From a virus: a stretch of DNA of 64,000 nucleotides. Positions within the stretch are counted from its first letter, which is position 1. Each line of letters opens with the position of its first letter. The notes below the pieces were generated by a model. The model worked only from the letters and a program-made list of their open reading frames with translations, made no database searches and was not told the DNA's origin. Below are positions 1 through 64,000 of this stretch, in pieces. A program made the position numbers and the translations under genes. The stretch lies in the IMG/VR virus record IMGVR_UViG_3300035670_000049, positions 56,337-120,336 of that record. One strand, written 5' to 3'.

Positions 1-1
1 C

Positions 2-355
2 AATTGCTTGAGATTCTTCATAATGATTATCAAGATAAACTTTATCCAGGTTCATCTCTTCTGCGATAATACTCGCTTCTACCTGAGTAGGATAAACATC
101 CGATACAATCTCACCCTTTGGATCAACAATGACATAGCCGTTGCTATGCTGTTCTGCACGAAATACTTTATGGCCCTTACGTTTATTGCACCATTTATGC
201 GCTAGTGCAATGTTTGTAGAACCTCTACCAACTTTGCCTCCTAATGCCTTGGGTACAATATGATCGCGTGTAGCGTCTGTCAATCTTTGGACTCTATCTC
301 CGCAGATATGACAGATTGCTTTATCACGCTTATAAAGTTGTGCTAATGTGATCAC
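2..355 (-). CDS. HNH endonuclease (runs off the left edge; absent from ORF track)
   Basis: Manual translation from GTG at 355 (GTGA overlap with Fic stop): ...DKAICHICG...ATRDHIVPKALGG...NIALAHKWCNKRKG; frame open to position 1. Confidence 0.9.
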   Translation of the reverse strand, partial: MITLAQLYKRDKAICHICGDRVQRLTDATRDHIVPKALGGKVGRGSTNIALAHKWCNKRKGHKVFRAEQHSNGYVIVDPKGEIVSDVYPTQVEASIIAEEMNLDKVYLDNHYEESQAI

Positions 356-936
356 GGATTACTACACCCCCAAAAATTGGGAGGCATAATCGGATTATTG
401 AGTGTACCACAAAGGTAGTTATAGATAATCTTTCCTGTTCTACCATTCCCATCCCTGAATGGATGAATATTCTCATACTCGTAGTAGAACTGATCCTCTG
501 CTGTCTTAGACAGTTTATGGCCTCTTGATCGATGTTCCCAATCTCCAACTACTTGATCAACAACAATAAGCCCTCCACTATAGTAGGCTTCAAGTAGACT
601 GGTAAGTAGATCAGGCACTCGCTCCCAAGATGCCTTTTCAATCCAACCAAGATTTGGATCATCCACTCCAATTGGAATTCTACGAAATCCATTCTTATTT
701 TTGGTGGGCTCAACTAATTGTCCAAGATACTCGATGAACTCAAGATTAATTGGTTGCTGAATTCTATTGTGTGGAAATTCTGCGTTCTCGTCCTTATAAG
801 CATAGGCACAAGTAGGACAATATTCCCACTTCTCTTGCGCCCATTGCCAAGCATTACACATATAGTATACGCTAACTTCACCTGATCCTTGGCGCTCACA
901 TTCCCTAGCGCAATACTCAATGATATCAAGTTCCAT
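352..936 (-). CDS. fic: Fic/Doc family protein
   Basis: HPFRDGNGRTGK matches Fic motif HPFxDGNGRxxR except the last residue; start placed at ATG 936 behind GAAAGG. Confidence 0.88.
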   Translation of the reverse strand: MELDIIEYCARECERQGSGEVSVYYMCNAWQWAQEKWEYCPTCAYAYKDENAEFPHNRIQQPINLEFIEYLGQLVEPTKNKNGFRRIPIGVDDPNLGWIEKASWERVPDLLTSLLEAYYSGGLIVVDQVVGDWEHRSRGHKLSKTAEDQFYYEYENIHPFRDGNGRTGKIIYNYLCGTLNNPIMPPNFWGCSNP

Positions 937-938
937 TA

Positions 939-1340
939 TTAGAACCTTTCTTCCTGCCACATAGGAATAACTAGATCGCTTCGTACAGAGTAAAACATCT
1001 TTCGAAATCCCAACTTCTTCAAGATAGCGTAGCAGTTAGGACATGGATATGAAAGATTTGTTGCTACATTTGTACGAGAGTAATTGATAATTGTTGCTCC
1101 GGTTAGTTTCCTGATACCTACCTTTCTTAGAGCATGAACCTCTGAATGCATTGTCTTATCTAGGGGAAGATCAGTATCATCAGCAATGATAGAACCTCCC
1201 GCAAAATGATTTACACCAGTCCCAATGATTCTTCCTTCCCTATCGAGGATTACCGAAGAATGCATATAGCGTGTGACTTGTGGATCAGTCTTTCCTGCCA
1301 ACTTCTTAGCCACATCAAACGGATCACGATAACGACTCAT
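939..1340 (-). CDS. Zn-dependent cytidine/dCMP-deaminase-superfamily protein
   Basis: HSE ... PCPNC zinc-binding/catalytic motif. Confidence 0.85.
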   Translation of the reverse strand: MSRYRDPFDVAKKLAGKTDPQVTRYMHSSVILDREGRIIGTGVNHFAGGSIIADDTDLPLDKTMHSEVHALRKVGIRKLTGATIINYSRTNVATNLSYPCPNCYAILKKLGFRKMFYSVRSDLVIPMWQEERF

Positions 1341-1657
1341 ATAGAACCTACAATAGCCGCAAAATTAAATCCTGCTCCAACAATACCGGATGCTGTTGCG
1401 GTAGAGATAGCAACAATCCTTACATTATTGAATTTGGCTGGAACCGGAATTTGAGAACGATATGCAACAAGGAGGGATAGTCCAAGTTTAGCAACAGGGA
1501 TAGCCCAAATTCCTCCAATGGATACTAGAAGTAGAATTAGAAAGTTTTGCTCACTGAATTTTCCTGGTCCAATAAATATATAGAAGATCAAGAATGTCAA
1601 TGCATCCAAAGATTGAGCAAAGACTAGCCTAAATACAAGATTCTTAGGTAGAGTCAT
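1337..1657 (-). CDS. Small multi-pass membrane protein (DUF5658-like)
   Basis: Three hydrophobic segments; LDALT..EQN..K pattern recalled from DUF5658; ATGA overlap gives start 1657. Confidence 0.55.
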   Translation of the reverse strand: MTLPKNLVFRLVFAQSLDALTFLIFYIFIGPGKFSEQNFLILLLVSIGGIWAIPVAKLGLSLLVAYRSQIPVPAKFNNVRIVAISTATASGIVGAGFNFAAIVGSI

Positions 1658-1911
1658 TTCGGTAGATTCCAACTAGCACGGGGATCATTTACAGGATACC
1701 AAGTTACCCAATCGGGAGGGCTAGAGATATCTGCATCAGAGATATCTTCTACAACAGTATCAGGAGGATTAGAACCATAGGGCCAAATCGGCTTCCAAAA
1801 TGCATCGTCATAGTGACAGCAATGTGTATCCCTGCCACATTCACAACAAGGAGGCTCTACTCCCTCACAATCAGGACATACCTTATAAGGAAAATCTGCT
1901 ACTGCAATCAC
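1654..1911 (-). CDS. Cys-rich, acidic hypothetical protein
   Basis: CPDC..CCECG..CCH cluster; GTG start with upstream GAAAGGTG. Confidence 0.6.
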   Translation of the reverse strand: MIAVADFPYKVCPDCEGVEPPCCECGRDTHCCHYDDAFWKPIWPYGSNPPDTVVEDISDADISSPPDWVTWYPVNDPRASWNLPK

Positions 1912-1925
1912 TTCTATTCACCTTT

Positions 1926-2195
1926 CTAAAATCTAGGCCAACTAAATGAAATTGAGATTGCGCGACCTTCTCCTAGAAAATATCCTATCGATGCAGTATG
2001 TGCTTGGACATATTCAGGCTCATATCGATAGGATACACTAAGAATACCAATCAAGAGCATACCATCAGCAGTTATACCATCGTGCCCCCAATTTCTTCGG
2101 GATATGAATCCTCGGATACCAAACCGATCAAATGCTCGATGTTTGTACGGATATTCTGCATTGAGTTCTTCCAGTTGTTCAGTAAAATGATCCAC
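1926..2195 (-). CDS. Hypothetical protein, first gene after the structured leader
   Basis: GTG start with AAAGGAG RBS at 2200-2206. Confidence 0.65.
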   Translation of the reverse strand: MDHFTEQLEELNAEYPYKHRAFDRFGIRGFISRRNWGHDGITADGMLLIGILSVSYRYEPEYVQAHTASIGYFLGEGRAISISFSWPRF

Positions 2196-2208
2196 CCTAC
2201 TCCTTTCT

Positions 2209-2243
2209 AAAAAGAATTAGTGACGGATAACCGGAGCCGTCAC
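2209..2243 (-). terminator. Intrinsic terminator-like hairpin
   Basis: GTGACGG-10 nt-CCGTCAC stem followed by TAATTCTTTTT on the minus strand. Confidence 0.6.
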
Positions 2244-2476
2244 GGAAGCATTCTCTTAGGGTTATTGCTTATCCCGACAAGCATTTATATAGCGACAACT
2301 TTCTTCCGCTTCTCTTGCCCCTATCCCAGCCATTTCTCATGGCAGTAGTCGATAGACTTCTTATATGATGGAGTTACCCTAATCCTACCAATTGGAGGAT
2401 GTATAGGCATCATATAAGTTGGGACACTCACCCAACCTTCGGCAAGAGTATTGCGCTATTTATTTAGGCCATTCCT
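2244..2476 (-). ncRNA. Candidate structured ncRNA or cis-regulatory leader (unassigned class)
   Basis: Nested helices 2289-2294/2454-2459, 2312-2319/2441-2448, 2360-2370/2408-2418 (11 bp perfect), 2418-2423/2431-2436, 2321-2325/2351-2355, 2329-2333/2339-2343, 2267-2272/2277-2282; no ORF; flanked by promoter and terminator. Confidence 0.65.
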
Positions 2477-2482
2477 AGCCTC

Positions 2483-2511
2483 ATTGTAGCACATATCACA
2501 GGATAAAGCAA
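2483..2511 (-). promoter_or_regulatory. Sigma70-type promoter
   Basis: TTGCTT-17 bp-TACAAT with extended TG. Confidence 0.75.
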
Positions 2512-2555
2512 TAAATGTTTTGTGATTTGTGCTACCATGAAACTATGAGCGGTAA

Positions 2556-2801
2556 TTACTCTACTTTGAACTTATCACCGACGCGAGTAATATTTAGATA
2601 GAAGCGTCGATCCCTAGCAGGATCAGGACCAACCACAAACACCATCTTATTCTCAGGCATTTCTGTAATTGGTCCATCATACTCATTACCAAAGAAGGAA
2701 GTTGCCTCCAAAGAAACACCTTCTGGATTAGAGGCAATTGCCTCCTTTACAGCCTTCTTTGATTTAGGACGATTCCAGTTTACCCAAATTCCTTGAGTCA
2801 C
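2556..2801 (-). CDS. Hypothetical phage protein
   Basis: ORF; start revised to GTG 2801 (GAGGAG RBS, GTGA overlap with upstream stop). Confidence 0.65.
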   Translation of the reverse strand: MTQGIWVNWNRPKSKKAVKEAIASNPEGVSLEATSFFGNEYDGPITEMPENKMVFVVGPDPARDRRFYLNITRVGDKFKVE

Positions 2802-2938
2802 ATCCACTCCTCTGTAAAATCTACGGGACCACCATCCCAATCGATATCTTCGTCGGGTTCCTCTTCATCAATATCTGTATCTGCAATAAATCTATCCTCA
2901 TACGACATTTCTAGCCAAGAGTCATCCCATTCCATCAT
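2798..2938 (-). CDS. 46-aa hyper-acidic peptide (absent from ORF track)
   Basis: MMEWDDSWLEMSYEDRFIADTDIDEEEPDEDIDWDGGPVDFTEEWM; ATGA and GTGA overlaps couple it to both neighbours. Confidence 0.75.
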   Translation of the reverse strand: MMEWDDSWLEMSYEDRFIADTDIDEEEPDEDIDWDGGPVDFTEEWM

Positions 2939-3195
2939 AGAAGTTTACTCTCCCGCTCTCTTGTAATTTCAAGATCACGAATCGCATTCCAAACAAACGC
3001 TAGAGAAGTTCTATAAGCGTCACTAAATGATGCGCGACTCCTATTCTTATCAGAAATCTTGGTAAAACCATCCTTGCTTACAAGAGTGACTGTGCAAATA
3101 CCCTTATCACCATCATAAACCTTATTGATTTTATAGCCCCGACTAATGATAAGTGATTCCATTTTACCAATAGTAGGATCAGCAGCCATTTTCAA
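2935..3195 (-). CDS. Hypothetical protein
   Basis: ORF overlapping neighbours by 4 nt in operon. Confidence 0.6.
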   Translation of the reverse strand: MKMAADPTIGKMESLIISRGYKINKVYDGDKGICTVTLVSKDGFTKISDKNRSRASFSDAYRTSLAFVWNAIRDLEITRERESKLL

Positions 3196-3569
3196 TGCTC
3201 CACGTTATAATTATGTGCGCCATTCTTCATGCCGCAATCATCACATTCATCAGTGATGCCCCAATATTTCTCTGCGGCCTCCTTATCCTTTAGATGATAG
3301 TATTCAACATTCCAACGACCTTTGGGCCACTCAAACATTGTACCATCTTCAACGATTGCAAAGAATTCCTCGGCATCTTCCTTTCTTTCAAACTCTCTTA
3401 CGAGAGGATCAGGCTCATACTCATATCGATCATCCTCGTCCTCAATGATTTCATCTGCATATTCCATATCATATCTATTTTCCTGGTACCACATCAATTC
3501 TGCATCTTCGTTCCAATGGGCATATGCACTAATCGGAGGAATATTATCACCGCGACGATGGACTGACAT
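3192..3569 (-). CDS. Acidic hypothetical protein, C-terminal CxxC
   Basis: D/E-rich; likely start MSVHRR at 3569 (start uncertain). Confidence 0.6.
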   Translation of the reverse strand: MSVHRRGDNIPPISAYAHWNEDAELMWYQENRYDMEYADEIIEDEDDRYEYEPDPLVREFERKEDAEEFFAIVEDGTMFEWPKGRWNVEYYHLKDKEAAEKYWGITDECDDCGMKNGAHNYNVEH

Positions 3570-3999
3570 ATCGATCAAGCCTTTCTTGAATCTTCCAAGC
3601 CTCTGTGGCTGAGATATCCTCATAGGCAGAATTTACTTCTTCATCTTCTCCTTCCTCATCATAATCATAATCAGCATCAAATTCACACCGTCCGCAGGGA
3701 ATATCGTATGATGTATGGAGATAGACTCCATGCTTACAATAGCAACACCCATCAATTGGGGTATGGTTGCTATCATGGCTACTTCCATTGCAAACTCTTT
3801 CCGATCCATCGGATCGATAAAGAATTGCCTTACATGTATAGCCACCATAATGAGTACGACCATTTTCATCAACCCAAGAGTCTCTTTCATCCTTGGGTTC
3901 AAAGTCATGGAGGTTATCATAGAACCTCACATAACCAACAGGGTCCTCGTTGGGATCAGGAATAATATCTTCCCAATACTCTTGGCTAATGTTACTCAT
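3547..3999 (-). CDS. Acidic Cys/His-rich hypothetical protein
   Basis: Start MSNISQ at 3999 just after upstream stop; CCYCKHG..CGRC and DADYDYDEEGEDEE tract. Confidence 0.65.
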   Translation of the reverse strand: MSNISQEYWEDIIPDPNEDPVGYVRFYDNLHDFEPKDERDSWVDENGRTHYGGYTCKAILYRSDGSERVCNGSSHDSNHTPIDGCCYCKHGVYLHTSYDIPCGRCEFDADYDYDEEGEDEEVNSAYEDISATEAWKIQERLDRYVSPSSR

Positions 4000-4000
4000 C

Positions 4001-4243
4001 TCAAAATCCGTCCGCAATAATATCACCCCAAGAGGTAATATACCATGCATACTTATAAGTCTTACCGTCATTCATAATTGCCCATACAATCCAACTACCA
4101 TCACGCTCTGACATAACGGTAATTTGCTTTACATCAGGAAGCTCAGAATTTTCCTTTCGCTCATCCAGAATGTAATCAAGCATTTGCTTCGTTGCATCTG
4201 CAATCAACTGATTACGCCTAATATCATCAAATTCAGCAGTCAT
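4001..4243 (-). CDS. Hypothetical protein
   Basis: ORF in tight operon. Confidence 0.6.
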   Translation of the reverse strand: MTAEFDDIRRNQLIADATKQMLDYILDERKENSELPDVKQITVMSERDGSWIVWAIMNDGKTYKYAWYITSWGDIIADGF

Positions 4244-4244
4244 T

Positions 4245-4457
4245 TTACCAATCCTTCATATCAGCAAGGTGATTGCTATAAGCGATGACCGACTTCCAAC
4301 CATCTGGATCGGTCTGCTTTAGATAACTTAAAATCTCCTGATACTGTGTGCTAAATTCGTACTTAGCCTCATCAGAATCAAAAGAACCAAATCTGAGAAC
4401 ATTTGCCATATATTTGGCAACATTCACATAATTTGGTGTAAGTACAATCGTTTCCAT
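4245..4457 (-). CDS. Hypothetical protein
   Basis: ORF in tight operon. Confidence 0.6.
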   Translation of the reverse strand: METIVLTPNYVNVAKYMANVLRFGSFDSDEAKYEFSTQYQEILSYLKQTDPDGWKSVIAYSNHLADMKDW

Positions 4458-4798
4458 TATCTAATTACTCCCTTGAAATGATCCCTAGCATCAACAACTT
4501 GATAACCATATGGGAGATTTTTGAATGTCATTGCCATTCTAAGTTTGGCGATAGGATTGGATGTATGAATAAAGAAGAAATCAACATCAACTGTTGTATT
4601 ATCTTCAAAATACATCCGCTCTAGTTCTTTTACTAAATCGTATCCTTCCCTTTCTGCGTAATCATCAAGATCATTATCTAGCCAAACTTGATCCCAATGC
4701 CCATCTACAAGTTTTTCACAAGCAGTATCGAAATCCCTGGCATATACGGCATCAAATTTAGCGATGCGAAGATCATCAATCACTAGTTGTCTCATCAT
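4457..4798 (-). CDS. Cyclic-phosphate-processing receiver (cREC)-like protein
   Basis: LVIDDLR...WDQVWLDNDLD...GYDLV...IHTSNP pattern recalled from the phage cREC family. Confidence 0.7.
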   Translation of the reverse strand: MMRQLVIDDLRIAKFDAVYARDFDTACEKLVDGHWDQVWLDNDLDDYAEREGYDLVKELERMYFEDNTTVDVDFFFIHTSNPIAKLRMAMTFKNLPYGYQVVDARDHFKGVIR

Positions 4799-5201
4799 AC
4801 TCCACTACAATCAGATCATTGATAGAGCAGTTGCATTCAGGCTTACTTTCTGAAAAATAGAAAATTGACCGTGCCCCGATCCATCCAATGTTTTTGGTTG
4901 ACCATCGCAAATCCGTATGGTTCTTGCACGTCAATGCAATATGCTGACCATAAGGCTGATTTGGATCAATAGTCTCAGTCCGCTGAATACGCTCTGCATT
5001 TTCCTTATTTACTTGCTGACAATCAGCACATTCGTCCTTTTCCCACCGACGAGCATTATGCATTTCGAAATGCTTGTGGCACAACAGGCCAAGTGCCCTA
5101 TCCTGCGGACAATTGTAATTGCTGTGAATATCCTCGCCAGTATTTACAAACTTCTTTAGAGGCTTTTCACAGACACATTCATGATTGGTTAGCGTTGTCA
5201 T
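4776..5201 (-). CDS. Cys/His-rich hypothetical protein
   Basis: Start MTTLTN at 5201; several Cys/His pairs. Confidence 0.6.
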   Translation of the reverse strand: MTTLTNHECVCEKPLKKFVNTGEDIHSNYNCPQDRALGLLCHKHFEMHNARRWEKDECADCQQVNKENAERIQRTETIDPNQPYGQHIALTCKNHTDLRWSTKNIGWIGARSIFYFSESKPECNCSINDLIVVEYDETTSD

Positions 5202-5202
5202 T

Positions 5203-5787
5203 TTACTTGCTCCCAAGAAACTTGATATCCAGATCGGATTTCTTTCCGCCATACTGGAGATATTCGAAGATTTTCTTTGCTACCTCATTCTGGAGGCCGA
5301 TCCAAACTTCACCATTCACCATATTGTATACGCGATAACCATTCCTCCGAATATTGTCGAGATACATTGCATGGAGAGTGGAATTCTTTTCTCTGCCGTA
5401 TCCCGTATACCGAATGCTAGAACTTCCCTTATTGGTTTTTGCGGCCATAAGGGAATTCTTTGTGCGACTCTTGGTTCGATCCCTTTCGATCTTGCTTTTC
5501 GTAGCCTCGGGAGTATTCAGACCCTTATAGGGCATTCCATTAGTTGGATGATTTTTGCGCCACGACATATCTTCGGCATCTTGCACCATATCTTCACCGA
5601 TGATTTCGATGCCTTTTGTGACGCTGAAAACCTCGATCTTATCTACGGCAAATCCCTCTGCCCGATACTCTTTTGCAAAGATATTCGCCATCCGTGGAGA
5701 AAGCATTTCCTCCACGATTTTCCCATCAATAACGAGATTGTATCGACGGGTTTTGATCTGGTTCTCAGAAACGATCATATTTCCCAT
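5203..5787 (-). CDS. Hypothetical protein, first gene of leftward early arm
   Basis: 194-aa ORF directly downstream of promoter 5846-5874. Confidence 0.65.
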   Translation of the reverse strand: MGNMIVSENQIKTRRYNLVIDGKIVEEMLSPRMANIFAKEYRAEGFAVDKIEVFSVTKGIEIIGEDMVQDAEDMSWRKNHPTNGMPYKGLNTPEATKSKIERDRTKSRTKNSLMAAKTNKGSSSIRYTGYGREKNSTLHAMYLDNIRRNGYRVYNMVNGEVWIGLQNEVAKKIFEYLQYGGKKSDLDIKFLGSK

Positions 5788-5845
5788 TTTTTATCTCGCT
5801 TTCTTTCTGCCTCTCTGTTTTCCGTCGCTCAATTCCACTACGATA

Positions 5846-5874
5846 ATAGTAGCACGAATCGGGCGGCTTGTCAA
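5846..5874 (-). promoter_or_regulatory. Sigma70-type promoter (leftward early)
   Basis: TTGACA-17 bp-TACTAT with TG extension. Confidence 0.85.
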
Positions 5875-6284
5875 GGGGTAAAATAGGCTATTTTGATGCC
5901 TAGCATAAAATCGTAAAAACGCCTGGAAAAATTCCCTAGAAAATACGCGGTAAAAATCCCGGCCTTCCCGTGGACAGTATATAAAAGGACGGGCGCGCGT
6001 GGTACCACATTTTTTGTTCCCTGTCAAGGGCCATTTGTCACAAAGTTCGTAAAATTGCTATTTTACCCTGAAAAAGCTCGTAGGACTTTACCTAGAATAA
6101 AACCCAGAATTTCCTCCCCGAGCTTAGAAATATTTTTTACGGCTAGGAATTTTATTTTTACGCCCTGAGTAACAGGCTCCCCAATGAAATTCGATTTTAA
6201 ACTGGGCCTCTAAACTACCTCAAAAATAGCGCGACTAAATTCCTGACTATTTCGATGATATAAAACCTATTTTGAAAATAAGTG
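5875..6284. repeat. A-tract-rich non-coding control region with short repeated motifs
   Basis: GTAAAA/TTTTAC at 5878, 5913, 5950, 6049, 6061, 6135, 6156 (also 6414); several YTAGRAA motifs; A-tracts spaced roughly a helical turn apart at 5880-5956. Confidence 0.55.
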
Positions 6285-6313
6285 TTGACAAGGGGAGCGC
6301 GGGCTGCTAGGAT
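6285..6313 (+). promoter_or_regulatory. Sigma70-type promoter (rightward early P1)
   Basis: TTGACA-17 bp-TAGGAT; overlapped by GGGAGC/GCTCCC inverted repeat. Confidence 0.75.
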
Positions 6314-6391
6314 GCTCCCAGCGGTCGATGATCCGACGCGAGGGGTCAGGGACAGGGCAGACGGAGAATTCGCTAGAAAACTCCACCGGCC

Positions 6392-6420
6392 TTGACAGGG
6401 CTCCAAAAGAGTGGTAAAAC
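6392..6420 (+). promoter_or_regulatory. Sigma70-type promoter (rightward early P2)
   Basis: TTGACA-17 bp-TAAAAC with TG extension; AGAGTG/CACTCT inverted repeat spans the -10. Confidence 0.65.
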
Positions 6421-6494
6421 ACTCTCGTACCTTAACAACCGAATATAGTCTGCGAGATTAGTTAGCCTAACCCAAAGGAAAGGAAAACACTCTG

Positions 6495-7097
6495 ATGGCT
6501 AAGGCTACAAATGGTCAGGCTGAGAATACTCGGTCTGCCACAATCACTGTTGGCGTTGAGAATGGTGCAGGAAATGCCGTTCTTGCCGCATGGCAGGGAA
6601 TTTACCACCTATTCGGTGGGCGCGGAAACTTTGAGATTACACCCGATGGTGTGATTGTCAATGATTTCAGCGTTGATGGGAAGTATGATCCTGAGCAGAT
6701 TGCTAAGGATATCTCTCATCGCAATAGGCGACTTGATCTTGTTCCCACTTATCTGTGGGTACAGGGCATGGAGCCTGAGCCCTTTGCAGATGCCAAGGAA
6801 ATGACCCAGTTTATGGTTCAGTATTTCCGGGGCTCTGTTGAGGAAGGTTCTTCTCGCTCTCCTAAGTACGTTAGGGATGCGGTTGCAACCTTTAAGGCAA
6901 GCCACAATCTTGCCAAAAAGCGTGGGCCTCGCAAGAAGATTTTCCGTGTGGATAATCTTAGCGAGATTGACGAGAATACTCTCGTTGGAGTTAATGCATC
7001 CGAACTCTCCAAACTCCGCGATGCAATTGAGAAGGCTCTTGCGACTGCTGCCACGAATACTAGTGGGGAGTCGCAGGAAGCCCCCGCTACAGTTTAA
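6495..7097 (+). CDS. Hypothetical protein, first rightward early gene, with basic KKRGPRKK motif
   Basis: 200-aa ORF, strong GGAAAGGA RBS, behind tandem promoters. Confidence 0.8.
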   Translation: MAKATNGQAENTRSATITVGVENGAGNAVLAAWQGIYHLFGGRGNFEITPDGVIVNDFSVDGKYDPEQIAKDISHRNRRLDLVPTYLWVQGMEPEPFADAKEMTQFMVQYFRGSVEEGSSRSPKYVRDAVATFKASHNLAKKRGPRKKIFRVDNLSEIDENTLVGVNASELSKLRDAIEKALATAATNTSGESQEAPATV

Positions 7098-7169
7098 GTA
7101 TCTGCTAACTAATCTCAACGATTATATTCGGTTGTTTCCAATTTCATCATACACTTTTAAGGGAATACA

Positions 7170-7445
7170 ATGGCTGCACAGAGAATTCGTCATGCAAAAT
7201 CTGTTCGTGAGGCAGAACAGATGCGTGACGAATTTATTACGCTTGGATACAAGGTAGAATCCTCTGGAGAGAATACTACCATCGTAAAGAAAACTTCTTG
7301 GGGCTCTGTTTCAGGGCATTTGCTAGTAGCCCTTTTTACCGTTTGGTGGACACTAGGGCTTGGAAATCTTGCTTATGCGCTAATTGCGCATAAGTCAGAC
7401 GAGGTTCTAATCAAAACTGATGAGGAAGCGCTAACAACTTCTTAA
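7170..7445 (+). CDS. Small membrane protein
   Basis: Hydrophobic stretch GHLLVALFTVWWTLGLGNLAYALIA; AAGGG RBS. Confidence 0.75.
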   Translation: MAAQRIRHAKSVREAEQMRDEFITLGYKVESSGENTTIVKKTSWGSVSGHLLVALFTVWWTLGLGNLAYALIAHKSDEVLIKTDEEALTTS

Positions 7446-7464
7446 GTGTTGCGCCTTTTATCCT

Positions 7465-7509
7465 AAAGGGGCTAGTTAATCCAAGGGCAAGGATTGGCTA
7501 GCCCTTTTT
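7465..7509 (+). terminator. Intrinsic terminator
   Basis: GGGCTAG-TTAATCC/GGATTGG-CTAGCCC long stem with G-U pairs, followed by T-run. Confidence 0.75.
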
Positions 7510-7532
7510 ATTTCTTTTTAAGGACAATAATT

Positions 7533-7715
7533 GTGGAAGATGTAATAGAATTTACTATTCTTTCGAGAAAGGCACATAAAGCGAAGAAGGAACATATTTG
7601 TCACGCTTGTAAACAGCCTATTATGCCCGGAGAGAAGTACCTTAAAGAAGTAGCTATTATTGATGGAGACTTTAAAGAAATTAAATCTCATAGGAGCGAA
7701 CCTTATTTTGAGTAA
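7533..7715 (+). CDS. Small putative Zn-binding protein
   Basis: GTG start with AAGGA RBS; KAHKAKKEHICHAC..GEKY motif. Confidence 0.6.
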   Translation: MEDVIEFTILSRKAHKAKKEHICHACKQPIMPGEKYLKEVAIIDGDFKEIKSHRSEPYFE

Positions 7716-7929
7716 GCAGTTTATCACATACCGTGTAATGAAGCATTCTGATATTTTAAAATGCCCCAAAGTAATCCTTCTTCCAAGTCATTATCGAGAA
7801 GATGGCTCTTGCCTTTGTGACGTACCGACTTGTGAATGGGATTTTCCTTGTGAAAACTTAAAATATAAGGAGGAGATTTATTGCAAGCACCATCTAAAGG
7901 AGATGGGAGAATTTGACGATGAACTATAG
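7660..7929 (+). CDS. Cys-rich hypothetical protein (start uncertain)
   Basis: CP..ILLPSHYREDGSCLC and later Cys/His. Confidence 0.55.
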   Translation: MMETLKKLNLIGANLILSKQFITYRVMKHSDILKCPKVILLPSHYREDGSCLCDVPTCEWDFPCENLKYKEEIYCKHHLKEMGEFDDEL

Positions 7930-8182
7930 AATTAAAAAGGTTGATATTGGTAAAAATACTGAAGTAATCGGAGTTGACATGGGAACAACTCCGATTTTGT
8001 GGGCTTGGAATCGTAAATACGTAGTTATTAAACTACGCGGGCATTCCGCATGGACTGCTCGCTGGGAGACAGGCTACTTTGGAGCCTATTTCCAAGTATT
8101 AGAAATTATTGATCAAGACGAAACATATTGGAATTGCAAGGAAGTTATTGAAATTCCAGTTAGATTGGATAATAAGTCATGA
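7913..8182 (+). CDS. Hypothetical protein
   Basis: ORF in operon with GGAG RBS. Confidence 0.55.
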   Translation: MTMNYRIKKVDIGKNTEVIGVDMGTTPILWAWNRKYVVIKLRGHSAWTARWETGYFGAYFQVLEIIDQDETYWNCKEVIEIPVRLDNKS

Positions 8183-8448
8183 GTACAGGCGCTGACTGTA
8201 GTTTTTCAGAAACTAGTCCCGGTGTTTGGTATTATAAAATTCAACGCTGGCCTTATGGTGAATGGCCTGAATATGATAAGCATGGGCCTTTTAATTCCTT
8301 TAGCGCGGCTAGACAACATTTAGACGATAATTACGCTAATCCCGGTGGATGGTCTGTGTATCCTCATATTCCAGATCATATTCATGAATGGATTAAAGAT
8401 TGGGACGGTAAAAAATTCTTTTGTGACTCTTGCGGGGAAGAGAAATGA
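8179..8448 (+). CDS. Hypothetical phage protein
   Basis: ATGA overlaps at both ends; C-terminal CxxC. Confidence 0.65.
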   Translation: MSTGADCSFSETSPGVWYYKIQRWPYGEWPEYDKHGPFNSFSAARQHLDDNYANPGGWSVYPHIPDHIHEWIKDWDGKKFFCDSCGEEK

Positions 8449-8729
8449 GTATTTCAGAAGCCCGTAGACAGGCAAAACTACTAGAAGATTTAGCAGACGA
8501 GTATAGAGGAAATGGCTCAATAAGGGCTTTATCCCATGCGGTTAATGCTATTGTGGAGGCTCTTGCAGAGAATAAGCCTTATGATGGCACATTGAATAAT
8601 ATTCGTGTTCCTGTACCTATCTTGCGGCAATTAACTGTTGAGTTAGTGCAACAAGAGTTAGATGATGTGGGATTAGAGGATTTAATTGTCTCTATTCGCG
8701 CCCGTATCAGACACAAGCCCCAAGAATAA
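8445..8729 (+). CDS. Hypothetical protein
   Basis: Start MSISEA at 8445 (ATGA overlap). Confidence 0.6.
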   Translation: MSISEARRQAKLLEDLADEYRGNGSIRALSHAVNAIVEALAENKPYDGTLNNIRVPVPILRQLTVELVQQELDDVGLEDLIVSIRARIRHKPQE

Positions 8730-8737
8730 CTATGGGC

Positions 8738-8766
8738 TGGACAACAACAATTTTTTGTGCTATACT
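8738..8766 (+). promoter_or_regulatory. Sigma70-type promoter
   Basis: TGGACA-17 bp-TATACT with TG extension. Confidence 0.75.
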
Positions 8767-8805
8767 TGAAGCCGTCCGGTAGGGAAATCCAAGGAGGAAT
8801 TTTAC

Positions 8806-9069
8806 ATGCTAGATGCCCGCGCAGTTATGGCTTGTGGGCATATATCAAACTTTAGGTATACAGACAAAGATGGGAGTAAAATTCCCGTTTGTAGCGAATG
8901 TCTAAGGACTAAGCCAGAATTGGCAAAGACAGTCGTGAAATTAGCGGGCAGGGTTGCTCGTTGCAGAGTTTGCAAAAATCCTGCTCCCTCTTCTCCCGAC
9001 CTCTTTGATTTTCAGTTTAATACTCGGGGATCAATTGATTCCTATTATGACGGCTGCCAAGGATGGTAA
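8806..9069 (+). CDS. Small Zn-finger protein
   Basis: AAGGAGG RBS; CGH, CSEC, CRVC, YYDGCQGW. Confidence 0.7.
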   Translation: MLDARAVMACGHISNFRYTDKDGSKIPVCSECLRTKPELAKTVVKLAGRVARCRVCKNPAPSSPDLFDFQFNTRGSIDSYYDGCQGW

Positions 9070-9236
9070 ATAAATATACCCGATGTAGATGTACCAAATG
9101 TGCGTGTAATATGACTATTCTTTCATGGTCAACGACAAATAAGGAGGGTCTATGTTCTTTCTGCTCTAAGGATTTACACTACAAAGGTCCACACTTTACA
9201 GGAAAGAAAGATGGCATTAGCGACCGCACCCAATAA
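9063..9236 (+). CDS. 57-aa Zn-ribbon protein (absent from ORF track)
   Basis: MVNKYTRCRCTKCAC...CSFC...; fills an otherwise empty gap. Confidence 0.5.
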   Translation: MVNKYTRCRCTKCACNMTILSWSTTNKEGLCSFCSKDLHYKGPHFTGKKDGISDRTQ

Positions 9237-10116
9237 GGGTTATTTGCGCTCTACCTTCTTTGCACGGCAAGAGCGTGAAATCGAAATCCTCGATAAACTC
9301 TATGGGTTTATGCCCATTGGAGTCGAACAAGTTTTCAGTGCAGAAAAGTTAGGACAAGCGTTTGGACTTTCTCTGCCAGTAATGTCTAGGTTTGCCTCTG
9401 ATCTTGAAGAGGCGGGCATCCTTTTCCGTCGAATGGAGTATAATGCTCTAATTGATGGTGAAAGGCGTTCAGGAAGAACATTTTTCTGGACGCTAATGGT
9501 TAACAAGGCTGATGCTCATAAAAGACTGATTGCTCTGCAAGAGAAGCAGCAAAAGGATTATAACCATCCTCCTGCTCCGCGAGGCACTTCTCTAAAAAGA
9601 AGGGTGCTGGCAGCAGTAACAACCTATGAAAAATTCGATACTATTGATGAGTTGTTTGTCAAGGTACGACGCGGCTCTGAAAATATTGATCGACATAATC
9701 TAACGCACGTTATGGAATCTCTTGCGCGAGAGGGTAAAATTTCCTTTGAGCGCAAGAGTACAAAAGAGCGAATTCCTTACAATATTCGTTCCACTAAGTA
9801 CAACAAGAAAGACGTGTTCTCTAAGGAACCCGTTACAGTTGAAGAAGTTGTAGCAGACGCTCTTCCAGAATTGCCTGAAGAGTCATATATGCCCCCAACA
9901 ATTAGCGAAGGTTTTCCTCTAATCTTGAAACTCCTTCAGCGCCAAGAATGGCTTGAGAAGGCGGCTAAACTTGCAGAGGAAGCCTCAGAAGAAGATATTG
10001 CTATCATGCTCCAAGAGCGTGCTAGCAAGCCTATGACGGCATTCGAAGCAGAAGCCGTAGCACTTTACAAGGCTTATATGGCTTGTAGAGAGTCTAGACC
10101 TCTAATCTTGGATTAA
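9211..10116 (+). CDS. Protein with probable winged-helix DNA-binding domain(s)
   Basis: SAEKLGQAFGLSLPVMSRFASDLEEAGIL pattern; second possible wHTH near NLTHVMESLAREGKI. Confidence 0.6.
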   Translation: MALATAPNKGYLRSTFFARQEREIEILDKLYGFMPIGVEQVFSAEKLGQAFGLSLPVMSRFASDLEEAGILFRRMEYNALIDGERRSGRTFFWTLMVNKADAHKRLIALQEKQQKDYNHPPAPRGTSLKRRVLAAVTTYEKFDTIDELFVKVRRGSENIDRHNLTHVMESLAREGKISFERKSTKERIPYNIRSTKYNKKDVFSKEPVTVEEVVADALPELPEESYMPPTISEGFPLILKLLQRQEWLEKAAKLAEEASEEDIAIMLQERASKPMTAFEAEAVALYKAYMACRESRPLILD

Positions 10117-10244
10117 AAGAATATCTCCGGTTCGGCTAGTGATATCTATTGACAGGCAGATAGATTCTGAGAGTAATCTCTAACCCGCCGACGTAAGTAT
10201 TGGCTAGGTGTGTTGGTGCCAGCAAGCCGGAATCAACCTAATGT

Positions 10245-11045
10245 TTGGAGAAAGGAATGAATGAGAATTTGACCCAAGATCAAGCAGAGAGCATTATCTC
10301 AAAAATCAAGAAATTGATGGCTCTATCTAAGTCATCAAATGAGAATGAGTCTGCTGCTGCTGCTGCTAAGGCGCAGGAATTGCTCCTTAAGTACAATGTG
10401 GAAATGTCTCAAATCAGTAATACTGAAGTAGAGACAAAGCTTCTAAACGAGTTTTTTGAACTCTTTGATAAGAATGAGATTCGTTGGAAGTTGCATCTTG
10501 CACATTCTTGCGCCAAGGCAAATCTCTGTTTTGGTGTATCCTCTGGAAAGGGAATTTACTTCCTAGGTAGGAAGCATAATATCGAAATTGCTCAGTATAT
10601 GTATGAAACTACTGCTAATGACCTAGAAAGAATTGCAGAAGAGAAATGGCAGCAGATTCTACATCTACGTGATCTACAGGCACAATTTCCCCAAGTACAT
10701 TTGTTCTCGGACCCAAGTTTGGAAGTTGTACACGGTAAAACGTGGAAAGCCTCTTTCTATGTAGGGGCTGTTAAAACGATCCGAGAAAGGCTTGAAGAAA
10801 ATCTTAATGAACTAACCATTAATAATGATAATATGATGGCTCTGGTAACGACTGAGAAGCAACAACTAAAAGTTTTTGTGGATCAGCAGTTTCCGCGTCT
10901 TACAAACGGACAGGCGATGCGATACAATTATCGCAATGCGTTTGAATCAGGCCGTAGGGCTGGACAGGACATTCAATTCCGGCGCGGTGTGGGTGCAGGG
11001 GGCTCATATAGCGGCGGAAATCTTTTAGGAGAGGGGAAAAAATAG
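10245..11045 (+). CDS. DUF2786-domain protein (likely start 10257)
   Basis: KIKKLMALS.S.NENESAAAAAKAQELLLKY N-terminal signature. Confidence 0.8.
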   Translation: MEKGMNENLTQDQAESIISKIKKLMALSKSSNENESAAAAAKAQELLLKYNVEMSQISNTEVETKLLNEFFELFDKNEIRWKLHLAHSCAKANLCFGVSSGKGIYFLGRKHNIEIAQYMYETTANDLERIAEEKWQQILHLRDLQAQFPQVHLFSDPSLEVVHGKTWKASFYVGAVKTIRERLEENLNELTINNDNMMALVTTEKQQLKVFVDQQFPRLTNGQAMRYNYRNAFESGRRAGQDIQFRRGVGAGGSYSGGNLLGEGKK

Positions 11046-11052
11046 TTACCTA

Positions 11053-11081
11053 TTGACTTTTTAATAAAAGTATGGTAAGAT
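11053..11081 (+). promoter_or_regulatory. Sigma70-type promoter
   Basis: TTGACT-17 bp-TAAGAT with TG extension. Confidence 0.75.
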
Positions 11082-11101
11082 GACAGTATCAGGAGCATCT
11101 A

Positions 11102-11374
11102 ATGCGCACATATTATGACGTAATCAACGGACCAGACCTGTTCGAATACATTAAATCCTTCAACCCTGACCTTGCTTCAAGGATTGATCCGTTTGGCAAG
11201 AGTGTTGTGGCGTTTAGTCTCGTCAATACCACAGATGACAGTATCAGAACACTCATGATGATTAAACTCGTTAATCAGGAGAAGCCTTACGAGACTATTA
11301 TTACATTTCCGATGGACCTATATCAGAAAATCACTAGGAAAGTATGGGCTGATAATGGTACGACACCAAACTAA
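11102..11374 (+). CDS. Hypothetical protein
   Basis: AGGAG RBS; first ORF after promoter. Confidence 0.65.
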   Translation: MRTYYDVINGPDLFEYIKSFNPDLASRIDPFGKSVVAFSLVNTTDDSIRTLMMIKLVNQEKPYETIITFPMDLYQKITRKVWADNGTTPN

Positions 11375-11537
11375 TCATCGGGGCGTCCCTCCCAATTGTC
11401 CCGCTTGTGCGATTGAGAAAGAATTTGATCGTGCAATAAAAATGGAGAGAAAGGTTCTAAGGGTTGCAAAGCCTAGAAACACTCAAAGAGGGAACCCCGG
11501 TAAAGGTGTCAGCGCCGTCAAATTTTCAGGGGTTTAA
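11355..11537 (+). CDS. Possible small protein (CxxC)
   Basis: Short ORF overlapping both neighbours. Confidence 0.4.
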   Translation: MVRHQTNHRGVPPNCPACAIEKEFDRAIKMERKVLRVAKPRNTQRGNPGKGVSAVKFSGV

Positions 11538-11673
11538 ATTAGGCTTTTTTCTCAAACGGTGTAAAAAAGATGGAGGCTATATTGTCTATTTGACGGGCGA
11601 TGACCTACCATATCGGGAGGTTTGCATTGTATTGGAAAATGGAGATACCATTATCCCCATTATAAAAGGATAA
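11464..11673 (+). CDS. Hypothetical protein
   Basis: ORF ending 5 nt before the ruvB-like start. Confidence 0.5.
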   Translation: MQSLETLKEGTPVKVSAPSNFQGFKLGFFLKRCKKDGGYIVYLTGDDLPYREVCIVLENGDTIIPIIKG

Positions 11674-11678
11674 TTCCC

Positions 11679-12518
11679 TTGTCTGCAAATCTGGAGATTT
11701 TTAGTCCCAAAAATTTTGATGAGTACATCGGACAGGATAGGGCAAAGAAAATTGCCAAGGTGATGCTTTCTGCTTCCTCGATGGAGAGAAGGCCCCTACC
11801 AAACATCCTGATTGATGGATCATATGGACTAGGTAAAACCTCTCTTGCGAAAGTTATCTTTAATGAGTTAAAGATTAAGCCCCGCATTATCGATGCATCA
11901 GCGCTTAACAAGATTATCCCACCTATCCTGACTCGTCAGGCTGCGATTATTGACGAGATTCATAACCTTGACCCACAAGTAGCGGACACACTAAATATCC
12001 TGATTGACGAAGGCAAACTTAGTATTATTGGATGCACTACCAATCCGGGTATGCTTCCTGCGCCCTTTAGATCACGATTTAGAAACGTCCATCTTGATCC
12101 TTACACTCAGGACCAGATCAGTAAAATTCTCAGGCTTGCACTTGACCGAAAACTTGTACCGGCACCCGATAGACTAGTCTCAGAGATTTCAAAACGCTCC
12201 AGATTAAATCCCCGCGTTGGATTAAATTATCTGGCGTTTATCTTTGATATAATGACAGTCAGGCATGAAAGCACATTGAGTGAAAGAACAATTAAGGAGG
12301 CGTTTCAAACATTAGGAGTGGATAATAAGGGATTCATTGATCGAGATTATAAGTACATGGAAGCCCTACAGGAAGAACGCCCCGTAGGATTGCAGTATCT
12401 ATCGGCCATGATTGGCGTAGATGCTAAAACTATTGAAACAGAAATTGAACCCTATCTTCTTCAAACTGGGCACATTGATCGAATGCCTAGAGGTAGAATT
12501 AAATTGAAGGAAATTTGA
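11679..12518 (+). CDS. ruvB: RuvB-like Holliday-junction branch-migration AAA+ ATPase
   Basis: P.NFDEYIGQ, Walker A GSYGLGKTS, Walker B IIDEIH, GCTT..GML..P.RSRF, C-terminal PVGL...IEPYLLQ.G.I.R.PRGR; TTG start behind AAAGGA. Confidence 0.92.
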   Translation: MSANLEIFSPKNFDEYIGQDRAKKIAKVMLSASSMERRPLPNILIDGSYGLGKTSLAKVIFNELKIKPRIIDASALNKIIPPILTRQAAIIDEIHNLDPQVADTLNILIDEGKLSIIGCTTNPGMLPAPFRSRFRNVHLDPYTQDQISKILRLALDRKLVPAPDRLVSEISKRSRLNPRVGLNYLAFIFDIMTVRHESTLSERTIKEAFQTLGVDNKGFIDRDYKYMEALQEERPVGLQYLSAMIGVDAKTIETEIEPYLLQTGHIDRMPRGRIKLKEI

Positions 12519-13114
12519 TGACTACTATAATTGAGCGTTCTACATCTAGGGGGGATATGCAAGATAAACTAAGAGCAGCGCTCTTAGCCTATGGATACAA
12601 GGAAATTTATCTTAGTATCGATGATTTAATTGGTAAAACAGGGCTAACTTACTCTCAAATTTATCAAACTCTTTACAGACTACAGAAAATGGGGGAGTTG
12701 GACATTCTGCGGGAGCAGGATGAAAATGGCAGATACAAGGTTTCTGGAGTAAAACTAAACAAATCAGAGCCTTCTGAGGTCATTACTGAGAGAATTCAAG
12801 ATCGAGAAATCACCAAGCAGACTAGCCGGGACTTAAATAAAGTGGCTATCAGTGTTCCACATACACTAGAGTATATCAATCGAAAACTTGCTGTAGAGCG
12901 TGCCAGAGAAGAGGTAGTAAAAGCACATATCGATCCTGATGATGTGATCACGTTTACTCCTGACCCAATGGGAGAAGAGGCAGTTTTCCTGTTCTCCAAA
13001 CTACAGGAAGCCATCGAAATCAACCGGAGCCTTAACTTTGATTTAGAAGCAGAGAAACGAAACGTTGCCTATCTAAAGCAAAGTACGAGGACATTTGATG
13101 ACTCGGGAACCTAA
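12515..13114 (+). CDS. Probable winged-helix protein with C-terminal coiled coil
   Basis: SIDDLIGKTGLTYSQIYQTLYRLQKMGEL; start overlaps ruvB stop. Confidence 0.6.
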   Translation: MMTTIIERSTSRGDMQDKLRAALLAYGYKEIYLSIDDLIGKTGLTYSQIYQTLYRLQKMGELDILREQDENGRYKVSGVKLNKSEPSEVITERIQDREITKQTSRDLNKVAISVPHTLEYINRKLAVERAREEVVKAHIDPDDVITFTPDPMGEEAVFLFSKLQEAIEINRSLNFDLEAEKRNVAYLKQSTRTFDDSGT

Positions 13115-13343
13115 TAAATTCCAGATTCAACTAGTAGATACCACGCATTACCATGAACCCTGTGTTAAATGCGTGGAAGAAATTTTTGCCAAGGATGATC
13201 CAGAACACGTTATTGTATGGCCCGCAGGAAGTCCTGCACCTTGGCACTTCCATACCGTATGCTACGGAGATGTAGTAGCAGGGATGGTTGAATTCTTTAA
13301 AGTCTTTATTATTGAGCAATCTAAAACAAGGATTCTACAATGA
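13095..13343 (+). CDS. Hypothetical protein (HxPCxxC...HxxC)
   Basis: ORF in operon. Confidence 0.55.
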   Translation: MMTREPNKFQIQLVDTTHYHEPCVKCVEEIFAKDDPEHVIVWPAGSPAPWHFHTVCYGDVVAGMVEFFKVFIIEQSKTRILQ

Positions 13344-13564
13344 TTATTGTACCCGAAGAGGGACGACCACTAAAACCTACAAGCGCTTCTAGGCTTGTGG
13401 GTATTGATGGGAATGCGTTCTCGGTTATGTATAAGACCGAAGACTTGCTTCGTAAAGCAGGAGCATCACCAGAGTATATTGATGCCTATGCTAAAGAGGC
13501 AATGTCTGGAGATTATAATCATCTACTTCAAACCTCTATAGCATATCTTGATCCCAATGACTGA
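13340..13564 (+). CDS. Small conserved-looking phage protein
   Basis: LVGIDGNAFSVM...LRKAG...EAMSGDYNHLL pattern recalled from mobile elements; function unknown. Confidence 0.7.
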   Translation: MIIVPEEGRPLKPTSASRLVGIDGNAFSVMYKTEDLLRKAGASPEYIDAYAKEAMSGDYNHLLQTSIAYLDPND

Positions 13565-13751
13565 AGAACAGTGGTTTGTTACTTGCGCCCGATGCAAACG
13601 CACCATTAAGGGTGAACGTTCTCGCCTTATGTGGGGCAGATTAGATGGAGTAACAGCAGGAACATACCGTTTGTGCGGTCCTATGCTCCAAAAGAAGTGT
13701 GATAGATTGTACAACGAGGAACAGCGTGAGAAAACTCGATCTGGACAATGA
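13548..13751 (+). CDS. Small CxxC-containing protein
   Basis: CARC; likely start 13557. Confidence 0.55.
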   Translation: MIPMTEEQWFVTCARCKRTIKGERSRLMWGRLDGVTAGTYRLCGPMLQKKCDRLYNEEQREKTRSGQ

Positions 13752-13980
13752 ATTTCAACGCATAGGTTATGCTAATCTTTTAGCCTTAGTTACTATGCTG
13801 AAAGAAGAACGTCTTCGACAAGGTTTAACCCAAGCCCAAGTAGCAGCACTCTCGGGAATTTCTATCTCTACTATTTCCAAATATGAGAGAGGAATTTTTC
13901 CAACGAGAGTTGTATGGCTGGCTGCATACTTTGCCTTCCTAGACCTTAGACTTACCATCACTTTTAAAGATGCCTCATAA
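13699..13980 (+). CDS. XRE-family HTH transcriptional regulator
   Basis: LKEERLRQGLTQAQVAALSGISISTISKYERG. Confidence 0.88.
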   Translation: MIDCTTRNSVRKLDLDNEFQRIGYANLLALVTMLKEERLRQGLTQAQVAALSGISISTISKYERGIFPTRVVWLAAYFAFLDLRLTITFKDAS

Positions 13981-14377
13981 AGACATTGAAAAGAGGCGTG
14001 AATACCAGCGTAATTACTGGAGGAAAAGGAATAAGGGAGTTGTAACAAGACTGCCCAATGCTAACTTCGATCAATTTCCCTACCGTGTTGTGCCAGATAC
14101 TTGGAGAGCCCGTGTAAAGGCTAGGGATGCCTACAACACAGTAGGAGTCCATTCTCCTATCCTCAAGGATTTAATTGAAGGCAAGACAGTTTTTGTAGAC
14201 TATCAGATGCCGCTAGGACAAAAGGATAATCCTTTTAGAACACTCTATGGTTTCTTCAATGCCCGAGGTTATCGTCTACACATCCATGTTTTAGATGATG
14301 TAGTGAAAGCAGAATATCGAAGAGTTTTAATCTGGGCTGATCCTCCTATGGAAGCACGAAAGAGTAAGAGTGCATAG
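13970..14377 (+). CDS. Hypothetical basic protein
   Basis: 135-aa ORF in operon. Confidence 0.6.
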   Translation: MPHKDIEKRREYQRNYWRKRNKGVVTRLPNANFDQFPYRVVPDTWRARVKARDAYNTVGVHSPILKDLIEGKTVFVDYQMPLGQKDNPFRTLYGFFNARGYRLHIHVLDDVVKAEYRRVLIWADPPMEARKSKSA

Positions 14378-14629
14378 ATGGAAATTAGTAAACACCGATG
14401 GTCAGGGTGGCCGGGGGCTTGGTGCCTTGATTGCGGCATTGCTGATCCTATAGAAGAATGTGTCGCTACTCATGATATAGAATTTGGATTATGCGAGGAC
14501 CATAAACAAATTCCTTGCCCCGAACCTCACTCTCATCGCTTTGATCCCTATTATCGAGAGCCAATAGAAGTTTATGGTACACCAGAGCATGAGATGTGGC
14601 TAATAGAAATGGAGCAACGGGAGGGTTAG
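14378..14629 (+). CDS. Cys/His-rich hypothetical protein
   Basis: WCLDCG..ECV...C..C.. Confidence 0.6.
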   Translation: MEISKHRWSGWPGAWCLDCGIADPIEECVATHDIEFGLCEDHKQIPCPEPHSHRFDPYYREPIEVYGTPEHEMWLIEMEQREG

Positions 14630-14698
14630 ATGGAAATTCTTATGTTAGGATTAGCAATGTATCTTGCGTACTTGATTGTTTATAAATCACGACAATAA
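14630..14698 (+). CDS. 22-aa hydrophobic peptide (absent from ORF track)
   Basis: MEILMLGLAMYLAYLIVYKSRQ; GGAGG RBS; abuts upstream stop and downstream terminator. Confidence 0.5.
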   Translation: MEILMLGLAMYLAYLIVYKSRQ

Positions 14699-14733
14699 AA
14701 AATATAGGGCAGCATCTCTGCTGCCCTATTTTT
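14699..14733. terminator. Bidirectional intrinsic terminator between convergent arms
   Basis: ATAGGGCAGCA-TCTC-TGCTGCCCTAT 11-bp stem flanked by A-run and T-run. Confidence 0.9.
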
Positions 14734-14789
14734 ATGCCCAAATTCCTCTTCTTAAAAACTTGGAATTTTCTTCCCCCAAAAAATTTTAG

Positions 14790-15131
14790 TTAATCCAATT
14801 CACTAACTGGTGTATCTAAAATGCCAGTTGAGGTAAGTTTAGACTTCACGTTCTTATTTATTCTTAATGCTTCTGAATGTAATTCAGAAACTGCTGAAAG
14901 AACAACAAGAAGTTTCTCATGCCGGTCTACATAGACTTGTATCTGCCGTAGAGAGTTGGCATTTGTATTTGTTACTGCTTTAACCTCATCAAATATATCG
15001 ATGATACTTTCGATTGTTTCTCTCCAACTATCCATCTCTTTCTTGTAACGATACGCTTGACTAGCCTCGACAAGTAACAGAACAGATGTTGCAATTAAAC
15101 CAAGGGCAAGAATAAGTGTGAGTATCTCCAT
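14790..15131 (-). CDS. Membrane-anchored coiled-coil protein
   Basis: N-terminal hydrophobic helix then heptad-like region. Confidence 0.65.
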   Translation of the reverse strand: MEILTLILALGLIATSVLLLVEASQAYRYKKEMDSWRETIESIIDIFDEVKAVTNTNANSLRQIQVYVDRHEKLLVVLSAVSELHSEALRINKNVKSKLTSTGILDTPVSELD

Positions 15132-15695
15132 TTATGGCTTCCAAATCTTCGGTGGTCTAAGTAATCCTCGCTTCACCATCTCAACACGAAGGCGCATATG
15201 ATCGTAAACGTCGCTTGTAACGCGTTGCTCGGTGCGTCTGAGCCCTTCAGGGATCAGGCGATTGGCAAGACGCCATGAGTGCTGGCTCATATGATACTTT
15301 GATCCGACCCCAAATAAATCAAGGAGATATTCCTGTGATGCAGGAATACTACCTCGCTTTTTCAGGTCAGCGTAGGTGTCCTGTACTGTCTTGGGTCCTA
15401 GTTGTGGCAAACCTAACTCTAGCATCGCCCCGTTAATGTTGGGAAGATCAAATGATTTAAGGTTGTGCCCTGTTAGTATGTCAGCCTTGTCATAGTCAAT
15501 GGAGAATGCCTTAAGCATCTCAACTGGATCATCTCTGCCAAGTAACCACACTTGCATTGTTGCAAGGCTATCATCAAAACACCAAGCCATAGCAGTTATC
15601 TCTGCTGTTGGACTCATCCCCCTAAACGTGAGAGGACGGGTTTCTATATCCAGATCAAGTATCTTTAGTCTAGTTGTCTTTTGTGTTAATAACAT
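15132..15695 (-). CDS. DEDD/RNase H-fold 3'-5' exonuclease
   Basis: LDIET (ExoI), GHNLKSFDLP (ExoII), late Asp in SDVYD. Confidence 0.82.
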   Translation of the reverse strand: MLLTQKTTRLKILDLDIETRPLTFRGMSPTAEITAMAWCFDDSLATMQVWLLGRDDPVEMLKAFSIDYDKADILTGHNLKSFDLPNINGAMLELGLPQLGPKTVQDTYADLKKRGSIPASQEYLLDLFGVGSKYHMSQHSWRLANRLIPEGLRRTEQRVTSDVYDHMRLRVEMVKRGLLRPPKIWKP

Positions 15696-15885
15696 TTAAT
15701 ACCTCTGGTAAATCGAGCGTCTTTAATTCGCCATTCTGAAGGGACAATTCAAACTCGTTTAAACTGTCTGGTAAAATATCATTCAGTTCACGGTTGGCAA
15801 GTAGTCGATACTTTAGACGTGTAATGGTGCGAATAATCTCAGAGCGCTCTGCCCTTGCCATATCAATTTCAGACTTCTTCTGCAT
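15670..15885 (-). CDS. Hypothetical protein
   Basis: ORF in operon. Confidence 0.5.
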   Translation of the reverse strand: MQKKSEIDMARAERSEIIRTITRLKYRLLANRELNDILPDSLNEFELSLQNGELKTLDLPEVLNVINTKDN

Positions 15886-16105
15886 GTATAACCCTTTCTA
15901 TCTCACTTAATTTTGCACTAAGGTTTTTAATGAGTTCCCTATCCCGTTTAATAGCCTTCCTAAATCTGTAGGTAGATTGGGTAATATAAACCTTACAGAT
16001 TTTACACTGTCTATTAGAGGCTTGGCTATTTGGGAGTGTTAAATCGTGTCCTCTCTTACAAACTACAGCCTTTACAAACTGTCCCTTTAAATTACGAGTC
16101 TGCAA
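15869..16105 (-). CDS. Small Zn-finger protein (CKRGH...CKIC)
   Basis: CKRGH..N..R.CKIC motif. Confidence 0.55.
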   Translation of the reverse strand: MQTRNLKGQFVKAVVCKRGHDLTLPNSQASNRQCKICKVYITQSTYRFRKAIKRDRELIKNLSAKLSEIERVIHAEEV

Positions 16106-16116
16106 GGATCACCTTC

Positions 16117-16332
16117 CTAGTATCTACGGCTATATTCATTGTCCATAATTGAATCTAACGACGTATTATCAAACTCCCTATTTACTCTGCGCCGCTCTCG
16201 CTGCGCCTCATTCTTTAATGCACGAACCCAAGGCTTCTTATCAATAATATCTTCCTTGTATTCTCCGTAGTGATGCTTACAAAATTCCAGTGAGCCACTT
16301 GTTGGACGCTCACAAATAATGCACCGAGCCAT
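16117..16332 (-). CDS. Small Zn-finger protein
   Basis: CIIC...CKHH. Confidence 0.6.
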   Translation of the reverse strand: MARCIICERPTSGSLEFCKHHYGEYKEDIIDKKPWVRALKNEAQRERRRVNREFDNTSLDSIMDNEYSRRY

Positions 16333-16335
16333 AAA

Positions 16336-16944
16336 TTAATCCACCATTTCCTTAAATTCTAAATTACCCCATTGACTAGCCATTGCTTCCGCAATTCCCT
16401 TGTACGTTCGTGAACGTTCCTTCCATCGATCAGGACTAGGTGAAGCAAAATGTACACGGGGAGTACGACCATTAACAACATTTGTTGGCTGTAACAGGGG
16501 GAGATTCTTAAGCCACAATCCTGTACCTTTAACTTCCCCATGCCCAAATTGCCAAGGTTGAATAATTTGAGTTGCTTTACTACCAATAATCTCAGTGGCG
16601 TACCTATGCATGATAGGATTTTCTACCGCGATATGCGGAATATTCGCATGGAGTAAATTAGAAAAAAATCTAGCAGCAATCTCCATATGATGCCAACGTT
16701 CAGCATCAGGTACCTTTCCCTTGCCCCCGTACAGCCACCGTACACCGCTGTTTGCAAGGTAGGTGCATGGAGGATGGGCAACCATCAGGTCCCACCCATC
16801 ATTAATAATGTCTAGGATATTTCCTACGTAGTGAGGACCGGGAACCTCTGTCTCTAGTAAATCGCACGATAAAGCATCATGTCCTTGTCTAATGAAAGCA
16901 TCCCTTACTGTACCTGAAAATTCACATGCAACCAGTACTCTCAT
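16336..16944 (-). CDS. Compact C5-cytosine DNA methyltransferase-like protein
   Basis: VLVACEFSG (variant motif I), HPPC (motif IV), ENP (motif VI). Confidence 0.8.
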   Translation of the reverse strand: MRVLVACEFSGTVRDAFIRQGHDALSCDLLETEVPGPHYVGNILDIINDGWDLMVAHPPCTYLANSGVRWLYGGKGKVPDAERWHHMEIAARFFSNLLHANIPHIAVENPIMHRYATEIIGSKATQIIQPWQFGHGEVKGTGLWLKNLPLLQPTNVVNGRTPRVHFASPSPDRWKERSRTYKGIAEAMASQWGNLEFKEMVD

Positions 16945-17141
16945 ATCTTCCTTATCTCAAAGCCCCCATCCTTTAAAGCATCCATAATATCTGACGCCTC
17001 AAATAAATGTACCTTAACCATACATCCCGGCATGTTACAATAGGCGTGTAATACCTCTGCTATAATTTGTTGCACAGTCTTTTCGATATGTGTCGGTGGT
17101 TCAACCACCTTCCTAGGTCTGCCTCTCATCCTAATCTCCAC
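16941..17141 (-). CDS. Hypothetical protein (likely start 17129)
   Basis: GGAG RBS; MRGRPRK N-terminus. Confidence 0.55.
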   Translation of the reverse strand: MEIRMRGRPRKVVEPPTHIEKTVQQIIAEVLHAYCNMPGCMVKVHLFEASDIMDALKDGGFEIRKI

Positions 17142-17211
17142 CGTCAGGTATAAGTTTGTATAAAGTAAGAAATACTAAGGTAAGTAGAATTAGCAGTAAT
17201 ACTTCCACCAT
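17131..17211 (-). CDS. 26-aa single-TM peptide (absent from ORF track)
   Basis: MVEVLLLILLTLVFLTLYKLIPDGGD; TGATG overlap with upstream stop. Confidence 0.55.
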   Translation of the reverse strand: MVEVLLLILLTLVFLTLYKLIPDGGD

Positions 17212-17684
17212 CAAATCCTTTCCATAATCTGTTGATACTTATCTATCTCGTCATCGTTAAGGATATAGGGATATGGCCTACCAATCTGCTTTGCAGCCAT
17301 TTTAAATATCCTGCTATCACTGTACTCAAACCCTAGAAACTTAGCAATTTTTGCGTAAGCAGATTCTAGTCTCCTAGAAATGGTACGCTGATCTACGTAG
17401 TACCCTTCATACTCTTGGATCATCTTCGATATATCTCTTCGGGATAATCTTCCATCCATCATAACGTATGAGAGCATCTGTACTTCTTGCTTGGACAATT
17501 CTTTTCTAGCATAAAGAATAGATATTGCTCGTTCAATATCCATCTTGGCCGTTAAGTCTACGTTGATCATAGGGTCTGGATCATAGTCTCGTATGTAGTT
17601 TAAGCGGCCTCCCTTGTAGGCACTGTAATTACTAATCCCTTCTACAATCAGGCGTGTTAAATGGGCTGACTTTTTCCTCGGCAT
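17211..17684 (-). CDS. Sigma-70 region-4-like HTH transcription factor
   Basis: DIERAI..L...LSKQE..L....G.LSRRDISK...TISRRLESAYAKIAKFLG. Confidence 0.65.
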   Translation of the reverse strand: MPRKKSAHLTRLIVEGISNYSAYKGGRLNYIRDYDPDPMINVDLTAKMDIERAISILYARKELSKQEVQMLSYVMMDGRLSRRDISKMIQEYEGYYVDQRTISRRLESAYAKIAKFLGFEYSDSRIFKMAAKQIGRPYPYILNDDEIDKYQQIMERI

Positions 17685-17720
17685 ATAACTCTAACTCCTT
17701 TTATTTTAGGGGCCAGAGTT

Positions 17721-17750
17721 ATTATATAGTTAATGACCTTACTGTGTCAA
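17721..17750 (-). promoter_or_regulatory. Sigma70-type promoter for the sigma-like gene
   Basis: TTGACA-18 bp-TATAAT. Confidence 0.8.
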
Positions 17751-18263
17751 GTTTTCAACCAAAGAATCTACAGCCTTCCTTGTTCCCTGTCTTGTATCGT
17801 TATAAATAGAGTAGTCCACCTTATAGGCAGTTAAATCGGCACCAAAATACTCATTAATAAGTACCGTCCCCACCCCTGAGCCAGCCAATGCTTTAGAAAT
17901 ATGTCTTTGCTTAGAGTCTGGAGTATCAATTCGAACAATGACAAAGCCTAGTTGCTGTAAGTATTTTACCTCAGTAATATACCGGGCATCCTCTACAATA
18001 ATATTCGGCTTGATGTTCTCAGTTGCAAGGCGCTTCTCTAGGAAGTGTACCCACGTCTGATTATCTATCTCGTAAAGAGCATCGTAAATCTTCCTGCGTT
18101 TCTCCCAAGGCACACGGCTAAACTTCTCACGGTAATACAATGCACGGTAAAGACGTGTAACCCCATCAGATAGGGGCATCCTCTTGAATTTATATTTATC
18201 TCGTAGGTACACCGCAACCATTCTTTTTGAGGTAGCATTCTTACCTACTAAAGCTATCTTCAT
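17739..18263 (-). CDS. dNMP-kinase-like protein with degenerate P-loop
   Basis: IALVGKNATSKR in place of GxxxxGKT; IIVEDARY..E motif retained. Confidence 0.7.
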   Translation of the reverse strand: MKIALVGKNATSKRMVAVYLRDKYKFKRMPLSDGVTRLYRALYYREKFSRVPWEKRRKIYDALYEIDNQTWVHFLEKRLATENIKPNIIVEDARYITEVKYLQQLGFVIVRIDTPDSKQRHISKALAGSGVGTVLINEYFGADLTAYKVDYSIYNDTRQGTRKAVDSLVENLTQ

Positions 18264-18829
18264 AGGTTAGATAACCCCTCCATCAAACTATCAAGCGCAA
18301 TTAAATCTGAGTAGTCGGTCGATCTGATCATGCTGTGTGACCGTATCTGTCCCCATGTTGTCTCGGTAGGATGGCTCTGACGGGCGGTAGGCACGTTCGG
18401 ATAGAGGGTTTCCACCCGCTGCGCTCTCACGTCCTCGTCACAATAAACCTGAATAAGTAAAAAGCCATTGCTTGAAAGTAATTCAGCCTCTCTTGGTAGT
18501 CTTAGATCATCAATGACTACCCTTCGGAAAGGATACTGCTTTTTAATTGTTGCCAATGTATACTTAGTGAATACATCGTCATCAAATGAACGGAGTTTGT
18601 CCCCTAATTCTTGGACGATCCTACGGTTATCTCCGTCCTTACCTGTGACTCCGTATAACTCGTATGCGATAGCCTTTAACTTATCGGCTAGCGATACCTT
18701 TACAAATCCATAATTCATTATCAGGTAGTCAGCGCACTTGGTTTTACCGGAACACATAGGACCGAAGAAAGCAATGCGCTCACCCGCAGGAACCCTATCG
18801 AGAGTTGTTATCTTCCACACGCCATTCAT
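18260..18829 (-). CDS. Deoxynucleoside monophosphate kinase (start 18829 or 18820)
   Basis: IAFFGPMCSGKT P-loop, SLADKLK, VVIDDLR..E. Confidence 0.82.
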   Translation of the reverse strand: MNGVWKITTLDRVPAGERIAFFGPMCSGKTKCADYLIMNYGFVKVSLADKLKAIAYELYGVTGKDGDNRRIVQELGDKLRSFDDDVFTKYTLATIKKQYPFRRVVIDDLRLPREAELLSSNGFLLIQVYCDEDVRAQRVETLYPNVPTARQSHPTETTWGQIRSHSMIRSTDYSDLIALDSLMEGLSNL

Positions 18830-19043
18830 CCTTAATTGGTTTTTGGAGGCACTTCTCGTCCCACTCTTCTTGGATCGCATCTTGTAGCCTTTTTTCTGCG
18901 GTTTCAAACCAACGGGCAACTTCTTCAAATCCATAGTACCTTGCTTGTCTAATTGCTACAGGTAGATATTCAAGGGAAGAAACTCCTAACTGTGTACCAA
19001 GGTCTGGAATACAGTCACCAAAATTCTCATATATCTTATTCAT
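18795..19043 (-). CDS. Hypothetical protein
   Basis: ORF between deaminase and kinase. Confidence 0.5.
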   Translation of the reverse strand: MNKIYENFGDCIPDLGTQLGVSSLEYLPVAIRQARYYGFEEVARWFETAEKRLQDAIQEEWDEKCLQKPIKDEWRVEDNNSR

Positions 19044-19545
19044 AGTGCGGTCCCAATTCGCCTTCTCTGTACTCTATGATATCGTATATACTAATGGGCT
19101 CTATCTGCCCCTCATCATTCTTCATGTATACGTATGTATACCCTGCATATTTAATCATGCGGGCACACACTAGGCACGGATAAACATTACGTCCTACTAG
19201 TTCTTGATCGTCCTTGTATCCTGCAAGAATAAAAGCAACGCCCTTCTTGGGAGCATCTATTAATGCTGCTTGTTCAGCATGTACTTCAGCACCTAACTCT
19301 GTACGAGAGCCATGTACTACTCCATAACGCTCTCGTATACAGGCACCTTCACAAGCCTTTGTAACCCTTGCATTGGTTGCAGATACTAACGTAGGAAAAT
19401 CATCGTAAGCAATGACAGCACCATACTGTCTACGCACACAAGGAGACTCATTCGCTGCCTTCTGTGCAATCTTGTAATAAGGTTCTATTCTATTAATCGG
19501 AATCGGCCCCCTTAGAATGTTGTCCGCTGCGCTTCTTGCGCTCAT
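19036..19545 (-). CDS. dCMP deaminase
   Basis: SPCVRRQYGAVI, HAEQAA, PCLVCARMI. Confidence 0.88.
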   Translation of the reverse strand: MSARSAADNILRGPIPINRIEPYYKIAQKAANESPCVRRQYGAVIAYDDFPTLVSATNARVTKACEGACIRERYGVVHGSRTELGAEVHAEQAALIDAPKKGVAFILAGYKDDQELVGRNVYPCLVCARMIKYAGYTYVYMKNDEGQIEPISIYDIIEYREGELGPHYE

Positions 19546-20296
19546 TTACAATCCTCTCTTCTAAGTCCCTATCGTCGCACACTGCTCCCGCATAGTCACA
19601 CCAATTACAAACTTGTTCATGATAGATACGGTACCGGATATCTTTTTTATCCATATAAAGGACGTTGCTGATCATCCTTTTTAATTCATCAATATCCTGC
19701 TGCGTTCTCTCAGTCTCAAGTAATTTGCCTGAACGTAGTTGGTGCCAGATTAACTTGCGCGGTAACTCTCCATATATTTCTTGACAAGCCCACGCATATG
19801 CGGTAAGTTGTAAGTTGTGTCGTAGAAACCAAGGATCAGGTTCCTTTGAACCTGACTTGTAATCAATAATATCGTAGCCGAGTGCAGGATCAAACTCTAC
19901 CTTGTCTATCCTTCCGACAACGGCTAAACTTTCGAACGGTATTTTAAACTCAACCTCATGCGCCAAGGGATTAGGAGCAATTGTTCCCCGTTCTACTCCC
20001 TCTGCATACAGACCTAGCATCTTAAGCCCGTCTGCTTCCATCTTTTTCTTTTTTGGATAGCCTATAAAAATCTCTTCCTCATCTATCAGACGTTTAAACT
20101 CAGCCACAAAGATATTTGTAGCCTTACTAGAGTTAAACTGCCCTGACTCATAGGATAATTCCAATGCAAGGTGAAGAGCATTTCCTAGTGCTAGATACTC
20201 ATTAATGGGTGCCCGTATGGCTGCCTCGTATCGTAGGAAGGCCGCATATGGACAGGCCATTAAGTGTAAGAATGAATAACTAATGTGCTTTAACAT
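19493..20296 (-). CDS. PD-(D/E)xK nuclease, Cas4/AddB/RecB-like
   Basis: SYS...CPY, GRIDKV..IIDYKSG, QL..Y, CNWCDY...C (four Cys, possible Fe-S). Confidence 0.88.
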   Translation of the reverse strand: MLKHISYSFLHLMACPYAAFLRYEAAIRAPINEYLALGNALHLALELSYESGQFNSSKATNIFVAEFKRLIDEEEIFIGYPKKKKMEADGLKMLGLYAEGVERGTIAPNPLAHEVEFKIPFESLAVVGRIDKVEFDPALGYDIIDYKSGSKEPDPWFLRHNLQLTAYAWACQEIYGELPRKLIWHQLRSGKLLETERTQQDIDELKRMISNVLYMDKKDIRYRIYHEQVCNWCDYAGAVCDDRDLEERIVNERKKRSGQHSKGADSD

Positions 20297-20305
20297 ACAC
20301 GCCTC

Positions 20306-20569
20306 TTAACTTTTAAATCGTCTATAAACCTCCGCGTCAGCCTTGGCAATAATTAATGCGCCAAGAAGATCAAGAGTTGCTTTAATCATATCATCGAAGG
20401 CACGTTGCCCGTCTTCGTAAAAGGAATTCTTTTGGATTAGACGACTCGTACCTCTGTGAATGAATTCTTCAAGGTCTAATACATTTCGGATAGAATTATC
20501 TAGGGCATCTTTAAAATCATCATGCAATTTCATACTCCATATCGAGCCACCCATCCTGAGTCTTTTCAA
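20306..20569 (-). CDS. Hypothetical protein
   Basis: ORF in operon; start uncertain. Confidence 0.5.
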   Translation of the reverse strand: MKRLRMGGSIWSMKLHDDFKDALDNSIRNVLDLEEFIHRGTSRLIQKNSFYEDGQRAFDDMIKATLDLLGALIIAKADAEVYRRFKS

Positions 20570-20831
20570 TGGGCCTGATGCTGGAAATAAGGGCAGACCT
20601 TCCGTTGATAATCAACGCCGCATAGGTCAACGGAGAAATATTAGAGGACTCAGAGGATTCCCAACGAGTTTTAATATGAGACTTGGTTTTCTTTAGAGTG
20701 ACAAGTTTCCCTGTCTTTACTTGCTCCCCATCATTGAGTAAAATAAGGTAGGAGTTTTCTGCATTCTTACTAAGACGATTGTAAGTAATATCAGAAAGAG
20801 ATGCCACGCTTCTTCCTCCGCTTCGGTGCAT
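20520..20831 (-). CDS. Hypothetical protein
   Basis: ORF in operon; start uncertain. Confidence 0.5.
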   Translation of the reverse strand: MHRSGGRSVASLSDITYNRLSKNAENSYLILLNDGEQVKTGKLVTLKKTKSHIKTRWESSESSNISPLTYAALIINGRSALISSIRPIEKTQDGWLDMEYEIA

Positions 20832-21009
20832 TCGTATGCTGAATCTCAGTTGCTTTCGATGTAGTTACTCTCTCTACAACAACAAACTTCCTGCTCTTTC
20901 TCCGTATCTGGAATGTCTTGTCAGGAAATCCCGCACAAAGACTTTCCTTAACTTCGTGAGCCTCTTCAAATGTGTCCGCTGTTGCAACAGGAATTCTTTT
21001 TTGCATCAT
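20791..21009 (-). CDS. Small basic protein
   Basis: ORF in operon. Confidence 0.55.
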   Translation of the reverse strand: MMQKRIPVATADTFEEAHEVKESLCAGFPDKTFQIRRKSRKFVVVERVTTSKATEIQHTNAPKRRKKRGISF

Positions 21010-21192
21010 CTACCCTTTAGGTTTAAACGTACTTTTCTTCTGTGTAACAATGCGCTTACTAAGTAATAGTCTTTTCTCACTTTGTTCCGCTGGCCCCCTT
21101 ACACCCTGTCTGCCTAACTGGCCGACCCGGTTCATTAGTTTAAATTGACGCTTATAAATTTTCTCTCCCAATTTATTCTGATCTAGTGGCAA
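21010..21192 (-). CDS. Small basic protein
   Basis: ORF in operon. Confidence 0.5.
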   Translation of the reverse strand: MPLDQNKLGEKIYKRQFKLMNRVGQLGRQGVRGPAEQSEKRLLLSKRIVTQKKSTFKPKG

Positions 21193-21203
21193 CGTTTACT
21201 CAC

Positions 21204-21461
21204 CTACTTTGTACTACGAACAATCTCTTTTTCAATCTTCCGATACAGGCGACTCTTAGCACGAACCACTGCTAGATCAAACCCTGTCTGCCAGTTATAC
21301 TCATCGTCTAGGTTATGCAGCGCATGTCCCTTGGCTAAAAGACCTGTCACAGAGTCATATGCATACGCTGTGGTTAGTCCACCATTAAAATATACGGTAG
21401 TAGTAATCTCGTCCTCGTCTACCGACATACTAGTTATAGCCATGAGTTGAATCTCCTTCAA
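21204..21461 (-). CDS. Hypothetical phage protein
   Basis: A.GHA....DEYNWQTGFDLAVVRA pattern. Confidence 0.55.
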   Translation of the reverse strand: MKEIQLMAITSMSVDEDEITTTVYFNGGLTTAYAYDSVTGLLAKGHALHNLDDEYNWQTGFDLAVVRAKSRLYRKIEKEIVRSTK

Positions 21462-21747
21462 ATGATTGCTTACCTTCGTCAGTTAAACTAAACGTTGGCT
21501 CATTATCCCCAGTGAGATTGATGTTGGTCAAACCCTTAAGGGTTAACTCTAACAATGAGTACCCGATTCGCTGCTCTTGCGCCCACTTTATTACTTGCGC
21601 GGCTTCTTCCTCTGTGAACCCCTCTTCTCCCCTTGAAATAGCAAGGCTCATGATCAGAATTTCACACTCTTCCCTAGATAGAATAGCAAACTCATTACTA
21701 TCCTTCTCATCTAAGAGGGTAGCACTGATTTTAGAAAATAGGTCCAC
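21430..21747 (-). CDS. Hypothetical protein
   Basis: GGAGAGG RBS; ORF in operon. Confidence 0.55.
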   Translation of the reverse strand: MDLFSKISATLLDEKDSNEFAILSREECEILIMSLAISRGEEGFTEEEAAQVIKWAQEQRIGYSLLELTLKGLTNINLTGDNEPTFSLTDEGKQSFEGDSTHGYN

Positions 21748-21749
21748 GA

Positions 21750-22046
21750 TTACCTCTCCAACTTCTGTTCGATAGCCAACGCTGTTATCTTGCGGCTCTC
21801 ATATGTAGCAACGTCTTTGATTACCTCGATAAAAGGGTCCACGATAGTAGTCCGAAACTTCTTCGTTTCCGCAGTGGAGGTTCCCTTTAACTCCAAGTAT
21901 GCTAACTGTCTTCGAATCTCCTGCACTCTTAAAAGGATGGCTGTTGCTCGTTGCATACTTTCGTATAGATGCTCCGAGTAATCTTGATACACATCCAACT
22001 GCTTTTGGTAGCCCTCTATTTCTTCATAAAGTTTATCTAAATCCAA
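21750..22046 (-). CDS. Coiled-coil hypothetical protein
   Basis: AGGAAGG RBS; helical composition. Confidence 0.6.
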   Translation of the reverse strand: MDLDKLYEEIEGYQKQLDVYQDYSEHLYESMQRATAILLRVQEIRRQLAYLELKGTSTAETKKFRTTIVDPFIEVIKDVATYESRKITALAIEQKLER

Positions 22047-22231
22047 GGGCCTTCCTCCTTTTCAATCTCCTTGTCAATCTTTTCTAAGAATTTCTCGGAG
22101 TATGGCGTAGAGCCGGGTTGCTGCTGTCTAATCCAGACAAGCACATCATAAATATCTGCGTCTTTTTTCACCTTGTTCATCGGTATTGCCCAGCGCATGA
22201 ATTCATGCCAAAAATCGTCGCAAATCTTCAT
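22037..22231 (-). CDS. Hypothetical protein
   Basis: GAGGGG RBS. Confidence 0.6.
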   Translation of the reverse strand: MKICDDFWHEFMRWAIPMNKVKKDADIYDVLVWIRQQQPGSTPYSEKFLEKIDKEIEKEEGPWI

Positions 22232-22374
22232 ATCCCCTCGCTAATCGAAATAGGTTCCCCCTGCCTTGTCTATTTCTACGGGAAACTGGGTACCTTGTCG
22301 CAGCACCTTTCTGTTGTGCCTTGTCCCATACCAATAGGGCTCCTAATTAGAATACCAAACCCACCCCGAGAGGG

Positions 22375-23025
22375 TCAAGGTAACTTGTCCAATTCGGTAT
22401 AGGTAAAGACATTCTGGGCTTGTTGGAGTTTGGCTTCATTAGACACACCTGAGAACAAGATTTGTTCTAACTCACCTAAAGCCTTTTCTTTCTTAATCAA
22501 TTCCTCATGACGAGATTGCTTGATTATTGCCATCGTATCTAACTTTTTCTTTAACCCCTGCGATTGGTACTCATGAGGCATATTCGGGGGATCAACGTGT
22601 AAAAGTATATTTTTCTGAAAGTCTTCCCCGCGTTGATTTAGAAGAACCCAAGCCGTGATCAACCACGTTGGCATCTTGCGATTTTTGTTCTCAGTGACGT
22701 AAGTTCTACTAACAGCATCAATTCTAAGTCCAGATATATGTCCAATTCTTCCTGTGGAGGATGCAATTTTGCTAAAAGATGGATCAGGTCCATCTGCCGC
22801 AACCATACGCTTAGCAATTCCTCTTTCAGAATCCTTCGCTCGTCGTCTAAGTCTTCGTTGGTCGGCTGTAGATTGTGAGGGTTGTCTCCTAGCATTGATT
22901 GCAACCTCTTCCAGTGTACCTATTGCCGTGCATGATCTACATCTTCCCTCCCATACCATTTGCTCTGCTTTACATTTACTACATACAAATTTTCTCTTGC
23001 TATTTACCATTTTACCTGTTGCCAT
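22375..23025 (-). CDS. Hjc-like PD-(D/E)xK nuclease/resolvase with N-terminal RadA-type Zn finger
   Basis: FVCSKCKAEQMVWEGRCRSCTAIGTLEE; then SERGIAKR...IDAVSRTYVTENK (E...D...ExK). Confidence 0.68.
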   Translation of the reverse strand: MATGKMVNSKRKFVCSKCKAEQMVWEGRCRSCTAIGTLEEVAINARRQPSQSTADQRRLRRRAKDSERGIAKRMVAADGPDPSFSKIASSTGRIGHISGLRIDAVSRTYVTENKNRKMPTWLITAWVLLNQRGEDFQKNILLHVDPPNMPHEYQSQGLKKKLDTMAIIKQSRHEELIKKEKALGELEQILFSGVSNEAKLQQAQNVFTYTELDKLP

Positions 23026-23034
23026 ATTTGCCCC

Positions 23035-24339
23035 TTAATAATCTTTAAACTTTACATACTTGGGAAGCCACTTCAAGGTGGCAATTCCTTGCCGACCATT
23101 TCTGTGCTTCTTTACAATAATCTCAATTAAATCGTCATCCGGGGCAAGTCCAGACTGGCCGTAGTAACTATCCCTGTAAAGGAAAAGCACTACATCTGCT
23201 GACTGTTCAATCTCCCCCGATGAACGTAGATCAGATAACTCTGGCCTACGATTAATCTTTTTACCTTCGCTTCTATTTTCTGTTTGACGTGATAGCTGTG
23301 CTAATAGTAATACTGGACAATTAAGTTCTTTACCTAAAGACCTAATCTCCTTTGTCGCATCCCCTAGAGCATCAACTGTAGACTTATTGTTTAGTTTAAT
23401 GATGTGCAAATAGTCAACAACAATTAAACCTAAGTCTCCCCACTCATACTTCTTCTGTCTAGTCACTGACGAGATATAAGATGTAGGAATTTCACTCTTA
23501 TCATCGACGTGAATATTATTAAAGAGGGGTACGAGCCTACTCTCAGCCCTTTCGACGCTCTGCGTGGCTCCTAGACTGCCTAGGAAGGCTCCTGTGCGTA
23601 TATCTTCCAGTGATACTTCTGACTCTGCGGCTAACATCCTTTCAAATATCTGTTCTCTCGTCTGTTCAAGAGAAAAGAAAATGACTGGACGTGTTGCGGC
23701 TACATTACGTGCAACATTAATAGCGAAGGCAGTCTTACCCATGCCCGGTCTTGCAGCCAATACAATTAAGCCCTCTAATCGATGTAACATTAGATCGAGG
23801 GCTTGGAATCCAGAACGCACAGCCTTTGGATCGGCTGCCTTCTTTCCTAAATTTTGAATAAAATCTTTGAACGCTTCTCCGCTAGAGTCAGATGCATTGT
23901 CAAGTATCTTTTGCTGTAGGAACGTAGAAAATCTCTGCTCTAGTTGATGAAGTGCCTCATCAGCATCTACTTCGGGGTCATAACATAGGGCTACGATATC
24001 TCTGCCAAGATCGATTCCTGCTCGTAGCCTAGCCTTGCCCTTAATTGTTTCGGCATAGTATAGAACGTTACTCATGCCGGGTAAAAATTTATTGCTATCT
24101 TCTATGATAGTCTTAAAGTATTCTTTAACATCAGGCTTAAGTTTATCTTCTACCGCAAGGGAGTCGAGGTTATCGACACCAACCTCTTCTATTGTGGAGA
24201 AGATTTCCTTGTGCTGAACCTTAAAGAAATCATCTGCATTGATGATCTGTGAAACTCTTGGAAGCAACATCGGATCAGCCAACGTTGCAACAATAACTGC
24301 TTTTTCAAAGTCTTCATTATAAGGAATAATTACTGACAT
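23035..24339 (-). CDS. dnaB: DnaB-like replicative helicase
   Basis: AARPGMGKT, FFSLEQ, IVVDYL, LAQLSR, DLRSSGEIEQSADVV, KHRNG. Confidence 0.96.
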   Translation of the reverse strand: MSVIIPYNEDFEKAVIVATLADPMLLPRVSQIINADDFFKVQHKEIFSTIEEVGVDNLDSLAVEDKLKPDVKEYFKTIIEDSNKFLPGMSNVLYYAETIKGKARLRAGIDLGRDIVALCYDPEVDADEALHQLEQRFSTFLQQKILDNASDSSGEAFKDFIQNLGKKAADPKAVRSGFQALDLMLHRLEGLIVLAARPGMGKTAFAINVARNVAATRPVIFFSLEQTREQIFERMLAAESEVSLEDIRTGAFLGSLGATQSVERAESRLVPLFNNIHVDDKSEIPTSYISSVTRQKKYEWGDLGLIVVDYLHIIKLNNKSTVDALGDATKEIRSLGKELNCPVLLLAQLSRQTENRSEGKKINRRPELSDLRSSGEIEQSADVVLFLYRDSYYGQSGLAPDDDLIEIIVKKHRNGRQGIATLKWLPKYVKFKDY

Positions 24340-25008
24340 TTAACCTCCTAGATAGTCTAGTATCTGTGTCCCTATATAGGTTGTATAGTCTGCGGGAAAT
24401 CCTTCCTTTAGGGACTGCCAAGATACGGGCCTTGACACTCGCATAAGGGCTCTGCCATGCTCTACATTACGAGCCGTCCGACCACCAGCAGGGATAGAGT
24501 CGTTAGGTACGTGATAAATTCCCCAAGGTCTAGGCTTACCAGATACAGGATCAATAGGAAATACCTTATGATTACATACTGTGCCTTCGATGGGTACATT
24601 AGAAAGAAATAAGCGGTGACGTTGAATCTCCATACCAAATGCTGATCCACAGACCGTAACAGCACTGGGCATCAAACTCTTTGCGGCTTCAACGTTTTCA
24701 ATTACCCACGGAACATCTAGTAATTGAAATCTCTCAATCGTTGGTGTTAGTAGATCAAGAAATCTCGGTGTTCCTCCCTGAGCATCGCGTAAATGCCGAG
24801 CCCGTGTAAACAACTGGCATGGAGGGGATGCATGAACAATATCAAATCCCTCTAGAGGAAATGTACTAGCATCTGCTTGAATAAATTTGTACGGGTAATC
24901 CGGTTGTGGAAATAGGTCAACGCCTGTTACTTCTAATCCTATATTTGCATACCCTTCTGCTGCTATCCCTGCTCCACAGAAAAGATCAAGTAATTTGAGT
25001 GCGCGCAA
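24340..25008 (-). CDS. Compact C5-cytosine DNA methyltransferase
   Basis: LDLFCGAG, SPPCQ, IENV, QRHRLF. Confidence 0.88.
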   Translation of the reverse strand: MRALKLLDLFCGAGIAAEGYANIGLEVTGVDLFPQPDYPYKFIQADASTFPLEGFDIVHASPPCQLFTRARHLRDAQGGTPRFLDLLTPTIERFQLLDVPWVIENVEAAKSLMPSAVTVCGSAFGMEIQRHRLFLSNVPIEGTVCNHKVFPIDPVSGKPRPWGIYHVPNDSIPAGGRTARNVEHGRALMRVSRPVSWQSLKEGFPADYTTYIGTQILDYLGG

Positions 25009-25180
25009 AACTCACCACCATATAGGCTATAAAGATAATGGTTGCAATAAAGGCTGAATAGGGGTAAAATATGACAAACAGGGAAACAAGGATATATAAG
25101 AGTAGAAATAGGCCGATGCCTCTAAGGGCACCGAGAATTATTTTATTGAAGGCTCTTAAGTCTTGCGGCAAGTTCTTCAT
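24986..25180 (-). CDS. Small membrane protein
   Basis: Two hydrophobic segments. Confidence 0.5.
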   Translation of the reverse strand: MKNLPQDLRAFNKIILGALRGIGLFLLLYILVSLFVIFYPYSAFIATIIFIAYMVVSFARTQIT

Positions 25181-25502
25181 TCTCTTTCCTACTCCTTTCT
25201 TTGGCGGCTTCTATGTCAGATAGATACGACTCATCCTGTTCATCTTGTTGCTCTACCTCTTTCCACTTATTTTTAGCAACAGCAATGACATACGAAAGAG
25301 GATCACCTGTCAAGTCTCTTTCAGATGATTCCACTATTGCTTCAAACATAGGCCAGAAGCCATAATTATTAAGCGCCCGATAAAACCTTGGAATAGAAGA
25401 GGCTGGCGTCCCAAGTAACTCTTGGTAAAACGCCAGCCATGTCTTCTTTGTCCCACGGTTCAAATCAAAGCGCCAACGACTTAGCGGCTTTGATTGTTCC
25501 AT
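25143..25502 (-). CDS. DnaD C-terminal-like domain protein
   Basis: FYQELLG...ALNNYG...EAIVES...SYVIAVAKNKW resembles the DnaD YIxxILxxW helix; lies in ssb-dnaB operon. Confidence 0.5.
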   Translation of the reverse strand: MEQSKPLSRWRFDLNRGTKKTWLAFYQELLGTPASSIPRFYRALNNYGFWPMFEAIVESSERDLTGDPLSYVIAVAKNKWKEVEQQDEQDESYLSDIEAAKERSRKENEELAARLKSLQ

Positions 25503-25509
25503 ATTGACC

Positions 25510-25959
25510 TCAACTTAATATCGTAGACAGTAACCATGAGGGCTTTGGGTTGCTAGATTTTACTCCAAGTATCTCAAGAGCCTTGTTCAACTTATCATCC
25601 CAATCAGGATCGACTGCTAAATCATCGGGGATGATAGGAACAGGTTCTCCCTGATAGGCTCTATAAGTTTTAGCGGATAGAATATAACCCGGATAATCGT
25701 AGGAGCAGTAGTAGATAATCTCTAAGCCTAACTTCTTCTCTGCTTCCCTTAATCGCTCATAAAAGCCTTCTCCATCATTCTCTTTCCAAGTTTCAGTAAA
25801 GCCTATCATTTCTCTTACGAGATAATGTTCAGCAAACTCACCGAATCCTTCACCTTCCTCGTTGTCAGAGTCCCACCATTCGGGAAACTCAAATTCAATA
25901 GATTCCTCTAATCCAAGATCATATCCATACGCTAGAAGGCCATCCCAATCAAGTCCCAT
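25510..25959 (-). CDS. Acidic hypothetical phage protein
   Basis: 149-aa ORF rich in D/E and aromatics. Confidence 0.65.
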   Translation of the reverse strand: MGLDWDGLLAYGYDLGLEESIEFEFPEWWDSDNEEGEGFGEFAEHYLVREMIGFTETWKENDGEGFYERLREAEKKLGLEIIYYCSYDYPGYILSAKTYRAYQGEPVPIIPDDLAVDPDWDDKLNKALEILGVKSSNPKPSWLLSTILS

Positions 25960-25960
25960 G

Positions 25961-26695
25961 TTACTTCACCCCACGGGCCTCATTGACTTCCTTGATTGTT
26001 GCGCCAGCAAGATACATCTCAATCTCTTCTACGCTTGTAGGCTCGGATAGAAGATCAAGATCAAATAACTTCTGCTTCTCGCCATTCTCATCAAGGAATG
26101 CATCCTCTGTTAAGTCTTCAACCTTTAGAGGATTGGCTGCAATTTGTCGATCACGTCCCGTACCTTGGGCCATGAAAACAATGTCATACTGATCGATAGT
26201 TGCGTTATAATCCTCTGAGTACATCTTCTCAATAGGATTAAGCGTCTTGTTGAATAATTCTGGACCACCCTCAAGAATCTTGACCTTGTTTAGTGGCTGA
26301 AACTCTGCCTTAGCAAGATCAGCCTTACAAAACTGGCACTTCTTTCCGGGGGTAGTATTGCCACAGGCATCACAAACGGCATGGGGTGTACGATCAAGAA
26401 CGTTAACAACGAAGCGTCGGCGCGCTCCCAATTCCTTCTTCTTAGGATCGTCATCAGACATTTTCTCGATCATCTTCTCAATCGGGCACGGACGTACCTG
26501 AGAGGATGTATTAGGACAATTGACGGCAAATCCCTTGCCCCCATTTGCCATAGGAAGCCAGTGCTTCCAGATTGTCTTCGCTCGATTATCTAAAATACGA
26601 AGAACAACTCTATACTCGGGTGTAAATTTAACGTAAGAATTACTGGTGCGATTACGAGTTTCCGAATAACTTCTCGGCTCTTCACTGAACGGCAT
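25961..26695 (-). CDS. ssb: gp32-like single-stranded DNA-binding protein
   Basis: VLRIL..KHW..NC..CPI..ARRRFVVNVLDR..KILEGG..F..Y.I....GTG..acidic tail; AAAGGAG RBS. Confidence 0.75.
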   Translation of the reverse strand: MPFSEEPRSYSETRNRTSNSYVKFTPEYRVVLRILDNRAKTIWKHWLPMANGGKGFAVNCPNTSSQVRPCPIEKMIEKMSDDDPKKKELGARRRFVVNVLDRTPHAVCDACGNTTPGKKCQFCKADLAKAEFQPLNKVKILEGGPELFNKTLNPIEKMYSEDYNATIDQYDIVFMAQGTGRDRQIAANPLKVEDLTEDAFLDENGEKQKLFDLDLLSEPTSVEEIEMYLAGATIKEVNEARGVK

Positions 26696-26831
26696 ATAGG
26701 TACTCCTTTGTACAAACTTCGGCCTGTCCGCACTTCGGACATTGGGCTCAATATGTAGACTAACAGATTGGTATCTCTAGGTTCAAATCGTGCGACAAGG
26801 CAGTGGCAATTCCTCCTTCCTTAGTATGCTC

Positions 26832-26854
26832 AGAGTATATACAGTATATACTCT
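26832..26854. repeat. 10-bp-arm palindrome within AT-rich AGTAT repeats
   Basis: AGAGTATATA-CAG-TATATACTCT. Confidence 0.7.
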
Positions 26855-26871
26855 ATATAAATATATAAGAA

Positions 26872-26901
26872 AGTATAACACACTCAACCTACCAGAGTCA
26901 A
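26872..26901 (-). promoter_or_regulatory. Sigma70-type promoter for replication operon
   Basis: TTGACT-18 bp-TATACT with TG extension. Confidence 0.7.
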
Positions 26902-26906
26902 ATCGA

Positions 26907-26949
26907 AAATAAAAAATAATGGGGACCCAACAGAATTGCTAGGTCCCCA
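26907..26949 (-). terminator. Intrinsic terminator after lysis cassette
   Basis: TGGGGACC/GGTCCCCA stem extended by G-U pairs, then T-rich tract. Confidence 0.8.
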
Positions 26950-26962
26950 CATAGTATACAAT

Positions 26963-27250
26963 TTATTCTGGAGATGCGTTCTCGGTTAACGGCTCAGGAT
27001 CAGCATTAGCCTCGTTGGCTATTGCATTTTCTCTTAAGAATTTGTCAACACCCTGTAACACTGCCGTTACAATTAATACGACCCAAGGGCTAGCATCCGA
27101 GGGAAGTAATATTCCCTGTGCTAGTGCTGCAACTAAGATACCAACGGCTACGGATAACCCTGCCTTTATAGCTCTGAGCAACGCTCCCTTTGTAGGATAT
27201 GGAAGATCGCGCCAAAACGGAATCTTATCTAACCATCCAAATAGTGACAT
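26963..27250 (-). CDS. Putative holin
   Basis: Two TM helices, acidic tail, directly after lytic enzymes. Confidence 0.7.
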   Translation of the reverse strand: MSLFGWLDKIPFWRDLPYPTKGALLRAIKAGLSVAVGILVAALAQGILLPSDASPWVVLIVTAVLQGVDKFLRENAIANEANADPEPLTENASPE

Positions 27251-27264
27251 AAATTCAACCTCCT

Positions 27265-27915
27265 TTATAGAGACTTTCTACGAGTAGGATATATAATATA
27301 AGTATTGGAAAAGTTACTATATCTTGGTAGATTACGCATAGCAACATTCAACTGGCTTGCTGTAATTCTATCGTACTTTGGTTTCTCCGGTCGGGCTGGA
27401 GAATTATGATCAGGATCACGAATAAAGATATCCTTATGTGTGCTTCCATTAACAGTATGATATCGCTTACCTATTGCTAAAATAGCATGTGGACCTCTGA
27501 AATTACAATCAGTACGTCCTGATATTTCTGCCTTTGGGGAACCACATCTTCCATGCTCGTTAGGATATGATCCGTACCATACCCCTATAAAAACAGGCCC
27601 ATAAGCAAGATATCTCCAAACATCCCCTGCATCGGCTCCGAATCCTACCTTATAGTGACCAAGACCAAACTTTTCTAGTGCCCATAAAATTTCAAGGTGG
27701 TTTAACCCGGTACAAGGAGCCTCATTAAATGAGTATTTTGACTGTGCTACCCTTCTAATTTCTGCTAACGAGTAATGTCTTTCCTTGTAGAAATCTACAA
27801 TCATTTGAACACAAGTATCTGAACAACAAGATGATCCACCGCAGGGTGCTCCTGCTTGTCCAAACTGAAACCTAGGAGGATACTCAAAGATATTTTTACT
27901 GTGCGGTAATGCCAT
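27265..27915 (-). CDS. C39-like cysteine peptidase (putative lysin)
   Basis: SCCSDTCVQMIV (Cys), PHAILAIG (His), IRDP (Asp). Confidence 0.72.
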   Translation of the reverse strand: MALPHSKNIFEYPPRFQFGQAGAPCGGSSCCSDTCVQMIVDFYKERHYSLAEIRRVAQSKYSFNEAPCTGLNHLEILWALEKFGLGHYKVGFGADAGDVWRYLAYGPVFIGVWYGSYPNEHGRCGSPKAEISGRTDCNFRGPHAILAIGKRYHTVNGSTHKDIFIRDPDHNSPARPEKPKYDRITASQLNVAMRNLPRYSNFSNTYIIYPTRRKSL

Positions 27916-27929
27916 AGAAAATCACCCCC

Positions 27930-28742
27930 TTATAATGCGACGATTTCGTCGGCTTTAGTAGATATTTGTGTAGACAAAGTTTTAATTTCAATCGCCTTAT
28001 CCTTAGCCTGTGATAACTTATTATTTGCTACCAAAGCTTCAGCAATAGCAGCATTTCTTTGGTTTTCTAGTTCAGTTATTTGCTGCTCTAAAAGATTAAG
28101 GGTATCTTGTATAGCCATCGTACTTCCTCTTAGTTGTTGAATTAATATTGGTTGCCATCCAGGGAATCCACTTGTATCTAACTTATATGGTCGCCAACAA
28201 TATGGTTTCAATCTTCCCGATATTCGATTATGATCTATAATTGTTTCTGTTACGGGAATTATATTACCCAAAGCTACTGCTGTAGTATTTTCTCGTATCT
28301 GTATGCCTACGTAACGCATCAGATCAATACTTCCAGATAGCAGAATAGTTTGTAACCAGCAAGAAGCATCCTTTACTGCTTGTGTTACAACACCATCATT
28401 AGGTCCACCATCTTCATGTTCTATACTAACAGTATAGTAATTAGGATTGATTACTGTGCCATTCTCGGTCTTCTTTATTAGAGTCCATCCACCGGAAGGA
28501 TCATAGTTGCCATTGCCCCAAGCACTATCTGATAGATCAACATACTGACTAATTCTTACAGGCCCACCGGCTGTACGGTATCCAATACCAAAGTGAGCAG
28601 ATACATCCCTATCTGGATTAGCAAATGTTGCATCTGTTCCCGGTAGATACCCGACCATTCGGTGGTTTACAATTGCAATAGGTTGGTAGCCATTTCTCCC
28701 CGTCCACTTATTGGGCGAGGGTTTAAATGTTATTTGATACAT
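27930..28742 (-). CDS. N-acetylmuramoyl-L-alanine amidase (Amidase_2) endolysin with C-terminal coiled coil
   Basis: IVNHRM, VSAHFGIG, QYV..SDSAWGNG, VSIEHE. Confidence 0.88.
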   Translation of the reverse strand: MYQITFKPSPNKWTGRNGYQPIAIVNHRMVGYLPGTDATFANPDRDVSAHFGIGYRTAGGPVRISQYVDLSDSAWGNGNYDPSGGWTLIKKTENGTVINPNYYTVSIEHEDGGPNDGVVTQAVKDASCWLQTILLSGSIDLMRYVGIQIRENTTAVALGNIIPVTETIIDHNRISGRLKPYCWRPYKLDTSGFPGWQPILIQQLRGSTMAIQDTLNLLEQQITELENQRNAAIAEALVANNKLSQAKDKAIEIKTLSTQISTKADEIVAL

Positions 28743-29954
28743 CTAGTATGCCTCATGAGTGTTTAAAGTTTTAGGAAGAGTGTGCGTAATACTACGTATA
28801 ATTGCATCAAATTGTTTAGCAATCGTATCCCAATTAAATTTATCTTGAGTGATATAATTATACGCATCCGCAGTTAGTTTTAAACGAAGGTCGTGGCTAT
28901 TGTATATCGTGTTAAGTTTTACTACAAGATCATCTACATCAGATACTCCACCCCACGTATTTATCCCCGAGACATTAAGTATCCACGCAGATGTTTTAAC
29001 CGTTAAACCTCCATGACCTTCTACCAGTTCTCGTAAGCAGGAGTGGTCTGAGACAATCTGTGGGCACCCTACGGCCATTGATTCCGCCACGGGTAGTCCA
29101 AACCCATCTCCAAGAGAGATGAGTGCATTCACATCAAAAGAATTGTAAATCATATTGAGCATATAGGTAGGAACACCTTCAGGTAAATTTAACCCTTCCG
29201 TTAGAATTAACTTATCCTTAAGATTGAATTGCCTAGAGAGGTCTAGGATATCAAACCCAACATCCTGTAACGCTGTATGAATATACAACTTAGCGTTGGG
29301 CTTATCCTTTGAGAATTCAGAGAATGCTTTCATGAGAATGTCAAATCGTTTTCTATACTGATTTCGTGCTACCATTCCAACAATGAAAGCATCGAGCGGT
29401 AGTCCGAGGGCTTGCCTAGCCTCTTGCTGCGGGATAGGAAAGAAATTTTTTGTATCTACTCCATGATAAATTTGGTGTAGATTCTTCGGACGCTTACCAT
29501 TAGCCTCAGTGATTACGCTTTCAGCATAGTGAGAGTAACAGACCTGTGCATCAAATTTATCCGTCAGCATCTCTGCCCACTGTGGTTTTAGTGGTCCAGC
29601 ATCGATAGGATAATAAGCGATGTACTTTATATAAGCATCATTAAAATCACGGGGTTTATGCTCCAAATATTTTTCTATTACCCAGGGATCATTTAAAAAG
29701 AATATGATATCAGGTCGTATCTTTCTAGCAAGATACCACATCTTAGAGTATCCATATACCAACTCTATTGGCCCCTTGTCGCAGGGCCAAATATCGTAGG
29801 GAAATTCGTTTCTATCATAGGGATCACCGTACATATTTATTCCCATAACATGCACCTCATGCCCCAAGTTTTGAAGCCTTCCCAGTATACTTTTACTTAC
29901 CTGACCGAAACCTGTTGTTACTGTAGGACTGTCCCCTACATAAAAAATTCTCAT
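28743..29954 (-). CDS. GT-B (GT4-like) glycosyltransferase
   Basis: DSP..TGFG N-terminus; ARNQYRKRFD; YNSFDV...GDGFGLPVAESMAVGCPQI. Confidence 0.92.
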   Translation of the reverse strand: MRIFYVGDSPTVTTGFGQVSKSILGRLQNLGHEVHVMGINMYGDPYDRNEFPYDIWPCDKGPIELVYGYSKMWYLARKIRPDIIFFLNDPWVIEKYLEHKPRDFNDAYIKYIAYYPIDAGPLKPQWAEMLTDKFDAQVCYSHYAESVITEANGKRPKNLHQIYHGVDTKNFFPIPQQEARQALGLPLDAFIVGMVARNQYRKRFDILMKAFSEFSKDKPNAKLYIHTALQDVGFDILDLSRQFNLKDKLILTEGLNLPEGVPTYMLNMIYNSFDVNALISLGDGFGLPVAESMAVGCPQIVSDHSCLRELVEGHGGLTVKTSAWILNVSGINTWGGVSDVDDLVVKLNTIYNSHDLRLKLTADAYNYITQDKFNWDTIAKQFDAIIRSITHTLPKTLNTHEAY

Positions 29955-30003
29955 TAACCTTCTCCTTTTGCGGGCCTTGATTTCCCCCTCTATCTAATCG
30001 TCA

Positions 30004-30033
30004 ATTATAGCACAATGGGGGCACGTCAGTCAA
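30004..30033 (-). promoter_or_regulatory. Sigma70-type promoter upstream of GT4-lysis operon
   Basis: TTGACT-18 bp-TATAAT with TG extension. Confidence 0.78.
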
Positions 30034-30289
30034 AGTAGTCGCTGTATTTCAAGATATTCGGACAACTACAATCCTTTTCAAAGGGCTCTACAACGTATTC
30101 ATATTCCATCCCTGTTCGTTCAGCACGTACTTGTACTTTCTTTTGCTTCCAGCCATGATCACGTGCATACCTTGTAGCCTCTGCCATGCTTGATGTGCGT
30201 AGCATATCCCAAGATACTTTCTTAGCCCGCATATTTTTAGCAGCCTCAACTCTTCTCTTCTCTGCTTCTGCTGTGAATACAACTCCCAT
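30026..30289 (-). CDS. Hypothetical protein
   Basis: AGGAG RBS. Confidence 0.6.
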   Translation of the reverse strand: MGVVFTAEAEKRRVEAAKNMRAKKVSWDMLRTSSMAEATRYARDHGWKQKKVQVRAERTGMEYEYVVEPFEKDCSCPNILKYSDYFD

Positions 30290-30298
30290 TGTTATCTC

Positions 30299-30514
30299 CT
30301 ACTCGATTTCAATTCTTGCTTCAACACGACCGATGCCATCATCACACGTTATCTCCAAAGTATGCTCCCCCGGTTCTGCACAGTAAGGAGATAAATCGAT
30401 ATCAGGGAAGCGATACTCTATCTCATTTAATTCAAGGGTTTCTTCCCCGAATATCCAATATGTAACATCAACATCATCGACGTATATTCGTATTCCTGTT
30501 GGATATGTTGCCAT
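30299..30514 (-). CDS. Small beta-rich putative tail-tip protein
   Basis: Position after tail-tip genes; beta-strand pattern. Confidence 0.55.
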   Translation of the reverse strand: MATYPTGIRIYVDDVDVTYWIFGEETLELNEIEYRFPDIDLSPYCAEPGEHTLEITCDDGIGRVEARIEIE

Positions 30515-30526
30515 TTCTTTACCTCC

Positions 30527-32320
30527 TTATGTAAAACTAAGGTAATCAAATTCTATTAAAGTTTCAGGCATAGAGTTATACCCAAAACATTGAATAAAGA
30601 ACCAGTCAGCAGTTGCCATAGAGACAATCCCTGTTTGTCCAGTTGCTTCTACATCCCAAGACGCAGGTTCACTCTCTTGTTGATCCGCCCAAACTTTTGC
30701 TCGTAGTAAACTTCCCGGCCTAACTTCCCATTTAATGGTATACCAAACATTTGCTTCCCATACTCTTCCTGCACTGGATAATGCTGGACCTGAATACCCC
30801 GAGGCTCCTATCCAAATTCCTGAAAAGTCAGGATCAGAATTTTGAGATATATAAAGAACAAGATTTGCCTTGTACACATAAGGGTATTCATGAACACCGG
30901 GATTTAGTTGGAAGAAATCACCAGCGGATGTTCCTGCTGGAACATAAGACAGTTTAAATCTGAGAGTCATTAAAAATCCATTTGCACTTGCCCAAGGTCC
31001 AAGAGTATCTTTAAATCCAGCAGTTGGACTACTTGCTCCATAACTTCCCCCTGCGGGCCATAAAATATATGCAGCACCATTTGAAACTCCTGATCGTTCA
31101 TCTTTAACTCCTGCGCCTAAATCCCACGTAAGTCCAAAATCAGAAGTCCCCCAACCGCTATAGAAATTGTAGAATTCTCCTAGATCATTATCATCCCATA
31201 CGGGTCCTATAGTTCGCGTAAAGGTATCAAATAAAACAGTCTCACAAGCATTGACTCCTGCAATGTCAAGTGAATCTACATAAACATCAAATTTTGCATA
31301 ATTTCCGTAGTAACCTCCGCTTCCACCAATATATACTGAAGAAAGTCCTGTAAAATTAGCACTCATATCCACAAGAGATAAGGTAGGTGTCGTAGGTTCT
31401 GTATCTGCGATTCTCCAAACATAAGCATCAAAAGATGTTGCACTAGTAACAATAATTCTAGCGAAGAATTGTTCATCAGGAGTAATTCCAATATTATAAG
31501 AATTTGTTTGTACAGGACCCTCAAGCGTTAAACTTCCATTTAGGGCTAAAGAAAGACCAAATGAATCAGTACTAGCACTATCTGCTGCAAAAAATACTTG
31601 CCCAGTAGTCCCATTAACCATCCTCATAGAGACAACCATATCAACAAATCCAGAAGAAACAGAAGTAATCAGAGTTGCAAACGTATTACCATCTACACTA
31701 ATATGTCCCTCTCCATTAGCAACATCTGTTCCTCGATAGTTACCTAAATACCCCCATGCAATTCCTGCATCGCTTGTTCCCCAACCATCAGTTACAGATC
31801 GTGTAAAGGTATCTGTGACACACATAAATGGAGTCATTTCGTCGTAGTAACTACAATTCACATCACTATATCGATAGACATAGCAGATGGTAACTGTATC
31901 TGATCCAAGACAAGCATCAAGATAAAGAATTCCAGCATCAGGATCAGACTCAGTTACTCCAACGCTGATCCCTATCTCTCCGTTATATACTCGTACTGAT
32001 CCCGGTACATACGGGCGGTTAAGAAGAATAGAAGTGCTTGTAATCTCTGATACTAGGAATCTTTCACAAATCGCACAGTAGCAATCTCCACAGCAGCCAC
32101 CAGCACCGCTATTGGGAGGGGGATATTCAAACTGCATGTTTGCACGTATCTGCATACCCTTTCGCGGTACACGAAAACTCATAGTATACGGTACAATTGG
32201 ATCGAAGATATCTCTTGCGCGTTCAGCCATTCCGTATTCTGGAGAAGCAGTTTTAAGCGCACGATCTGCACGATTCCTCGTTTTATTTAACTCTCTGCCT
32301 AGTTCATTCACAGTATCCAT
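30527..32320 (-). CDS. Tail-tip/receptor-binding protein, paralogue 2
   Basis: N-terminus similar to 32320-33345; two DTFTR...GWGTSD.G..W repeats each starting a lectin-like region. Confidence 0.75.
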   Translation of the reverse strand: MDTVNELGRELNKTRNRADRALKTASPEYGMAERARDIFDPIVPYTMSFRVPRKGMQIRANMQFEYPPPNSGAGGCCGDCYCAICERFLVSEITSTSILLNRPYVPGSVRVYNGEIGISVGVTESDPDAGILYLDACLGSDTVTICYVYRYSDVNCSYYDEMTPFMCVTDTFTRSVTDGWGTSDAGIAWGYLGNYRGTDVANGEGHISVDGNTFATLITSVSSGFVDMVVSMRMVNGTTGQVFFAADSASTDSFGLSLALNGSLTLEGPVQTNSYNIGITPDEQFFARIIVTSATSFDAYVWRIADTEPTTPTLSLVDMSANFTGLSSVYIGGSGGYYGNYAKFDVYVDSLDIAGVNACETVLFDTFTRTIGPVWDDNDLGEFYNFYSGWGTSDFGLTWDLGAGVKDERSGVSNGAAYILWPAGGSYGASSPTAGFKDTLGPWASANGFLMTLRFKLSYVPAGTSAGDFFQLNPGVHEYPYVYKANLVLYISQNSDPDFSGIWIGASGYSGPALSSAGRVWEANVWYTIKWEVRPGSLLRAKVWADQQESEPASWDVEATGQTGIVSMATADWFFIQCFGYNSMPETLIEFDYLSFT

Positions 32321-33345
32321 TATGCTAACACCCAATCAAATCCGCCATAGAGAATCCAAAATCGAAATGGATCAAACTGGCTCTGCTGTACTTGAAAATC
32401 AAACCCAGATAATTCACTGTAGTGTGTACAAATTTCTGGATAGCCTGTTATCGTAACAGTTGGACAAGGATCATTGGCATCAATGTTGTATTGAACGAAG
32501 TCTGTTACGTGAGCGCCGGTATTAGGGTCCTTATGCCATACTTCAAAGTTATAGTATCCTGCTAGCCCATGTCCAGTTTCATTAATAACCCCATACCCCA
32601 TATATGGAGTAATATCTCCATTTCCTACCGTAATCATCCTAACCATATTGCCCATCTTACATGCAAGAGCCACCCAGCCCCCGCCCATATTCATAGATGT
32701 GTGTAATCCACCATTAGGATAAAATGGATAAGGCTCATCAGGCATACTTACTCCACCACGCATGTAGTGGATATATCCATACCGATCACTCGTTGCACCC
32801 TGTGAAAGTCCTAAGAGGATTCCACCGTAGATTGTATTCGGTGCAGGATAGTGACAGGTAGGAGTAGGGTTAGCGCAATTCTCTGTCTCAAAGTAACGCA
32901 TATAGCAAATCGTGACAGAGTTAGTGACTAAAGGGAGTTGTGTTACAAGAACAATACCATCTCCACTATCTATTTCTGCCCACCTTGAGAGGTCCCATGT
33001 TGTCCCGTTGACATATACTGAAAGAGTACCGGGAAAGTAGGGTTGTGATACTCGTAACTCATGATCACCGGCTTCAACGGTGAAACTCTCACAAGACATA
33101 CGAATATCGCTGCCAGTCATACAGTTAGAACCCGGTGGAGGTTTGTTAAATTCCAAGTCGAGCGAAACCCTCTTTTGGGTCTTAGCGACATTGAAATTCA
33201 TCGAGAATGGAACAACAGGATCAAAGATATCCCTTGTTCTCTCTACTCCCGGTCTGTTTGGTCGGCTTCTCTTTAATGCCCTATCCGCATGGTCACGGGA
33301 TTTGCTGATATATTTACCAACTTCGTTTAAGTTATCTGAGGCCAT
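32320..33345 (-). CDS. Tail-tip/receptor-binding protein, paralogue 1
   Basis: ADRALK...ER.RDIFDP.VP N-terminus; PY.PG...VY.NG beta-sandwich. Confidence 0.72.
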   Translation of the reverse strand: MASDNLNEVGKYISKSRDHADRALKRSRPNRPGVERTRDIFDPVVPFSMNFNVAKTQKRVSLDLEFNKPPPGSNCMTGSDIRMSCESFTVEAGDHELRVSQPYFPGTLSVYVNGTTWDLSRWAEIDSGDGIVLVTQLPLVTNSVTICYMRYFETENCANPTPTCHYPAPNTIYGGILLGLSQGATSDRYGYIHYMRGGVSMPDEPYPFYPNGGLHTSMNMGGGWVALACKMGNMVRMITVGNGDITPYMGYGVINETGHGLAGYYNFEVWHKDPNTGAHVTDFVQYNIDANDPCPTVTITGYPEICTHYSELSGFDFQVQQSQFDPFRFWILYGGFDWVLA

Positions 33346-36300
33346 TGTACACACTCCAATTCATACGTTCTACCAGAACCTGATTCGCTTATCTGTTTTC
33401 GATTGATCCTTAATCTGATATTACCAGACTTTTTTGTCCATAGTATGAAGGAGTCTCCTTGCTCCAAATCAAGCGATGACGCTGTATGTTGTACAGTTAT
33501 ACGCTTCTCTGGCTTATTTCTTCTTTTTAATTCCATGCGGGTCAAGCCAACTAATTGCATATAGTCAGCAATATCCCTAAAATCGTGTTGTCTTGTAATT
33601 GTTCTTTTAAATAGTTTCTTTGTCTTATGATCTTCTACAATCGCAGACATAGGAAGTCCATCAATATCAGAACCATTTGATAGTAACCTTGTTGCTACCT
33701 TCTGTACATCGTTTACAATGTTGTAAGAGACTAACGTGTTTTCACCTTCTCGTAAAGCAATCTCTGTATCTCTACCTAGGCGTGGCTCTAATTTAAATCC
33801 ATCGACATTAGCATCCCATTCAGATTGAATAGCCTCTGCAACAGATTTTATAATCTCAAGATGTGTTTGATCTTGGAACTGTGCTGATAGCCCTATTAAC
33901 TCATGAGCAACTATACTATCCAAGTACACATACTCATAAATTGATACTTGTTTTGCAGTTTTAGGGTTACAAGAACTACATCTCGATACAAATGAACTGG
34001 AACCAGTTTCATACTTATTTGTTGTATATTTTTCTGCCGTACCTGTTCGATAAGAAACAGACATAGTATACTTGTCCCAAGGCAACCCATCTACAAAATA
34101 GTCATTGCTATCGAATAAAACAAACCCCGGAATTTCATGCCCTTTTTTATTGGTATCCAGATTGATAAGCAAACTTCCATCTTCAGGGTCGCCCCCCGGT
34201 ATCATTACATGATTTTCGTTCCCCGGATCATACTCCCCTAAGCCCTCTATATATTTAAATAGCATTAATGTAAGTTTTCCATGTCTTCTTCCCTTGGCAG
34301 AGTAGACAATTACTCTATCTCCTTCAAAACTGAAACTTATACCAACTCCGGGTTTATTCCACTTGTACATGGAACCGCCACTAAAACGCTTATCATAAAT
34401 TTGCTTTACCGCTTGTAAATTGCTGACAGCAATTCTGGTGCTGTCCTCATTATACTCGACCATCGATGCTGACCAGTACCCTTCGATAGAGTCTACTGAG
34501 CAAAAATTATTATCGAGCAGGGTAACTTTAATTTCGTAGATAGTATTTGGATCAAGGATTCCAGACTCGTATGTTATTTCATATACAACTTCAGCAGATA
34601 AACCATCTGGAATTTTATAACTAGCCTCTAAGGTTGACCACGCACTCCACATATTTGCTTCCCATTTACCATCGGTTTGCTCCCATGCAGAGGCACTTCC
34701 CTTTCTTCTAAATTCAATCTTAACGGTTGCTCCGGTTTTCCATGATGGTACAGTGGCATACCACTTAAAAGATTGCCCTCTAAAGTGAACCTTAAAATAA
34801 TCCCCTATCTTCTCAGTATAAGAGTAGGTTCCTCCCCAAGAGAATTCATCCATTCTCCCTTTCCAGCAGTCCACCCAATTTAGAGTGAGGTTGCCCATAG
34901 CAACTCCTCTTGTGATAAGGTACTTGGTTTCTCCTGCTCGACCAGATACGGTGACTGTGCCAGAGGAATCATCCGTCATAATAAGAGGAGTATTTTGATC
35001 GTCAAGCATTGCAAAATCAAATCCATCTGGGTAGCAGTTAGAACAATCTTTCTTAAAGAATTTATGGTAGTCATTGTTCCCTACTCCTGTCCATGAGACA
35101 TTAAATTTTCTAATGAATGTTCCGGGTTCAAACTTCTGGTAGTATATTCCATTCTTATTGACTTTTATTAATTCAGAAGCATCTGGTACACGATAGTACT
35201 CGATTTGCCTATTATTATTATCAATACGTTGTTTAGCCAAAGGTTTTACAGAATTCTTTTCTATAATTTCTTGGAATGCTCCCAATTCTATAATCGAGGC
35301 ATGGCAATCACTTTCAGGCTTTAATTTATCTGTTGGAAAACTCTTAGATACAATTGTACCATCCTTTTTCCTATAGGTCATTAATCCCAACTTTCTTCCA
35401 AAGTTAGAATTATCCCCCGGACGATAATCAGGATCGCATTGATAGTCCCACCCATCATAAGAGGCTAATGTATCGAAACTATTTCCATACCAAGCATGAA
35501 CATCCTTTATATATACAGTTAAATACCGAGCATCGATAGGACCCGCTTGATCCTGATTAGTATGAAAAGTATTATAACCAGTACCAGCATAACCACTGGT
35601 AGTATAGCCTAAATAAAATTCAAAAGGTCTTGCAGCGCCAGTAACAACACGATTTCCTTCTGTAGAGTTTGCACGATAGGTTGCTTCCTCTAATGATCCG
35701 GGCGTTATACCGGGAGGTAAAGGATCAAACTCTTCCCAACTATCAAAGATCGTTGTAAATGCTCCCCAATCCCTATCAAGCACACCACTGTAAACTACAG
35801 GAGTATCTGTAGCAACTTTGATTTCAAATTCATACGTTCGATTGGATGCTCTCTGTGGTCCTCCCCACCAAGGAAACAGTAACCTGATCTTGGAGATTTT
35901 ATAGATATCCCCAAAATCTAATGCAACCGTATCCTGCTCTGTCATGCCTGACCAATATTCACTGGCTGCATACCATGTTCTAGGAGGTTCTATTTTACCA
36001 ATAGGAATATATGCCGATTGCTCATCAATAATAAAATCTTTTGTTCTCTTACTAAGAGCATAAAAGGTTTCATCAGGTAAGATAGTCTTAAAGATTTGTT
36101 CTTCTTGTGGGTTGTCCTCATCCAGTGAAGTTACTAAGACCTTTGTACTCGGAGCCACAGCAATGTTTTCATACCGTAGTTCTTCGATAATAGAATCAAT
36201 ACTAGCATAGAAAAACTTAAGCGTTGTAAAATGATCCGCTAACAAGGCTGACCTTCCAGCCCCCGTAATTTTATATACTCCACTGGAATCATCAATACTT

Positions 36301-36542
36301 GTAATGGGTCCAAAGTTTAACTTCTTATTCGTAGAAGTTTCCCAGACCTCCCAAAGATTCGTAAAACTAGCCTCATCATAGGGACTTAATTTATCTGCTT
36401 TAGGATCATTTTTAGGAATCTCAAAACTGATTCCCTCATCTGAGGAGTTAATAGATTTAAAATACTGCTTGTTTGCAGCATTTTCTAAAATTACTACATC
36501 ACTAGGATTACTAGGATTAACAATTCTAACTTGTAGGGCCAC
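33327..36542 (-). CDS. Tal/hub-like tail protein with inserted discoidin and carbohydrate-binding-like modules
   Basis: Position; SFEIPK.DP N-terminus and EGEN...KVATRL C-terminus; ALDFGDIYKISKIRL discoidin-like insert. Confidence 0.7.
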   Translation of the reverse strand: MALQVRIVNPSNPSDVVILENAANKQYFKSINSSDEGISFEIPKNDPKADKLSPYDEASFTNLWEVWETSTNKKLNFGPITSIDDSSGVYKITGAGRSALLADHFTTLKFFYASIDSIIEELRYENIAVAPSTKVLVTSLDEDNPQEEQIFKTILPDETFYALSKRTKDFIIDEQSAYIPIGKIEPPRTWYAASEYWSGMTEQDTVALDFGDIYKISKIRLLFPWWGGPQRASNRTYEFEIKVATDTPVVYSGVLDRDWGAFTTIFDSWEEFDPLPPGITPGSLEEATYRANSTEGNRVVTGAARPFEFYLGYTTSGYAGTGYNTFHTNQDQAGPIDARYLTVYIKDVHAWYGNSFDTLASYDGWDYQCDPDYRPGDNSNFGRKLGLMTYRKKDGTIVSKSFPTDKLKPESDCHASIIELGAFQEIIEKNSVKPLAKQRIDNNNRQIEYYRVPDASELIKVNKNGIYYQKFEPGTFIRKFNVSWTGVGNNDYHKFFKKDCSNCYPDGFDFAMLDDQNTPLIMTDDSSGTVTVSGRAGETKYLITRGVAMGNLTLNWVDCWKGRMDEFSWGGTYSYTEKIGDYFKVHFRGQSFKWYATVPSWKTGATVKIEFRRKGSASAWEQTDGKWEANMWSAWSTLEASYKIPDGLSAEVVYEITYESGILDPNTIYEIKVTLLDNNFCSVDSIEGYWSASMVEYNEDSTRIAVSNLQAVKQIYDKRFSGGSMYKWNKPGVGISFSFEGDRVIVYSAKGRRHGKLTLMLFKYIEGLGEYDPGNENHVMIPGGDPEDGSLLINLDTNKKGHEIPGFVLFDSNDYFVDGLPWDKYTMSVSYRTGTAEKYTTNKYETGSSSFVSRCSSCNPKTAKQVSIYEYVYLDSIVAHELIGLSAQFQDQTHLEIIKSVAEAIQSEWDANVDGFKLEPRLGRDTEIALREGENTLVSYNIVNDVQKVATRLLSNGSDIDGLPMSAIVEDHKTKKLFKRTITRQHDFRDIADYMQLVGLTRMELKRRNKPEKRITVQHTASSLDLEQGDSFILWTKKSGNIRLRINRKQISESGSGRTYELECVQWPQIT

Positions 36543-36560
36543 TTAGGTTCACCGCCTTTA

Positions 36561-39500
36561 TTATATATCCCATCTATTTCTATAAGAAATGATAGTTGAA
36601 GTTGCTCCGGTAATATTAAAGTAGGTTTTACCCGGCCCAACATAGATAGCGTAATCAAGATTTTTCATAAGATTATTTTTATTTACCCCATTTATCGTTG
36701 CAGTATAGGATTCAGAATTAATAACTAGGTTGGAAACAGTTCCAGATACACTAATAAATCCAGCAAAATCTCCACTTTCCGTATAACCTGAAACTGTGAT
36801 ATTGGTTCCGGTTAGTAATACAGTAGCAGGAGTCCATGTGCCATCAGTAACAGACCTTGCCCCTGTATTTATAGAGGTTGACCCAGACAGAGTAAAGACC
36901 TGTTCCCCAAATAGCCAAGGCTTAGTATCAAATTCAACTTCATACTCTACAAATTTTGAAGCTTTATTAACATCTGTTTCGAGTTGTATTTTAGTGGGTT
37001 TAACTAGATAATAGTTTGTTAATTGCCCCACATATAGTTTTCTATAGGAATTATCTCGGCTACTTCGTAGAACTGTTGCAGCCATCTGTGCCTTTTGTTT
37101 TAATTCTTGATGACTATTACCTACAATCTTTAGCCTTAGTGAGATAACTTTATTTCTTATCCCTAGATTTTCCATAGGAGCCCCATCTTTATAAGGACTT
37201 GAATACTCAATTAAATTCGCAGAGCTTATATATGACTCATTTTGAGCATACCCCGGTAAGTCGTAGTTGTTATACTTAACAACATACTTGTACATAGGAA
37301 CAAACGCCATTGCATTTGCATAGCCTCTTGGATCATGTATTCGTGCCTGTGCCTGAGCCGTCTTCAGGGTGCCGATGAGTGCCCCTGCTTGTCCAAACTT
37401 ACTATAGGTTTCCTTTACCTTGATAAAGGCTATGGGGGTAGTAAAGACGAGGCTGTTTGTATACTTGATCGTTGCTTGGGCTTGAACATACATACGATAC
37501 TGTCGAAGAATATCTGCCCTTGCTTGTCCAGAGTTATAAGTAAATTTTTCAATCATGGCTCTTGACTGTGCGTATACCTGATAGATTTCTCCGTACATTC
37601 TTGCCTGAGCCTGAGCAAGTTGTGTGCCTTTAAGTATCCATGCTTGTGCTAAACCAAACCTGTTATAATCATATCCGATCACTTTGGCTACAGATTGGGC
37701 AGTAAACTGCATCTGGTTAATGGTAGTCATTGCCAAAGCAAAGGCATTCTGATCGTATACATGAATGGCTGCTTGCGCATACCCTATTTTCTTCCAAGGC
37801 TTGATCGTCTTACCCTGTGCATTGGCTAGAGCAAATTCTCCACGCTTAATATATGCATTAGCGTTTGCATGAGGCTTTCTATCGTTGATGAATGCCATTA
37901 CATAGGCATTCTTCCAAGGCTTTCCTTTGATCAGGGCATTTGCTAATCCATGCCCCATTAGTTTACTGTACTTTGTTACAGAAACTTGGGCTTGTGCATA
38001 TTTTTGGTAGACTTGCTTGACTCTCGCTTGAGCAAGTGCGTGCTTTGGAGAGAAGATAAATGCCATACCTTGTGCAATAGCACTGATACGATCCTTGACC
38101 ATACGGGTCTGTGCTTGTGCAAACTTGTTATAGGTTGTCCAGATATCTGCTTGTGCCTGTGCGTGGCACTGGCGTCTGGTAATAAATGCCATTGCATTAG
38201 CCCAGCGATATCTTGTACCAACAAGCATCCACGGAGCAGGGTTACTATCTGTTAACCAACTTTCATTTACTTCGCTTGGTCGTCTGAAGTGGTTATACGT
38301 AACATAGGCTTCACCGCCACCCTCTGACCACTGCCAGATAATCTTATACTCTTGTCCCTGTGTAAGATTAATTGTTCCTGTCCATGATCCACCGGCTGAA
38401 CCACCGGGCCAAGCACCGACAGTACCGACTATTTCATTTGCTGAGTTATAGATACTGATACGAGAAGCGTCATCACTCTGTAGGTGGAAATACCATGCTC
38501 CAGTCTCATCAGCGACGAATCTACCGATAGCCGTTACACCAAAGTAACTTGTTCTTGTTCCTGTACCGGGTGGCTTGTTACTACCGTCATCATACTTGAT
38601 CATGTTTGGGGTACTTATTCCCCAAATATTTTCTATCGTCCCTACTTCATGATCGTACCCACTACCTTGGAAGAATAGATAGGCTAAGAATCCATCTTGT
38701 GGAATGACTGCTGCTTGTGCTTGTGAGCATACATTAAATCGAGCCAGTAAGGCGGCTGCTTGTCCAAATGCATACTGAAATAATATTATTTGGGCTTGAA
38801 CTTGTGCGCTTTGACTTATAATAGCAAGAGGTGAGCTAAGATACGCTTCTGCTTGTGCAAAAACAAATGTAATGTTGCCTTGAATAGAGGCTTGTGCTTG
38901 AGCAAAGGCTGGATTTCTAAGAATATATGTCTGAGCCTGTGCTAGTTGTATTCCCGTTACAACGGAGTAGTGCCATCGAATTTGTTCATCTGTTAATTGT
39001 GTATTGTAGATAGCAACTTCATCAATAACGCCAGAAAAGGCTTGACTAGTATTAAACCCACTACTACCAATAGCAACGGTTGAAAAGTTAGAATCGTTTC
39101 TAACCATCGTGGCTGTAAGTTTAAGGGAGCCATCTACATATAATTTACCTGTTGTTCCGCTCCAAGTAAGTACTAAATGGTGTCGAAGATCGTCTGAAAT
39201 AGACGGTCCTTGCCGCATTGTAGCATTATCATAATCATAGAAAGAGATATTTCCATTATTTATAAATAATCCCCACTCGGTGGATTTTACTACAATTGCT
39301 TGTGTACCACTTGATGAGGCTGTTTGTACCCATGCTTCAACAGAACCTGTAGATATATTACTATATGGAATTGAACTACTTGTTGCACCAACAACCAAAG
39401 CAGTCGTTCCTGCAAAAGATAATGCAGTATTGCTTTGATCTACAAGCCCTTGTGTTGATGAAGGAGCAACAAATGCAGCAGCAACATAAGCATTATAATC

Positions 39501-42344
39501 TTGTGTTCCGCCATAACTTTTAATTTCTGGAGCGCCCAAAAAGGCTTCAATTTCTTGGAAACCGGGGCTATACCCTGCTTGTGTTGGAGGAGCATTAACT
39601 TTAAACCAAGTAATATTGTCTTTACGAATAAACTTTGCAACAGTTGGACCCCAACCATTAGGAATACCTTGAACAGTTACTTGAGAACCATCACTAAAGT
39701 CAATAGTAAAACTTCCAGAACCCCAATAATCCGCGCTATATCCACCACCACCATCACTTCTATCCAACATGGCAATGGTATCAAGAGATTGCGGTTGACT
39801 CCATTCTACTTTCCAGTAGTTAGAAGTATTTGCTGGCTCTGCTGCGCTGGTTCCATAATCACCATCTGCTGCCCCACTTCCACCGACTGTTCTCATTGTG
39901 TAGGTGGCTGTTCCACCAATGGGGAATCTAACAAGATTTGTGAATGAAAGATTAGATTCATCTAAGCGGTAGTAGGCTAATGGAGAATCTGCGATTATTG
40001 TTTGATAATAAGAATCTTCTACAATATTAAGTGCCATCGCATTAGCACTAACGGTATATCTTGCAAGTCGTGCGGCTGCTTGAGCAACCTGAGATATATT
40101 TATTAGAATAATTTGCGCTTCGGCTTGGGCTGATTGGCTTACGAGTGTTAGATCAGAATCAATAAGAGCCTCTGCTTGTGCGTATCCTGCCTGTTTTCCT
40201 ATGTGGGCCATTGCTTGTGCAAAAACACCGGGAACACCAGCAAGGTAATGATTTAAAATTTGTGTTCCAGTTAAAGAGGTATTATATAAAGCAGCGTTGC
40301 TTACGCTTCCAGTTAGATAACCATAATTACTTCCACTATCGCCCATTGTGTATGGACTATAAAGAAGAGATTCTGGTACTGTTAATCCTGTTCTTACTGC
40401 AACACCATCTAAATAGAGAACAGGTTGCTTATTTGTAACAACTACCGCAATATGATGCCAACCAGAAAGAGTTGCACTATAAGAAAGGATTGCACAAAGA
40501 GTGCTGTTTCCATGAGCAGCAACAACAATACCATTGAATCCTACGGAAAGTCCAAGTCCCCTGTTTGAACCCATCTGTATTGGATAGAAAACAAAACTCA
40601 TTGCATTGGCATTATAACCAGCGTATGTACCGCTAGTTGCTTCAGTCGGTAAAACTCCACCAGAGCCTATATTTTTCCCCGGCTTAACCCACGCTTCAAC
40701 TGTAAAGTTATTTGTTACTTGTGAAGTAAAAGTATTTATTGTAGCAACGGTATTGTTATTGCTTATTCCTTGCGCCCGATCATAGGCTGGCATAGGAACA
40801 TTGACAGCCCGTGTCCAACCCCCTACAACGTTATAGGCTGATCCATAAGAATATCCCTGTGGTCCTACGTATGCTCGTACCTTTTGATCGCTATCAGATA
40901 ACGGCCAATATCCGTAAGGATTATCTGCTACAACAGCGTTTCTATATGGTTGCTCAGGAGTAATAAATGCTTGTGCTTGTGCCCATTGAGGATCTTTAAC
41001 TTTATATACGACACGGATAAAGGACTTAGAAACATGGACTGGAGTATTTGTAACTGAGTATAGAACACGCGCAAAGGAATGGCTCGCATAAACACCAGCA
41101 ATCTCTGCTCCTGCCTGTGCGTATTGTTGCCATCCGCCCATTATTCCTAACGTATAGTGTTCTAAAACTTCCGCAGGGGTTAGTGCAACCTTATAAACAG
41201 CAACTTCGTCAATTTTTCCTTGGAAGAAATAAGATGCGGCACTGTATGCTCCAATAACTTTAACGGCAGCGTTATCTGGTTGTGTCGCTGTATTATGATT
41301 AGTTACAAGTGGTACAGATACTCCATTTACATAAATCTTATGCGTTGTTCCTGTACCAGATCGTGTATAGACAATATGATTCCACTGGTTTAGAGTAATA
41401 GCATTATCATTGGTTTGTGCCAACCAAGTACCGGGAACGCTAACAGCAACTCTATTTGTACCAGCAGACCCGCCTAGTTCTAAATGAAATCCAGAACTTA
41501 CACCACTAGCTCCCCAAATAAAATCTCTGTTAGCAGCACTATAACTAGCAGCAGTTGGGTACACCCATGCTTCAATCGTTACATTGTTAGCATAGGGAAA
41601 TACTGTAGAGGCAGTTACCGCACGCTGAGTCGCACCGTCAAAAGATACAGAGTAATCAGAATCTCCATATATTGCTCCACTTGATGCCGAACCGACCCCA
41701 TTTGCAAGTGTAGCATGATTTTGATAAATTGAAGAGTCATATACAGTAGTTCCTATATCCCCTAAGCGATAATATGCTAGAAGATTAGAGCCATGTCGAT
41801 GCACATACCACGGATAAGAACCAACAACTTTAATTAGAGCCCCAGATTGAGCAATATTATAAACTTCATTTACGCCACCAATTACCCACGTATTTGCTTG
41901 TACTTGAGCAAATCTCCATTGAGTAACAATTTTGGCTTGAGCCTGTGCAAATACAATAGCAGTATTCTCAGGTAGAAATATATGAATAGTACCCTCTCCG
42001 GTAAGAGAGGGTCTATAAGTACTGCCGTTCCAAGAATAAGCAGCATACCAGCCAGTGTTAAATGGGCCTAATGTATAAGTAGTATTTGCTTGAGGACTGG
42101 CCTGATATCGGTTACTATTATCCTGTCCATTAGTTGCTCCTGTAATTTGGCTAACACCTATATTACCGCCATCACTTGGTGGTGTAACTACACGTATAAT
42201 TACGTATTGTCCAGAAAGCAAATAAAACTTATCTGTTAATTTATTAACAGTGGTACTCATTACGGCTGATACGCCGGGGAAAGAAAGAGCAAGTTGGTAT
42301 CTAACGCTTGCTTCGGCTTGGGCAAATGCCTCCCTAGTTGTCAT
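36561..42344 (-). CDS. Giant tail fibre/adhesin: AQAQA-repeat shaft, three LamG-like, one discoidin-like and one PA14-like domain, C-terminal Dit-like domain
   Basis: YYRLGD/YWPLSD/YYRLDE LamG starts, FQGKIDEVAVY ends; F.LQSDDASR PA14 motif; last ~245 aa align with 43466-44218. Confidence 0.85.
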   Translation of the reverse strand: MTTREAFAQAEASVRYQLALSFPGVSAVMSTTVNKLTDKFYLLSGQYVIIRVVTPPSDGGNIGVSQITGATNGQDNSNRYQASPQANTTYTLGPFNTGWYAAYSWNGSTYRPSLTGEGTIHIFLPENTAIVFAQAQAKIVTQWRFAQVQANTWVIGGVNEVYNIAQSGALIKVVGSYPWYVHRHGSNLLAYYRLGDIGTTVYDSSIYQNHATLANGVGSASSGAIYGDSDYSVSFDGATQRAVTASTVFPYANNVTIEAWVYPTAASYSAANRDFIWGASGVSSGFHLELGGSAGTNRVAVSVPGTWLAQTNDNAITLNQWNHIVYTRSGTGTTHKIYVNGVSVPLVTNHNTATQPDNAAVKVIGAYSAASYFFQGKIDEVAVYKVALTPAEVLEHYTLGIMGGWQQYAQAGAEIAGVYASHSFARVLYSVTNTPVHVSKSFIRVVYKVKDPQWAQAQAFITPEQPYRNAVVADNPYGYWPLSDSDQKVRAYVGPQGYSYGSAYNVVGGWTRAVNVPMPAYDRAQGISNNNTVATINTFTSQVTNNFTVEAWVKPGKNIGSGGVLPTEATSGTYAGYNANAMSFVFYPIQMGSNRGLGLSVGFNGIVVAAHGNSTLCAILSYSATLSGWHHIAVVVTNKQPVLYLDGVAVRTGLTVPESLLYSPYTMGDSGSNYGYLTGSVSNAALYNTSLTGTQILNHYLAGVPGVFAQAMAHIGKQAGYAQAEALIDSDLTLVSQSAQAEAQIILINISQVAQAAARLARYTVSANAMALNIVEDSYYQTIIADSPLAYYRLDESNLSFTNLVRFPIGGTATYTMRTVGGSGAADGDYGTSAAEPANTSNYWKVEWSQPQSLDTIAMLDRSDGGGGYSADYWGSGSFTIDFSDGSQVTVQGIPNGWGPTVAKFIRKDNITWFKVNAPPTQAGYSPGFQEIEAFLGAPEIKSYGGTQDYNAYVAAAFVAPSSTQGLVDQSNTALSFAGTTALVVGATSSSIPYSNISTGSVEAWVQTASSSGTQAIVVKSTEWGLFINNGNISFYDYDNATMRQGPSISDDLRHHLVLTWSGTTGKLYVDGSLKLTATMVRNDSNFSTVAIGSSGFNTSQAFSGVIDEVAIYNTQLTDEQIRWHYSVVTGIQLAQAQTYILRNPAFAQAQASIQGNITFVFAQAEAYLSSPLAIISQSAQVQAQIILFQYAFGQAAALLARFNVCSQAQAAVIPQDGFLAYLFFQGSGYDHEVGTIENIWGISTPNMIKYDDGSNKPPGTGTRTSYFGVTAIGRFVADETGAWYFHLQSDDASRISIYNSANEIVGTVGAWPGGSAGGSWTGTINLTQGQEYKIIWQWSEGGGEAYVTYNHFRRPSEVNESWLTDSNPAPWMLVGTRYRWANAMAFITRRQCHAQAQADIWTTYNKFAQAQTRMVKDRISAIAQGMAFIFSPKHALAQARVKQVYQKYAQAQVSVTKYSKLMGHGLANALIKGKPWKNAYVMAFINDRKPHANANAYIKRGEFALANAQGKTIKPWKKIGYAQAAIHVYDQNAFALAMTTINQMQFTAQSVAKVIGYDYNRFGLAQAWILKGTQLAQAQARMYGEIYQVYAQSRAMIEKFTYNSGQARADILRQYRMYVQAQATIKYTNSLVFTTPIAFIKVKETYSKFGQAGALIGTLKTAQAQARIHDPRGYANAMAFVPMYKYVVKYNNYDLPGYAQNESYISSANLIEYSSPYKDGAPMENLGIRNKVISLRLKIVGNSHQELKQKAQMAATVLRSSRDNSYRKLYVGQLTNYYLVKPTKIQLETDVNKASKFVEYEVEFDTKPWLFGEQVFTLSGSTSINTGARSVTDGTWTPATVLLTGTNITVSGYTESGDFAGFISVSGTVSNLVINSESYTATINGVNKNNLMKNLDYAIYVGPGKTYFNITGATSTIISYRNRWDI

Positions 42345-42395
42345 TCATCCAAGCCTCCTTACATAGTATTGTAATGCGTATTGTATTACGATTGA

Positions 42396-43451
42396 TTAAA
42401 CTTCTACTTTGATTCCAAGTTCTATAGCGTTAACTTCTTGCGGAGTCCATCCGCTTGTCGTTACTGGATTTACTGTTTCTGGATAGAAATAATAGTTAAA
42501 TGTATTAGTAAGATTTGCATCGCTTCCAGATCGTTCGTATGTTACCCCATCTGTACGTTGTACGACACGAATTGTTTTTGTACTAGCGTCTACTTTTCTT
42601 ACGCGATTTGCGTGTATAACTCCATGAATAGCAGTAATATTTGAAGCAGGAGTCAGCAAGGGGTTGTATAAAAATGTATCCATAACGCCAGATACTGTGG
42701 TATAAAGGTAATCGGCATCGTTTACTGTTATACCATCATCTACCATTTCATAGTGAGATGTACCAGTAAGAGGAGTTAATCCAGTATGAAATCCATCTCC
42801 ACTAGGAACAATATCATAGACACGAATATCTCCTAGATAATTCTGGGTTCCTCCAGTATTATCCATAATATATACATCATCAAAGTAAGTATTCCAGTTA
42901 TTATCTGTATCTGAAGCATTTAAAGAAAAACCATAAGTATACTGATTAGCCGATAAACAAGTATCTATATTATAACCTGAAGCAATAACAATACCATTTT
43001 GCCTAAATTCAAAATTGCCGTTAGTATTATTAAATCGTATTTTTCCATCTATCCAATGCCATGTATTTAAAGTAAGGGAAGCCGGTTTAGCAACCGCATA
43101 ATTAGTTGTTACTGTACTTAGGCTTTTAAGTGCAAAAACAAGGGCTCCATATGTAGTCATATACAGCCCACAGTGCCAAGTTGATCCATCATGAAAACTA
43201 ATTAAGTTAGAAATTCTGTTAGAGTAGACCCAACCCGCTGTTTGAAAAGCAAAACCAAAGATAATTTCTTCGTAGTTAGCAAAAAAATCTTTACGGTAGT
43301 AAGTTGTTCCACCGTCTTGCGAAGCAAATCGTACTCCTGCACCACTATTTGCTACTCTTGAATAGGATGGGTCTATAGTATAACTTCCTGCGTGCATTGC
43401 TACAGAACCAGATTCAAATCCCTCAGCCCAAATAATATCTCCTGCTGCCAT
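42396..43451 (-). CDS. Minor tail structural protein (concanavalin-like)
   Basis: Beta-rich; WHWIDGKI, YFDDVYI; position between Dit and fibre. Confidence 0.7.
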   Translation of the reverse strand: MAAGDIIWAEGFESGSVAMHAGSYTIDPSYSRVANSGAGVRFASQDGGTTYYRKDFFANYEEIIFGFAFQTAGWVYSNRISNLISFHDGSTWHCGLYMTTYGALVFALKSLSTVTTNYAVAKPASLTLNTWHWIDGKIRFNNTNGNFEFRQNGIVIASGYNIDTCLSANQYTYGFSLNASDTDNNWNTYFDDVYIMDNTGGTQNYLGDIRVYDIVPSGDGFHTGLTPLTGTSHYEMVDDGITVNDADYLYTTVSGVMDTFLYNPLLTPASNITAIHGVIHANRVRKVDASTKTIRVVQRTDGVTYERSGSDANLTNTFNYYFYPETVNPVTTSGWTPQEVNAIELGIKVEV

Positions 43452-43465
43452 TTATCTCACCACCT

Positions 43466-44218
43466 CTATAAGTACCATCTATCTTGCCAAGAAATGGTAC
43501 AAGATGATGCACCAGTTATTGCAAAGTAGGTTGTTTCGGGGCCGACATACATTCGATAATCTGCCCATTTCATTAAATTATTTTTATTTACCCCACCGAT
43601 TGTAGCCGTAAAGTCATCCGAGTTTATTACCATATTGGTGACTGCTCCTGAGATGCTGATGAATCCTGCGAAGTCTCCTGTCCCCGTATACCCGGAAATA
43701 GTAACATTCGTACCAGTTACATCTATGGTTGTTGGAGTCCAGCCGCCATTGTCAATGGTCCTTCCGGTTGTCCCCGTATTGATCGTTGTTGTTCCATTGA
43801 TCGAGTGAACTGTTTCTCCGATTAACCAAGGCTTACACTTAAAATCTACCTGATATTCAAGTGTACGAACAGATTCATCCGCTGTCTTTTCCATTCGTAT
43901 TGCTTCTGTTTGCGCCTCGTAGTATCGATCTATGTATTGTACGTATAGTGGAGCAAATCCATCCCTTTTACTACGAACCATTGTTGCGGCCTTTTGAACC
44001 TCGTTTTTACAGGCAAGGTAATTTGCTTCCCATACTTTGAGCGTAAGAGTTAGAGGTTTATTCTGCAATCCTACGTACTCAGATTCTGAACCATCCGAAT
44101 AGGGGGCATAATGTTCGGCTATTTGAGCCTGTGAGATAAAATCTTCTTTTTGTACATATCCGGGTAAAGTATAGCCGTTATACTTAACTAGATACGCTGG
44201 TGTAGGTCCCTCTCCCAT
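43466..44218 (-). CDS. Distal tail protein (Dit-like)
   Basis: Immediately after tape measure; ~250 aa; DF.CKPW motif. Confidence 0.75.
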   Translation of the reverse strand: MGEGPTPAYLVKYNGYTLPGYVQKEDFISQAQIAEHYAPYSDGSESEYVGLQNKPLTLTLKVWEANYLACKNEVQKAATMVRSKRDGFAPLYVQYIDRYYEAQTEAIRMEKTADESVRTLEYQVDFKCKPWLIGETVHSINGTTTINTGTTGRTIDNGGWTPTTIDVTGTNVTISGYTGTGDFAGFISISGAVTNMVINSDDFTATIGGVNKNNLMKWADYRMYVGPETTYFAITGASSCTISWQDRWYL

Positions 44219-44233
44219 TTATTTATACCCCCT

Positions 44234-47200
44234 TTATTTGGCTAATTGTCTCTTTAGTGCTGCTGCAATTAGATTTGCAAACTCTGCAAATTGTGCCGGT
44301 GTTAATACTGTACCATTGAGGTTTAGAGTAATATTTACGGGACCATTAGGGCCACCCAAACTTACTCCAGTCTTTGTATTCACTGGGACGTTTGCAATTG
44401 CAGAGAAGTCTCCACTTCCGATACGAATTCTTCTGATCATATCAGCCTTGGTTTCAAACTCTAATCGCTTCTTTTCTATATTCGCTAAATCTTCTAGCGC
44501 ACGTCGTAGCAAGTCTTCCCTTACTCCACGTACTGTCTCTAGTTTCTTCATTCCATCTAGGATGGTAACTACATCATTCTTTGCTTCTTTACTTGCACCC
44601 GGAATTTTCTTTTGTAGGGCTCTAGCATTTCTAATCGCTTGTGCAATAAGCGAATCTCTGTTAGGAAGATCGGATAATTCTTCTGGAAGATCAAGTTCAC
44701 CGTAGTCTTTTCCACTTCTTCGGGAACCTCCTCCTCCTCCTCCCGGTGATCGGGCAGGGCTAGGCATTTTAAAACTAGAAATTTTACCAGCCGCAGATTC
44801 TACCTTATTAGCCTGACTTTCATACCATGACGCTAACATCTCATTTCCTGCAAAAACTCCTGCGGTAGCCCGAAGGGTTCTTGCCATCTCTCTAAGTTTA
44901 GCAACAAATGCGGTCGTATCAAGATTAGCATAAATTGTCATAGTTGAACGTATTTTCGCTATTGTCTGCATTGCTTGGAACACTGCATAAACTCGATTCA
45001 TAAAGTTCGTAAGTTTATCGCCGGATAGATTTGCAGCCATTGCTACATCAAACATTCTTTGAATAAACTGGTCAGCACTTAGAACAGCAGCATCCTGTAG
45101 TCCGGGTATATTACTAAGAGATGCTTTTACATTATTAAAAGCATCAATAAAGTCTTGTCCCCCTGATGTAGCGGCTTCATTAAATTTCTGCCCAAGATTT
45201 TGAATTGCAACTGCCATATCATTAATCTGTGCAATCTGGGCACTGTAGTCTTCTTGTGAAATCTCCTTGTTGGCTAACTGCTGTGCGGCATCAAGTGATT
45301 TTTGTGCGAGTGTGCCAAGCGCTCCCGCTACAACTTTATCTACATTATTAAGTAATTCAATACTTTCATCTGTTAACTCTCTCATAGCACCAGCAGCGGC
45401 ATCAATCGGAGGCTTCCACCCAAATAACGCAGTTGCAATATTATCTACGACTTGTTCATATCTTTCAGTACCCTTAGTAAGTCCATCTAATCTTCCCGTT
45501 CCTTGGGCCAGCCCTTCTGCCATCAGTCTTAACTGATCATTAGGTATAAGTGTTCCCATCTTTAATGAAGTAAAGGCTTGTGCAAATACTCCGTTTAGGA
45601 TTTCACTATATTTTTCAGGGTCCAGATTTGTAAGTCCCTTGGTAATAAATTCATCAATAAGAGGGAAAACCTCATCTAATTGGGCGGCAACATTGGGTCT
45701 AAATACACGTAAAGCCTCATTGGCTTGCTGATAATATTTTAATGCATTCCCAGCATCTGTAATATTGTCTGCACCTTGAGTCCATTGATTAAAAGCCTTT
45801 TGCATATCGGCTGCTTCTGCCGTTTCTCCTAGTTGTCCTATAGCCGTATTTACATAGTCTATATTTTCTCTAGTTAGTGCTAATGATGCATTAAATTGTA
45901 GTACACCGGCTGCATCTTTAGAAAATAAATCGCCTATATTCCCGGCATTTAGCTCTCTGACATTCATTGTCTTAGTTCCAGCAGGAATTATAGTTGGTGA
46001 TCCTCCACGTCCACTCCCTGAGAAACCTACAGAGGCTGGCGTAGGTACTACTATCCGCTCTGAAAGACCACCCAACTCCGCATTTGATTGTGGAATAACG
46101 TTGGTCCCAACATTAACCTGTTGTAATGAACTTCTGCCTTTCTGTATTTCAGGGAATGTTGCAGCCAATACCATTGTTTGATATTCTTCAAGCTGCTTTA
46201 AAAATTCTTCTGGAATTATTCCTTCAGGATTAGCCAGAATTCCCCTCAATCGTGCAGACCACTGCGTTATACCGGGAAGAGTCTTTTCTAATTCCGCAAA
46301 TTGATCTATCGCATCATTTAGTTGTTTATGTGCATTTGCACTAGCAAGAATATTCTCAGCATATTGTCGATAAGAATCATTAAGAGTTGCTTGATCATCC
46401 GCTGTCCAAGCATTACCTTGAGCAATCTTTTTAGCCTCAAGATCATCCATTGTTTTAATCAGTGTTTTCTGATCTTTATCTAATGCATGAATACTATCAG
46501 CCGCTCCAGATGCATTACTATATGCCTCTAAGAGCGCCTGAGCAGTTTCCGCACTACTTTCTTGTACCCTTTCTTGGGTATTAATGAGTTGTAATAGTGT
46601 TCCTCCAATAAGAGAAATTGCTCCTACAACTTGTGTTGCACCACTGGGTACCATCATTAAAGACATACCTAATCCCTGTAATCCAGAGCCAAGTATTTGT
46701 TGAGGCTGTAGTCCACCCATTGCACCAACAGCAGCACCGATGCCAAATCCAGCAGCCCCTGCTGCTAATCCTTTCTTTCCACCTATGCCCCCCATTAGTC
46801 TTTGTCTAAGAGTAAGTTGATTATTAGTAGCCATTAGCCCTAAAGTAAGTTGCCCTTCAGCCGCAGCCGCAGCCGTAGATGCAGCACCAAACCCTAAAAG
46901 ATATTTAGCAGCCGCAGCAATACTAGTACCGATAGGAATCAAAATTTTTAATAAAAGTTTAAAACCTCCGACCAGTAGCGTTGCTTGAACAGCAGCAGTT
47001 ATTAATACTGGAGGAATATTTGAAATAAGTTCAAGTAATTGAGTGATTGCTGCTATCCCTGTAGTCGCCAAATCCTTGAATACTTCTCCAAACTGTTGGA
47101 ACGTTTTATCCTTTATTGTATTTTGAAACTGTGTTATCTTTGCGTTCAATGTACCCATGATTTGGGCATTAGCCAAGAACGCCTCATTTGTAGCATCTGC

Positions 47201-49222
47201 TGAAACTTTGGTTTCCTTTAATACTGTATTGATATTAGAAAGAAGCGCCGCTGCGTCTGGGGCTCGTCTGGGTCCTCCAGATATCGCACGTAGCAATCCA
47301 GATACTTCCGTTCCCGCAATTTCTCCTGTCTGAATCTTTCTAGCAATCTCTGAATAGATACCAATAATATCACTACCCTGACTTACAAGGGCTATATTAA
47401 GTTTAGATAACGCTTTAATAGCGGCTGGATTTTCTAATGCTCCAACAAGATTCTTAAATGCTGTAGCAACTTCAGCAGGAGATTTTGATGTAACCTGAGA
47501 TAGTGTTTTAATAACTCCAATCTGCTGATCAACAGATAGACCGGCTTGTTCTCCTGCCTCTGCCATAACAGCAAGACCCTTTGTAATATCTGCAATAGCC
47601 CCAGACTGCCCACCAGCAGATGCTGTAACCTTGTTTAAGATCGTATAGACTTCTGAGGCTGTGTATCCTAACTGCTTCATAACAGCAACTAACTGATCAG
47701 TGGCACTGACTGTATCTTGCCCCGTTAAGTTAGTATATATACCAATCGCTTGGGCCAACGTAGCGATATCGTTTGTTAGTTCCTTAGTCGATTGTCCCGG
47801 TCTTCGTACCGCCAATGCTAAGTCGTCTGCGGCTTTAACTAGTTCTTCGATAGGAGTAGCAGTTAATTGAGCGACATTAAGTAGTTCCTTATAGAATGCT
47901 TGGGTCTGCTTAGTGCTTAATCCAGCAGTAACGGTGAAACGGGTTAAATCTGCATCAAGGGTTTTAATGATATCCAGTCCAGCCATTGCTGCACGCATTG
48001 ATCCGAAGATAACCGTTGTCGCAACAGTCCACTCAATAACCTTTTGGAAATCTCTACCTATCTGTTCCATAATTCGAGAAAATCCTCGCAGATTTCCTCC
48101 AAATCTGGTAATCAATTTACCAGATTTATCAATTTCCGCCGACCATTGTGTAAGAATTCCCTTATTGTTTACAAACTCTCCACTTAATCTTGTAACTCCT
48201 CTAACTAAATCATTAACGGGGGCATTAAACTGCGCCATTTGTTGATTCCTAAGAACATCTCCTAACGGACCTGTTCCTACCCCTAGACCCCCTTTTTGAA
48301 GTTGCTGTAATAACTGTGGAGAAAGTCCTTGTAGTGTCTGATACCCTTTAGGTATTGTTGTTGGGGCTACCCGCGCAGCCGCCTCTGCTATTCTACTAGC
48401 CTCTAAGGCTTGTTGCCTAGGAAGTACTCCTGCGCGAGTTGCAGAAACCTGTGCTGCTCGTTCTGCTCGATATGAAGCAGTTCTAGCATCAATGGCAGCA
48501 GTATGAGATTGTTCGGCTGCAACTATTTGTTTCTTAATGGATAATTCAGTACCCATTAAACGATTCCTATCACGAATCATTTGGGCTGTTGTAGCATCAA
48601 AGGATGCCTGATGGAAACCGGGAACCATTCCTCCTGCGCGCCAACCCTGTCTATCTCTAATTGCCTCAGTTAGCGTCATTCTTCTCTTTTGAGCATCAAA
48701 TAGACTTTGGTTTAGTGTATCAGTAGTCGCAGTTCTAGACGCTTCAATTGCTGTCCTATCTCTCAAAAATGCATCTCTTGAGAATGCTGCTCCACCCCTA
48801 GCAGCAGTTTGAAGTCCCTCTATTTCTGAAAGGAGTTGGATTTGTTTCTGCATTTCCGCAGTAATAAGCTTCTCTTCTCCTAGCCATTTCTGTGTTTTAG
48901 CAATAGGGATAAACTCCCCACTTGACAACTGTAATCCTGTAATAGCAGTTGTTTTAATAGAATTTTCTAATTGATCATATTCTGTTCTCAATCTATTAAC
49001 AATTGATCCCTGCTGTTTTAAATTACCCAGAACATCTCTTTGCGGAACACCCCTACTATCAAGAACAGGGTAGGTTTTAAGTCCTAGTAAATCAGTAAAA
49101 TACTGCTTATAAGTGTCATTTGAACGCCGCACAAAATCATCCGCTTGCCTAGATGTATTGGCAAAAAATTCTCTTAATCCCGGCGCTGTGCCTATTACAC
49201 GGATTTCTAATTGTCCGGCCAT
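44234..49222 (-). CDS. Tail tape measure protein
   Basis: 1662 aa, Ala/Gly-rich helical; central hydrophobic segments; follows chaperone genes. Confidence 0.93.
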   Translation of the reverse strand: MAGQLEIRVIGTAPGLREFFANTSRQADDFVRRSNDTYKQYFTDLLGLKTYPVLDSRGVPQRDVLGNLKQQGSIVNRLRTEYDQLENSIKTTAITGLQLSSGEFIPIAKTQKWLGEEKLITAEMQKQIQLLSEIEGLQTAARGGAAFSRDAFLRDRTAIEASRTATTDTLNQSLFDAQKRRMTLTEAIRDRQGWRAGGMVPGFHQASFDATTAQMIRDRNRLMGTELSIKKQIVAAEQSHTAAIDARTASYRAERAAQVSATRAGVLPRQQALEASRIAEAAARVAPTTIPKGYQTLQGLSPQLLQQLQKGGLGVGTGPLGDVLRNQQMAQFNAPVNDLVRGVTRLSGEFVNNKGILTQWSAEIDKSGKLITRFGGNLRGFSRIMEQIGRDFQKVIEWTVATTVIFGSMRAAMAGLDIIKTLDADLTRFTVTAGLSTKQTQAFYKELLNVAQLTATPIEELVKAADDLALAVRRPGQSTKELTNDIATLAQAIGIYTNLTGQDTVSATDQLVAVMKQLGYTASEVYTILNKVTASAGGQSGAIADITKGLAVMAEAGEQAGLSVDQQIGVIKTLSQVTSKSPAEVATAFKNLVGALENPAAIKALSKLNIALVSQGSDIIGIYSEIARKIQTGEIAGTEVSGLLRAISGGPRRAPDAAALLSNINTVLKETKVSADATNEAFLANAQIMGTLNAKITQFQNTIKDKTFQQFGEVFKDLATTGIAAITQLLELISNIPPVLITAAVQATLLVGGFKLLLKILIPIGTSIAAAAKYLLGFGAASTAAAAAEGQLTLGLMATNNQLTLRQRLMGGIGGKKGLAAGAAGFGIGAAVGAMGGLQPQQILGSGLQGLGMSLMMVPSGATQVVGAISLIGGTLLQLINTQERVQESSAETAQALLEAYSNASGAADSIHALDKDQKTLIKTMDDLEAKKIAQGNAWTADDQATLNDSYRQYAENILASANAHKQLNDAIDQFAELEKTLPGITQWSARLRGILANPEGIIPEEFLKQLEEYQTMVLAATFPEIQKGRSSLQQVNVGTNVIPQSNAELGGLSERIVVPTPASVGFSGSGRGGSPTIIPAGTKTMNVRELNAGNIGDLFSKDAAGVLQFNASLALTRENIDYVNTAIGQLGETAEAADMQKAFNQWTQGADNITDAGNALKYYQQANEALRVFRPNVAAQLDEVFPLIDEFITKGLTNLDPEKYSEILNGVFAQAFTSLKMGTLIPNDQLRLMAEGLAQGTGRLDGLTKGTERYEQVVDNIATALFGWKPPIDAAAGAMRELTDESIELLNNVDKVVAGALGTLAQKSLDAAQQLANKEISQEDYSAQIAQINDMAVAIQNLGQKFNEAATSGGQDFIDAFNNVKASLSNIPGLQDAAVLSADQFIQRMFDVAMAANLSGDKLTNFMNRVYAVFQAMQTIAKIRSTMTIYANLDTTAFVAKLREMARTLRATAGVFAGNEMLASWYESQANKVESAAGKISSFKMPSPARSPGGGGGGSRRSGKDYGELDLPEELSDLPNRDSLIAQAIRNARALQKKIPGASKEAKNDVVTILDGMKKLETVRGVREDLLRRALEDLANIEKKRLEFETKADMIRRIRIGSGDFSAIANVPVNTKTGVSLGGPNGPVNITLNLNGTVLTPAQFAEFANLIAAALKRQLAK

Positions 49223-49226
49223 TATA

Positions 49227-49520
49227 TCATTCCACTTCCTCTAAATCCAAATCTATAAATTCCTTTGAGCGTTCTTCCTTTCGTTCAAATGCCTCGTCAA
49301 GAAATCTTTCTAACTTATAGGGTTTATTCCACAAATCTCTCGGCGGTTGCTTATCTTTTGGTAAGTTATTAAACGAGTTAATTCTTTCTCTATATAAAAT
49401 TGCAAACGATATAGGATATGGCATATCATCTGCGCTTCGAATTCCTTCTATCACGGGCAGTCCCAGAGTCTTTGCTACTGATAGGGCAATCCCCCAAGAA
49501 CTACCCTCGGCTAGTTTTTT
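49227..49520 (-). CDS. Tail assembly chaperone, -1 frameshift extension (GT form)
   Basis: -1 frame after A AAA AAC reads KLAEGSSWGIALSVAKTLGLPVIEGIRSADD... continuous into ORF 49227-49454. Confidence 0.8.
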   Translation of the reverse strand, partial: KKLAEGSSWGIALSVAKTLGLPVIEGIRSADDMPYPISFAILYRERINSFNNLPKDKQPPRDLWNKPYKLERFLDEAFERKEERSKEFIDLDLEEVE

Positions 49521-50257
49521 ATATCTTCTAGCCCTGCTTCTAGTCTACGATATTCTTCACGTAAATATTCCTTAAGACGTGCATTTAGGTTCTGGAATTC
49601 TTCTACTGAGGTAAATTCTCTTAGTGTGTATTCCTCATCTTGGTAAACTGCGCGCCAAACCTTTTCATCAATGAGTGTATCAAGATACATTTGAATTGAC
49701 AGAACGACAATAACTTCCTGCTTGGCTAGTTCAATCAATTCTTCTAGTGGTTTAGCATCCAACTCAACACGAAGAACCTCTTCCCTTGTCTTTACATATT
49801 GCTCTAATTCGGCTCGATATTCTTTATCGATATCTAGCGCCATCTTATCCAACTTTTCTAATTCCTCTAAAGTTGGAGCATCAGGATCGCGTGCTACGTC
49901 CTCAATCTTTGGTAGTTCAGGTACAGTCACATTCGATAGGGCTTCACCTGTCCAGTTAGCACCGCGCCCCTGTACAATCATTTCAATACACTGCTCTTTC
50001 GTCGCATTATCAAAAATGGCAACATTCGAAATATAGTCCTCAGACCCAGCAACAGATAGGGCTACCCTCCTAGAAGCAGAAGCGTATCTTGCTTTTAGAG
50101 AGGCGTCTTCAAAATCTTTATCTCCTATTACCCGCATATATACAACAATTGGATTGCCTTCCTCATCCTTTGCGGCCAGTCCCCGCTCATCCTTGATCCT
50201 GATTACCTTTTTCCATTTCAATAAGTTTGTTAACTTTCCCAATTCCTTTTCCTCCAT
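49511..50257 (-). CDS. Tail assembly chaperone (G form)
   Basis: Between tail tube and tape measure; ends at slippery heptamer. Confidence 0.82.
   Translation of the reverse strand: MEEKELGKLTNLLKWKKVIRIKDERGLAAKDEEGNPIVVYMRVIGDKDFEDASLKARYASASRRVALSVAGSEDYISNVAIFDNATKEQCIEMIVQGRGANWTGEALSNVTVPELPKIEDVARDPDAPTLEELEKLDKMALDIDKEYRAELEQYVKTREEVLRVELDAKPLEELIELAKQEVIVVLSIQMYLDTLIDEKVWRAVYQDEEYTLREFTSVEEFQNLNARLKEYLREEYRRLEAGLEDIKN
49514..49520 (-). other. Programmed -1 ribosomal frameshift heptamer A AAA AAC
   Basis: ATA AAA AAC TAG at chaperone end, X XXY YYZ form in correct frame. Confidence 0.82.
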
Positions 50258-50262
50258 TCTAA

Positions 50263-50304
50263 TAAAAAAGAAGGGGATAGCCCCAAAGATGAGACTATCC
50301 CCTT
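50263..50304 (-). terminator. Intrinsic terminator after major tail gene
   Basis: AAGGGGATAG/CTATCCCCTT stem plus G-U extension, then CTTTTTT. Confidence 0.85.
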
Positions 50305-50349
50305 AGATGTAACGTTTGCTACATACCCTAACGTAGTGCTAGTTAAATT

Positions 50350-51543
50350 TTAGTATACTCCTGCCCCACTCATTACATATAGTTCTCCTGTTGCAGAACT
50401 CCATGAGAATGTTTCTTCCATCGATGCATTAACTGAAGAAGAATCTCCCTCTGAGTTAATGGTAATCTGTGGAACATAGTAGGTAAGAAGTGTTTCGCTT
50501 GGATTCGATGGGTTCTTTAGACTAATCTTCAATGGTAGGGTAGTCTTTGCATACTCCATATCATTTTCAACTGGTCCTGCTCCTGCGGCATAGCCCTCAA
50601 GAATTCCTAGAAGATCGTTGTCTGTCTTTAGAACAGTAATATCTCCTGTAACATCGGGGATACCTGTTTCTACTCCAACCGGCTTTCCAAGTCCACCCAT
50701 TTCAAGGATCGATTCTGATGCAAGTGCGGCCCTGATTGTAGCACTCTGTACTCTAGGAATACTATTTACAGCAATGCTAAGAGGAACGTACTTTCCTTGA
50801 ATGGCTGCAACACTTGTATTATCAAGTGCATTAAACTGCTTTGTAGTTGGAGAGCAGTATGTTACCCAAACTGTATCTCCTGTACTTGTGCCTGTACCTG
50901 TGAAGTTAACATTTGCCCCAGTTACAGTGAAATCTGTTCCTTCATTAAGGAATACGTTGGATCGATCAGCAGACATTCGAAATGCATCAATAATGTATCC
51001 CGATGTTCGTGGTAGGAATGTTGGAGTATTTGCAAGTGTCTGTACTCCAGTTGCTGTTACAAGATCAAATGACTCATAATAAACTGGCTGTCGGAATTCT
51101 TTCTTCTGGTTGCTTGTAACTGTGTAGGTTACGGTTGAGTTATTTCTAACATCGAAAGAAGCGTCAAGCCCCGTTACAATTCCTCTTCTAACATATAACG
51201 CATTAACGATATTCTGTGTTGAACCATCTCTTATCTGTCCAATAACGTCTACGTTCATTAGGTCAGTAATTGATGCCCCCGATAGAGGGAAGGTGCTTGG
51301 AGTATATCCTGTTAAATACGAGAAGACACTGTGACTTACATCAAATGCCTCAATTGTAACAGTAACTTCAGGAATTTCCTGTGTTGCTCCTACGTGGAGT
51401 TTTCGTCCGATTTCATCGATATAGGTTGTAGGTATATTCATTGGCCAATCAAATCTTTGTACTCTGGCGGCAGCGAATAATCCCTTTGGTGCTGCAACTT
51501 GTGGTTGCAAGTCGCGTGAGTGTACTCTGGCGCGTCGTGCCAT
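50350..51543 (-). CDS. Major tail tube protein with central Ig-like insert
   Basis: Position; strong AAGGAGG RBS; downstream terminator; EGTDFTVTG..V.F..GDTVWVTY insert. Confidence 0.82.
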   Translation of the reverse strand: MARRARVHSRDLQPQVAAPKGLFAAARVQRFDWPMNIPTTYIDEIGRKLHVGATQEIPEVTVTIEAFDVSHSVFSYLTGYTPSTFPLSGASITDLMNVDVIGQIRDGSTQNIVNALYVRRGIVTGLDASFDVRNNSTVTYTVTSNQKKEFRQPVYYESFDLVTATGVQTLANTPTFLPRTSGYIIDAFRMSADRSNVFLNEGTDFTVTGANVNFTGTGTSTGDTVWVTYCSPTTKQFNALDNTSVAAIQGKYVPLSIAVNSIPRVQSATIRAALASESILEMGGLGKPVGVETGIPDVTGDITVLKTDNDLLGILEGYAAGAGPVENDMEYAKTTLPLKISLKNPSNPSETLLTYYVPQITINSEGDSSSVNASMEETFSWSSATGELYVMSGAGVY

Positions 51544-51627
51544 AATTATTTCCTCCTTTATGGGTTAACTATCTTATAATTTCCCTTCCTTTTCCGCTTG
51601 CCGCTCTTATTATGTATACGGCCCTAA

Positions 51628-52095
51628 TTAATCATTTGGATAATGTATATCTAAGGTTGCCCTTACTATCCCCCGCCATCTAATAACCTTCGGCTTCTCA
51701 TAATTTGGGGTCACAATCTGACCATAGATTGAATCAGAATTTTGGCATGTAATACTTCCAACGACTGCATTATTCTGCATCGGATCATTTATATAGAGAG
51801 CCATTGTATCTAAATAGTCCATAAGTATGTCTATTATCAAACTAACCTTTTCATCACTTTCCATATAAATATCAAATTGGATTACACGGTTAAAATATTT
51901 TTCTGTTGTGTCCCCCATCTGAAATGGCTTAGGCCCATTGGGTAGAAAATATAATGATATCAGTGGAGGAATAATCTGCTCACCAACGGCAAACCCTGAG
52001 TGTGTGGGAATGGCTCCCAATCCGTTGTTGGATAGAAGCGTTGAAATAGCAGCGGCGATTTCAGCAAGTTCTAAATTCTGTTTCATTAAAGTCAT
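51628..52095 (-). CDS. Tail terminator-like protein
   Basis: Position before tail tube; IQFDIY motif; size. Confidence 0.65.
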   Translation of the reverse strand: MTLMKQNLELAEIAAAISTLLSNNGLGAIPTHSGFAVGEQIIPPLISLYFLPNGPKPFQMGDTTEKYFNRVIQFDIYMESDEKVSLIIDILMDYLDTMALYINDPMQNNAVVGSITCQNSDSIYGQIVTPNYEKPKVIRWRGIVRATLDIHYPND

Positions 52096-52108
52096 TTATT
52101 TCACCGCC

Positions 52109-52852
52109 CTATAATCTTTCTGAGCCTATAAATCTTCCTCCGGGTCCTCTGACTGGACGAACCGTTGGACGAGATTTAAATGCAGCCTCGCTACTATTAA
52201 TTGTGTATGTAACCCGTTCAACTTCCCTAGCAAGTATCGCATAAAATTGCTGATATATCTCAGCCTGTACTGTTTCAACAATAGGAAAGGGTTGGATAAA
52301 AGGAGCAAACTCGCTTTGACCGTAGTTTAATAGTAGCCATTGTGGAGCAACACCCTTGCTACTCCATAGTGCTACTCTTGCAGCATAGGTATCATTAAGG
52401 TGTGCGCCACCGGGAATTCTTCCTCCCCAAGTTTCACTGATCGTTAACCAGAATGCGTAACGAGTTACAAGATCATTTTTAAGTGCCTGACCTTGATAGG
52501 GAAGTTCTACCCTGTCCCCATCCGCTAGCATTGCTTGGTAGTGGAAGCCTTCACTTAAGTCTTCATATGATCCTAATTCTTCAAAGTCATACTCAACAGA
52601 AAAGTAAGACGCGGAACCATAGATTCTTACATCTGTTTGTCTTACTACTTCTAATAACTGCGCTCCATATACAGGAGGAAATCCTTCCCCCGCAGTTGAA
52701 ATCGCTACTTCAAAAGTTTCAAGGATAATTCGCTTAAGTGCTATCTCTGCTTTCTCACTAGCAACTCTAAACGCCTCTTCGTATAAGGCTGGAGCGCGAT
52801 TAAGTGTTTGGCGTAGTTGCTCATGCCCTGTAACACGAATACCTATTGGCAT
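52109..52852 (-). CDS. Neck/tail completion protein
   Basis: Position; IRVTGHEQLRQTL N-terminus; basic C-terminus. Confidence 0.55.
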   Translation of the reverse strand: MPIGIRVTGHEQLRQTLNRAPALYEEAFRVASEKAEIALKRIILETFEVAISTAGEGFPPVYGAQLLEVVRQTDVRIYGSASYFSVEYDFEELGSYEDLSEGFHYQAMLADGDRVELPYQGQALKNDLVTRYAFWLTISETWGGRIPGGAHLNDTYAARVALWSSKGVAPQWLLLNYGQSEFAPFIQPFPIVETVQAEIYQQFYAILAREVERVTYTINSSEAAFKSRPTVRPVRGPGGRFIGSERL

Positions 52853-52862
52853 GATGCTTCAC

Positions 52863-53132
52863 CTACTCTACGTCTTGGCCGAATCCTATAATCGTATGAA
52901 TATCTCGGGTATAGTCATTAAAGTTATCTAGGATTACTTTCTTTATTTGTGGGAAGTTTAACTTGTCTTCCTTCTGTAATCTTTCTAATGAGTCAAGAGA
53001 TAACTTACAATACATCCGCTTTCTTTTTTCTATATCTGCGGCAGCTTCTACAAGGGCCACACCATTTATCTTGTTGTGTTCAAATTGTTGGTTACAACTC
53101 GGGCAAACTACAATATTTGATTCAAATCTCAT
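52863..53132 (-). CDS. Small protein with CxxC
   Basis: AAGGG RBS; CPSC. Confidence 0.6.
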   Translation of the reverse strand: MRFESNIVVCPSCNQQFEHNKINGVALVEAAADIEKRKRMYCKLSLDSLERLQKEDKLNFPQIKKVILDNFNDYTRDIHTIIGFGQDVE

Positions 53133-53148
53133 TTCCTATCCCTTTCCT

Positions 53149-53622
53149 TTACGATGGTCGTTCTCCACTATTTTTAAGCACTATTCTATAACGATTAGGC
53201 TCGGGAGCGCCGACAGGTATAATTTTAATAATCTGCATATCATGATCATCGACAACGACCTTATTATCTAAACTCTGTGTTGCCTCTGCAATACTGCGAT
53301 AAGAAGGATCAATGGTTACTGTAGCATCTCCTAGGAAATACTTTCCTCCCGGTGAGGCTGTAACAGCCTCATCGTTTGTCCAGTGAACCCTAGCGAGAAT
53401 GACATGACCTGATGTGGTTGTAATGTAATAATTCCCAGCACATACTGGGCAATTATAGTAGAATGTTCCGTCAATAGTTGAGTTGTAGTAACCGCTTGCG
53501 GTACAAAGTGAGCATGTCGTTCTATCCGTTGTATAGAACGTTACATTCCGGCCTATACTTTCTCGGGTAGAATCTATTTGTCTCTTTATCCACTCCCGAT
53601 TAACTTTGATGATTTCCGGCAA
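53149..53622 (-). CDS. Head-closure (stopper)-like protein with Zn-finger insert
   Basis: Position; CSLC...CPVC; beta-rich C-terminal half. Confidence 0.6.
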   Translation of the reverse strand: MPEIIKVNREWIKRQIDSTRESIGRNVTFYTTDRTTCSLCTASGYYNSTIDGTFYYNCPVCAGNYYITTTSGHVILARVHWTNDEAVTASPGGKYFLGDATVTIDPSYRSIAEATQSLDNKVVVDDHDMQIIKIIPVGAPEPNRYRIVLKNSGERPS

Positions 53623-53628
53623 TGTTAC

Positions 53629-54603
53629 TCACCCTTTAATTAATTTTACTAATTCATCAAACTTTTCCTTGCTCTTAGCATAGTTGTAATTTTCTGTTAA
53701 GACATGATAAGACTCGTCCGCTACCCTTTCGGCCCACTGCGTGTCTTCTAGGAGGCGTAGGGACAGTTCTAGCGCATCTTGTAGCGCGAACGGTTGGACA
53801 CTCGTATCTGGGAATAATTCCTCTTGCAACTCAAGCCTGTCCGATCCCACTACGGGAATCTTAAAGAATGCTGCTTCACCTTGTAACCGACCCGGCGTGT
53901 TCCTATCCGGCAGACTTATTACAAATTTACAGCGGTTAAGTATTTCTAGGTATTCACCCATGTTAGTCCGCTGGTGGATATAAACTCCATCAAATCTATC
54001 TGCCATATAAATACAGTATGGCATTAACTGATGAGGAACAGATAGAAACACGCCTTGTAGGTCGGGATAGCGTAGTTTTAAATTTTGAAAAACCAACAAG
54101 TTAGAGATAAAATTTCTATCATTGTCTGCCGCACCCACACCTAACCCAATGTATTCCCTTTCGGAATTCCGTAGATGACCATATCTTGATTCGTACTTCT
54201 CTACTGGAAAGGGAAGGCCAACACGAACAACCGGCTTAGATGGTAGGACAGTTTGATAAAATTGCCTCTCTTCTTCTGTTAAGGCCATGATACCGTCCAG
54301 ATATTCTAAATCAGCCAAGTATGCGTATTGTCTTTCGGCTGGCAGACGTGATACGTGAGTGGAAAGGGGATGGTCACTTAAACCAATTTGTGTGACATGA
54401 GGATAGCGATCACGAATTTCCTTTGTCCATCCTGTTGCCTCTATCCAAAGCGTCCTGATTACTGTTTGATATAATCCTGCTTCTTCCTTCTTCTGAATGT
54501 ATGGGATATCCAATAAATCCATCCATACACCATTATCGTATTCTCCTGTGTTCTGCTTATCACCATAGAAAATTGCCATGTCTCCAATTGCTCTAACTGC
54601 CAT
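53629..54603 (-). CDS. GT-B-fold glycosyltransferase-like protein
   Basis: EYLEILNRCKFVI...PGRLQGEAAFFKIPVVGS resembles the GT4 C-terminal motif. Confidence 0.7.
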   Translation of the reverse strand: MAVRAIGDMAIFYGDKQNTGEYDNGVWMDLLDIPYIQKKEEAGLYQTVIRTLWIEATGWTKEIRDRYPHVTQIGLSDHPLSTHVSRLPAERQYAYLADLEYLDGIMALTEEERQFYQTVLPSKPVVRVGLPFPVEKYESRYGHLRNSEREYIGLGVGAADNDRNFISNLLVFQNLKLRYPDLQGVFLSVPHQLMPYCIYMADRFDGVYIHQRTNMGEYLEILNRCKFVISLPDRNTPGRLQGEAAFFKIPVVGSDRLELQEELFPDTSVQPFALQDALELSLRLLEDTQWAERVADESYHVLTENYNYAKSKEKFDELVKLIKG

Positions 54604-54615
54604 CTTCCTTCTCCT

Positions 54616-55272
54616 TTATACAATCCCTAACTTTAATTTTCGGCCCCATTTTTCCATAAAATAATCATACTTATCGTTACTTATACCCACCTTACTGTGA
54701 GTTTGAGAGACATAATGTATGTACTCTGCGGTAGGGCAAGATACTACCTTCCACCCTGCTTCTCTGGCCCTAAAAGCCAAGTCCACTTCTTCTCTGTACC
54801 CCATTCCAAAGGTTTCATCAAAGTACCCAATCTCATCGAGTAACAGCCGTTTGATATAAATACAACTACCCTCTACGGCTTTCTGTGCCTCTACTGAGAC
54901 TGAGTTTCTAGGGCGTCCAAAATACTTGTGCGCCGTGTTTCCATCCGTTGCCACGTATATACCGTAGTTGATAATTGTATCTGGATTAGCAGCAGAAAGG
55001 GCTTTCCCGCCCACGATTCCTATCTTCTCATCAGAGTAGGCTAACGTTCTCATCTCTGCAATAATATCCGTTAATACAATCGTATCATCATTCAGTAATA
55101 TAATGTCATCCGTCGTAGAACTCATGGCTTCGTTACAAGCCTTTAGCCACCCAATCGAATTCTTATAAATTAGTACTTTAGGTTCCGTACAATTTTGATG
55201 TATACTCTCTATACAACTATAAAGCATATTCCCACCAAAGAATGTTGGGATAACAATTGTAGTATCTACCAT
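54616..55272 (-). CDS. GT2-family glycosyltransferase
   Basis: TIVIPTF, KACNEAM, ILLNDD, GYFDE.FGMGYREEVDLAFRA..AGWKV. Confidence 0.92.
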   Translation of the reverse strand: MVDTTIVIPTFFGGNMLYSCIESIHQNCTEPKVLIYKNSIGWLKACNEAMSSTTDDIILLNDDTIVLTDIIAEMRTLAYSDEKIGIVGGKALSAANPDTIINYGIYVATDGNTAHKYFGRPRNSVSVEAQKAVEGSCIYIKRLLLDEIGYFDETFGMGYREEVDLAFRAREAGWKVVSCPTAEYIHYVSQTHSKVGISNDKYDYFMEKWGRKLKLGIV

Positions 55273-55282
55273 ACCTTCTCCT

Positions 55283-55732
55283 TTATAAAAGGGCTAACCA
55301 CTGGTAACTCTCTGGATTTATTACGTTATTAAATCCTCTTAGTGGGGCCGACTTTGCCTTTGCTAATCGATAGATAGGAAGGAATCTTGCTAACTCTTCA
55401 ATATCCATCTGTGTCGGGTTCTGTCTACCTTGCTGTGGATCATAAGAGAAGTCTCCATCCTTAAACCCTGCTAGTTGTAGATTACCCATCTTATAAATAA
55501 TCGATGCCATCAAAATAATAGGTCGCTTATCTTTAGATTCAATTGTAGGTTCTACTGTAAATGTTAGAGGGGGAATATGTGTAATAACATAAGATCGGTC
55601 CCATCTAAACGCTAGAGCCTCTACACCATCTGCTAAGTATGCTGCTAATTCTGAATCTGATTCATCGGTTTCAATATAATTACTAAGGTGTCTCCTTAAT
55701 GCTGGAACCAAGTCTAGCATATTCAATATCAT
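55283..55732 (-). CDS. Head-tail adaptor-like protein
   Basis: Position after capsid; helical N-terminus LRRHL..Y..D..SD.EL..YL. Confidence 0.6.
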   Translation of the reverse strand: MILNMLDLVPALRRHLSNYIETDESDSELAAYLADGVEALAFRWDRSYVITHIPPLTFTVEPTIESKDKRPIILMASIIYKMGNLQLAGFKDGDFSYDPQQGRQNPTQMDIEELARFLPIYRLAKAKSAPLRGFNNVINPESYQWLALL

Positions 55733-56187
55733 TCACCCCCAGTAAATTTTTCATCCTCTTCTCCCCAGCCTACTCCTTGCTGATAGACAGGTGATACATC
55801 GGTAAGACGATCTTCGATCATTGTTAGAATCTTCTTTGCCCGTCCCTGTCGCTTTGCTGCTTCATAGAGTTTGCCTAGGGTTGCCTCAGAACTTATCTGC
55901 GGCAATCTCTTTCGTAGAATAAATAAATTCTTTACAAGTTCTTCAGCATCTTCATCTGTAATTGTATTCTCAGTTACAAAATCGAAAGACGGTTCTTCAA
56001 CCTGAATAATTAATCCCTTCTGAATCGCGGTCTTATTCGCCTGTAAGAAATCTCGTAAATTATCCTCATCTATATTTATGTAGGGATTCGCGCCAGTCAG
56101 AACAATTCCATCTACATCTCGTATATGGAACCGCAGCCCAACGTTAAACCCTACATTCTTCTTGTAATATACATACTTTGTAGCCAT
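55729..56187 (-). CDS. Hypothetical protein in head-completion module
   Basis: GGAGG RBS; position after capsid. Confidence 0.65.
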   Translation of the reverse strand: MATKYVYYKKNVGFNVGLRFHIRDVDGIVLTGANPYINIDEDNLRDFLQANKTAIQKGLIIQVEEPSFDFVTENTITDEDAEELVKNLFILRKRLPQISSEATLGKLYEAAKRQGRAKKILTMIEDRLTDVSPVYQQGVGWGEEDEKFTGGE

Positions 56188-56260
56188 TATAAAATCCTCC
56201 GCTAGTGTCTAAAACACTGTAAGTCAAGTAACTATTCGGTTCCTAAAGAACCTACAATCT

Positions 56261-56309
56261 AAAAATGGTGGGCCATCCCCGGCCAATACTGACCGAGAAT
56301 GGCCCATCT
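56261..56309 (-). terminator. Intrinsic terminator after major capsid gene
   Basis: TGGGCCAT..TCTCGGTCA/TGGCCGGGG..ATGGCCCA long stem, then TTTTT. Confidence 0.82.
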
Positions 56310-56332
56310 AACTAATACTCACTAACCAACTA

Positions 56333-57340
56333 TCATGGGACTGTTGATGTGCAAGCGACCTTTACGATTCCTCTTGCATTCCAGATCATCATACCAAACT
56401 GAACCCATGTTTCAAAGTTCCAGTAAGGTGGTGTTGGTCTGTTATCTACATATTCCTTAAACTGTGGTCCACCGTATGTTACAAATTCGCCAATGTTATC
56501 TCCGATAACTAGAATATAGTCTGACGGTAGAAGTGGCTTTGGCGGGAAGCTAGTGTTATCAAAGATTTGCTTGATTCTTACGATATTACTAACGCCTCTA
56601 TATGTTTCAATGAATGGTCCTCCACCATATGGGGAAAGATTTCGAATTGTTCCTGCTGGCTGTCCGTCAACAGTTACGAAATGCTTCTCTGTTCCGGCTC
56701 CAATCAACTGGTACTGTCCAAATGTAGAAAGTGGTGCAAGGGCTCCCTCTGTTCCGATGATTGCCTTTACTCCACCTGACCAGTAATTAACATGGTCAAT
56801 AGCATTGTCAAGCGCTGTTGATGTTAGGGGTCCTGATGCATCGATGAAGTTCGAATATGTTGCGCCGGGGATTGTTAGGGCCGCAGCGTTTCCTGCGGTC
56901 CAGATATTTCCTAGGGCATTCCATGTTCGCATAAGAAGTTTTTCTTGTAGTGCCTTCTGTACATCACTTCGTACTACTTCTGGGGTAAATGCTGGTCCAC
57001 CATGCTCAAGTTCAAGTGTATTGTATTCGGCCTTTGCAGCAAGGATATCTAGGTTATAACTAACCGCCTTATCCCGTACTGTAATCTGCTCACCAAGAGT
57101 GATCTGGCCGGGTACAATTTGCTGAACATGGTACTTTCCCTTGAATCTCTTTACTAGAACATCTCCGAACCGCATTTCGCGTGTACCCATAAATGTTCCT
57201 GCAAGATCAAGAGTCAAGTACGTAGGATCGACATACTCCGTTATGATTTCTGCCAATGCTCGTCTATCTTGTGATTTCGCTAACTCCGCAACAGCCTTTC
57301 GGTATTCAGGAGTTATGTTAGGGTCTAATCTAACTGTCAT
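56333..57340 (-). CDS. Major capsid protein (HK97-fold inferred)
   Basis: 335 aa; strong AAGGAGG RBS; after protease and decoration genes; terminator downstream. Confidence 0.85.
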   Translation of the reverse strand: MTVRLDPNITPEYRKAVAELAKSQDRRALAEIITEYVDPTYLTLDLAGTFMGTREMRFGDVLVKRFKGKYHVQQIVPGQITLGEQITVRDKAVSYNLDILAAKAEYNTLELEHGGPAFTPEVVRSDVQKALQEKLLMRTWNALGNIWTAGNAAALTIPGATYSNFIDASGPLTSTALDNAIDHVNYWSGGVKAIIGTEGALAPLSTFGQYQLIGAGTEKHFVTVDGQPAGTIRNLSPYGGGPFIETYRGVSNIVRIKQIFDNTSFPPKPLLPSDYILVIGDNIGEFVTYGGPQFKEYVDNRPTPPYWNFETWVQFGMMIWNARGIVKVACTSTVP

Positions 57341-57370
57341 TCTATTTTCGCCTCCTTTTACTTACTCAGC

Positions 57371-58009
57371 TTATAATGCTGCCAAGCCCTTCAACTTGAC
57401 AGTAATTGTGTTGGTACCAAATGTGTCCTTATCAGTAACGTATCCAACTACGGTATTTCCTGCTGCGGCTCCTGATACTGTTAGTTTTCCTTCGCTACCT
57501 GTAGCATAACTTGCGTAAACCTTTGAACCTATACTATAATCTGAAGATACACCTACATAGTTTCCTGAACCGAATGTAAATGTTCCACCATCAAATACTA
57601 GGGCCTTGTTTCCTGATGTTACAGGAAGTCCATAGAACATCAAAGGAATATCGTACTGAGTTATTCCTGTTGGCCAAGGTGTTGCATACATAGAATCTGG
57701 GTCTAGTTCGAAGTCAGTTTCCTGTACTCCAAGCGAACCATCATTCCATCCCAATACCTGTGCGCCATTAAGTCCGGGTCCAGTAAAATATGGTCCGGGG
57801 TTCAATGGTTTAGGCCAGTCAACTGGGAATGCTGCCTTCTGTGCCTCTGTAAGTGTTCGTGGAAGTGTCATCCGTCCGTTTGAATCTCGGAAGCAGAATC
57901 TTCCTCTGTTCGTTTCCTGATTTACTCTAGCACCATCAATATCGTCATACTTGTTTACAATAAATTGTGTTGTATCGACTGGGTTGCCTGTGTTTATTGC
58001 GTCTGCCAT
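57371..58009 (-). CDS. Capsid decoration/cement-like protein
   Basis: Between scaffold and capsid genes; C-terminal YA...GKLT..VVG.V pattern. Confidence 0.62.
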   Translation of the reverse strand: MADAINTGNPVDTTQFIVNKYDDIDGARVNQETNRGRFCFRDSNGRMTLPRTLTEAQKAAFPVDWPKPLNPGPYFTGPGLNGAQVLGWNDGSLGVQETDFELDPDSMYATPWPTGITQYDIPLMFYGLPVTSGNKALVFDGGTFTFGSGNYVGVSSDYSIGSKVYASYATGSEGKLTVSGAAAGNTVVGYVTDKDTFGTNTITVKLKGLAAL

Positions 58010-58029
58010 GTTATTTGCCTACCTCCTTT

Positions 58030-59172
58030 TTATAAATCTGCTATTTCGCCTCTTGAAGCCCGTCGTCCTAGTGACTTCAAATCGTCTAACGACATTTCAT
58101 CCGTTCCTGCTACCGCAAATTTGGGTAGGCTTTCCTTTTTAGTAGAAGCGCTTGCTGCTGCTTTGGGTGCTTCCTTTATTGCTGCTGCAAGGTCTGCTAC
58201 ATACGCATCAAATATTTCTTGTGACATAGATAGCCACAATTCCTGCTTCTGCGCAAGAACATCATCTTCAACCTTAACTCCCGCTTCAGATACCTTTGCT
58301 GTTCTTTCAGCAACTATGGCATCTCGCTTGAATGCTTCATTCTCAGAAGCCAAGGATGTTTTTTCTTCTGTAAGTGTGTTTATTGTGCTAGTGGCTTCTT
58401 CCAACTTGCTTTCTAATTCAGCAATTTTTGCTTCTGCTGCTGCAAGATCAGCCTGTGCCTTCTCTAGTTCATCCACTTTCATTCCTCCCATCGTAATACT
58501 AGGTTCTTCCTCTTCTTCCACTTTGCCTTTTATAAGGTCATTTAATTCTTGTACAATCTCTGTCAATTCAGACATAAATTCTTCATCTTCTAATTGGCTC
58601 TGTGAGATTGACTGGATATTAGTTTGAGCAATTGCTAATAGGGATGTTCTACTTCCATAGGCTGGAAATTGAACGAAAGTTGCTGCTCTAGTAATTACAC
58701 CTTTTAGCCAATCGATGCCATTCTGATGCTTAACATCCTGATAAACTAATTCCCATGAGATTCCGGGGGCTTCGCCCGCCGCATACTTTTCCTTTAGATA
58801 ACTAACCTCATCTGGATACTCTTCATTATATAGAACAGCCTCACCGATTAATTCGGCTACCTCGTTATCCTTTATCTGCTTTGTCATTGCAGTTATATGC
58901 CCAATAGGAACAGACATATCATGTCCTTTTACTCCTGCGTGGGTATAGCGCATCTTTATGGGCATATGTATTGATGAGGTAATAAGTGCGTCAAAATCTT
59001 CTGCTTCTATACCTTGATCATTTGCATTTCCCCTATTATCCGCAAAGATAAATTTAATTTTAGTTAGAAATGGATGCTTGAAATCTCCAGTAGGAATGTC
59101 TATAATCTCAGCAATCGTGGATTCAAATTGAGTATTTTTCACTATTTCACCCCCTCGGGTTTGTAGTTCCAT
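58030..59172 (-). CDS. Prohead protease-scaffold fusion
   Basis: GH..PIG.I (His), GISWE (Ser), FV..PAY; long acidic coiled-coil C-terminus. Confidence 0.75.
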   Translation of the reverse strand: MELQTRGGEIVKNTQFESTIAEIIDIPTGDFKHPFLTKIKFIFADNRGNANDQGIEAEDFDALITSSIHMPIKMRYTHAGVKGHDMSVPIGHITAMTKQIKDNEVAELIGEAVLYNEEYPDEVSYLKEKYAAGEAPGISWELVYQDVKHQNGIDWLKGVITRAATFVQFPAYGSRTSLLAIAQTNIQSISQSQLEDEEFMSELTEIVQELNDLIKGKVEEEEEPSITMGGMKVDELEKAQADLAAAEAKIAELESKLEEATSTINTLTEEKTSLASENEAFKRDAIVAERTAKVSEAGVKVEDDVLAQKQELWLSMSQEIFDAYVADLAAAIKEAPKAAASASTKKESLPKFAVAGTDEMSLDDLKSLGRRASRGEIADL

Positions 59173-59187
59173 TTATACAAACTACAT

Positions 59188-59490
59188 TTACTTTAAAAAT
59201 AGGGCGGGCCATTTACACTTTTTACCAATTGAAGCAGAAACAATGAACAAAAAATATAAAATTAGGACACCAATCCAATGCTCCCAGCCCGCCATTGCGG
59301 CTTCAGGTCTAGTTAATTGCGTAGTCATCATCAGAAATATAAACACAATAGTTGAAACTGTCATTGCATATATTTCATTTAAACTTAATTTAAAGATATT
59401 AAAAATTACACTACCAATTATCAAGCCCCCTAAAATTGAGGGAAATAGGGTCGTTAAATTTAGAACATCCACTACATCTGAAAGGGTCAT
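59188..59490 (-). CDS. Three-TM membrane protein
   Basis: Three hydrophobic helices. Confidence 0.7.
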   Translation of the reverse strand: MTLSDVVDVLNLTTLFPSILGGLIIGSVIFNIFKLSLNEIYAMTVSTIVFIFLMMTTQLTRPEAAMAGWEHWIGVLILYFLFIVSASIGKKCKWPALFLK

Positions 59491-59807
59491 AACTTATCAT
59501 CTCTTATCACTTTGGCTCTCCCTGTTGGACGATCCTGTAAGTCGTTGATAAGAAGGGCCTGATGCACAGTTAGTTCTCGTAACTCTTCAACTTGCGCTGT
59601 TAGTTCATGAATCTGAATCATGTTATCTTCAATCAGTTTCTGCAATTCTGCTATCTTTCGATCCTGTGCCGCTACAATATCCTTTAACGTTTGTACTAAT
59701 TTATCTTGATTGGGGCCTATGTTGTATTTCTTAGCTACGAATACACCAATGAGAGAGACTACTATGGTGCCAAAGACGCTTATAAACGCCACATAAACTT
59801 CTCCCAT
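59487..59807 (-). CDS. N-terminal TM plus coiled-coil protein
   Basis: VYVAFISVFGTIVVSLIGVFVA followed by heptad repeats. Confidence 0.72.
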   Translation of the reverse strand: MGEVYVAFISVFGTIVVSLIGVFVAKKYNIGPNQDKLVQTLKDIVAAQDRKIAELQKLIEDNMIQIHELTAQVEELRELTVHQALLINDLQDRPTGRAKVIRDDKL

Positions 59808-59814
59808 ATGCTCA

Positions 59815-60081
59815 TCACTCTCTTAAATCTGATAATTCAATCTCTCCGTATTCTTGTATAGCCTGTATAGCAGAACGAAGAATAATCGTGTAACTTGCGT
59901 CATCGCGTTCATCGTACCTTTCTATACTATTTATTAAAGTAATTGATTTTTGTGTTTCTTTATATATAATCCCAATAGATAATGTAGTCATTATCTCATC
60001 ATCGGGGTTTCGCGGCACCTTATCCCTATCAACATAAATATGATCGTCCCATAAAACTGCTACAATTTTATACTTATTCAT
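59815..60081 (-). CDS. Hypothetical protein
   Basis: ORF coupled to portal. Confidence 0.62.
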   Translation of the reverse strand: MNKYKIVAVLWDDHIYVDRDKVPRNPDDEIMTTLSIGIIYKETQKSITLINSIERYDERDDASYTIILRSAIQAIQEYGEIELSDLRE

Positions 60082-61756
60082 TCATCAAATCCGGTGTTTC
60101 GATAATAGTATCTTTTGTGATTACTAATCCACGTTCTTCTGCGACTTTTATGAGAAGATCAATAACCTCATCGTCTTCCATTAAGGCTTCAGATTGTTTT
60201 ACTTTTGAAAGGGGTTTTTGTCCCTTTGGTTTTACCCCTGTATTTCTATTATTTACAGGGACATTCTGACTACCTAATGGCCGTCCTCCGGGTGCTGTGC
60301 CCGGTGGTAGTGGACTGTAAGGCATTGGTGGGAAGGGTGGAAGATCGCCCATGATTTCTTTCTCATCCTTCATTAACTCCACTTCAGTTTCAAAGTCTAG
60401 TCCGCTCAAATCTGTTCGTGAAGTTCTTGAGATATTACCCTCTGTAAACAACTGCGCATAAACTGCTGCTGTCTTTACAAAGTCCTGCAATTTAATAGGC
60501 TTGAATTTTGGAGCAGCGGTGTTTCTAAATTTGTTTTTATCTGATAACTCTTCGTAGAGAGAAGAAACCCACTCAATTAAATTACCCCGTAATTCTTCCA
60601 GCATTGGCTGTATTGCCCATGTGGATACCTCTGAAGATGATGATCCTCCTCTGGATTCTCCGGTAATAAGAATCTTAGCCAGTCCTAGTCCTTCTGATAA
60701 TTCTTCGTTTGCTTGTCGGTATTTATCCTGATCAAGCATCGCGCTAACATCGGGAGTTATCCACTCTAATGAAGTAGTATGGTTTGAGAAGAGGATGAAA
60801 AGACGCTCCATTAATCGTGGATTATTAGAACGTGCTAATATCTGGGACTTTAACTCGTCTAGGTTTCCCCGAGTTTCTTCTGTTATCGGATAGTTATCAT
60901 TACCTTCTTTAACCAGTAGGATAGCATTGATAACCCTAGAGGCCACCGCAAAGTCCATTCGTCTTAGTTGCTGCTTAAAGATAAGTGGCTCTAAAACGTT
61001 ATAAAGAAATGGTGTAGGATAAGGAGAGTATGAAATCTCTTTTCGTAAAATTGGGTCGATATCGATTAACTTAACCTTGTCTGCGCCATTTTTAACTTGT
61101 TCTACGAGCATTGGGTAATACTCGCGGTAAAGGTTATACTTTAATTGCTGCTCCTTTATCTTACTTCCACCACTCCGAATTAACTTGATATCTTTATCAG
61201 GAATCTTAAGATAGTATCCCTTCTCTCCCCAACCTACCCATACAACGTATGTAAGATTCGGTGGATACAGATCAAACTTCGGAACGGTGTAAACCTTTCC
61301 CGGTGTAAGTTTAGGATGTAGATCGCGTCCTAAAATTTCTTCATACTCTATTCGTGGAATTACCATTCCAGACAAAAAATATTCCAAGGCTGCCATCCGT
61401 AAAAACCGCATCAGTCTAGACGGGTTTCTATGGAGAACAGCCTCAAAGTAAATGTTCTGCTCATCAGTGGTCTTTCGTTGCCCATTGCGAATATCTGTTA
61501 CTGCCAATTCTGACAGCCTGTTGATAACGGTGGAAACAATTCCACCCCTTTGATAAAAGTCATATACAAGTTGAAGAACCTGATGATACTCTCTGGGAAC
61601 AACTAACTTCTCAGGCGCTAGCCCTAAAGCCCGATAGTATGAATCTGCCGTATTTGCATAGGGCAGCATGAAAGTACCATAGCCCTCTCCGAATGGGGCC
61701 TGTCCCTCGTATATAGATGACTTCGCTAATTCATACTTTGGTTTTTCTTCTACCAT
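60074..61756 (-). CDS. Portal protein
   Basis: 560 aa, directly after terL, helical, portal-like size and position. Confidence 0.85.
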   Translation of the reverse strand: MVEEKPKYELAKSSIYEGQAPFGEGYGTFMLPYANTADSYYRALGLAPEKLVVPREYHQVLQLVYDFYQRGGIVSTVINRLSELAVTDIRNGQRKTTDEQNIYFEAVLHRNPSRLMRFLRMAALEYFLSGMVIPRIEYEEILGRDLHPKLTPGKVYTVPKFDLYPPNLTYVVWVGWGEKGYYLKIPDKDIKLIRSGGSKIKEQQLKYNLYREYYPMLVEQVKNGADKVKLIDIDPILRKEISYSPYPTPFLYNVLEPLIFKQQLRRMDFAVASRVINAILLVKEGNDNYPITEETRGNLDELKSQILARSNNPRLMERLFILFSNHTTSLEWITPDVSAMLDQDKYRQANEELSEGLGLAKILITGESRGGSSSSEVSTWAIQPMLEELRGNLIEWVSSLYEELSDKNKFRNTAAPKFKPIKLQDFVKTAAVYAQLFTEGNISRTSRTDLSGLDFETEVELMKDEKEIMGDLPPFPPMPYSPLPPGTAPGGRPLGSQNVPVNNRNTGVKPKGQKPLSKVKQSEALMEDDEVIDLLIKVAEERGLVITKDTIIETPDLMNE

Positions 61757-63339
61757 GTTCCAATTCCCTCTCTAGTATCTAGCCATTTAGCCGTGAGAAG
61801 TTTAGGTTTAATCTCCGGTCTTAGTATGACTACTGGTGGGCCAAACTTATTTTCATAAGCCATAATAGCGCACATCATTGCAGCCATTTGGTGATCGTCC
61901 TGTGTTTTATAAACAGGTTCACCTGTCTGTGTTCGCGTGAATTTAGTTCGCTCTAGTTCATCCATTAAATCAGTATCTTCTTTAGCAAAAGTAAAGCGAT
62001 GTTCATGGACCCAGCGAGAAAGTGTTTCAACTGCAACTCGCTTTGTTTGGTCTTTCTTTTCTACACCATCTTCATCAATTGCCACAACCATGAATGATCC
62101 AAACTCTACTGGATAGAGTCTTTCAATATACTTATATTGCTTAAAGGTTGTTAACTCTCCTGCTAGGTCTTGGTATTGAACCTTACCGGGACCACCCATA
62201 TCTATGCCCATAAAATCGAACATATATATCTGATCAAGGTATGCCATAAATTCTCTCTGTAAAGCATACTCTACACGTTGTAGTACAAACCGGGCAAGGC
62301 ATTTCCAATTGCCTAATTTATCCCTGTACATTACAAAGAACACAGCAGGGTCAGGAGAATAACCAACGTCATAGCCCAGACCTATCATTGGCTTAAGGGC
62401 TCCGTCGTAGGGCAGGGGAGGCGGCACAACAACCTCGTTGATGTGATACCTCTGGATTCCATCTGGGTCAAATCGCTTGGTATTATCAAAATTATGTTGA
62501 GCCAAGGCAATTTTAAATACCTCTGAATCATCGATCTTGAACCTAACGCGATCAAAGATAGAATACGTAGGCACGCCGTGTTGTCCTAGAACGAAGTGTT
62601 TGTAGTCCTCGCTATCTTCTAGCAGGGCTCCATACTCTTTTCGGCGCTGATATTCCAGATCAGGATTCCACCAACTCATCATATTTTGTGGAATGTTAAA
62701 TGATATGTATTTGTCATCAATTTGATCGCATTCGTACAAAACGTTGTCTTTACGTTCTCCGTTTGGTACTCCCGATACCCATAACATGTGGCCGGGGATA
62801 TCAAACTTAAGAACGTTTCCTAGAGATTTCCATGCTAACCAAGGGAATGCCTGTGCCTCGTCTACCCATATCCGACTGGTATGGATCGAGATAACGTTGG
62901 ATTCTTTTCCTTCGCTACCCGCAATTCTCAAAATAAATATAAATCCATTGTGAAATTCTATGCGGCCTTCCTGCACATTAATCTTGTTGGGATTAACTAA
63001 GAATTTAATTAGCCAGTGCTTCTCACAGGCTTGGCGTATTCTAGGAAAGATAGCATCTTTCTGTGCTTTATTAGGAACATATACAAGTAAACCAGGATCA
63101 CCGGGTATATACATTCCATTGATGGCCCAATAATAAAGTAATTCTATCATTGCTGTAGTCTTTCTTACACCACGACCACAACACATGCTTAAGTATTGAG
63201 CGTTACTACTGGTCCACGCTCTTTCATGGGGCTCTAGTGCTTGCCAATGGGGGTCATCCTCATTAATAAACTCTCTAAATAAGACCGGGTTCTCAATAAT
63301 CTGTAATAGAGCCCACTCTTTTTCATCTATGTATTCCAT
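61750..63339 (-). CDS. terL: Terminase large subunit
   Basis: GRGVRKTT Walker A-like, IWVDEAQ Walker B, SGVP, GYDVG nuclease Asp, DDHQMAA. Confidence 0.9.
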   Translation of the reverse strand: MEYIDEKEWALLQIIENPVLFREFINEDDPHWQALEPHERAWTSSNAQYLSMCCGRGVRKTTAMIELLYYWAINGMYIPGDPGLLVYVPNKAQKDAIFPRIRQACEKHWLIKFLVNPNKINVQEGRIEFHNGFIFILRIAGSEGKESNVISIHTSRIWVDEAQAFPWLAWKSLGNVLKFDIPGHMLWVSGVPNGERKDNVLYECDQIDDKYISFNIPQNMMSWWNPDLEYQRRKEYGALLEDSEDYKHFVLGQHGVPTYSIFDRVRFKIDDSEVFKIALAQHNFDNTKRFDPDGIQRYHINEVVVPPPLPYDGALKPMIGLGYDVGYSPDPAVFFVMYRDKLGNWKCLARFVLQRVEYALQREFMAYLDQIYMFDFMGIDMGGPGKVQYQDLAGELTTFKQYKYIERLYPVEFGSFMVVAIDEDGVEKKDQTKRVAVETLSRWVHEHRFTFAKEDTDLMDELERTKFTRTQTGEPVYKTQDDHQMAAMMCAIMAYENKFGPPVVILRPEIKPKLLTAKWLDTREGIGTW

Positions 63340-63340
63340 A

Positions 63341-63985
63341 TTATTTCACATGTATAATCTTTTCTTTGCATCGATTACACTCCAATTCCATTGAGACTGC
63401 GGTGTAGTCATGTGGAAAATTCAGCCAATATCTTGCTAACTCTACTTGACACTTTTCACATTTAACTTGAATAGTTTTTCTATCCCAGAATTCCGATGCC
63501 TTTGTTTTTAGGGCCTCAATAAATTGTGGAATATCATCAACCTGTTTCTCTTTTCTGGCTTTACGGGATATCCCCAATCTGTCTTGTAATTCTGTAATTG
63601 ATGAAACAAGACTGCGTTGTACATCGGCCAGATTCTTAAAAGTCCGTGTATCCTCATTTGTTAATTCATCTTTCTCCTGTAAATTTCTAATCTGAAGGTC
63701 TAACGTTTCTAACTGCAAGGTATGCTTTACTAAAAGTTTAAGAGCCTCAGTATCATTGGACTCATTCATATCTACGCCATACTCTGATTGCAGCCTATCT
63801 ATCAATCGCTTGTAACGCGCATTATAGGAAGAGCCCTCTTCCTTTACAGGGACGGCCTTAACTCGCTTCTCGCCTTCTTTCCTAAGAATATGTTCTAGTA
63901 TCTCTACGTCAGATTTACCTTTAAACATTGCAAGATTTCGCATACGATTAATCTTGCCTTGATATTTGGGATCAATTTCATACAT
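63341..63985 (-). CDS. terS: Putative terminase small subunit with C-terminal Zn finger
   Basis: Immediately upstream of terL; helical core ELQDRLGISRK; CEKC...CNRC. Confidence 0.65.
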   Translation of the reverse strand: MYEIDPKYQGKINRMRNLAMFKGKSDVEILEHILRKEGEKRVKAVPVKEEGSSYNARYKRLIDRLQSEYGVDMNESNDTEALKLLVKHTLQLETLDLQIRNLQEKDELTNEDTRTFKNLADVQRSLVSSITELQDRLGISRKARKEKQVDDIPQFIEALKTKASEFWDRKTIQVKCEKCQVELARYWLNFPHDYTAVSMELECNRCKEKIIHVK

Positions 63986-64000
63986 ATAAAAATCCTCTAG

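Follow-up and report, generated by a model that had tools for sequence, protein, structure and literature searches.

The window, meaning the whole 64-kb stretch of phage DNA analyzed here, contains a gap on its minus strand that appears to encode a promoter-driven RNA of about 255 nt, a length that follows from the predicted start site and termination. As the initial annotation had proposed, we found no ORF of at least 60 aa in this gap, and from the sequence we located the promoter TTGCTT-17-TACAAT, every helix that had been described, and the RBS and ORF 1926-2195 that follow. Behind this 89-aa ORF lie an 85-aa ORF, a 111-aa ORF, a deaminase gene and the Fic and HNH genes. The window copy sits as a 5' leader, its hairpin, U-run and RBS in classic attenuator order, a counterpoint to the explanation that we favor below. 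The features of the locus are as follows.

2486-2535, minus strand: inverted repeat over the promoter (arms 2535-2521 and 2500-2486), from alignment A2 and covariation
2483-2511, minus strand: sigma-70-type promoter, TTGCTT-17-TGcTACAAT, from sequence and conservation
2458-2453 with 2294-2289, minus strand: outer helix, ATAGCG/CGCTAT
2312-2448, minus strand: conserved four-way-junction domain, from covariance models R1 and R2, covariation and folding (z = -4.37)
2448-2441 with 2319-2312, minus strand: helix P2, CTCTTGCC/GGCAAGAG
2440-2437, minus strand: joining strand J2/3, GAAG
2436-2431 with 2423-2418, minus strand: helix P3, GTTGGG/CCCAAC
2417-2361, minus strand: long arm P4, including CCTA/TAGG and ATCCT/AGGAT, with a 3'-side bulge at 2377-2371
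2371-2429, minus strand: predicted tertiary pairing of P3 loop GAGU (2429-2426) with P4 bulge ACUC (2374-2371), from covariation
2360-2356, minus strand: joining strand J4/5
2355-2321, minus strand: helix P5, CTATC/GATAG (2355-2351/2325-2321), with a GCCAT/ATGGC cap
2320, minus strand: joining strand J5/2, a single G
2244-2310, minus strand: conserved 3' module, ~95% identical in three unrelated runs and L030, made of a local hairpin AGCGG/UCGCU (2310-2291), AU-rich CUAUAUAAAUGC, hairpin GCTTGT/ATAAGC (2282-2267) and CCCUAAGAG
2240-2284, minus strand: doubtful 14-codon mini-ORF (MLVGISNNPKRMLP), its UGA stop within the 5' arm of the 3' hairpin
2220-2243, minus strand: 3' hairpin GUGACGG/CCGUCAC (2243-2237/2226-2220) with 10-nt loop CUCCGGUUAU, from alignment A1
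2209-2219, minus strand: tail UAAUUCUUUUU with U-run 2216-2209, from sequence
1926-2205, minus strand: RBS AAGGAG (2205-2200) and 89-aa orphan ORF 1926-2195, with a GTG start at 2195

Promoter, inverted repeat and neighboring genes

On the minus-strand reading, the -35 box TTGCTT (2511-2506) and the -10 box TACAAT (2488-2483) are separated by a 17-nt spacer, and the TGc directly before TACAAT forms an extended -10. Transcription would start at about 2476-2475. Both boxes and their spacing are kept in G005, G006, L027, L029 and L030, other TGTGCTAnAAT promoters are present elsewhere in the same phage genome, and a promoter pattern search returned G006 as its sole match. A T4 MotA box was rejected for its unsuitable spacing, and a hairpin at the transcript start was dropped because its 5' arm lies upstream of the predicted start site.

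We found that the inverted repeat covaries: in alignment A2 (six relatives), compensatory changes occur in 4 of 12 pairs with 91.7% of the cells paired, and the covariation score was matched by 0 of 500 shuffles. The -35 box lies inside the loop of the repeat, and the right arm overlaps the spacer and the first -10 bases; in L030, a compensated substitution converts the -10 box from TACAAT to TAGAAT. No other promoter in the genome has this repeat, which could act as an operator or form a hairpin in read-through or processed RNA.

The feature that follows the RNA varies among relatives and can be an ORF (the 89-aa orphan or a zinc-ribbon ORF), a tRNA or additional RNA; as an orphan, the 89-aa ORF is uninformative as an anchor for finding relatives. 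The closest relative by its deaminase, L027 (95% identical), has the same promoter followed by a different body, and in both L027 and G006 unrelated sequence stands in place of the junction. Since L027 keeps the promoter with another body, the junction is dispensable at this site. Promoter, junction and 3' hairpin were all absent near the related deaminase genes of L031, L032 and L035-37.

The four-way junction and its relatives

The predicted fold beats shuffled sequences, with z = -3.55 for 276 nt and z = -4.37 for the junction domain alone. For this domain, the centroid is exactly the four-way junction first drawn; at full length the drawing gave way to another structure (-84.7 kcal/mol for the minimum free energy fold vs -65.0 kcal/mol), and C2418 had wrongly been assigned to two helices. 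The helix order is cloverleaf-like, P3 abutting P4 and P5 lying 1-2 nt from P2.

A single-sequence covariance model of the window junction (R1) matched G001 along its full length with 40 bits. With the later model R2, L029 scored 67 bits, the two copies in G007 63 and 35 bits, and the two in L078 69 and 27 bits; the window copy itself scored 172 bits. Among the seven distinct sequences (window, G001, L029, two each from G007 and L078), all of one phage lineage and several closely related, compensatory changes occur in 27 of 45 junction pairs and 98.7% of the cells are paired, counts inflated by the fitting of the alignment to the model; slid-partner controls gave at most 5 compensatory pairs and at most 47% paired. 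Covariation in relatives thereby confirms the three-arm junction closed by CTCTTGCC/GGCAAGAG. The outer helix ATAGCG/CGCTAT, also part of the initial annotation, has no counterpart in the other junction-bearing relatives and was given up.

Every stem covaries and the unpaired junction strands CGAAG, GNRG and G are nearly constant, with CGAAG unchanging and J2/3 GAAG invariant in 7/7 homologues. Hence, the junction is likely the working site.

The P3 loop and the P4 bulge are complementary in each of the seven distinct homologues, and the pairing takes four forms (GAGU/ACUC, GGCUA/UAGCC, GGCUU/AAGCC and GGGAU(U)/(A)AUCCC), and the pairing is longer within than across sequences, except between near-identical copies. 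The window has P2-P5 paired, GAAG present and the GAGU/ACUC version of the pseudoknot, whose 4 bp are by themselves not significant. A second pseudoknot, AUAACC (2265-2260) with GGUUAU (2232-2227), was rejected, as both changes in L030 break the pairing. Because relatives share the same fold, with covariation and the pseudoknot, the four-way junction at 2448-2312 is, on comparative evidence, a real and previously undescribed RNA domain or family.

The junction occurs in varied surroundings. G007 carries it in tandem, in a 1.1-kb stretch where three gene callers place no gene. In G001 and G007, it directly adjoins the stop codon of a zinc-ribbon ORF of 40-43 aa, and in L029 it begins immediately 3' of the stop codon of a 112-aa gene; in these three genomes, other structured RNA comes next and the following gene is 500-1000 nt away. 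The zinc-ribbon ORF was rejected as a constant partner, its homologue being absent in G000. By BLAST and nhmmer, relatives of the 94-aa gene upstream had no similarity to the window RNA; in one of them, L002, the junction was detected solely by the covariance model.

The 3' module and hairpin

The last ~95 nt consist of the 65-nt module and the invariant-loop hairpin and are common to relatives in which the intervening segment is another RNA body altogether, a tRNA or a protein gene. We found the module ~95% identical in contigs of three unrelated runs, with differing flanks on both sides, and in L030; its first 30 nt recur in L027 and L028. The run comparison draws on contigs of X3-X5 and X8, which cover the window only in part; X6, X7 and X9-X11, whose word shares were small, were left out. 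Since the other junction-bearing relatives do not have it, this is a separate module. Exact and purine/pyrimidine-coded patterns of it had no match in viral, metagenome and genome collections, nor had the spurious ORF across it when used as a query for short contigs, and GGA/CsrA-type motifs were not above chance.

In alignment A1 (seven aligned genomic sequences), the hairpin loop is identical in 6/7, with a single U-to-C in L030, and the stem shows compensatory changes in 2 of 7 pairs with 98% of the cells paired. There is one copy per genome. G001 and G007 carry the junction and lack the hairpin, and the two elements occur independently of each other. A hairpin pattern search returned only G006, the MAG contig L038 and one chance coding match (L026). 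The complement of the loop appears elsewhere in the genome as one 9-mer, in the deaminase gene, which equals chance expectation. A coding role, with the hairpin spelling the C-terminus SVTAPVIRR of a small protein, was rejected, since the window, L028, L030 and L038 have stops 0-4 codons before it.

The hairpin had been called a terminator with a U-tract. Stem and U-run are present (7 bp, -8.6 kcal/mol, U at 5 of the 8 bases past the stem), and a terminator scan did not flag it, because the loop has 10 nt and the U-run begins 4 nt past the stem. Three of the seven A1 sequences (the window, L027 and L030) have a U-run behind the hairpin, with a protein gene next; in G006, L028, L029 and L038 there is no U-run and a tRNA or more RNA comes next. 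Run X4 has no U-run either. Hence, termination is not the conserved role of the hairpin. It is probably a 3'-end former that serves as a leaky terminator in the window's genome.

A sediment metatranscriptome (run X8) holds a 252-nt contig of depth 20 that covers only window-type RNA. Its match ends at 2222 and the contig two bases further, which corresponds to the hairpin's last base, 2220; its 5' continuation retains the P5 and P2 strands. This is a hint of expression, from a relative, and may reflect DNA carry-over.

For GCGGAAG (2309-2303) and CTTCCGT (2248-2242), which had been proposed to form a pseudoknot or antiterminator, the complementarity is real and the antiterminator fails on conservation. 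Only module copies that are ~95% identical throughout retain the pairing, which overlaps the stem by 2 bp. In L027 and L028 it is lost and the local AGCGG/CCGCT hairpin is retained; the CTTCC part is missing in L027, L028, L029 and G006.

A proposed modular RNA in phage tRNA islets

At gathering score, Rfam 15 gave no match to the RNA in the 64-kb window, in line with the earlier statement that it resembles no riboswitch, ribozyme, 6S, tmRNA, SRP or RNase P consensus; at E <= 10, positions 2100-2650 gave only miRNA-model and palindrome noise over the promoter repeat. The GOLLD, ROOL, HEARO and C4 models had no match either. ARAGORN found no tRNA or tmRNA in the RNA, with junk calls alone at relaxed settings, and Rfam on six related loci, both at gathering score and at E <= 10, reported tRNAs only.

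The phage record has 26 tRNA genes, and tRNAs lie next to several of the homologous loci: in G006 a tRNA-Ile is 8 nt past the hairpin stem, in run X5 a tRNA 5' half follows the module, and L027 has a tRNA-Lys. The carriers form a small lineage of uncultured, tRNA-rich phages of 105-120 kb; INPHARED phages gave no DNA match, and the terminase shares only 22-23% identity with its nearest cultured-phage relatives. The gene-free RNA islets of the lineage span 0.25 to 1.1 kb (640-1100 nt in the relatives at the upper end). Besides the junction, these islets contain tRNAs, fragments resembling tRNAs and further conserved RNA domains.

We lean, with somewhat better than even confidence, toward a stable, modular structured RNA of a tRNA/RNA islet, closest in kind to GOLLD and ROOL and not a sensor for the downstream genes. 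Host sigma-70 polymerase would start at TTGCTT-17-TGcTACAAT, under the covarying inverted repeat. The first ~165 nt would fold into the compact four-way junction, locked by the contact of P3 loop and P4 bulge, and the last ~95 nt would be a second unit that recombination shuffles independently. The 3' hairpin would define and protect the RNA's 3' end: in the window, hairpin and U-run would probably stop part of the polymerases and release an RNA of ~255 nt, while the remaining polymerases would go on to transcribe the 89-aa ORF and the deaminase-Fic-HNH genes. In relatives with a tRNA behind the hairpin, the same 3' end would arise by processing. Its fold would then let the RNA act in trans, bound to a protein or another RNA or assembled with itself as proposed for GOLLD/ROOL. 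Of the initial suggestion of an undescribed phage sRNA or an attenuator, this retains a structured phage RNA with its own promoter and drops the attenuator.

It is unlikely that the RNA is a cis-acting riboswitch or attenuator, with the junction as aptamer and the module plus hairpin as expression platform for downstream read-through. The window does have the layout of a transcriptional riboswitch, in which a folded RNA stands between the promoter and a hairpin with U-run plus RBS, and in L030 the promoter leads through the module and a hairpin with U-run to a gene. Aptamers, too, typically combine constant junction strands with stems that covary and a pseudoknot, and some riboswitches occur as tandem copies, the arrangement seen in G007. 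However, a conserved switch helix and a constant downstream gene are both absent: the sole proposed switch pairing, GCGGAAG/CTTCCGT, is not conserved and shares just 2 bp with the terminator, and each relative has other genes behind the domain. Domain and hairpin are moreover separable, the domain of G001, G007 and L029 has other RNA domains between it and its distant next gene, and the U-run is missing in 4/7 hairpins and in run X4. An attenuator gating the deaminase-Fic-HNH genes is disfavored on the same findings, the junction also standing after the stops of other ORFs, in tandem and far from genes. Slightly less probable still is that the junction is a self-cleaving ribozyme, or an RNase P or RNase E substrate, that frees the RNA/tRNA islet from upstream mRNA. 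It starts a few bases past a stop codon in 3/4 genomic contexts, stands in tandem and among tRNAs that themselves need excision, and is a small pseudoknotted fold with invariant junction purines and a cloverleaf-like helix order; yet Rfam ribozyme and tRNA models have no match, the core has no conserved CCA or T-loop, and the window copy follows a promoter, so that cutting is unnecessary.

The neighborhood also suggests a decoy or scaffold that would imitate or capture tRNAs or the enzymes that handle them, for instance to counter host anticodon nucleases; we regard this as highly unlikely. The association with tRNA genes and tRNA-like pieces is constant, the P4 tips of L029 and G007 carry the T-arm-like hairpins GGGUUCGACUCCC and GGUUCGAGUCC, the G007 islet holds a tRNA-Tyr-like element ending in CCA, one source labels the deaminase of the same block TadA, and a relative's block has an RNA ligase. 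Against this, the window copy has no T-loop-like tip, tRNA models give the RNA no score, and the link is one of neighborhood only. We give very little credence to leader-peptide attenuation, in which ribosomes on the mini-ORF (2284-2240) would halt at its UGA within the stem and block termination. Besides this stop codon, both substitutions between module copies fall at third codon positions, and a 3-nt indel in L027 preserves the frame; but the frames opened by this AUG have 14 codons in the window, 42 in L027, 7 in L028 and 82 in L030 and end at unrelated places relative to the hairpin, L028 resembles the module in nucleotides and not in peptide, and we found no Shine-Dalgarno sequence at the proper distance, whereas strong ones precede the phage's genes. 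Barely credible, finally, is a functionless structured spacer left behind when phage modules recombined. The mosaic locus, with its junction replaced in L027 and G006, speaks for this, but the compensatory changes in 27 pairs, the covarying pseudoknot and the invariant junction strands require purifying selection on the fold and largely refute this idea.

The RNA that we favor, modular and structured, resembles GOLLD and ROOL in its phage-borne islet with tRNAs, which adjoin the homologous loci, in its modular make-up and in its peripheral arms of variable length. GOLLD and ROOL are large, ornate RNAs encoded by phages or prophages, are often near tRNA islands and act as RNA on their own (10.1101/2024.12.08.627333). 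They differ from the window RNA in size (roughly 580-800 nt, vs ~255 nt with a core of ~140 nt) and have no four-way junction with a loop-bulge pseudoknot, and neither of their Rfam models matches in sequence or structure; their kind comprises multi-pseudoknotted RNAs of more than ~500 nt that form homo-oligomeric cages. Such phage RNAs near tRNA islands are among the least understood natural RNAs, and the junction adds a compact ~140-nt family from the same type of neighborhood, small enough for direct biochemistry. With covariation, a defined tertiary contact and few invariant bases, its cleavage, binding and 3D structure are directly testable. As a tentative possibility, the junction could be a new functional RNA core, either an islet-trimming ribozyme or a metabolite or protein aptamer, that travels as a movable phage module.

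Small stable RNAs that are transcribed together with tRNAs and released by processing also lie in the tRNA region of T4 (species 1 and 2, or RNA C and D); T4-type phages are unrelated to the window phage.

The promoter repeat recalls the PeSLs of T4-like phages, stem-loops just upstream of early promoters that occur in many repeats per genome, through hyperplastic regions (PMC4122927). Recombination at their conserved motif explains cassette swaps (PMC4122927). At both, an early-type sigma-70 promoter and a stem-loop edge a segment that varies among close relatives; unlike a PeSL, the window repeat spans its promoter, occurs once and has RNA rather than orphan ORFs as cargo. At the window locus, the promoter and the 3' hairpin are conserved and the RNA domains between them are exchanged like gene cassettes, a mosaicism previously described in phages for small ORFs.

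Fold and homologues of the junction

We found that the RNA lies in a phage distant from cultured ones, whose best terminase matches are only 22-23% identical to it, and that INPHARED contains no DNA match to the phage. Its record is 120,336 bp with a 127-bp repeat shared by both ends, and the window is the second half. The locus comprises the following features.

2196-2555 (360 bp): gene gap holding the RNA, within a block of small genes that run leftward
2486-2535, minus strand: 15-bp inverted repeat over the promoter (TTGCTT-17-TACAAT); its loop contains the -35 box, and its right arm extends across the spacer into the first part of the -10 box
2448-2312, minus strand: four-way junction (helices P2-P5, strands J2/3, J4/5 and J5/2)
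2240-2284, minus strand: mini-ORF of 14 codons (MLVGISNNPKRMLP), with its AUG at 2284 and its UGA stop inside the hairpin 5' arm
2243-2220, minus strand: 3' hairpin (GUGACGG, loop CUCCGGUUAU, CCGUCAC), one copy per genome in the window phage and in the related phage G006
Downstream, minus strand: 89-aa orphan ORF, 85-aa and 111-aa ORFs, 133-aa cytidine/dCMP-type deaminase, Fic protein and HNH nuclease

All elements from which the initial annotation built a multi-helix RNA are present in the window where it placed them. Its helices exist, but C2418 had been assigned to two of them at once; its terminator hairpin exists too, but the U-run starts four bases past the stem and the loop is 10 nt. 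For the whole 272 nt the drawing fails (minimum free energy -84.7 vs. -65.0 kcal/mol), but the centroid fold of the junction by itself (z -4.37) is exactly the one drawn. The region is more stable than dinucleotide shuffles (z -3.55), and an Rfam 15 search of the window was empty at the gathering score. At E<=10 around the gap, Rfam 15 gave just miRNA-model noise over the promoter palindrome, and ARAGORN detected neither tRNA nor tmRNA in the RNA.

Loci for comparison were reached via terminase relatives and deaminase relatives. Using a covariance model of the window sequence only, built on the annotated helices (R1), we found a full-length match in the related phage G001 (40 bits, E about 1e-9), 600 nt downstream of a homologue of the window's upstream gene. 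Hence, the match is syntenic. With a two-sequence model (R2), searched against six complete genomes of relatives and the related loci, matches were found in relatives' loci L029 (67 bits) and L078 (two copies, 69 and 27 bits) and as a tandem pair in phage G007 (63 and 35 bits). With filters off, R2 found no junction in L027, L028, L030, L038 or the G005 and G006 loci.

Across seven distinct junction sequences, compensatory changes occur in 27 of the 45 pairs, and pairing is kept in 98.7% of cells; this alignment was fitted to the model, which favours the model, but the margin over controls with partners slid by 1-3 columns is large (at most 5 compensated pairs, at most 47% paired). The fold is conserved even where sequence is not: P5 and much of P4 differ entirely between homologues while the helices are retained, and the P4 and P5 tips range from a few to ~100 nt, three P4 tips bearing T-arm-like hairpins. 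The junction strands are nearly fixed (J2/3 is CGAAG in 7/7, J4/5 is GNRG, J5/2 is one or two G). We also found a tertiary contact missed by the initial annotation, in which the P3 loop pairs with a 3'-side P4 bulge as GAGU/ACUC (window), GGCUA/UAGCC, GGCUU/AAGCC or GGGAU(U)/(A)AUCCC. Within each of the seven sequences the complementarity spans 4-6 bp, more than between non-identical sequences; the window's 4 bp alone are not significant, and it is the cross-sequence pattern that supports the pairing.

Promoter, module and 3' hairpin

G005, G006, L027, L029 and L030 share the promoter and retain its two boxes and their 17-nt spacing. In six relatives its inverted repeat has compensatory changes in 4 of 12 pairs (0/500 shuffles reach the score), and one compensated change, in L030, turns the -10 box from TACAAT into TAGAAT. 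Hence, complementarity is selected. The repeat could be an operator; alternatively, it could form an RNA-processing hairpin in transcripts reading through from upstream. It resembles PeSLs, the promoter/stem-loop motifs of T4-like phages, in pairing a promoter with a stem-loop (PMC4122927), but differs from them in spanning the promoter and in having one copy per genome.

Behind the promoter stand the junction RNA in the window, a different structured body in L027 and G006, a protein gene in G005 and L029, and almost nothing in L030. The L027 deaminase is 95% identical, yet L027 has another RNA body; the alternative bodies also fold well (z -2.7 and -2.95). Across relatives, the locus is a mosaic in which junction, module and hairpin occur independently.

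The module, the 65 nt preceding the hairpin, is ~95% identical among the window, L030 and contigs of three public runs, and its first 30 nt (AGCGGAAG..GCCGCUAUAUAAAUGC) are present in L027 and L028 too. All four genomic module copies form a local hairpin of AGCGG with (C/U)CGCU, whose loop varies in length. This hairpin competes with the annotated outer helix (CGCUAU) and with the proposed pseudoknot (GCGGAAG). The outer helix finds no support, and neither does the antiterminator pairing, its CUUCC partner being absent from L027, L028, L029 and G006. A candidate pseudoknot of AUAACC with the hairpin loop was rejected, as both L030 substitutions break it.

In the first comparison, contigs of four public runs were aligned to the region. 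A freshwater run gave a near-identical relative whose sole in-helix substitution, A2410 to G, retains a G-U pair. In contigs of three unrelated studies the ~95% match is limited to window 2215/2222-2310 and both flanks differ; in one, a tRNA 5' half follows. Another, from a sediment metatranscriptome (252 nt, depth 20), ends two bases past its match end at 2222, at the last hairpin base (2220), and the 3' strands of P5 and P2 (GAUAGGGGCAAGA) are preserved in its 5' continuation. Expression is hinted at by this contig alone, which belongs to a relative and could be DNA carry-over.

The 3' hairpin also occurs in L027, L028, L029 and the MAG contig L038, and in diverged form in L030. Its alignment (n=7) has compensatory changes in 2/7 pairs with 98% of cells paired, and the 10-nt loop is identical in six sequences, with a single U-to-C in L030. 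Of these, just the window, L027 and L030 have a U-rich tail after the hairpin; tRNA-Ile(UAU) begins 8 nt past the stem in G006, and further non-coding RNA lies downstream in L028, L029 and L038. Hence, termination is not the hairpin's conserved role. We read it as forming and protecting a 3' end and, before protein genes, probably doubling as a leaky terminator. It does not encode the end of a small protein, as four of the seven sequences have a stop codon 0-4 codons before it.

Between the hairpin and the next gene, L029 (890-1080) and L028 (122-370) carry a non-coding stretch of 190-250 nt that is well paired; in L029, for instance, it includes a closing stem of 12 bp (AUAUGGAAGGGU/ACCCUUCCAUAU). 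In L038 (5 kb, labelled uncultured Flavobacteriaceae) the phage hairpin is accompanied by a tRNA-Leu and ~380 nt of other non-coding sequence. This contig is probably phage DNA that ended up in a MAG through binning; a Bacteroidota host would not fit this phage's predicted sigma-70 promoter and strong Shine-Dalgarno sites.

RNA islets in relatives

The following features were found in the relatives, L002 being the locus of G001 and L060 that of G007.

L002 3709-3831; L060 9596-9727: zinc-ribbon ORF (CxxC ... CPNC), 40-43 aa, ending where the junction begins
L060 9728-10834: gene-free stretch of 1.1 kb, present in 11 contigs across several samples
L002 4060-4165; L029 745-835: extra conserved RNA domain of ~100 nt, absent from the window
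L027 306-335; L002 4033-4060; L060 9494-9530: hairpin UAGCGAGUCGGUCA...AAACCGA, in differing surroundings

The junction starts at the stop codon of the zinc-ribbon ORF in G001 and G007 and at that of a 112-aa gene in L029; the window's genome has no homologue of the zinc-ribbon ORF. Contigs of the G007 stretch in ENA, JGI and Logan carry no gene call there. The stretch holds the tandem junction pair, more conserved hairpins and a tRNA-Tyr-like element (about 10456-10547) with a CCA end, which ARAGORN missed and whose score with the tRNA-Sec model is only 23 bits. In G001 the gene-free sequence spans 640 nt, and one additional domain is common to G001 and L029. From these contexts of the junction copies, the lineage maintains an islet in which several conserved RNA domains and tRNAs are combined differently from genome to genome. 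The window RNA is one such assembly, with its own promoter and then junction, module and hairpin, and the hairpin common to L027, G001 and G007 is another shuffled RNA module.

The ~100-nt domain reads UGUUGAGUAG.GAACAAC.CGAAGCAGUA ... CCUGUGGAUAUGG.CUACCGGACA and has no Rfam match.

Readings of the RNA

Comparison supports and sharpens the proposal of an undescribed phage RNA. Transcription would start near 2476 and terminate partially at 2220-2209, giving an RNA of ~255 nt, and the remainder would read through into the downstream ORFs, which have no visible promoter besides that of the RNA. Given the lack of a constant downstream gene or terminator, the tandem copies, the position after ORFs and the tRNA surroundings, we favour, with modest confidence, a stable RNA acting through its fold. 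The initial annotation's attenuator, or a riboswitch, would regulate what follows; neither downstream gene nor terminator is constant across junction copies, which makes this unlikely. A self-processing element is less plausible still, and a decoy related to tRNA seems rather improbable. Control by a leader peptide would need the mini-ORF to be translated. From its AUG the reading frame extends over 14 codons in the window and over 42, 7 and 82 in relatives, an 82-aa protein being called from it in L030, and there is no usable Shine-Dalgarno, so we regard this minor rival as very improbable. Least probable of all is that the RNA has no function.

The stable RNA that we favour is closest in kind to GOLLD and ROOL, which are phage-borne, modular, near tRNA islands and of unknown function (10.1101/2024.12.08.627333); it matches neither model, however, and is far smaller.

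The window phage itself (G000) has 26 tRNA genes, every one on the minus strand within the first 31 kb (1-31310), and R2 found no junction copies in that region. Several gaps of 0.4-0.8 kb, all outside the window, separate these tRNA genes.

Follow-up and report, generated by a model that had tools for sequence, protein, structure and literature searches.

Gene content of the locus

The window analysed here, 64,000 nucleotides long, spans bases 56337-120336 of IMG/VR record IMGVR_UViG_3300035670_000049, a virus genome of 120,336 bp that is complete and has terminal repeats. A rightward operon, bounded by a promoter match at 8738-8766 and a terminator-like hairpin at 14704-14729, contains the gene of a RuvB-like AAA+ ATPase (P0001, the motor) together with four genes that are designated c1, c2, c3 and c9. 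The features of the locus are as follows.

7465-7508: strong terminator, located 5' of the promoter match.
8738..8766, + strand: sigma-70-like promoter match (10/12, from a consensus scan only), heading the rightward operon.
9211..10116, + strand: c9, a 301-aa double winged-helix protein, its C-terminal half weakly like c3.
11464..11673, + strand: c1, a 69-aa five-stranded Tudor/SH3/KOW-like barrel, the most conserved neighbour of the motor and its candidate partner or adaptor.
11679..12518, + strand: RuvB-like AAA+ ATPase (P0001), 279 aa, with large ATPase domain, lid and C-terminal winged helix, and without a presensor-1 beta-hairpin.
12515..13114, + strand: c3, 199 aa, a winged helix-turn-helix at the N-terminus and a conserved helical domain at the C-terminus, overlapping the motor stop by 4 nt.
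13095..13343, + strand: c2, 82 aa, with an invariant CxxC...FHxxC, probably zinc-binding, frequent 3' of the motor.
14704..14729, no strand assigned: bidirectional terminator-like hairpin closing the operon.

The motor open reading frame (11679-12518, + strand, 279 codons) has a TTG start codon, with AAAGGA 8 nt 5' of it, and begins 5 nt past the stop of c1 (11464-11673). The same operon also encodes a protein with DUF2786 and DUF7168 domains (10245-11045, PHROG 421), a homologue of which is found two genes 5' of the motor in another locus (L004).

Identity and fold of the motor protein

P0001 is a RuvB homologue. Pfam identifies RuvB_N (7.9e-19) and RuvB_C (1.6e-15), both above cut-off, and a RuvB lid just below it (24.9 bits versus a cut-off of 27 bits). 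The closest solved structures are all RuvB proteins (E 9e-43 to 1e-28, approximately 33% identity), and MgsA/RarA is a far weaker match (E 6e-5). An AlphaFold2 model made from a 60-sequence alignment (pLDDT 95.1, pTM 0.89) was matched by Foldseek to the RuvB proteins of T. maritima, T. thermophilus, E. coli and S. thermophilus (TM 0.79-0.87, 28-34% identity), with TM 0.86-0.87 for T. maritima; the next folds, those of the clamp loader and MgsA, reach only TM 0.57-0.58. Thus, the three-domain architecture of RuvB is present, as Pfam (the lid being just sub-threshold) and Foldseek both indicate. The preliminary description of this DNA had listed all the RuvB ATPase motifs and the C-terminal winged helix in P0001, and Pfam, Foldseek and residue conservation confirm them. 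P0001 scores far under the NCBI cut-offs for RuvB equivalogs (NF000868, 182 versus 282 bits; TIGR00635, 168 versus 299 bits). A PHROG label of 'clamp loader' was set aside, as it rests on the shared AAA+ core.

Absence of the presensor-1 hairpin

The presensor-1 beta-hairpin is the insert that defines the AAA+ superclade of RuvB; together with the preceding helix it forms a hydrophobic dock for RuvA domain III, and through it RuvA tethers the RuvB motor and stimulates hydrolysis (PMC9477746, PMC10272136). In the RuvB of E. coli MG1655, the reference for the alignment, DEIH occupies residues 113-116 and IGATT begins at 158, leaving a gap of 41 residues (117-157) within which the hairpin accounts for 20 (136-155). 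The corresponding gap in P0001, between DEIH and IGCTT, is exactly 21 residues (96-116), and the hairpin is absent from both the alignment and the AlphaFold2 model, in which a helix (99-110) is followed by a four-residue turn (D110-E-G-K) and the sensor-1 strand (115-120). A second deletion relative to E. coli RuvB removes six residues between Walker A and Walker B. The preliminary description had counted 21 residues between the two motifs, had given about 41 for E. coli RuvB and had concluded that the RuvA-binding hairpin was missing; translation of the open reading frame bears out the first figure, alignment with MG1655 RuvB gives 41 for the second, and the comparison of sequence and structure with bacterial RuvB upholds the conclusion, the RuvB fold being kept and the 20-residue hairpin gone.

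Distribution and conservation of the hairpin-less family

A protein database search with P0001 returned 4,164 relatives, of which the best 120 were analysed (45-75% identical, 277-349 aa, many of them on contigs of 100-128 kb). In every one of these best 120 homologues with motifs scorable by pattern, the spacing from the D of DEIH to the G of GCTT is 26 residues, so the deletion that the preliminary description had proposed to look for in phage homologues is shared by all that can be scored. The same spacing is 46 in all bacterial RuvB proteins sampled, which were drawn from Planctomycetota, a myxobacterial MAG (deposited as Deltaproteobacteria), E. coli, and records filed as phages of Listeria, Staphylococcus, Acinetobacter and Wolbachia. 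Because the 26-residue spacing is the same throughout the scorable homologues, loss of the hairpin is not attributable to chance or to an assembly defect.

The short, hairpin-less family forms one clade in a maximum-likelihood tree (SH-aLRT 100) and is almost exclusively viral: across 185,579 species genomes a member occurs on a single contig, 14.8 kb in length, which is binned with a Flavobacteriaceae MAG that has a normal RuvB elsewhere. Further loci were obtained from IMG/VR (one close relative) and from JGI metagenome contigs (16).

The ATPase residues of the family are strictly conserved. Walker A Gly and Lys, Walker B Asp-Glu, His95, Asp110, the arginine finger R133, and R173, R175 and R179 are invariant or nearly so (n=120); among the catalytic residues, the sensor-2 Arg is invariant in 120/120, and sensor 1 is Thr in 107/120 and Ser in 13/120. 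The arginine triad of the C-terminal domain, which in RuvB contacts the DNA backbone (PMC10071043, PMC10272136) and whose mutation in P. aeruginosa RuvB abolishes branch migration (PMC10071043), is also conserved: R268 is Arg in 119/120, R271 is Arg or Lys in 115/120, and R273 is Arg in 120/120.

T. thermophilus RuvB has a second DNA-contact site, formed by R101 beside Walker B and another arginine that is given as R104 in the text and as Arg147 in the legend of the same paper (PMC10272136). These N-tier arginines, after DEIH and after sensor 1, are lost from the short family. Position 96 is Asn in 113/120, Leu in 6/120 and Asp in 1/120, and never Arg; position 122 is Asn or Asp in 100/120; and at positions 99 and 122 the five most frequent residues, together accounting for at least 110/120, do not include Arg. 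Thus, the ATPase engine and the C-terminal DNA grip are evidently under strong selection, and the RuvA dock and the N-tier contact are gone. Since the N-tier arginines have been replaced, the grip on DNA, and even the substrate, may differ from those of RuvB.

Other RuvB modules with altered hairpins

The DEIHN motif of the short family recurs in the viral group L144/L147/L155, whose hairpin is shorter but retained. In the tree, this group, the short family and a second viral hairpin-less clade (L008/L009) form a polytomy, which is compatible with either one or two losses of the hairpin. A search for fused forms among longer homologues yielded only fusions that belong to other RuvB clades, at no more than 34% identity. 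The RuvB relatives compared suggest that the hairpin decays wherever a RuvB module couples to something other than RuvA.

The second hairpin-less clade, on IMG/VR contigs (L008:5185-6186 and L009:7839-8834), is 31% identical to P0001 and has a spacing of 24; its motors carry a fused N-terminal CxxC...CxxC zinc ribbon, and c1 is not encoded nearby. A metagenome contig (L159:4998-5783) has a hairpin-less RuvB-like gene of 261 aa in an unrelated gene context, the hairpin of the RuvB-like protein of L015 is reduced to a stub, and the last ~330 residues of a 1,715-aa protein (L161:831-5978) are a RuvB-like module of AAA+ and winged-helix domains. Several fusion proteins were also encountered: an HNH-RuvB fusion (P0204) without a hairpin (spacing 27), PD-(D/E)XK-RuvB fusions (P0201, P0203, P0205 and P0206) with a shortened insert (spacing 39), and a RuvA-RuvB fusion (P0189) with the full hairpin.

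RuvA_C was detected in 1/7 hairpin-bearing viral records versus 0/4 hairpin-less ones, several of these records being incomplete, a contrast too weak to tie a RuvA domain III adaptor to retention of the hairpin. In a complete 393-kb phage whose RuvB bears the hairpin (L180, G006:C1:91891-92013), a 188-aa open reading frame matches RuvA_C (domain III); this phage has no RuvA_N match, and the RuvA_C open reading frame is not adjacent to ruvB.

Conserved neighbours of the motor gene

The neighbourhood of the motor gene was surveyed by clustering open reading frames over 26 loci and then searching all loci with HMMs. A gene for c1 is directly upstream of the motor in 17 of the 18 distinct loci with upstream DNA. 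In the sole exception (L127) the sequence ahead of the motor extends for only ~270 nt, and in L118 the two genes are separated by one other. At the motor loci c1 is 65-80 aa long, and in most of them it stops 5-57 codons ahead of the first conserved motif of the motor, so the two genes abut or overlap. Fusion of c1 to the motor was found in none of the 120 homologues. By HMM, c1 was found neither at the loci of the second hairpin-less clade nor at hairpin-bearing viral loci.

A word-index search for c1 found nothing; when 1.84 billion representatives were searched exhaustively with a profile, 65 clusters emerged, the members of which are free-standing proteins of 51-121 aa except for one borderline match of 733 aa. 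Reverse look-up of the contigs of distant members again revealed short RuvB-like genes alongside. The model of c1 has a pLDDT of 86, and its matches to Tudor, KOW and SH3 folds are generic (Z 6-7). c1 may be regarded as a candidate partner of the motor; its fold is generic, and the adjacency could reflect co-regulation only.

The gene at 12515 (c3), which the preliminary description had put forward as a possible partner or loader, does adjoin the motor gene and overlaps its stop, but is downstream of the motor in only about half of the loci (~8/16); the survey of phage homologues that was proposed there identifies upstream c1, not c3, as the near-universal neighbour. The c2 gene is likewise 3' of the motor in about half of the loci. 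The matches of c3 to the PHROG 'replication initiation O-like' (E 0.0085) and to structural neighbours of HTH_36/DnaD_N type in the ESM Atlas (TM <0.5) are weak, as is its alignment with the C-terminal half of c9 (hhalign 49%, E 1.8e-4). In L005 a c9 homologue takes the place of c3 directly 3' of the motor.

A cryptic RuvA among these neighbours was ruled out by profile-profile comparison with a 7-sequence RuvA alignment, which gave hhalign-type probabilities of 0.06% for c1, 0.4% for c2 and 0.07% for c3.

Another contig (L178:3001-3919) has a distant c1-like gene (E 5.8e-5) with a c3 homologue (hhalign 99.1%) directly after it and no RuvB-like gene in between, an arrangement which suggests that c1 and c3 belong together. 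Around the module there are also proteins of 100-200 aa with the pattern NGF.H.R..W...C.LGQ..NLG (cluster c4), often in two or three tandem copies; they occur near the motor in L003, L005, L006, L007, L118, L122, L124, L128 and L130, and no family match was found for them.

Recombination and replication genes of the phage

No match to RuvA_N or RuvA_C was detected by profile search in the window or in the whole 120,336-bp genome, nor in a complete relative (G001); the earlier statement that the window contains no ruvA thus extends to the complete genome. RuvC and RecA also had no match in the whole genome, and with neither a RecA-type recombinase nor RuvC the classical recombination pathway is not evident. 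The genome encodes DnaB (23035-24339 of the window), a DnaG-type primase, family A DNA polymerase (PolA), ribonucleotide reductase and exonucleases, and these replication genes are located in other operons, on the strand opposite to the motor gene. An ATPase of the IstB_IS21/DnaC family (PF01695) was not matched anywhere in the genome, and the lone DnaC/IstB-related match of P0001 is to PHROG 50, which covers the P-loop only.

A search for a close cultured relative found none: the DNA search was without match, the terminase had a single match at 23%, and tblastn with the motor recovered only hairpin-bearing RuvB genes at <38% identity, with ruvA alongside in both annotated records that were inspected.

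An open reading frame on the reverse strand of the window (22375-23025, -) had been assigned as an Hjc-type nuclease; that assignment was not confirmed, as PHROGs gave no match and Pfam found just a rubredoxin-type zinc ribbon, below threshold, at residues 13-40.

Predicted function of the module

Comparative genomics favours, at a probability of about 0.5, the prediction that P0001 is a working DNA motor that does without RuvA and is directed by phage proteins to intermediates of phage replication or recombination. It would be an ATPase of RuvB descent that assembles into rings and travels along double-stranded DNA with no need of RuvA. Its ATP-hydrolysis machinery is kept whole, as is the arginine hairpin of its C-terminal winged helix, which would grip the DNA backbone, and the hairpin for docking and activation by RuvA has been lost together with the N-tier DNA-contact arginines. 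What is conserved points to an active ATPase with a grip on duplex DNA, and speaks against a decaying gene or a mere poison. With the dock lost, RuvA absent and a small upstream gene near-obligate, targeting and activation may have passed to adjacent phage proteins, which would contact the motor: c1 nearly always, and often c3 or c9, and c2. The substrate would probably be the branched DNA of the phage itself, that is, the forks or junctions of recombination-dependent replication; given the ancestry of P0001 in RuvB, a role in migrating junctions or forks fits.

An independent motor with a different loader had been one of the two interpretations offered in the preliminary description. Its first part agrees with the comparative evidence, namely the fixed deletion, the conserved ATPase and DNA-contact residues, the lack of RuvA and the conserved neighbours, but the loader envisaged, c3, is found in only about half of the loci.

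An alternative with an appreciable minority chance is that P0001 acts as an ATP switch in the initiation of replication rather than as a translocase; with c3 or c9 at the origin, its task would be remodelling of the DNA or loading of the phage DnaB. The phage encodes DnaB, PolA and a DnaG-type primase without any loader of the DnaC/IstB type, and the motor gene is located between winged-helix proteins with 'replication initiation O-like' and HTH_36/DnaD_N-type signals, although those of c3 are weak (E 0.0085; TM <0.5) and the replication genes are in other operons on the opposite strand. Deletion of the hairpin creates a topology like that of clamp loaders, RarA and AAA+ initiators, the spacing from Walker B to sensor 1 being that of RarA; the PHROG matches of P0001 are to clamp-loader families, and the N-tier pore arginines are lost. 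Against such a switch, the C-terminal winged helix specific to RuvB is kept with its DNA-gripping arginines (two of them essentially invariant, the third Arg or Lys in 115/120), which argues for a ring around duplex DNA. To our knowledge there is no RuvB-derived helicase loader.

A more specific arrangement can be proposed, speculatively: c1, the hairpin-less RuvB and c3 or c9 could together constitute a previously unknown RuvA-free DNA-remodelling machine, in which c1 would replace RuvA domain III in docking and activation, on another surface of the ring, and the winged-helix protein would pick the DNA site, either the phage origin or stalled forks, the motor then possibly serving as a RuvB-derived remodeller of origins or loader of DnaB.

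It is improbable that P0001 still uses the RuvA and RuvC of the host, by way of another surface or at high concentration, so as to raise the capacity for branch migration during infection. Other phage records do have a hairpin-bearing RuvB without a RuvA_N match, presumably relying on the host, and the model of P0001 keeps the helix that in RuvB leads into the hairpin and contributes to the composite RuvA interface (PMC9477746); however, all RuvA-RuvB structures have the hairpin as their principal docking element (PMC9477746, PMC10272136), the hairpin has been cleanly excised and never regained across the clade, and P0001 scores far below the NCBI RuvB equivalog (182 versus 282 bits). The other interpretation of the preliminary description, a dominant-negative poison that would block host RuvABC by co-assembly with host RuvB or by competition for junctions, is disfavoured and very improbable: loss of RuvA docking would indeed make mixed rings defective, but an inhibitor has no need of the catalytic and DNA-contact residues that are, respectively, all and for the most part strictly conserved, co-assembly is doubtful at ~30% identity to bacterial RuvB, and the conserved partner genes would be left unexplained.

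The loading, the stoichiometry and the ATPase cycle of RuvB are all explained through the binding of RuvA domain III to the presensor-1 hairpin. A large viral clade has removed exactly that dock and has kept the engine and the DNA grip, a natural experiment on the bare RuvB motor that informs how motors of this type are re-aimed. What is new here is the near-universal presence of the upstream Tudor/SH3-like protein c1 beside a hairpin-less phage RuvB; a full-text literature search found no published description of a hairpin-less phage RuvB or of its link to c1. If c1 or c3 is a new adaptor, it would represent a second, independent solution for loading and activating the RuvB ring, and an unrecognised step of replication or recombination in phages that are widespread in soil and freshwater.

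Comparison with known systems

A precedent comes from the RuvB of Mycoplasma pneumoniae, which has helicase activity independent of RuvA (PMC3364216), but unlike P0001 it is cellular and is encoded together with a ruvA gene. P0001 has no PF01695 match that would place it among the DnaC/IstB helicase loaders. RarA/MgsA/WRNIP1 and the clamp loaders resemble P0001 in having no presensor-1 insert, and the spacing in RarA is likewise 26 residues; however, they are much weaker matches (TM 0.57) and possess neither the lid nor the C-terminal winged helix of RuvB, and P0001 falls outside that group, its C-terminal domain being RuvB_C and its match E 6e-5 as against 1e-43 for RuvB.

Bacterial RuvB (PDB 1IN4, 1HQC, 1IXS, 7PBL series and 8EFV) has the three-domain fold in common with P0001 (TM 0.86-0.87, 28-34% identity), and both possess Walker A and B, sensor 1, the arginine finger, sensor 2 and the C-terminal RxPRGR DNA-binding hairpin. 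Unlike bacterial RuvB, P0001 is without the 20-residue presensor-1 hairpin and without six residues between Walker A and B, and has Asn or Asp in place of the arginines that follow DEIH and GATT. The genome that encodes it is without RuvA and RuvC, and its gene is linked to that of a Tudor/SH3-like protein instead of to ruvA.

Follow-up and report, generated by a model that had tools for sequence, protein, structure and literature searches.

The tail-tip region of an uncultured long-tailed phage encodes two paralogous distal tail proteins (Dits): a free copy, Dit-A, and a much larger protein, Dit-B, that ends in a second Dit domain. We think it probable that Dit-B is a genuine second Dit subunit, carrying a modular arm at its N-terminus and taking its place in a ring on the tube axis, either stacked on a ring of Dit-A or mixed with it as A3B3. 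The recurrence of the A + B pair among relatives suggests that host-binding arms are attached here in a manner not yet described. The genes lie in a 64,000-nucleotide stretch (the window; positions 56,337 to 120,336 of IMG/VR record IMGVR_UViG_3300035670_000049) of a 120,336-bp genome, and their coordinates in the window are collected in Table 1. Both open reading frames described in the initial annotation were recovered on the minus strand, and all of the motifs it quoted were found in the translations.

Table 1. Features of the Dit-A/Dit-B region, in window coordinates
Feature	Coordinates	Strand	Basis
602-aa protein, candidate receptor-binding protein	30527..32335	-	same N-terminal ~150-aa module as the 344-aa protein
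344-aa protein, candidate receptor-binding protein	32320..33354	-	N-terminal ~150 aa recur in next gene
1071-aa conserved protein, probable Tal/tail-tip hub	33327..36542	-	position; weak matches among homologues
Dit-B, 1927 aa, N-terminal adhesin arm + C-terminal Dit domain	36561..42344	-	single open frame; AAGGAGG site 9 nt before ATG
Dit-B C-terminal Dit domain, residues 1683-1927	36564..37298	-	similarity to Dit-A; family HMM
~22 tandem 14-residue AQAQA-type repeats, residues 1378-1682	37299..38213	-	motif spacing; junction alignment of 58 relatives; no Pfam family
PA14 domain, residues 1252-1346	38307..38591	-	Pfam PA14 28.3 bits vs cut-off 24, scanned alone
Laminin_G_3 domain 3, residues 997-1122	38979..39356	-	Pfam E 7.7e-22
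DUF7402/discoidin-like domain, residues 838-935, borderline	39540..39833	-	DUF7402 26.9 bits vs cut-off 27; F5_F8_type_C weak
Laminin_G_3 domain 2, residues 531-696	40257..40754	-	Pfam E 3.7e-14
Laminin_G_3 domain 1, residues 236-393	41166..41639	-	Pfam E 6.9e-27
351-aa protein between the two Dit genes	42396..43451	-	phrog_2448 (unknown function) E 1e-28
Dit-A, free distal tail protein, 250 aa	43466..44218	-	directly after TMP; fold match to SPP1 Dit
Tape measure protein (TMP), 1662 aa	44234..49222	-	Pfam PhageMin_Tail E 4e-12; phrog_4211 tape measure

In siphophages, the tail tip universally has Dit as its hub. Dit forms hexameric rings, and the ring of the SPP1 type has the last tube ring on one side and the Tal trimer on the other. 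A search of the genome for a sheath gene was negative, in keeping with a non-contractile tail. Because the tape measure gene could be identified, the gene adjoining it downstream, Dit-A, was placed in the canonical Dit position. A tblastn search with Dit-A matched none of 50,697 deposited phage genomes, and hence no cultured relative was found.

The fold of Dit-A was modelled with AF2. Prediction from the single sequence reached a pLDDT of only 37, so a model built from a 30-sequence alignment (pLDDT 87) was used instead. Its best match in Foldseek was the SPP1 Dit (2x8k; E 7.6e-13, TM 0.69-0.71, 258 columns); ranks 2-12 were further Dit chains, from monocin, NF5, Douge, 80alpha, TP901-1 and p2, and the BFVD matches were likewise distal tail proteins. 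These matches to SPP1 gp19.1 and the other Dits bear out the earlier description of the domain as structurally Dit-like. The model has the two domains of the SPP1 type, an N-terminal tube-protein/Hcp-like beta-sandwich with a helix and hairpin and a C-terminal galectin-like domain. At least 177 orthologues of ~250 aa were found at 57-69% identity, and one free copy (locus L007) carries a 197-residue N-terminal extension. Dit-A itself had no Pfam match, reaching the gathering score of neither Sipho_tail (PF05709) nor SPP1_Dit (PF22768); among 30 family members, SPP1_Dit was matched by five (best E 3e-5) and Sipho_tail by one (E 3.4e-10). A PDB profile search with the 30-sequence family alignment returned only noise because repeat columns dominated the profile, and no informative match came from PHROGs or NCBIfam for the two Dits, the arm, the Tal candidate or the proteins further downstream. 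Judged from sequence, the Dit-A/Dit-B family is a divergent Dit subfamily.

The C-terminus of Dit-B aligns with nearly the whole of Dit-A. BLASTP paired Dit-B residues 1683-1925 with Dit-A 5-248 (window 36570-37298) at 123/245 identities (50%), 71% positives, 3 gaps and E 3e-75, a similarity far beyond chance that upholds the end-to-end alignment proposed at the outset. With only these 3 gaps in 245 columns, the galectin domain of Dit-B is uninterrupted. Positions 3-249 of the family HMM also matched the Dit-B C-terminus (E 4.5e-101), while Pfam SPP1_Dit scored 17.9 bits against a cut-off of 25, below its gathering score. Since the domain is 50% identical to the modelled Dit-A, we infer that it shares the Dit fold. 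These are the only two Dit copies in the genome.

The domain might nevertheless be separated from its arm, by autoproteolysis or by internal initiation, which would leave the second Dit free and the arm without attachment. Many phage fibres carry C-terminal self-cleaving intramolecular chaperones, and Dit-B does have a methionine, Met1684, one residue into the aligned region. However, no Shine-Dalgarno element lies upstream of Met1684, as the initial annotation had observed, whereas each of the three real starts here is preceded by a GGAGG- or GGGGG-type site. Most of the junctions in 58 relatives lack a Met, and their sequence is not conserved, ranging from direct repeat-to-Dit joins to Gly/Pro linkers. 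A Pfam scan of Dit-B found no Peptidase_S74 or other protease family, and what occupies the C-terminus is a Dit fold, a structural ring subunit and no known chaperone. We regard separation by either route as very unlikely. The suggestion that the frame is a true translational fusion is strengthened by its retention in ~90 family representatives, mostly without a junction Met. An artefact of assembly or annotation, through the loss of a stop codon or chimerism of the contig, had nothing in its favor beyond the rarity of the architecture; it is refuted by the survey, in which the fusion occurs in ~90 independent protein clusters from JGI, ENA, Logan and NCBI assemblies, and its probability is negligible.

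By Pfam domain type, Dit-B is a Dit polypeptide with carbohydrate-binding-type modules: three Laminin_G_3 domains, a PA14 domain and a borderline DUF7402 domain, all of them N-terminal of residue 1378. Beyond these modules, tandem AQAQA repeats run straight into the Dit domain. In all, the arm contains ~40 copies of a 14-residue repeat, (Y/F)AQAQAxIKxTY, which matched no Pfam or PHROGs family; the ESM Atlas gave no usable match for the repeat region. The protein had been described as a 1,900-aa fibre, but for its N-terminal part (1,680 residues) that word goes further than the evidence; this part consists of repeat blocks interrupted by globular lectin-like domains.

In the survey of relatives, the Dit domain was at the extreme C-terminus in ~90 of 125 family representatives (proteins of 281-3747 aa), ending 0-1 residue from the C-terminus in ~80 of the 96 with full domain coverage. 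The extensions that precede it range from 30 to ~3500 residues. An anchor conserved at the C-terminus and a hypervariable region N-terminal to it are what the proposed C-terminal anchoring would lead one to expect. Sixteen related loci had the gene order TMP, free Dit, an optional ~270-360-aa protein, fused Dit and a conserved ~1000-aa probable Tal. Both Dit copies were present in 13 of these, and the A + B pair recurs across the clade; in 2 more the contig stops within the giant repeat ORF. The most basal Dit belongs to L021, which has TMP, a single Dit and the Tal candidate, and no Dit-B.

In the tree, a single clade with weak support contained 78 of the 82 fused domains. Identity was 42-50% between A and B within a genome, 46-62% among A copies and 37-46% among B copies. 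Concerted evolution of the two copies was rejected, there being no within-genome homogenisation. Because the fused domains cluster and have not been homogenised, the pair fits an old duplication with both copies retained. Comparison of A with B gave 47 columns conserved in the two copies and no column with a fixed difference, only soft shifts at positions 22, 63-70, 101 and 218; the C-terminal (galectin-like) half is the least diverged (JS divergence ~0.1). The 47 shared columns imply that the same structural demands act on the fused copy and on a working Dit.

These comparisons bear on two other readings of Dit-B. Its domain could be a peripheral docking module that hangs the arm outside the Dit-A ring, the Tal or the tube through Dit-Dit-type contacts, much as BppU-type adaptors dock peripherally in other baseplates. 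The little-diverged galectin-like half could mediate such lateral homotypic contacts, and the Gly/Pro-rich linkers of several members suggest a loosely tethered module. However, the B proteins that retain only half of the Dit (L022, P0100-P0114) keep the ring-forming N-terminal half, and all 47 conserved columns of Dit-A, those of the ring domain included, are also conserved in B; peripheral docking thus seems unlikely to us. Alternatively, A and B could substitute for one another, with virion rings made of one, the other or a random mix, and hence a population of armed and armless particles. The lack of any fixed difference would allow the domains to be interchangeable in this manner, but the two genes are co-oriented members of a single late operon and have strong ribosome-binding sites, and we noticed no switch element. 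Retention of the pair in 13 of the 16 loci (15 if the two with a truncated giant ORF are included) argues that each copy has a needed role, and we consider alternative use quite improbable.

Dit-B lies two genes beyond Dit-A and directly upstream of the 1071-aa protein, which is probably the Tal. Homologues of this protein (35-58% identity) directly follow Dit-B in 13 loci and directly follow the single Dit in L021. Four homologues were scanned: all four had F5_F8_type_C_2 and one matched Pfam Prophage_tail (E 3e-4). A LysM was seen on one homologue. Leads from the Atlas were to 'tail protein' and Prophage_tail clusters. The 1071-aa protein itself had no direct family match; since the PDB profile search, hhalign against SPP1 gp21 and Pfam Prophage_tail gave nothing significant for it in this genome, the Tal label is positional. 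The 351-aa protein between the Dit genes had no Pfam, NCBIfam or PDB match. Orthologues occupy the same place in seven loci (L003, L012, L016, L019, L014, L004 and L018), whereas no such protein separates the two Dits in L017, L020, L022 or the P0079 contig.

The Dits of SPP1 (gp19.1, 2X8K), TP901-1, p2, 80alpha, NF5, Douge and monocin share the two-domain fold over the whole length of Dit-A, and SPP1-type Dits are likewise encoded immediately downstream of the tape measure gene. The differences are that identity to them is only 8-15%, that their Pfam models were not reached above cut-off here, and that this phage has two paralogues, one at the C-terminus of a 1927-aa protein. To our knowledge, adhesins are hung on Dit either as galectin-domain inserts or on separate adaptors bound by their N-termini, and an evoDit is the sole Dit of its phage. 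The evoDits of Lactobacillus, Lactococcus and Streptococcus siphophages likewise display carbohydrate-binding-type modules as variable decoration on a conserved ring scaffold, but these are inserted within the C-terminal galectin-like domain (PMC7291167, PMC9128512). In Dit-B no module lies within that domain; the modules are on the N-terminal extension, the galectin domain is intact and a plain Dit is kept alongside.

The arrangement had been set apart from the usual N-terminally anchored fibres and small CBM inserts. Its uniqueness has to be qualified, as there are precedents for paired rings. Two Dit rings at the tail tip have been described or proposed for lactococcal phage p2, and for the unassigned density in phage 1358. 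As a second Dit ring has been reported in p2, a stacked double ring is not new in itself; there both rings come from one gene product, whereas here there are two diverged paralogues (50% identity), one with an arm. In ceduoviruses, AlphaFold predicts a 3+3 Dit-like ring in which two paralogues alternate under a trimeric Tal-like hub (PMC12474359). The ceduovirus (c2/bIL67) proteins L15-L16 and ORF35-ORF36 are also adjacent paralogous ring proteins with carbohydrate-binding modules, and the present phage resembles them in having two Dit paralogues in one operon, here with zero fixed A/B differences. They are Hcp-like proteins of an unrelated lineage, with modules mid-chain and an arrangement that is predicted only, and unlike Dit-B they have neither a giant N-terminal arm nor AQAQA repeats.

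In the reading that we favor, Dit-B would be an 'evolved Dit' whose extension is N-terminal and not a galectin-domain insert. Its C-terminal domain would take part in the ring layer that separates the tail tube from the Tal trimer, either as a hexamer of its own stacked against that of Dit-A (giving the succession tube, A, B, Tal, as in the gene order) or as subunits alternating with Dit-A in an A3B3 ring. Three or six arms would thus be rooted in the tail tip, each an AQAQA-repeat stalk displaying LamG, discoidin-like and PA14 modules. From their Pfam domain types, these modules may bind host surface glycans for a first, reversible adsorption. We infer that a 3+3 or stacked ring is the most plausible class of model. 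Each Tal subunit has been reported to engage two Dit subunits through different domains, and alternating positions in a ring would therefore be naturally non-equivalent. In either arrangement the lack of any residue fixed differently between A and B is unexpected if the copies occupy different environments; because of it, the conserved residues are equally compatible with stacked and mixed rings.

Taken at the scale of the clade, phages of ~105-128 kb, all uncultured, keep a plain Dit together with a second Dit whose N-terminal arm is exchangeable (at least 177 free-Dit clusters and ~90 fused representatives). The polarity of anchoring is opposite to the usual one, with a conserved C-terminal anchor and a variable N-terminal tip. 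For host range, the conserved Dit anchor marks a cassette boundary at which arms are swapped. One fused gene, in L024, lies on a contig binned with a MAG of an uncultured Flavobacteriaceae, a weak lead to the host. The clade also offers a natural test case for a six-fold ring with two subunit types under a three-fold Tal.

The analysis also brought to light a 14-residue repeat outside the Pfam and PHROGs families. It is common to three other giant proteins of the genome, which have no recognisable anchor domain, and it appears to be the general fibre-building block of the clade. A more speculative possibility, which we rate as doubtful, is that an obligate A3B3 ring or two distinct stacked rings form the sole root of a fibre system in which AQAQA would be a new 14-residue beta-repeat, with these three proteins co-assembling with the Dit-B arm through their repeats. 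If true, the result would be a C-terminally rooted adhesin apparatus of several proteins, without parallel among the siphophage tail tips described so far. Downstream of the Tal candidate, the 344-aa and 602-aa proteins have a common N-terminal module and, in BLASTP comparisons with relatives, variable C-termini.

The genome contains exactly two copies of the distal tail protein (Dit) domain, one forming the free protein Dit-A and the other closing the giant protein Dit-B. As the initial annotation had stated, the two align: Dit-B residues 1683-1925 match Dit-A residues 5-248 with 123 of 245 identities (50%), 71% positives and 3 gaps (BLASTP, E 3e-75), and the motifs it quoted are all present in the translations. 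The Dit-like structure that it supposed was upheld at the level of the fold. Dit-A was modelled from a 30-sequence alignment (pLDDT 87, pTM 0.73), and the best PDB match in Foldseek, over the whole length, was SPP1 Dit (2x8k; E 7.6e-13, TM 0.69/0.71), followed by the Dit chains of the monocin tip, NF5, mycobacteriophage Douge, 80alpha, TP901-1 and p2; BFVD matches were named distal tail protein. Pfam scores for the window's two Dit proteins were under the cut-offs, and among 30 family members SPP1_Dit was matched by 5 and Sipho_tail by 1 (E 3e-10). Judged from the predicted structure of Dit-A, this family is a divergent Dit subfamily.

The IMG/VR virus record (120,336 bp, of which the window is 56337-120336) has direct terminal repeats at its ends. 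Its minus-strand late operon is transcribed in the order tape measure, Dit-A, 351-aa ORF, Dit-B, 1071-aa ORF, and the 344- and 602-aa ORFs. Since no sheath gene was found across the genome, the tail is probably non-contractile. The 344- and 602-aa proteins have the N-terminal module in common but differ in their C-termini, a pattern repeated in relatives; they are probably receptor-binding proteins that can replace each other on one shared adaptor.

Features of the tail module, the Dit-B arm and the repeat-protein locus L010 of the same genome
Feature	Position	Strand	Remark
Tape measure protein, 1662 aa	44234-49222	-	Pfam PhageMin_Tail
Dit-A, 250 aa	43466-44218	-	next after tape measure gene
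351-aa ORF, function unknown	42396-43451	-	phrog_2448
Dit-B, 1927 aa	36561-42344	-	after 351-aa ORF
1071-aa ORF, Tal candidate	33327-36542	-	after Dit-B
344-aa ORF	32320-33354	-	N-terminal module (~150 residues) common with 602-aa ORF
602-aa ORF	30527-32335	-	N-terminal module (~150 residues) common with 344-aa ORF
Laminin_G_3 domain 1	Dit-B residues 236-393		Pfam
Laminin_G_3 domain 2	Dit-B residues 531-696		Pfam
DUF7402/discoidin-like domain, borderline	Dit-B residues 838-935		Pfam
Laminin_G_3 domain 3	Dit-B residues 997-1122		Pfam
PA14 domain	Dit-B residues 1252-1346		Pfam
944-aa repeat ORF	L010 1258-4092	-
2064-aa repeat ORF	L010 4093-10287	-
1685-aa repeat ORF	L010 10289-15346	-

The internal Met1684 of Dit-B, described initially as lacking a ribosome-binding site, indeed has no Shine-Dalgarno element in the DNA upstream, whereas three true starts all have one (GGGGG, GAGGTGGTGA and AAGGAGG). 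HMMER, run exhaustively against 1.84 billion representatives, returned 125 relatives. Of these, 96 cover the full domain, and in about 80 of them it ends 0-1 residue from the C-terminus, in proteins of 281-3747 aa. When the junctions of 58 fused proteins were aligned, most had no Met at the boundary. In one type the last repeat stops 4-5 residues before the conserved Dit start Y-L-V-x-Y-N, and in the other a Gly/Pro-rich linker separates repeats and Dit domain. The recurrence of the C-terminal fusion and the junctions, which mostly lack a Met, rule out an assembly artefact as well as an internal start conserved across the family, and the proposed true fusion stands. The Dit domain might instead be separated from the arm post-translationally; the junction sequences argue against a conserved cleavage site.

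Sixteen loci, on contigs taken from JGI, Logan, NCBI and IMG/VR, were compared. Both copies are present in thirteen, where the free Dit immediately follows the tape measure gene and the C-terminally fused one comes later; a rival reading takes Dit-A and Dit-B as alternative Dits. At two others (L015, L019) the contig ends within a giant repeat-rich ORF that follows Dit-A. The remaining locus, from a more distant relative (L021; IMGVR_UViG_3300037307_000061, 4851-14034), has a tape measure gene, a single 276-aa Dit and a homologue of the 1071-aa protein, with no second Dit. Some fused proteins (L022, 10774-19914; representatives P0100-P0116) have just the N-terminal, ring-forming half of Dit, and the ~140 residues after it are unrelated. 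At L007 (1943-5125) both Dits are N-terminally extended, by 197 repeat-containing residues on the copy beside the tape measure gene and by 330 aa on the other. Wherever Dit-B is present, the next gene encodes a homologue of the 1071-aa protein (35-58% identity), and in L021 one comes directly after the single Dit. From this position, a weak Prophage_tail match in one homologue, LysM in one homologue and ESM Atlas leads, we infer that the 1071-aa protein is Tal; direct tests (PDB profile search, Pfam Prophage_tail in its own genome, hhalign against SPP1 gp21) were negative.

A maximum-likelihood tree of 110 Dit domains groups 78 of the 82 fused ones in a single clade of weak support, with the free domains outside, and the free/fused label needs only 3 changes on it, against 25 with shuffled labels. 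The L021 Dit (P0085) is the most basal, and its single-Dit order is probably ancestral. Identity is 42-50% between A and B within a genome, 46-62% among A orthologues and 37-46% among B orthologues; these values rule out gene conversion and indicate that B evolves faster. The paralogues have 47 conserved columns in common, and no column is fixed for one residue in A and another in B. Soft shifts are greatest at positions 22, 63-70, 101 and 218, and the two copies diverge least in the galectin-like half.

A repeat with a strict 14-residue period, (Y/F)-A-Q-A-Q-A-x-I-K-x-T-Y-x-(V/A), fills blocks between the arm domains and the 305 residues ahead of the Dit domain; it matched no Pfam or PHROGs family. 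It has an alternating Ala face, suggestive of a beta structure with very tight packing. About 149 copies occur in four giant proteins of the genome (Dit-B and three at L010), with spacing of exactly 14 residues in 74 of 145. The other three (record positions 5260-19345, outside the window) are built largely of this AQAQA repeat; searches of them gave neither a Dit domain nor a match in Pfam or PHROGs, and two share the short motif D-I-[ST]-N-x-[GN]-W-x-[GR]-V-V-I at the C-terminus. Giant repeat proteins likewise occur in related complete genomes and elsewhere in the genome of L021. Because such giants exist without a Dit domain, Dit-B looks like the clade's general fibre-building module fused to a duplicated Dit.

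On balance we favour a model in which the Dit-B domain would work as a subunit of the tail-tip ring and would covalently anchor an exchangeable, lectin-studded arm, which may serve reversible adsorption to host glycans, as its domain types would predict; a rival makes the domain a peripheral docking module. The rings could be two hexamers stacked in gene order (tube, A, B, Tal) or a single A3B3 ring. A second Dit ring, made of the same protein, has been reported in phage p2. Each Tal subunit touches two Dit subunits, each through a different domain, so alternate ring positions are non-equivalent. For ceduoviruses (PMC12474359), a prediction has two paralogues forming a 3+3 Dit-like ring. Close concepts are thus evolved Dits, the double ring of p2 and the paralogue ring of ceduoviruses, but in none is a plain Dit kept beside a second Dit with a giant N-terminal arm.

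No cultured relative was found by tblastn of Dit-A against 50,697 deposited phage genomes, and homologues are unannotated or 'hypothetical protein' only. A 12-kb contig (L024, CAZRNW010000044.1) that encodes a fused Dit of 1145 aa (2158-5595 for this stretch) and next to it an ORF of 885 aa was binned into an uncultured Flavobacteriaceae MAG, a weak hint of a Flavobacteriaceae host. Just downstream of the tail module, window 27930-29954 encodes a 403-aa glycosyltransferase of the GT4 family and a 270-aa Amidase_2 lysin; the glycosyltransferase is found at the equivalent place in relatives L004, L007, L008 and the contig of Dit representative P0079.
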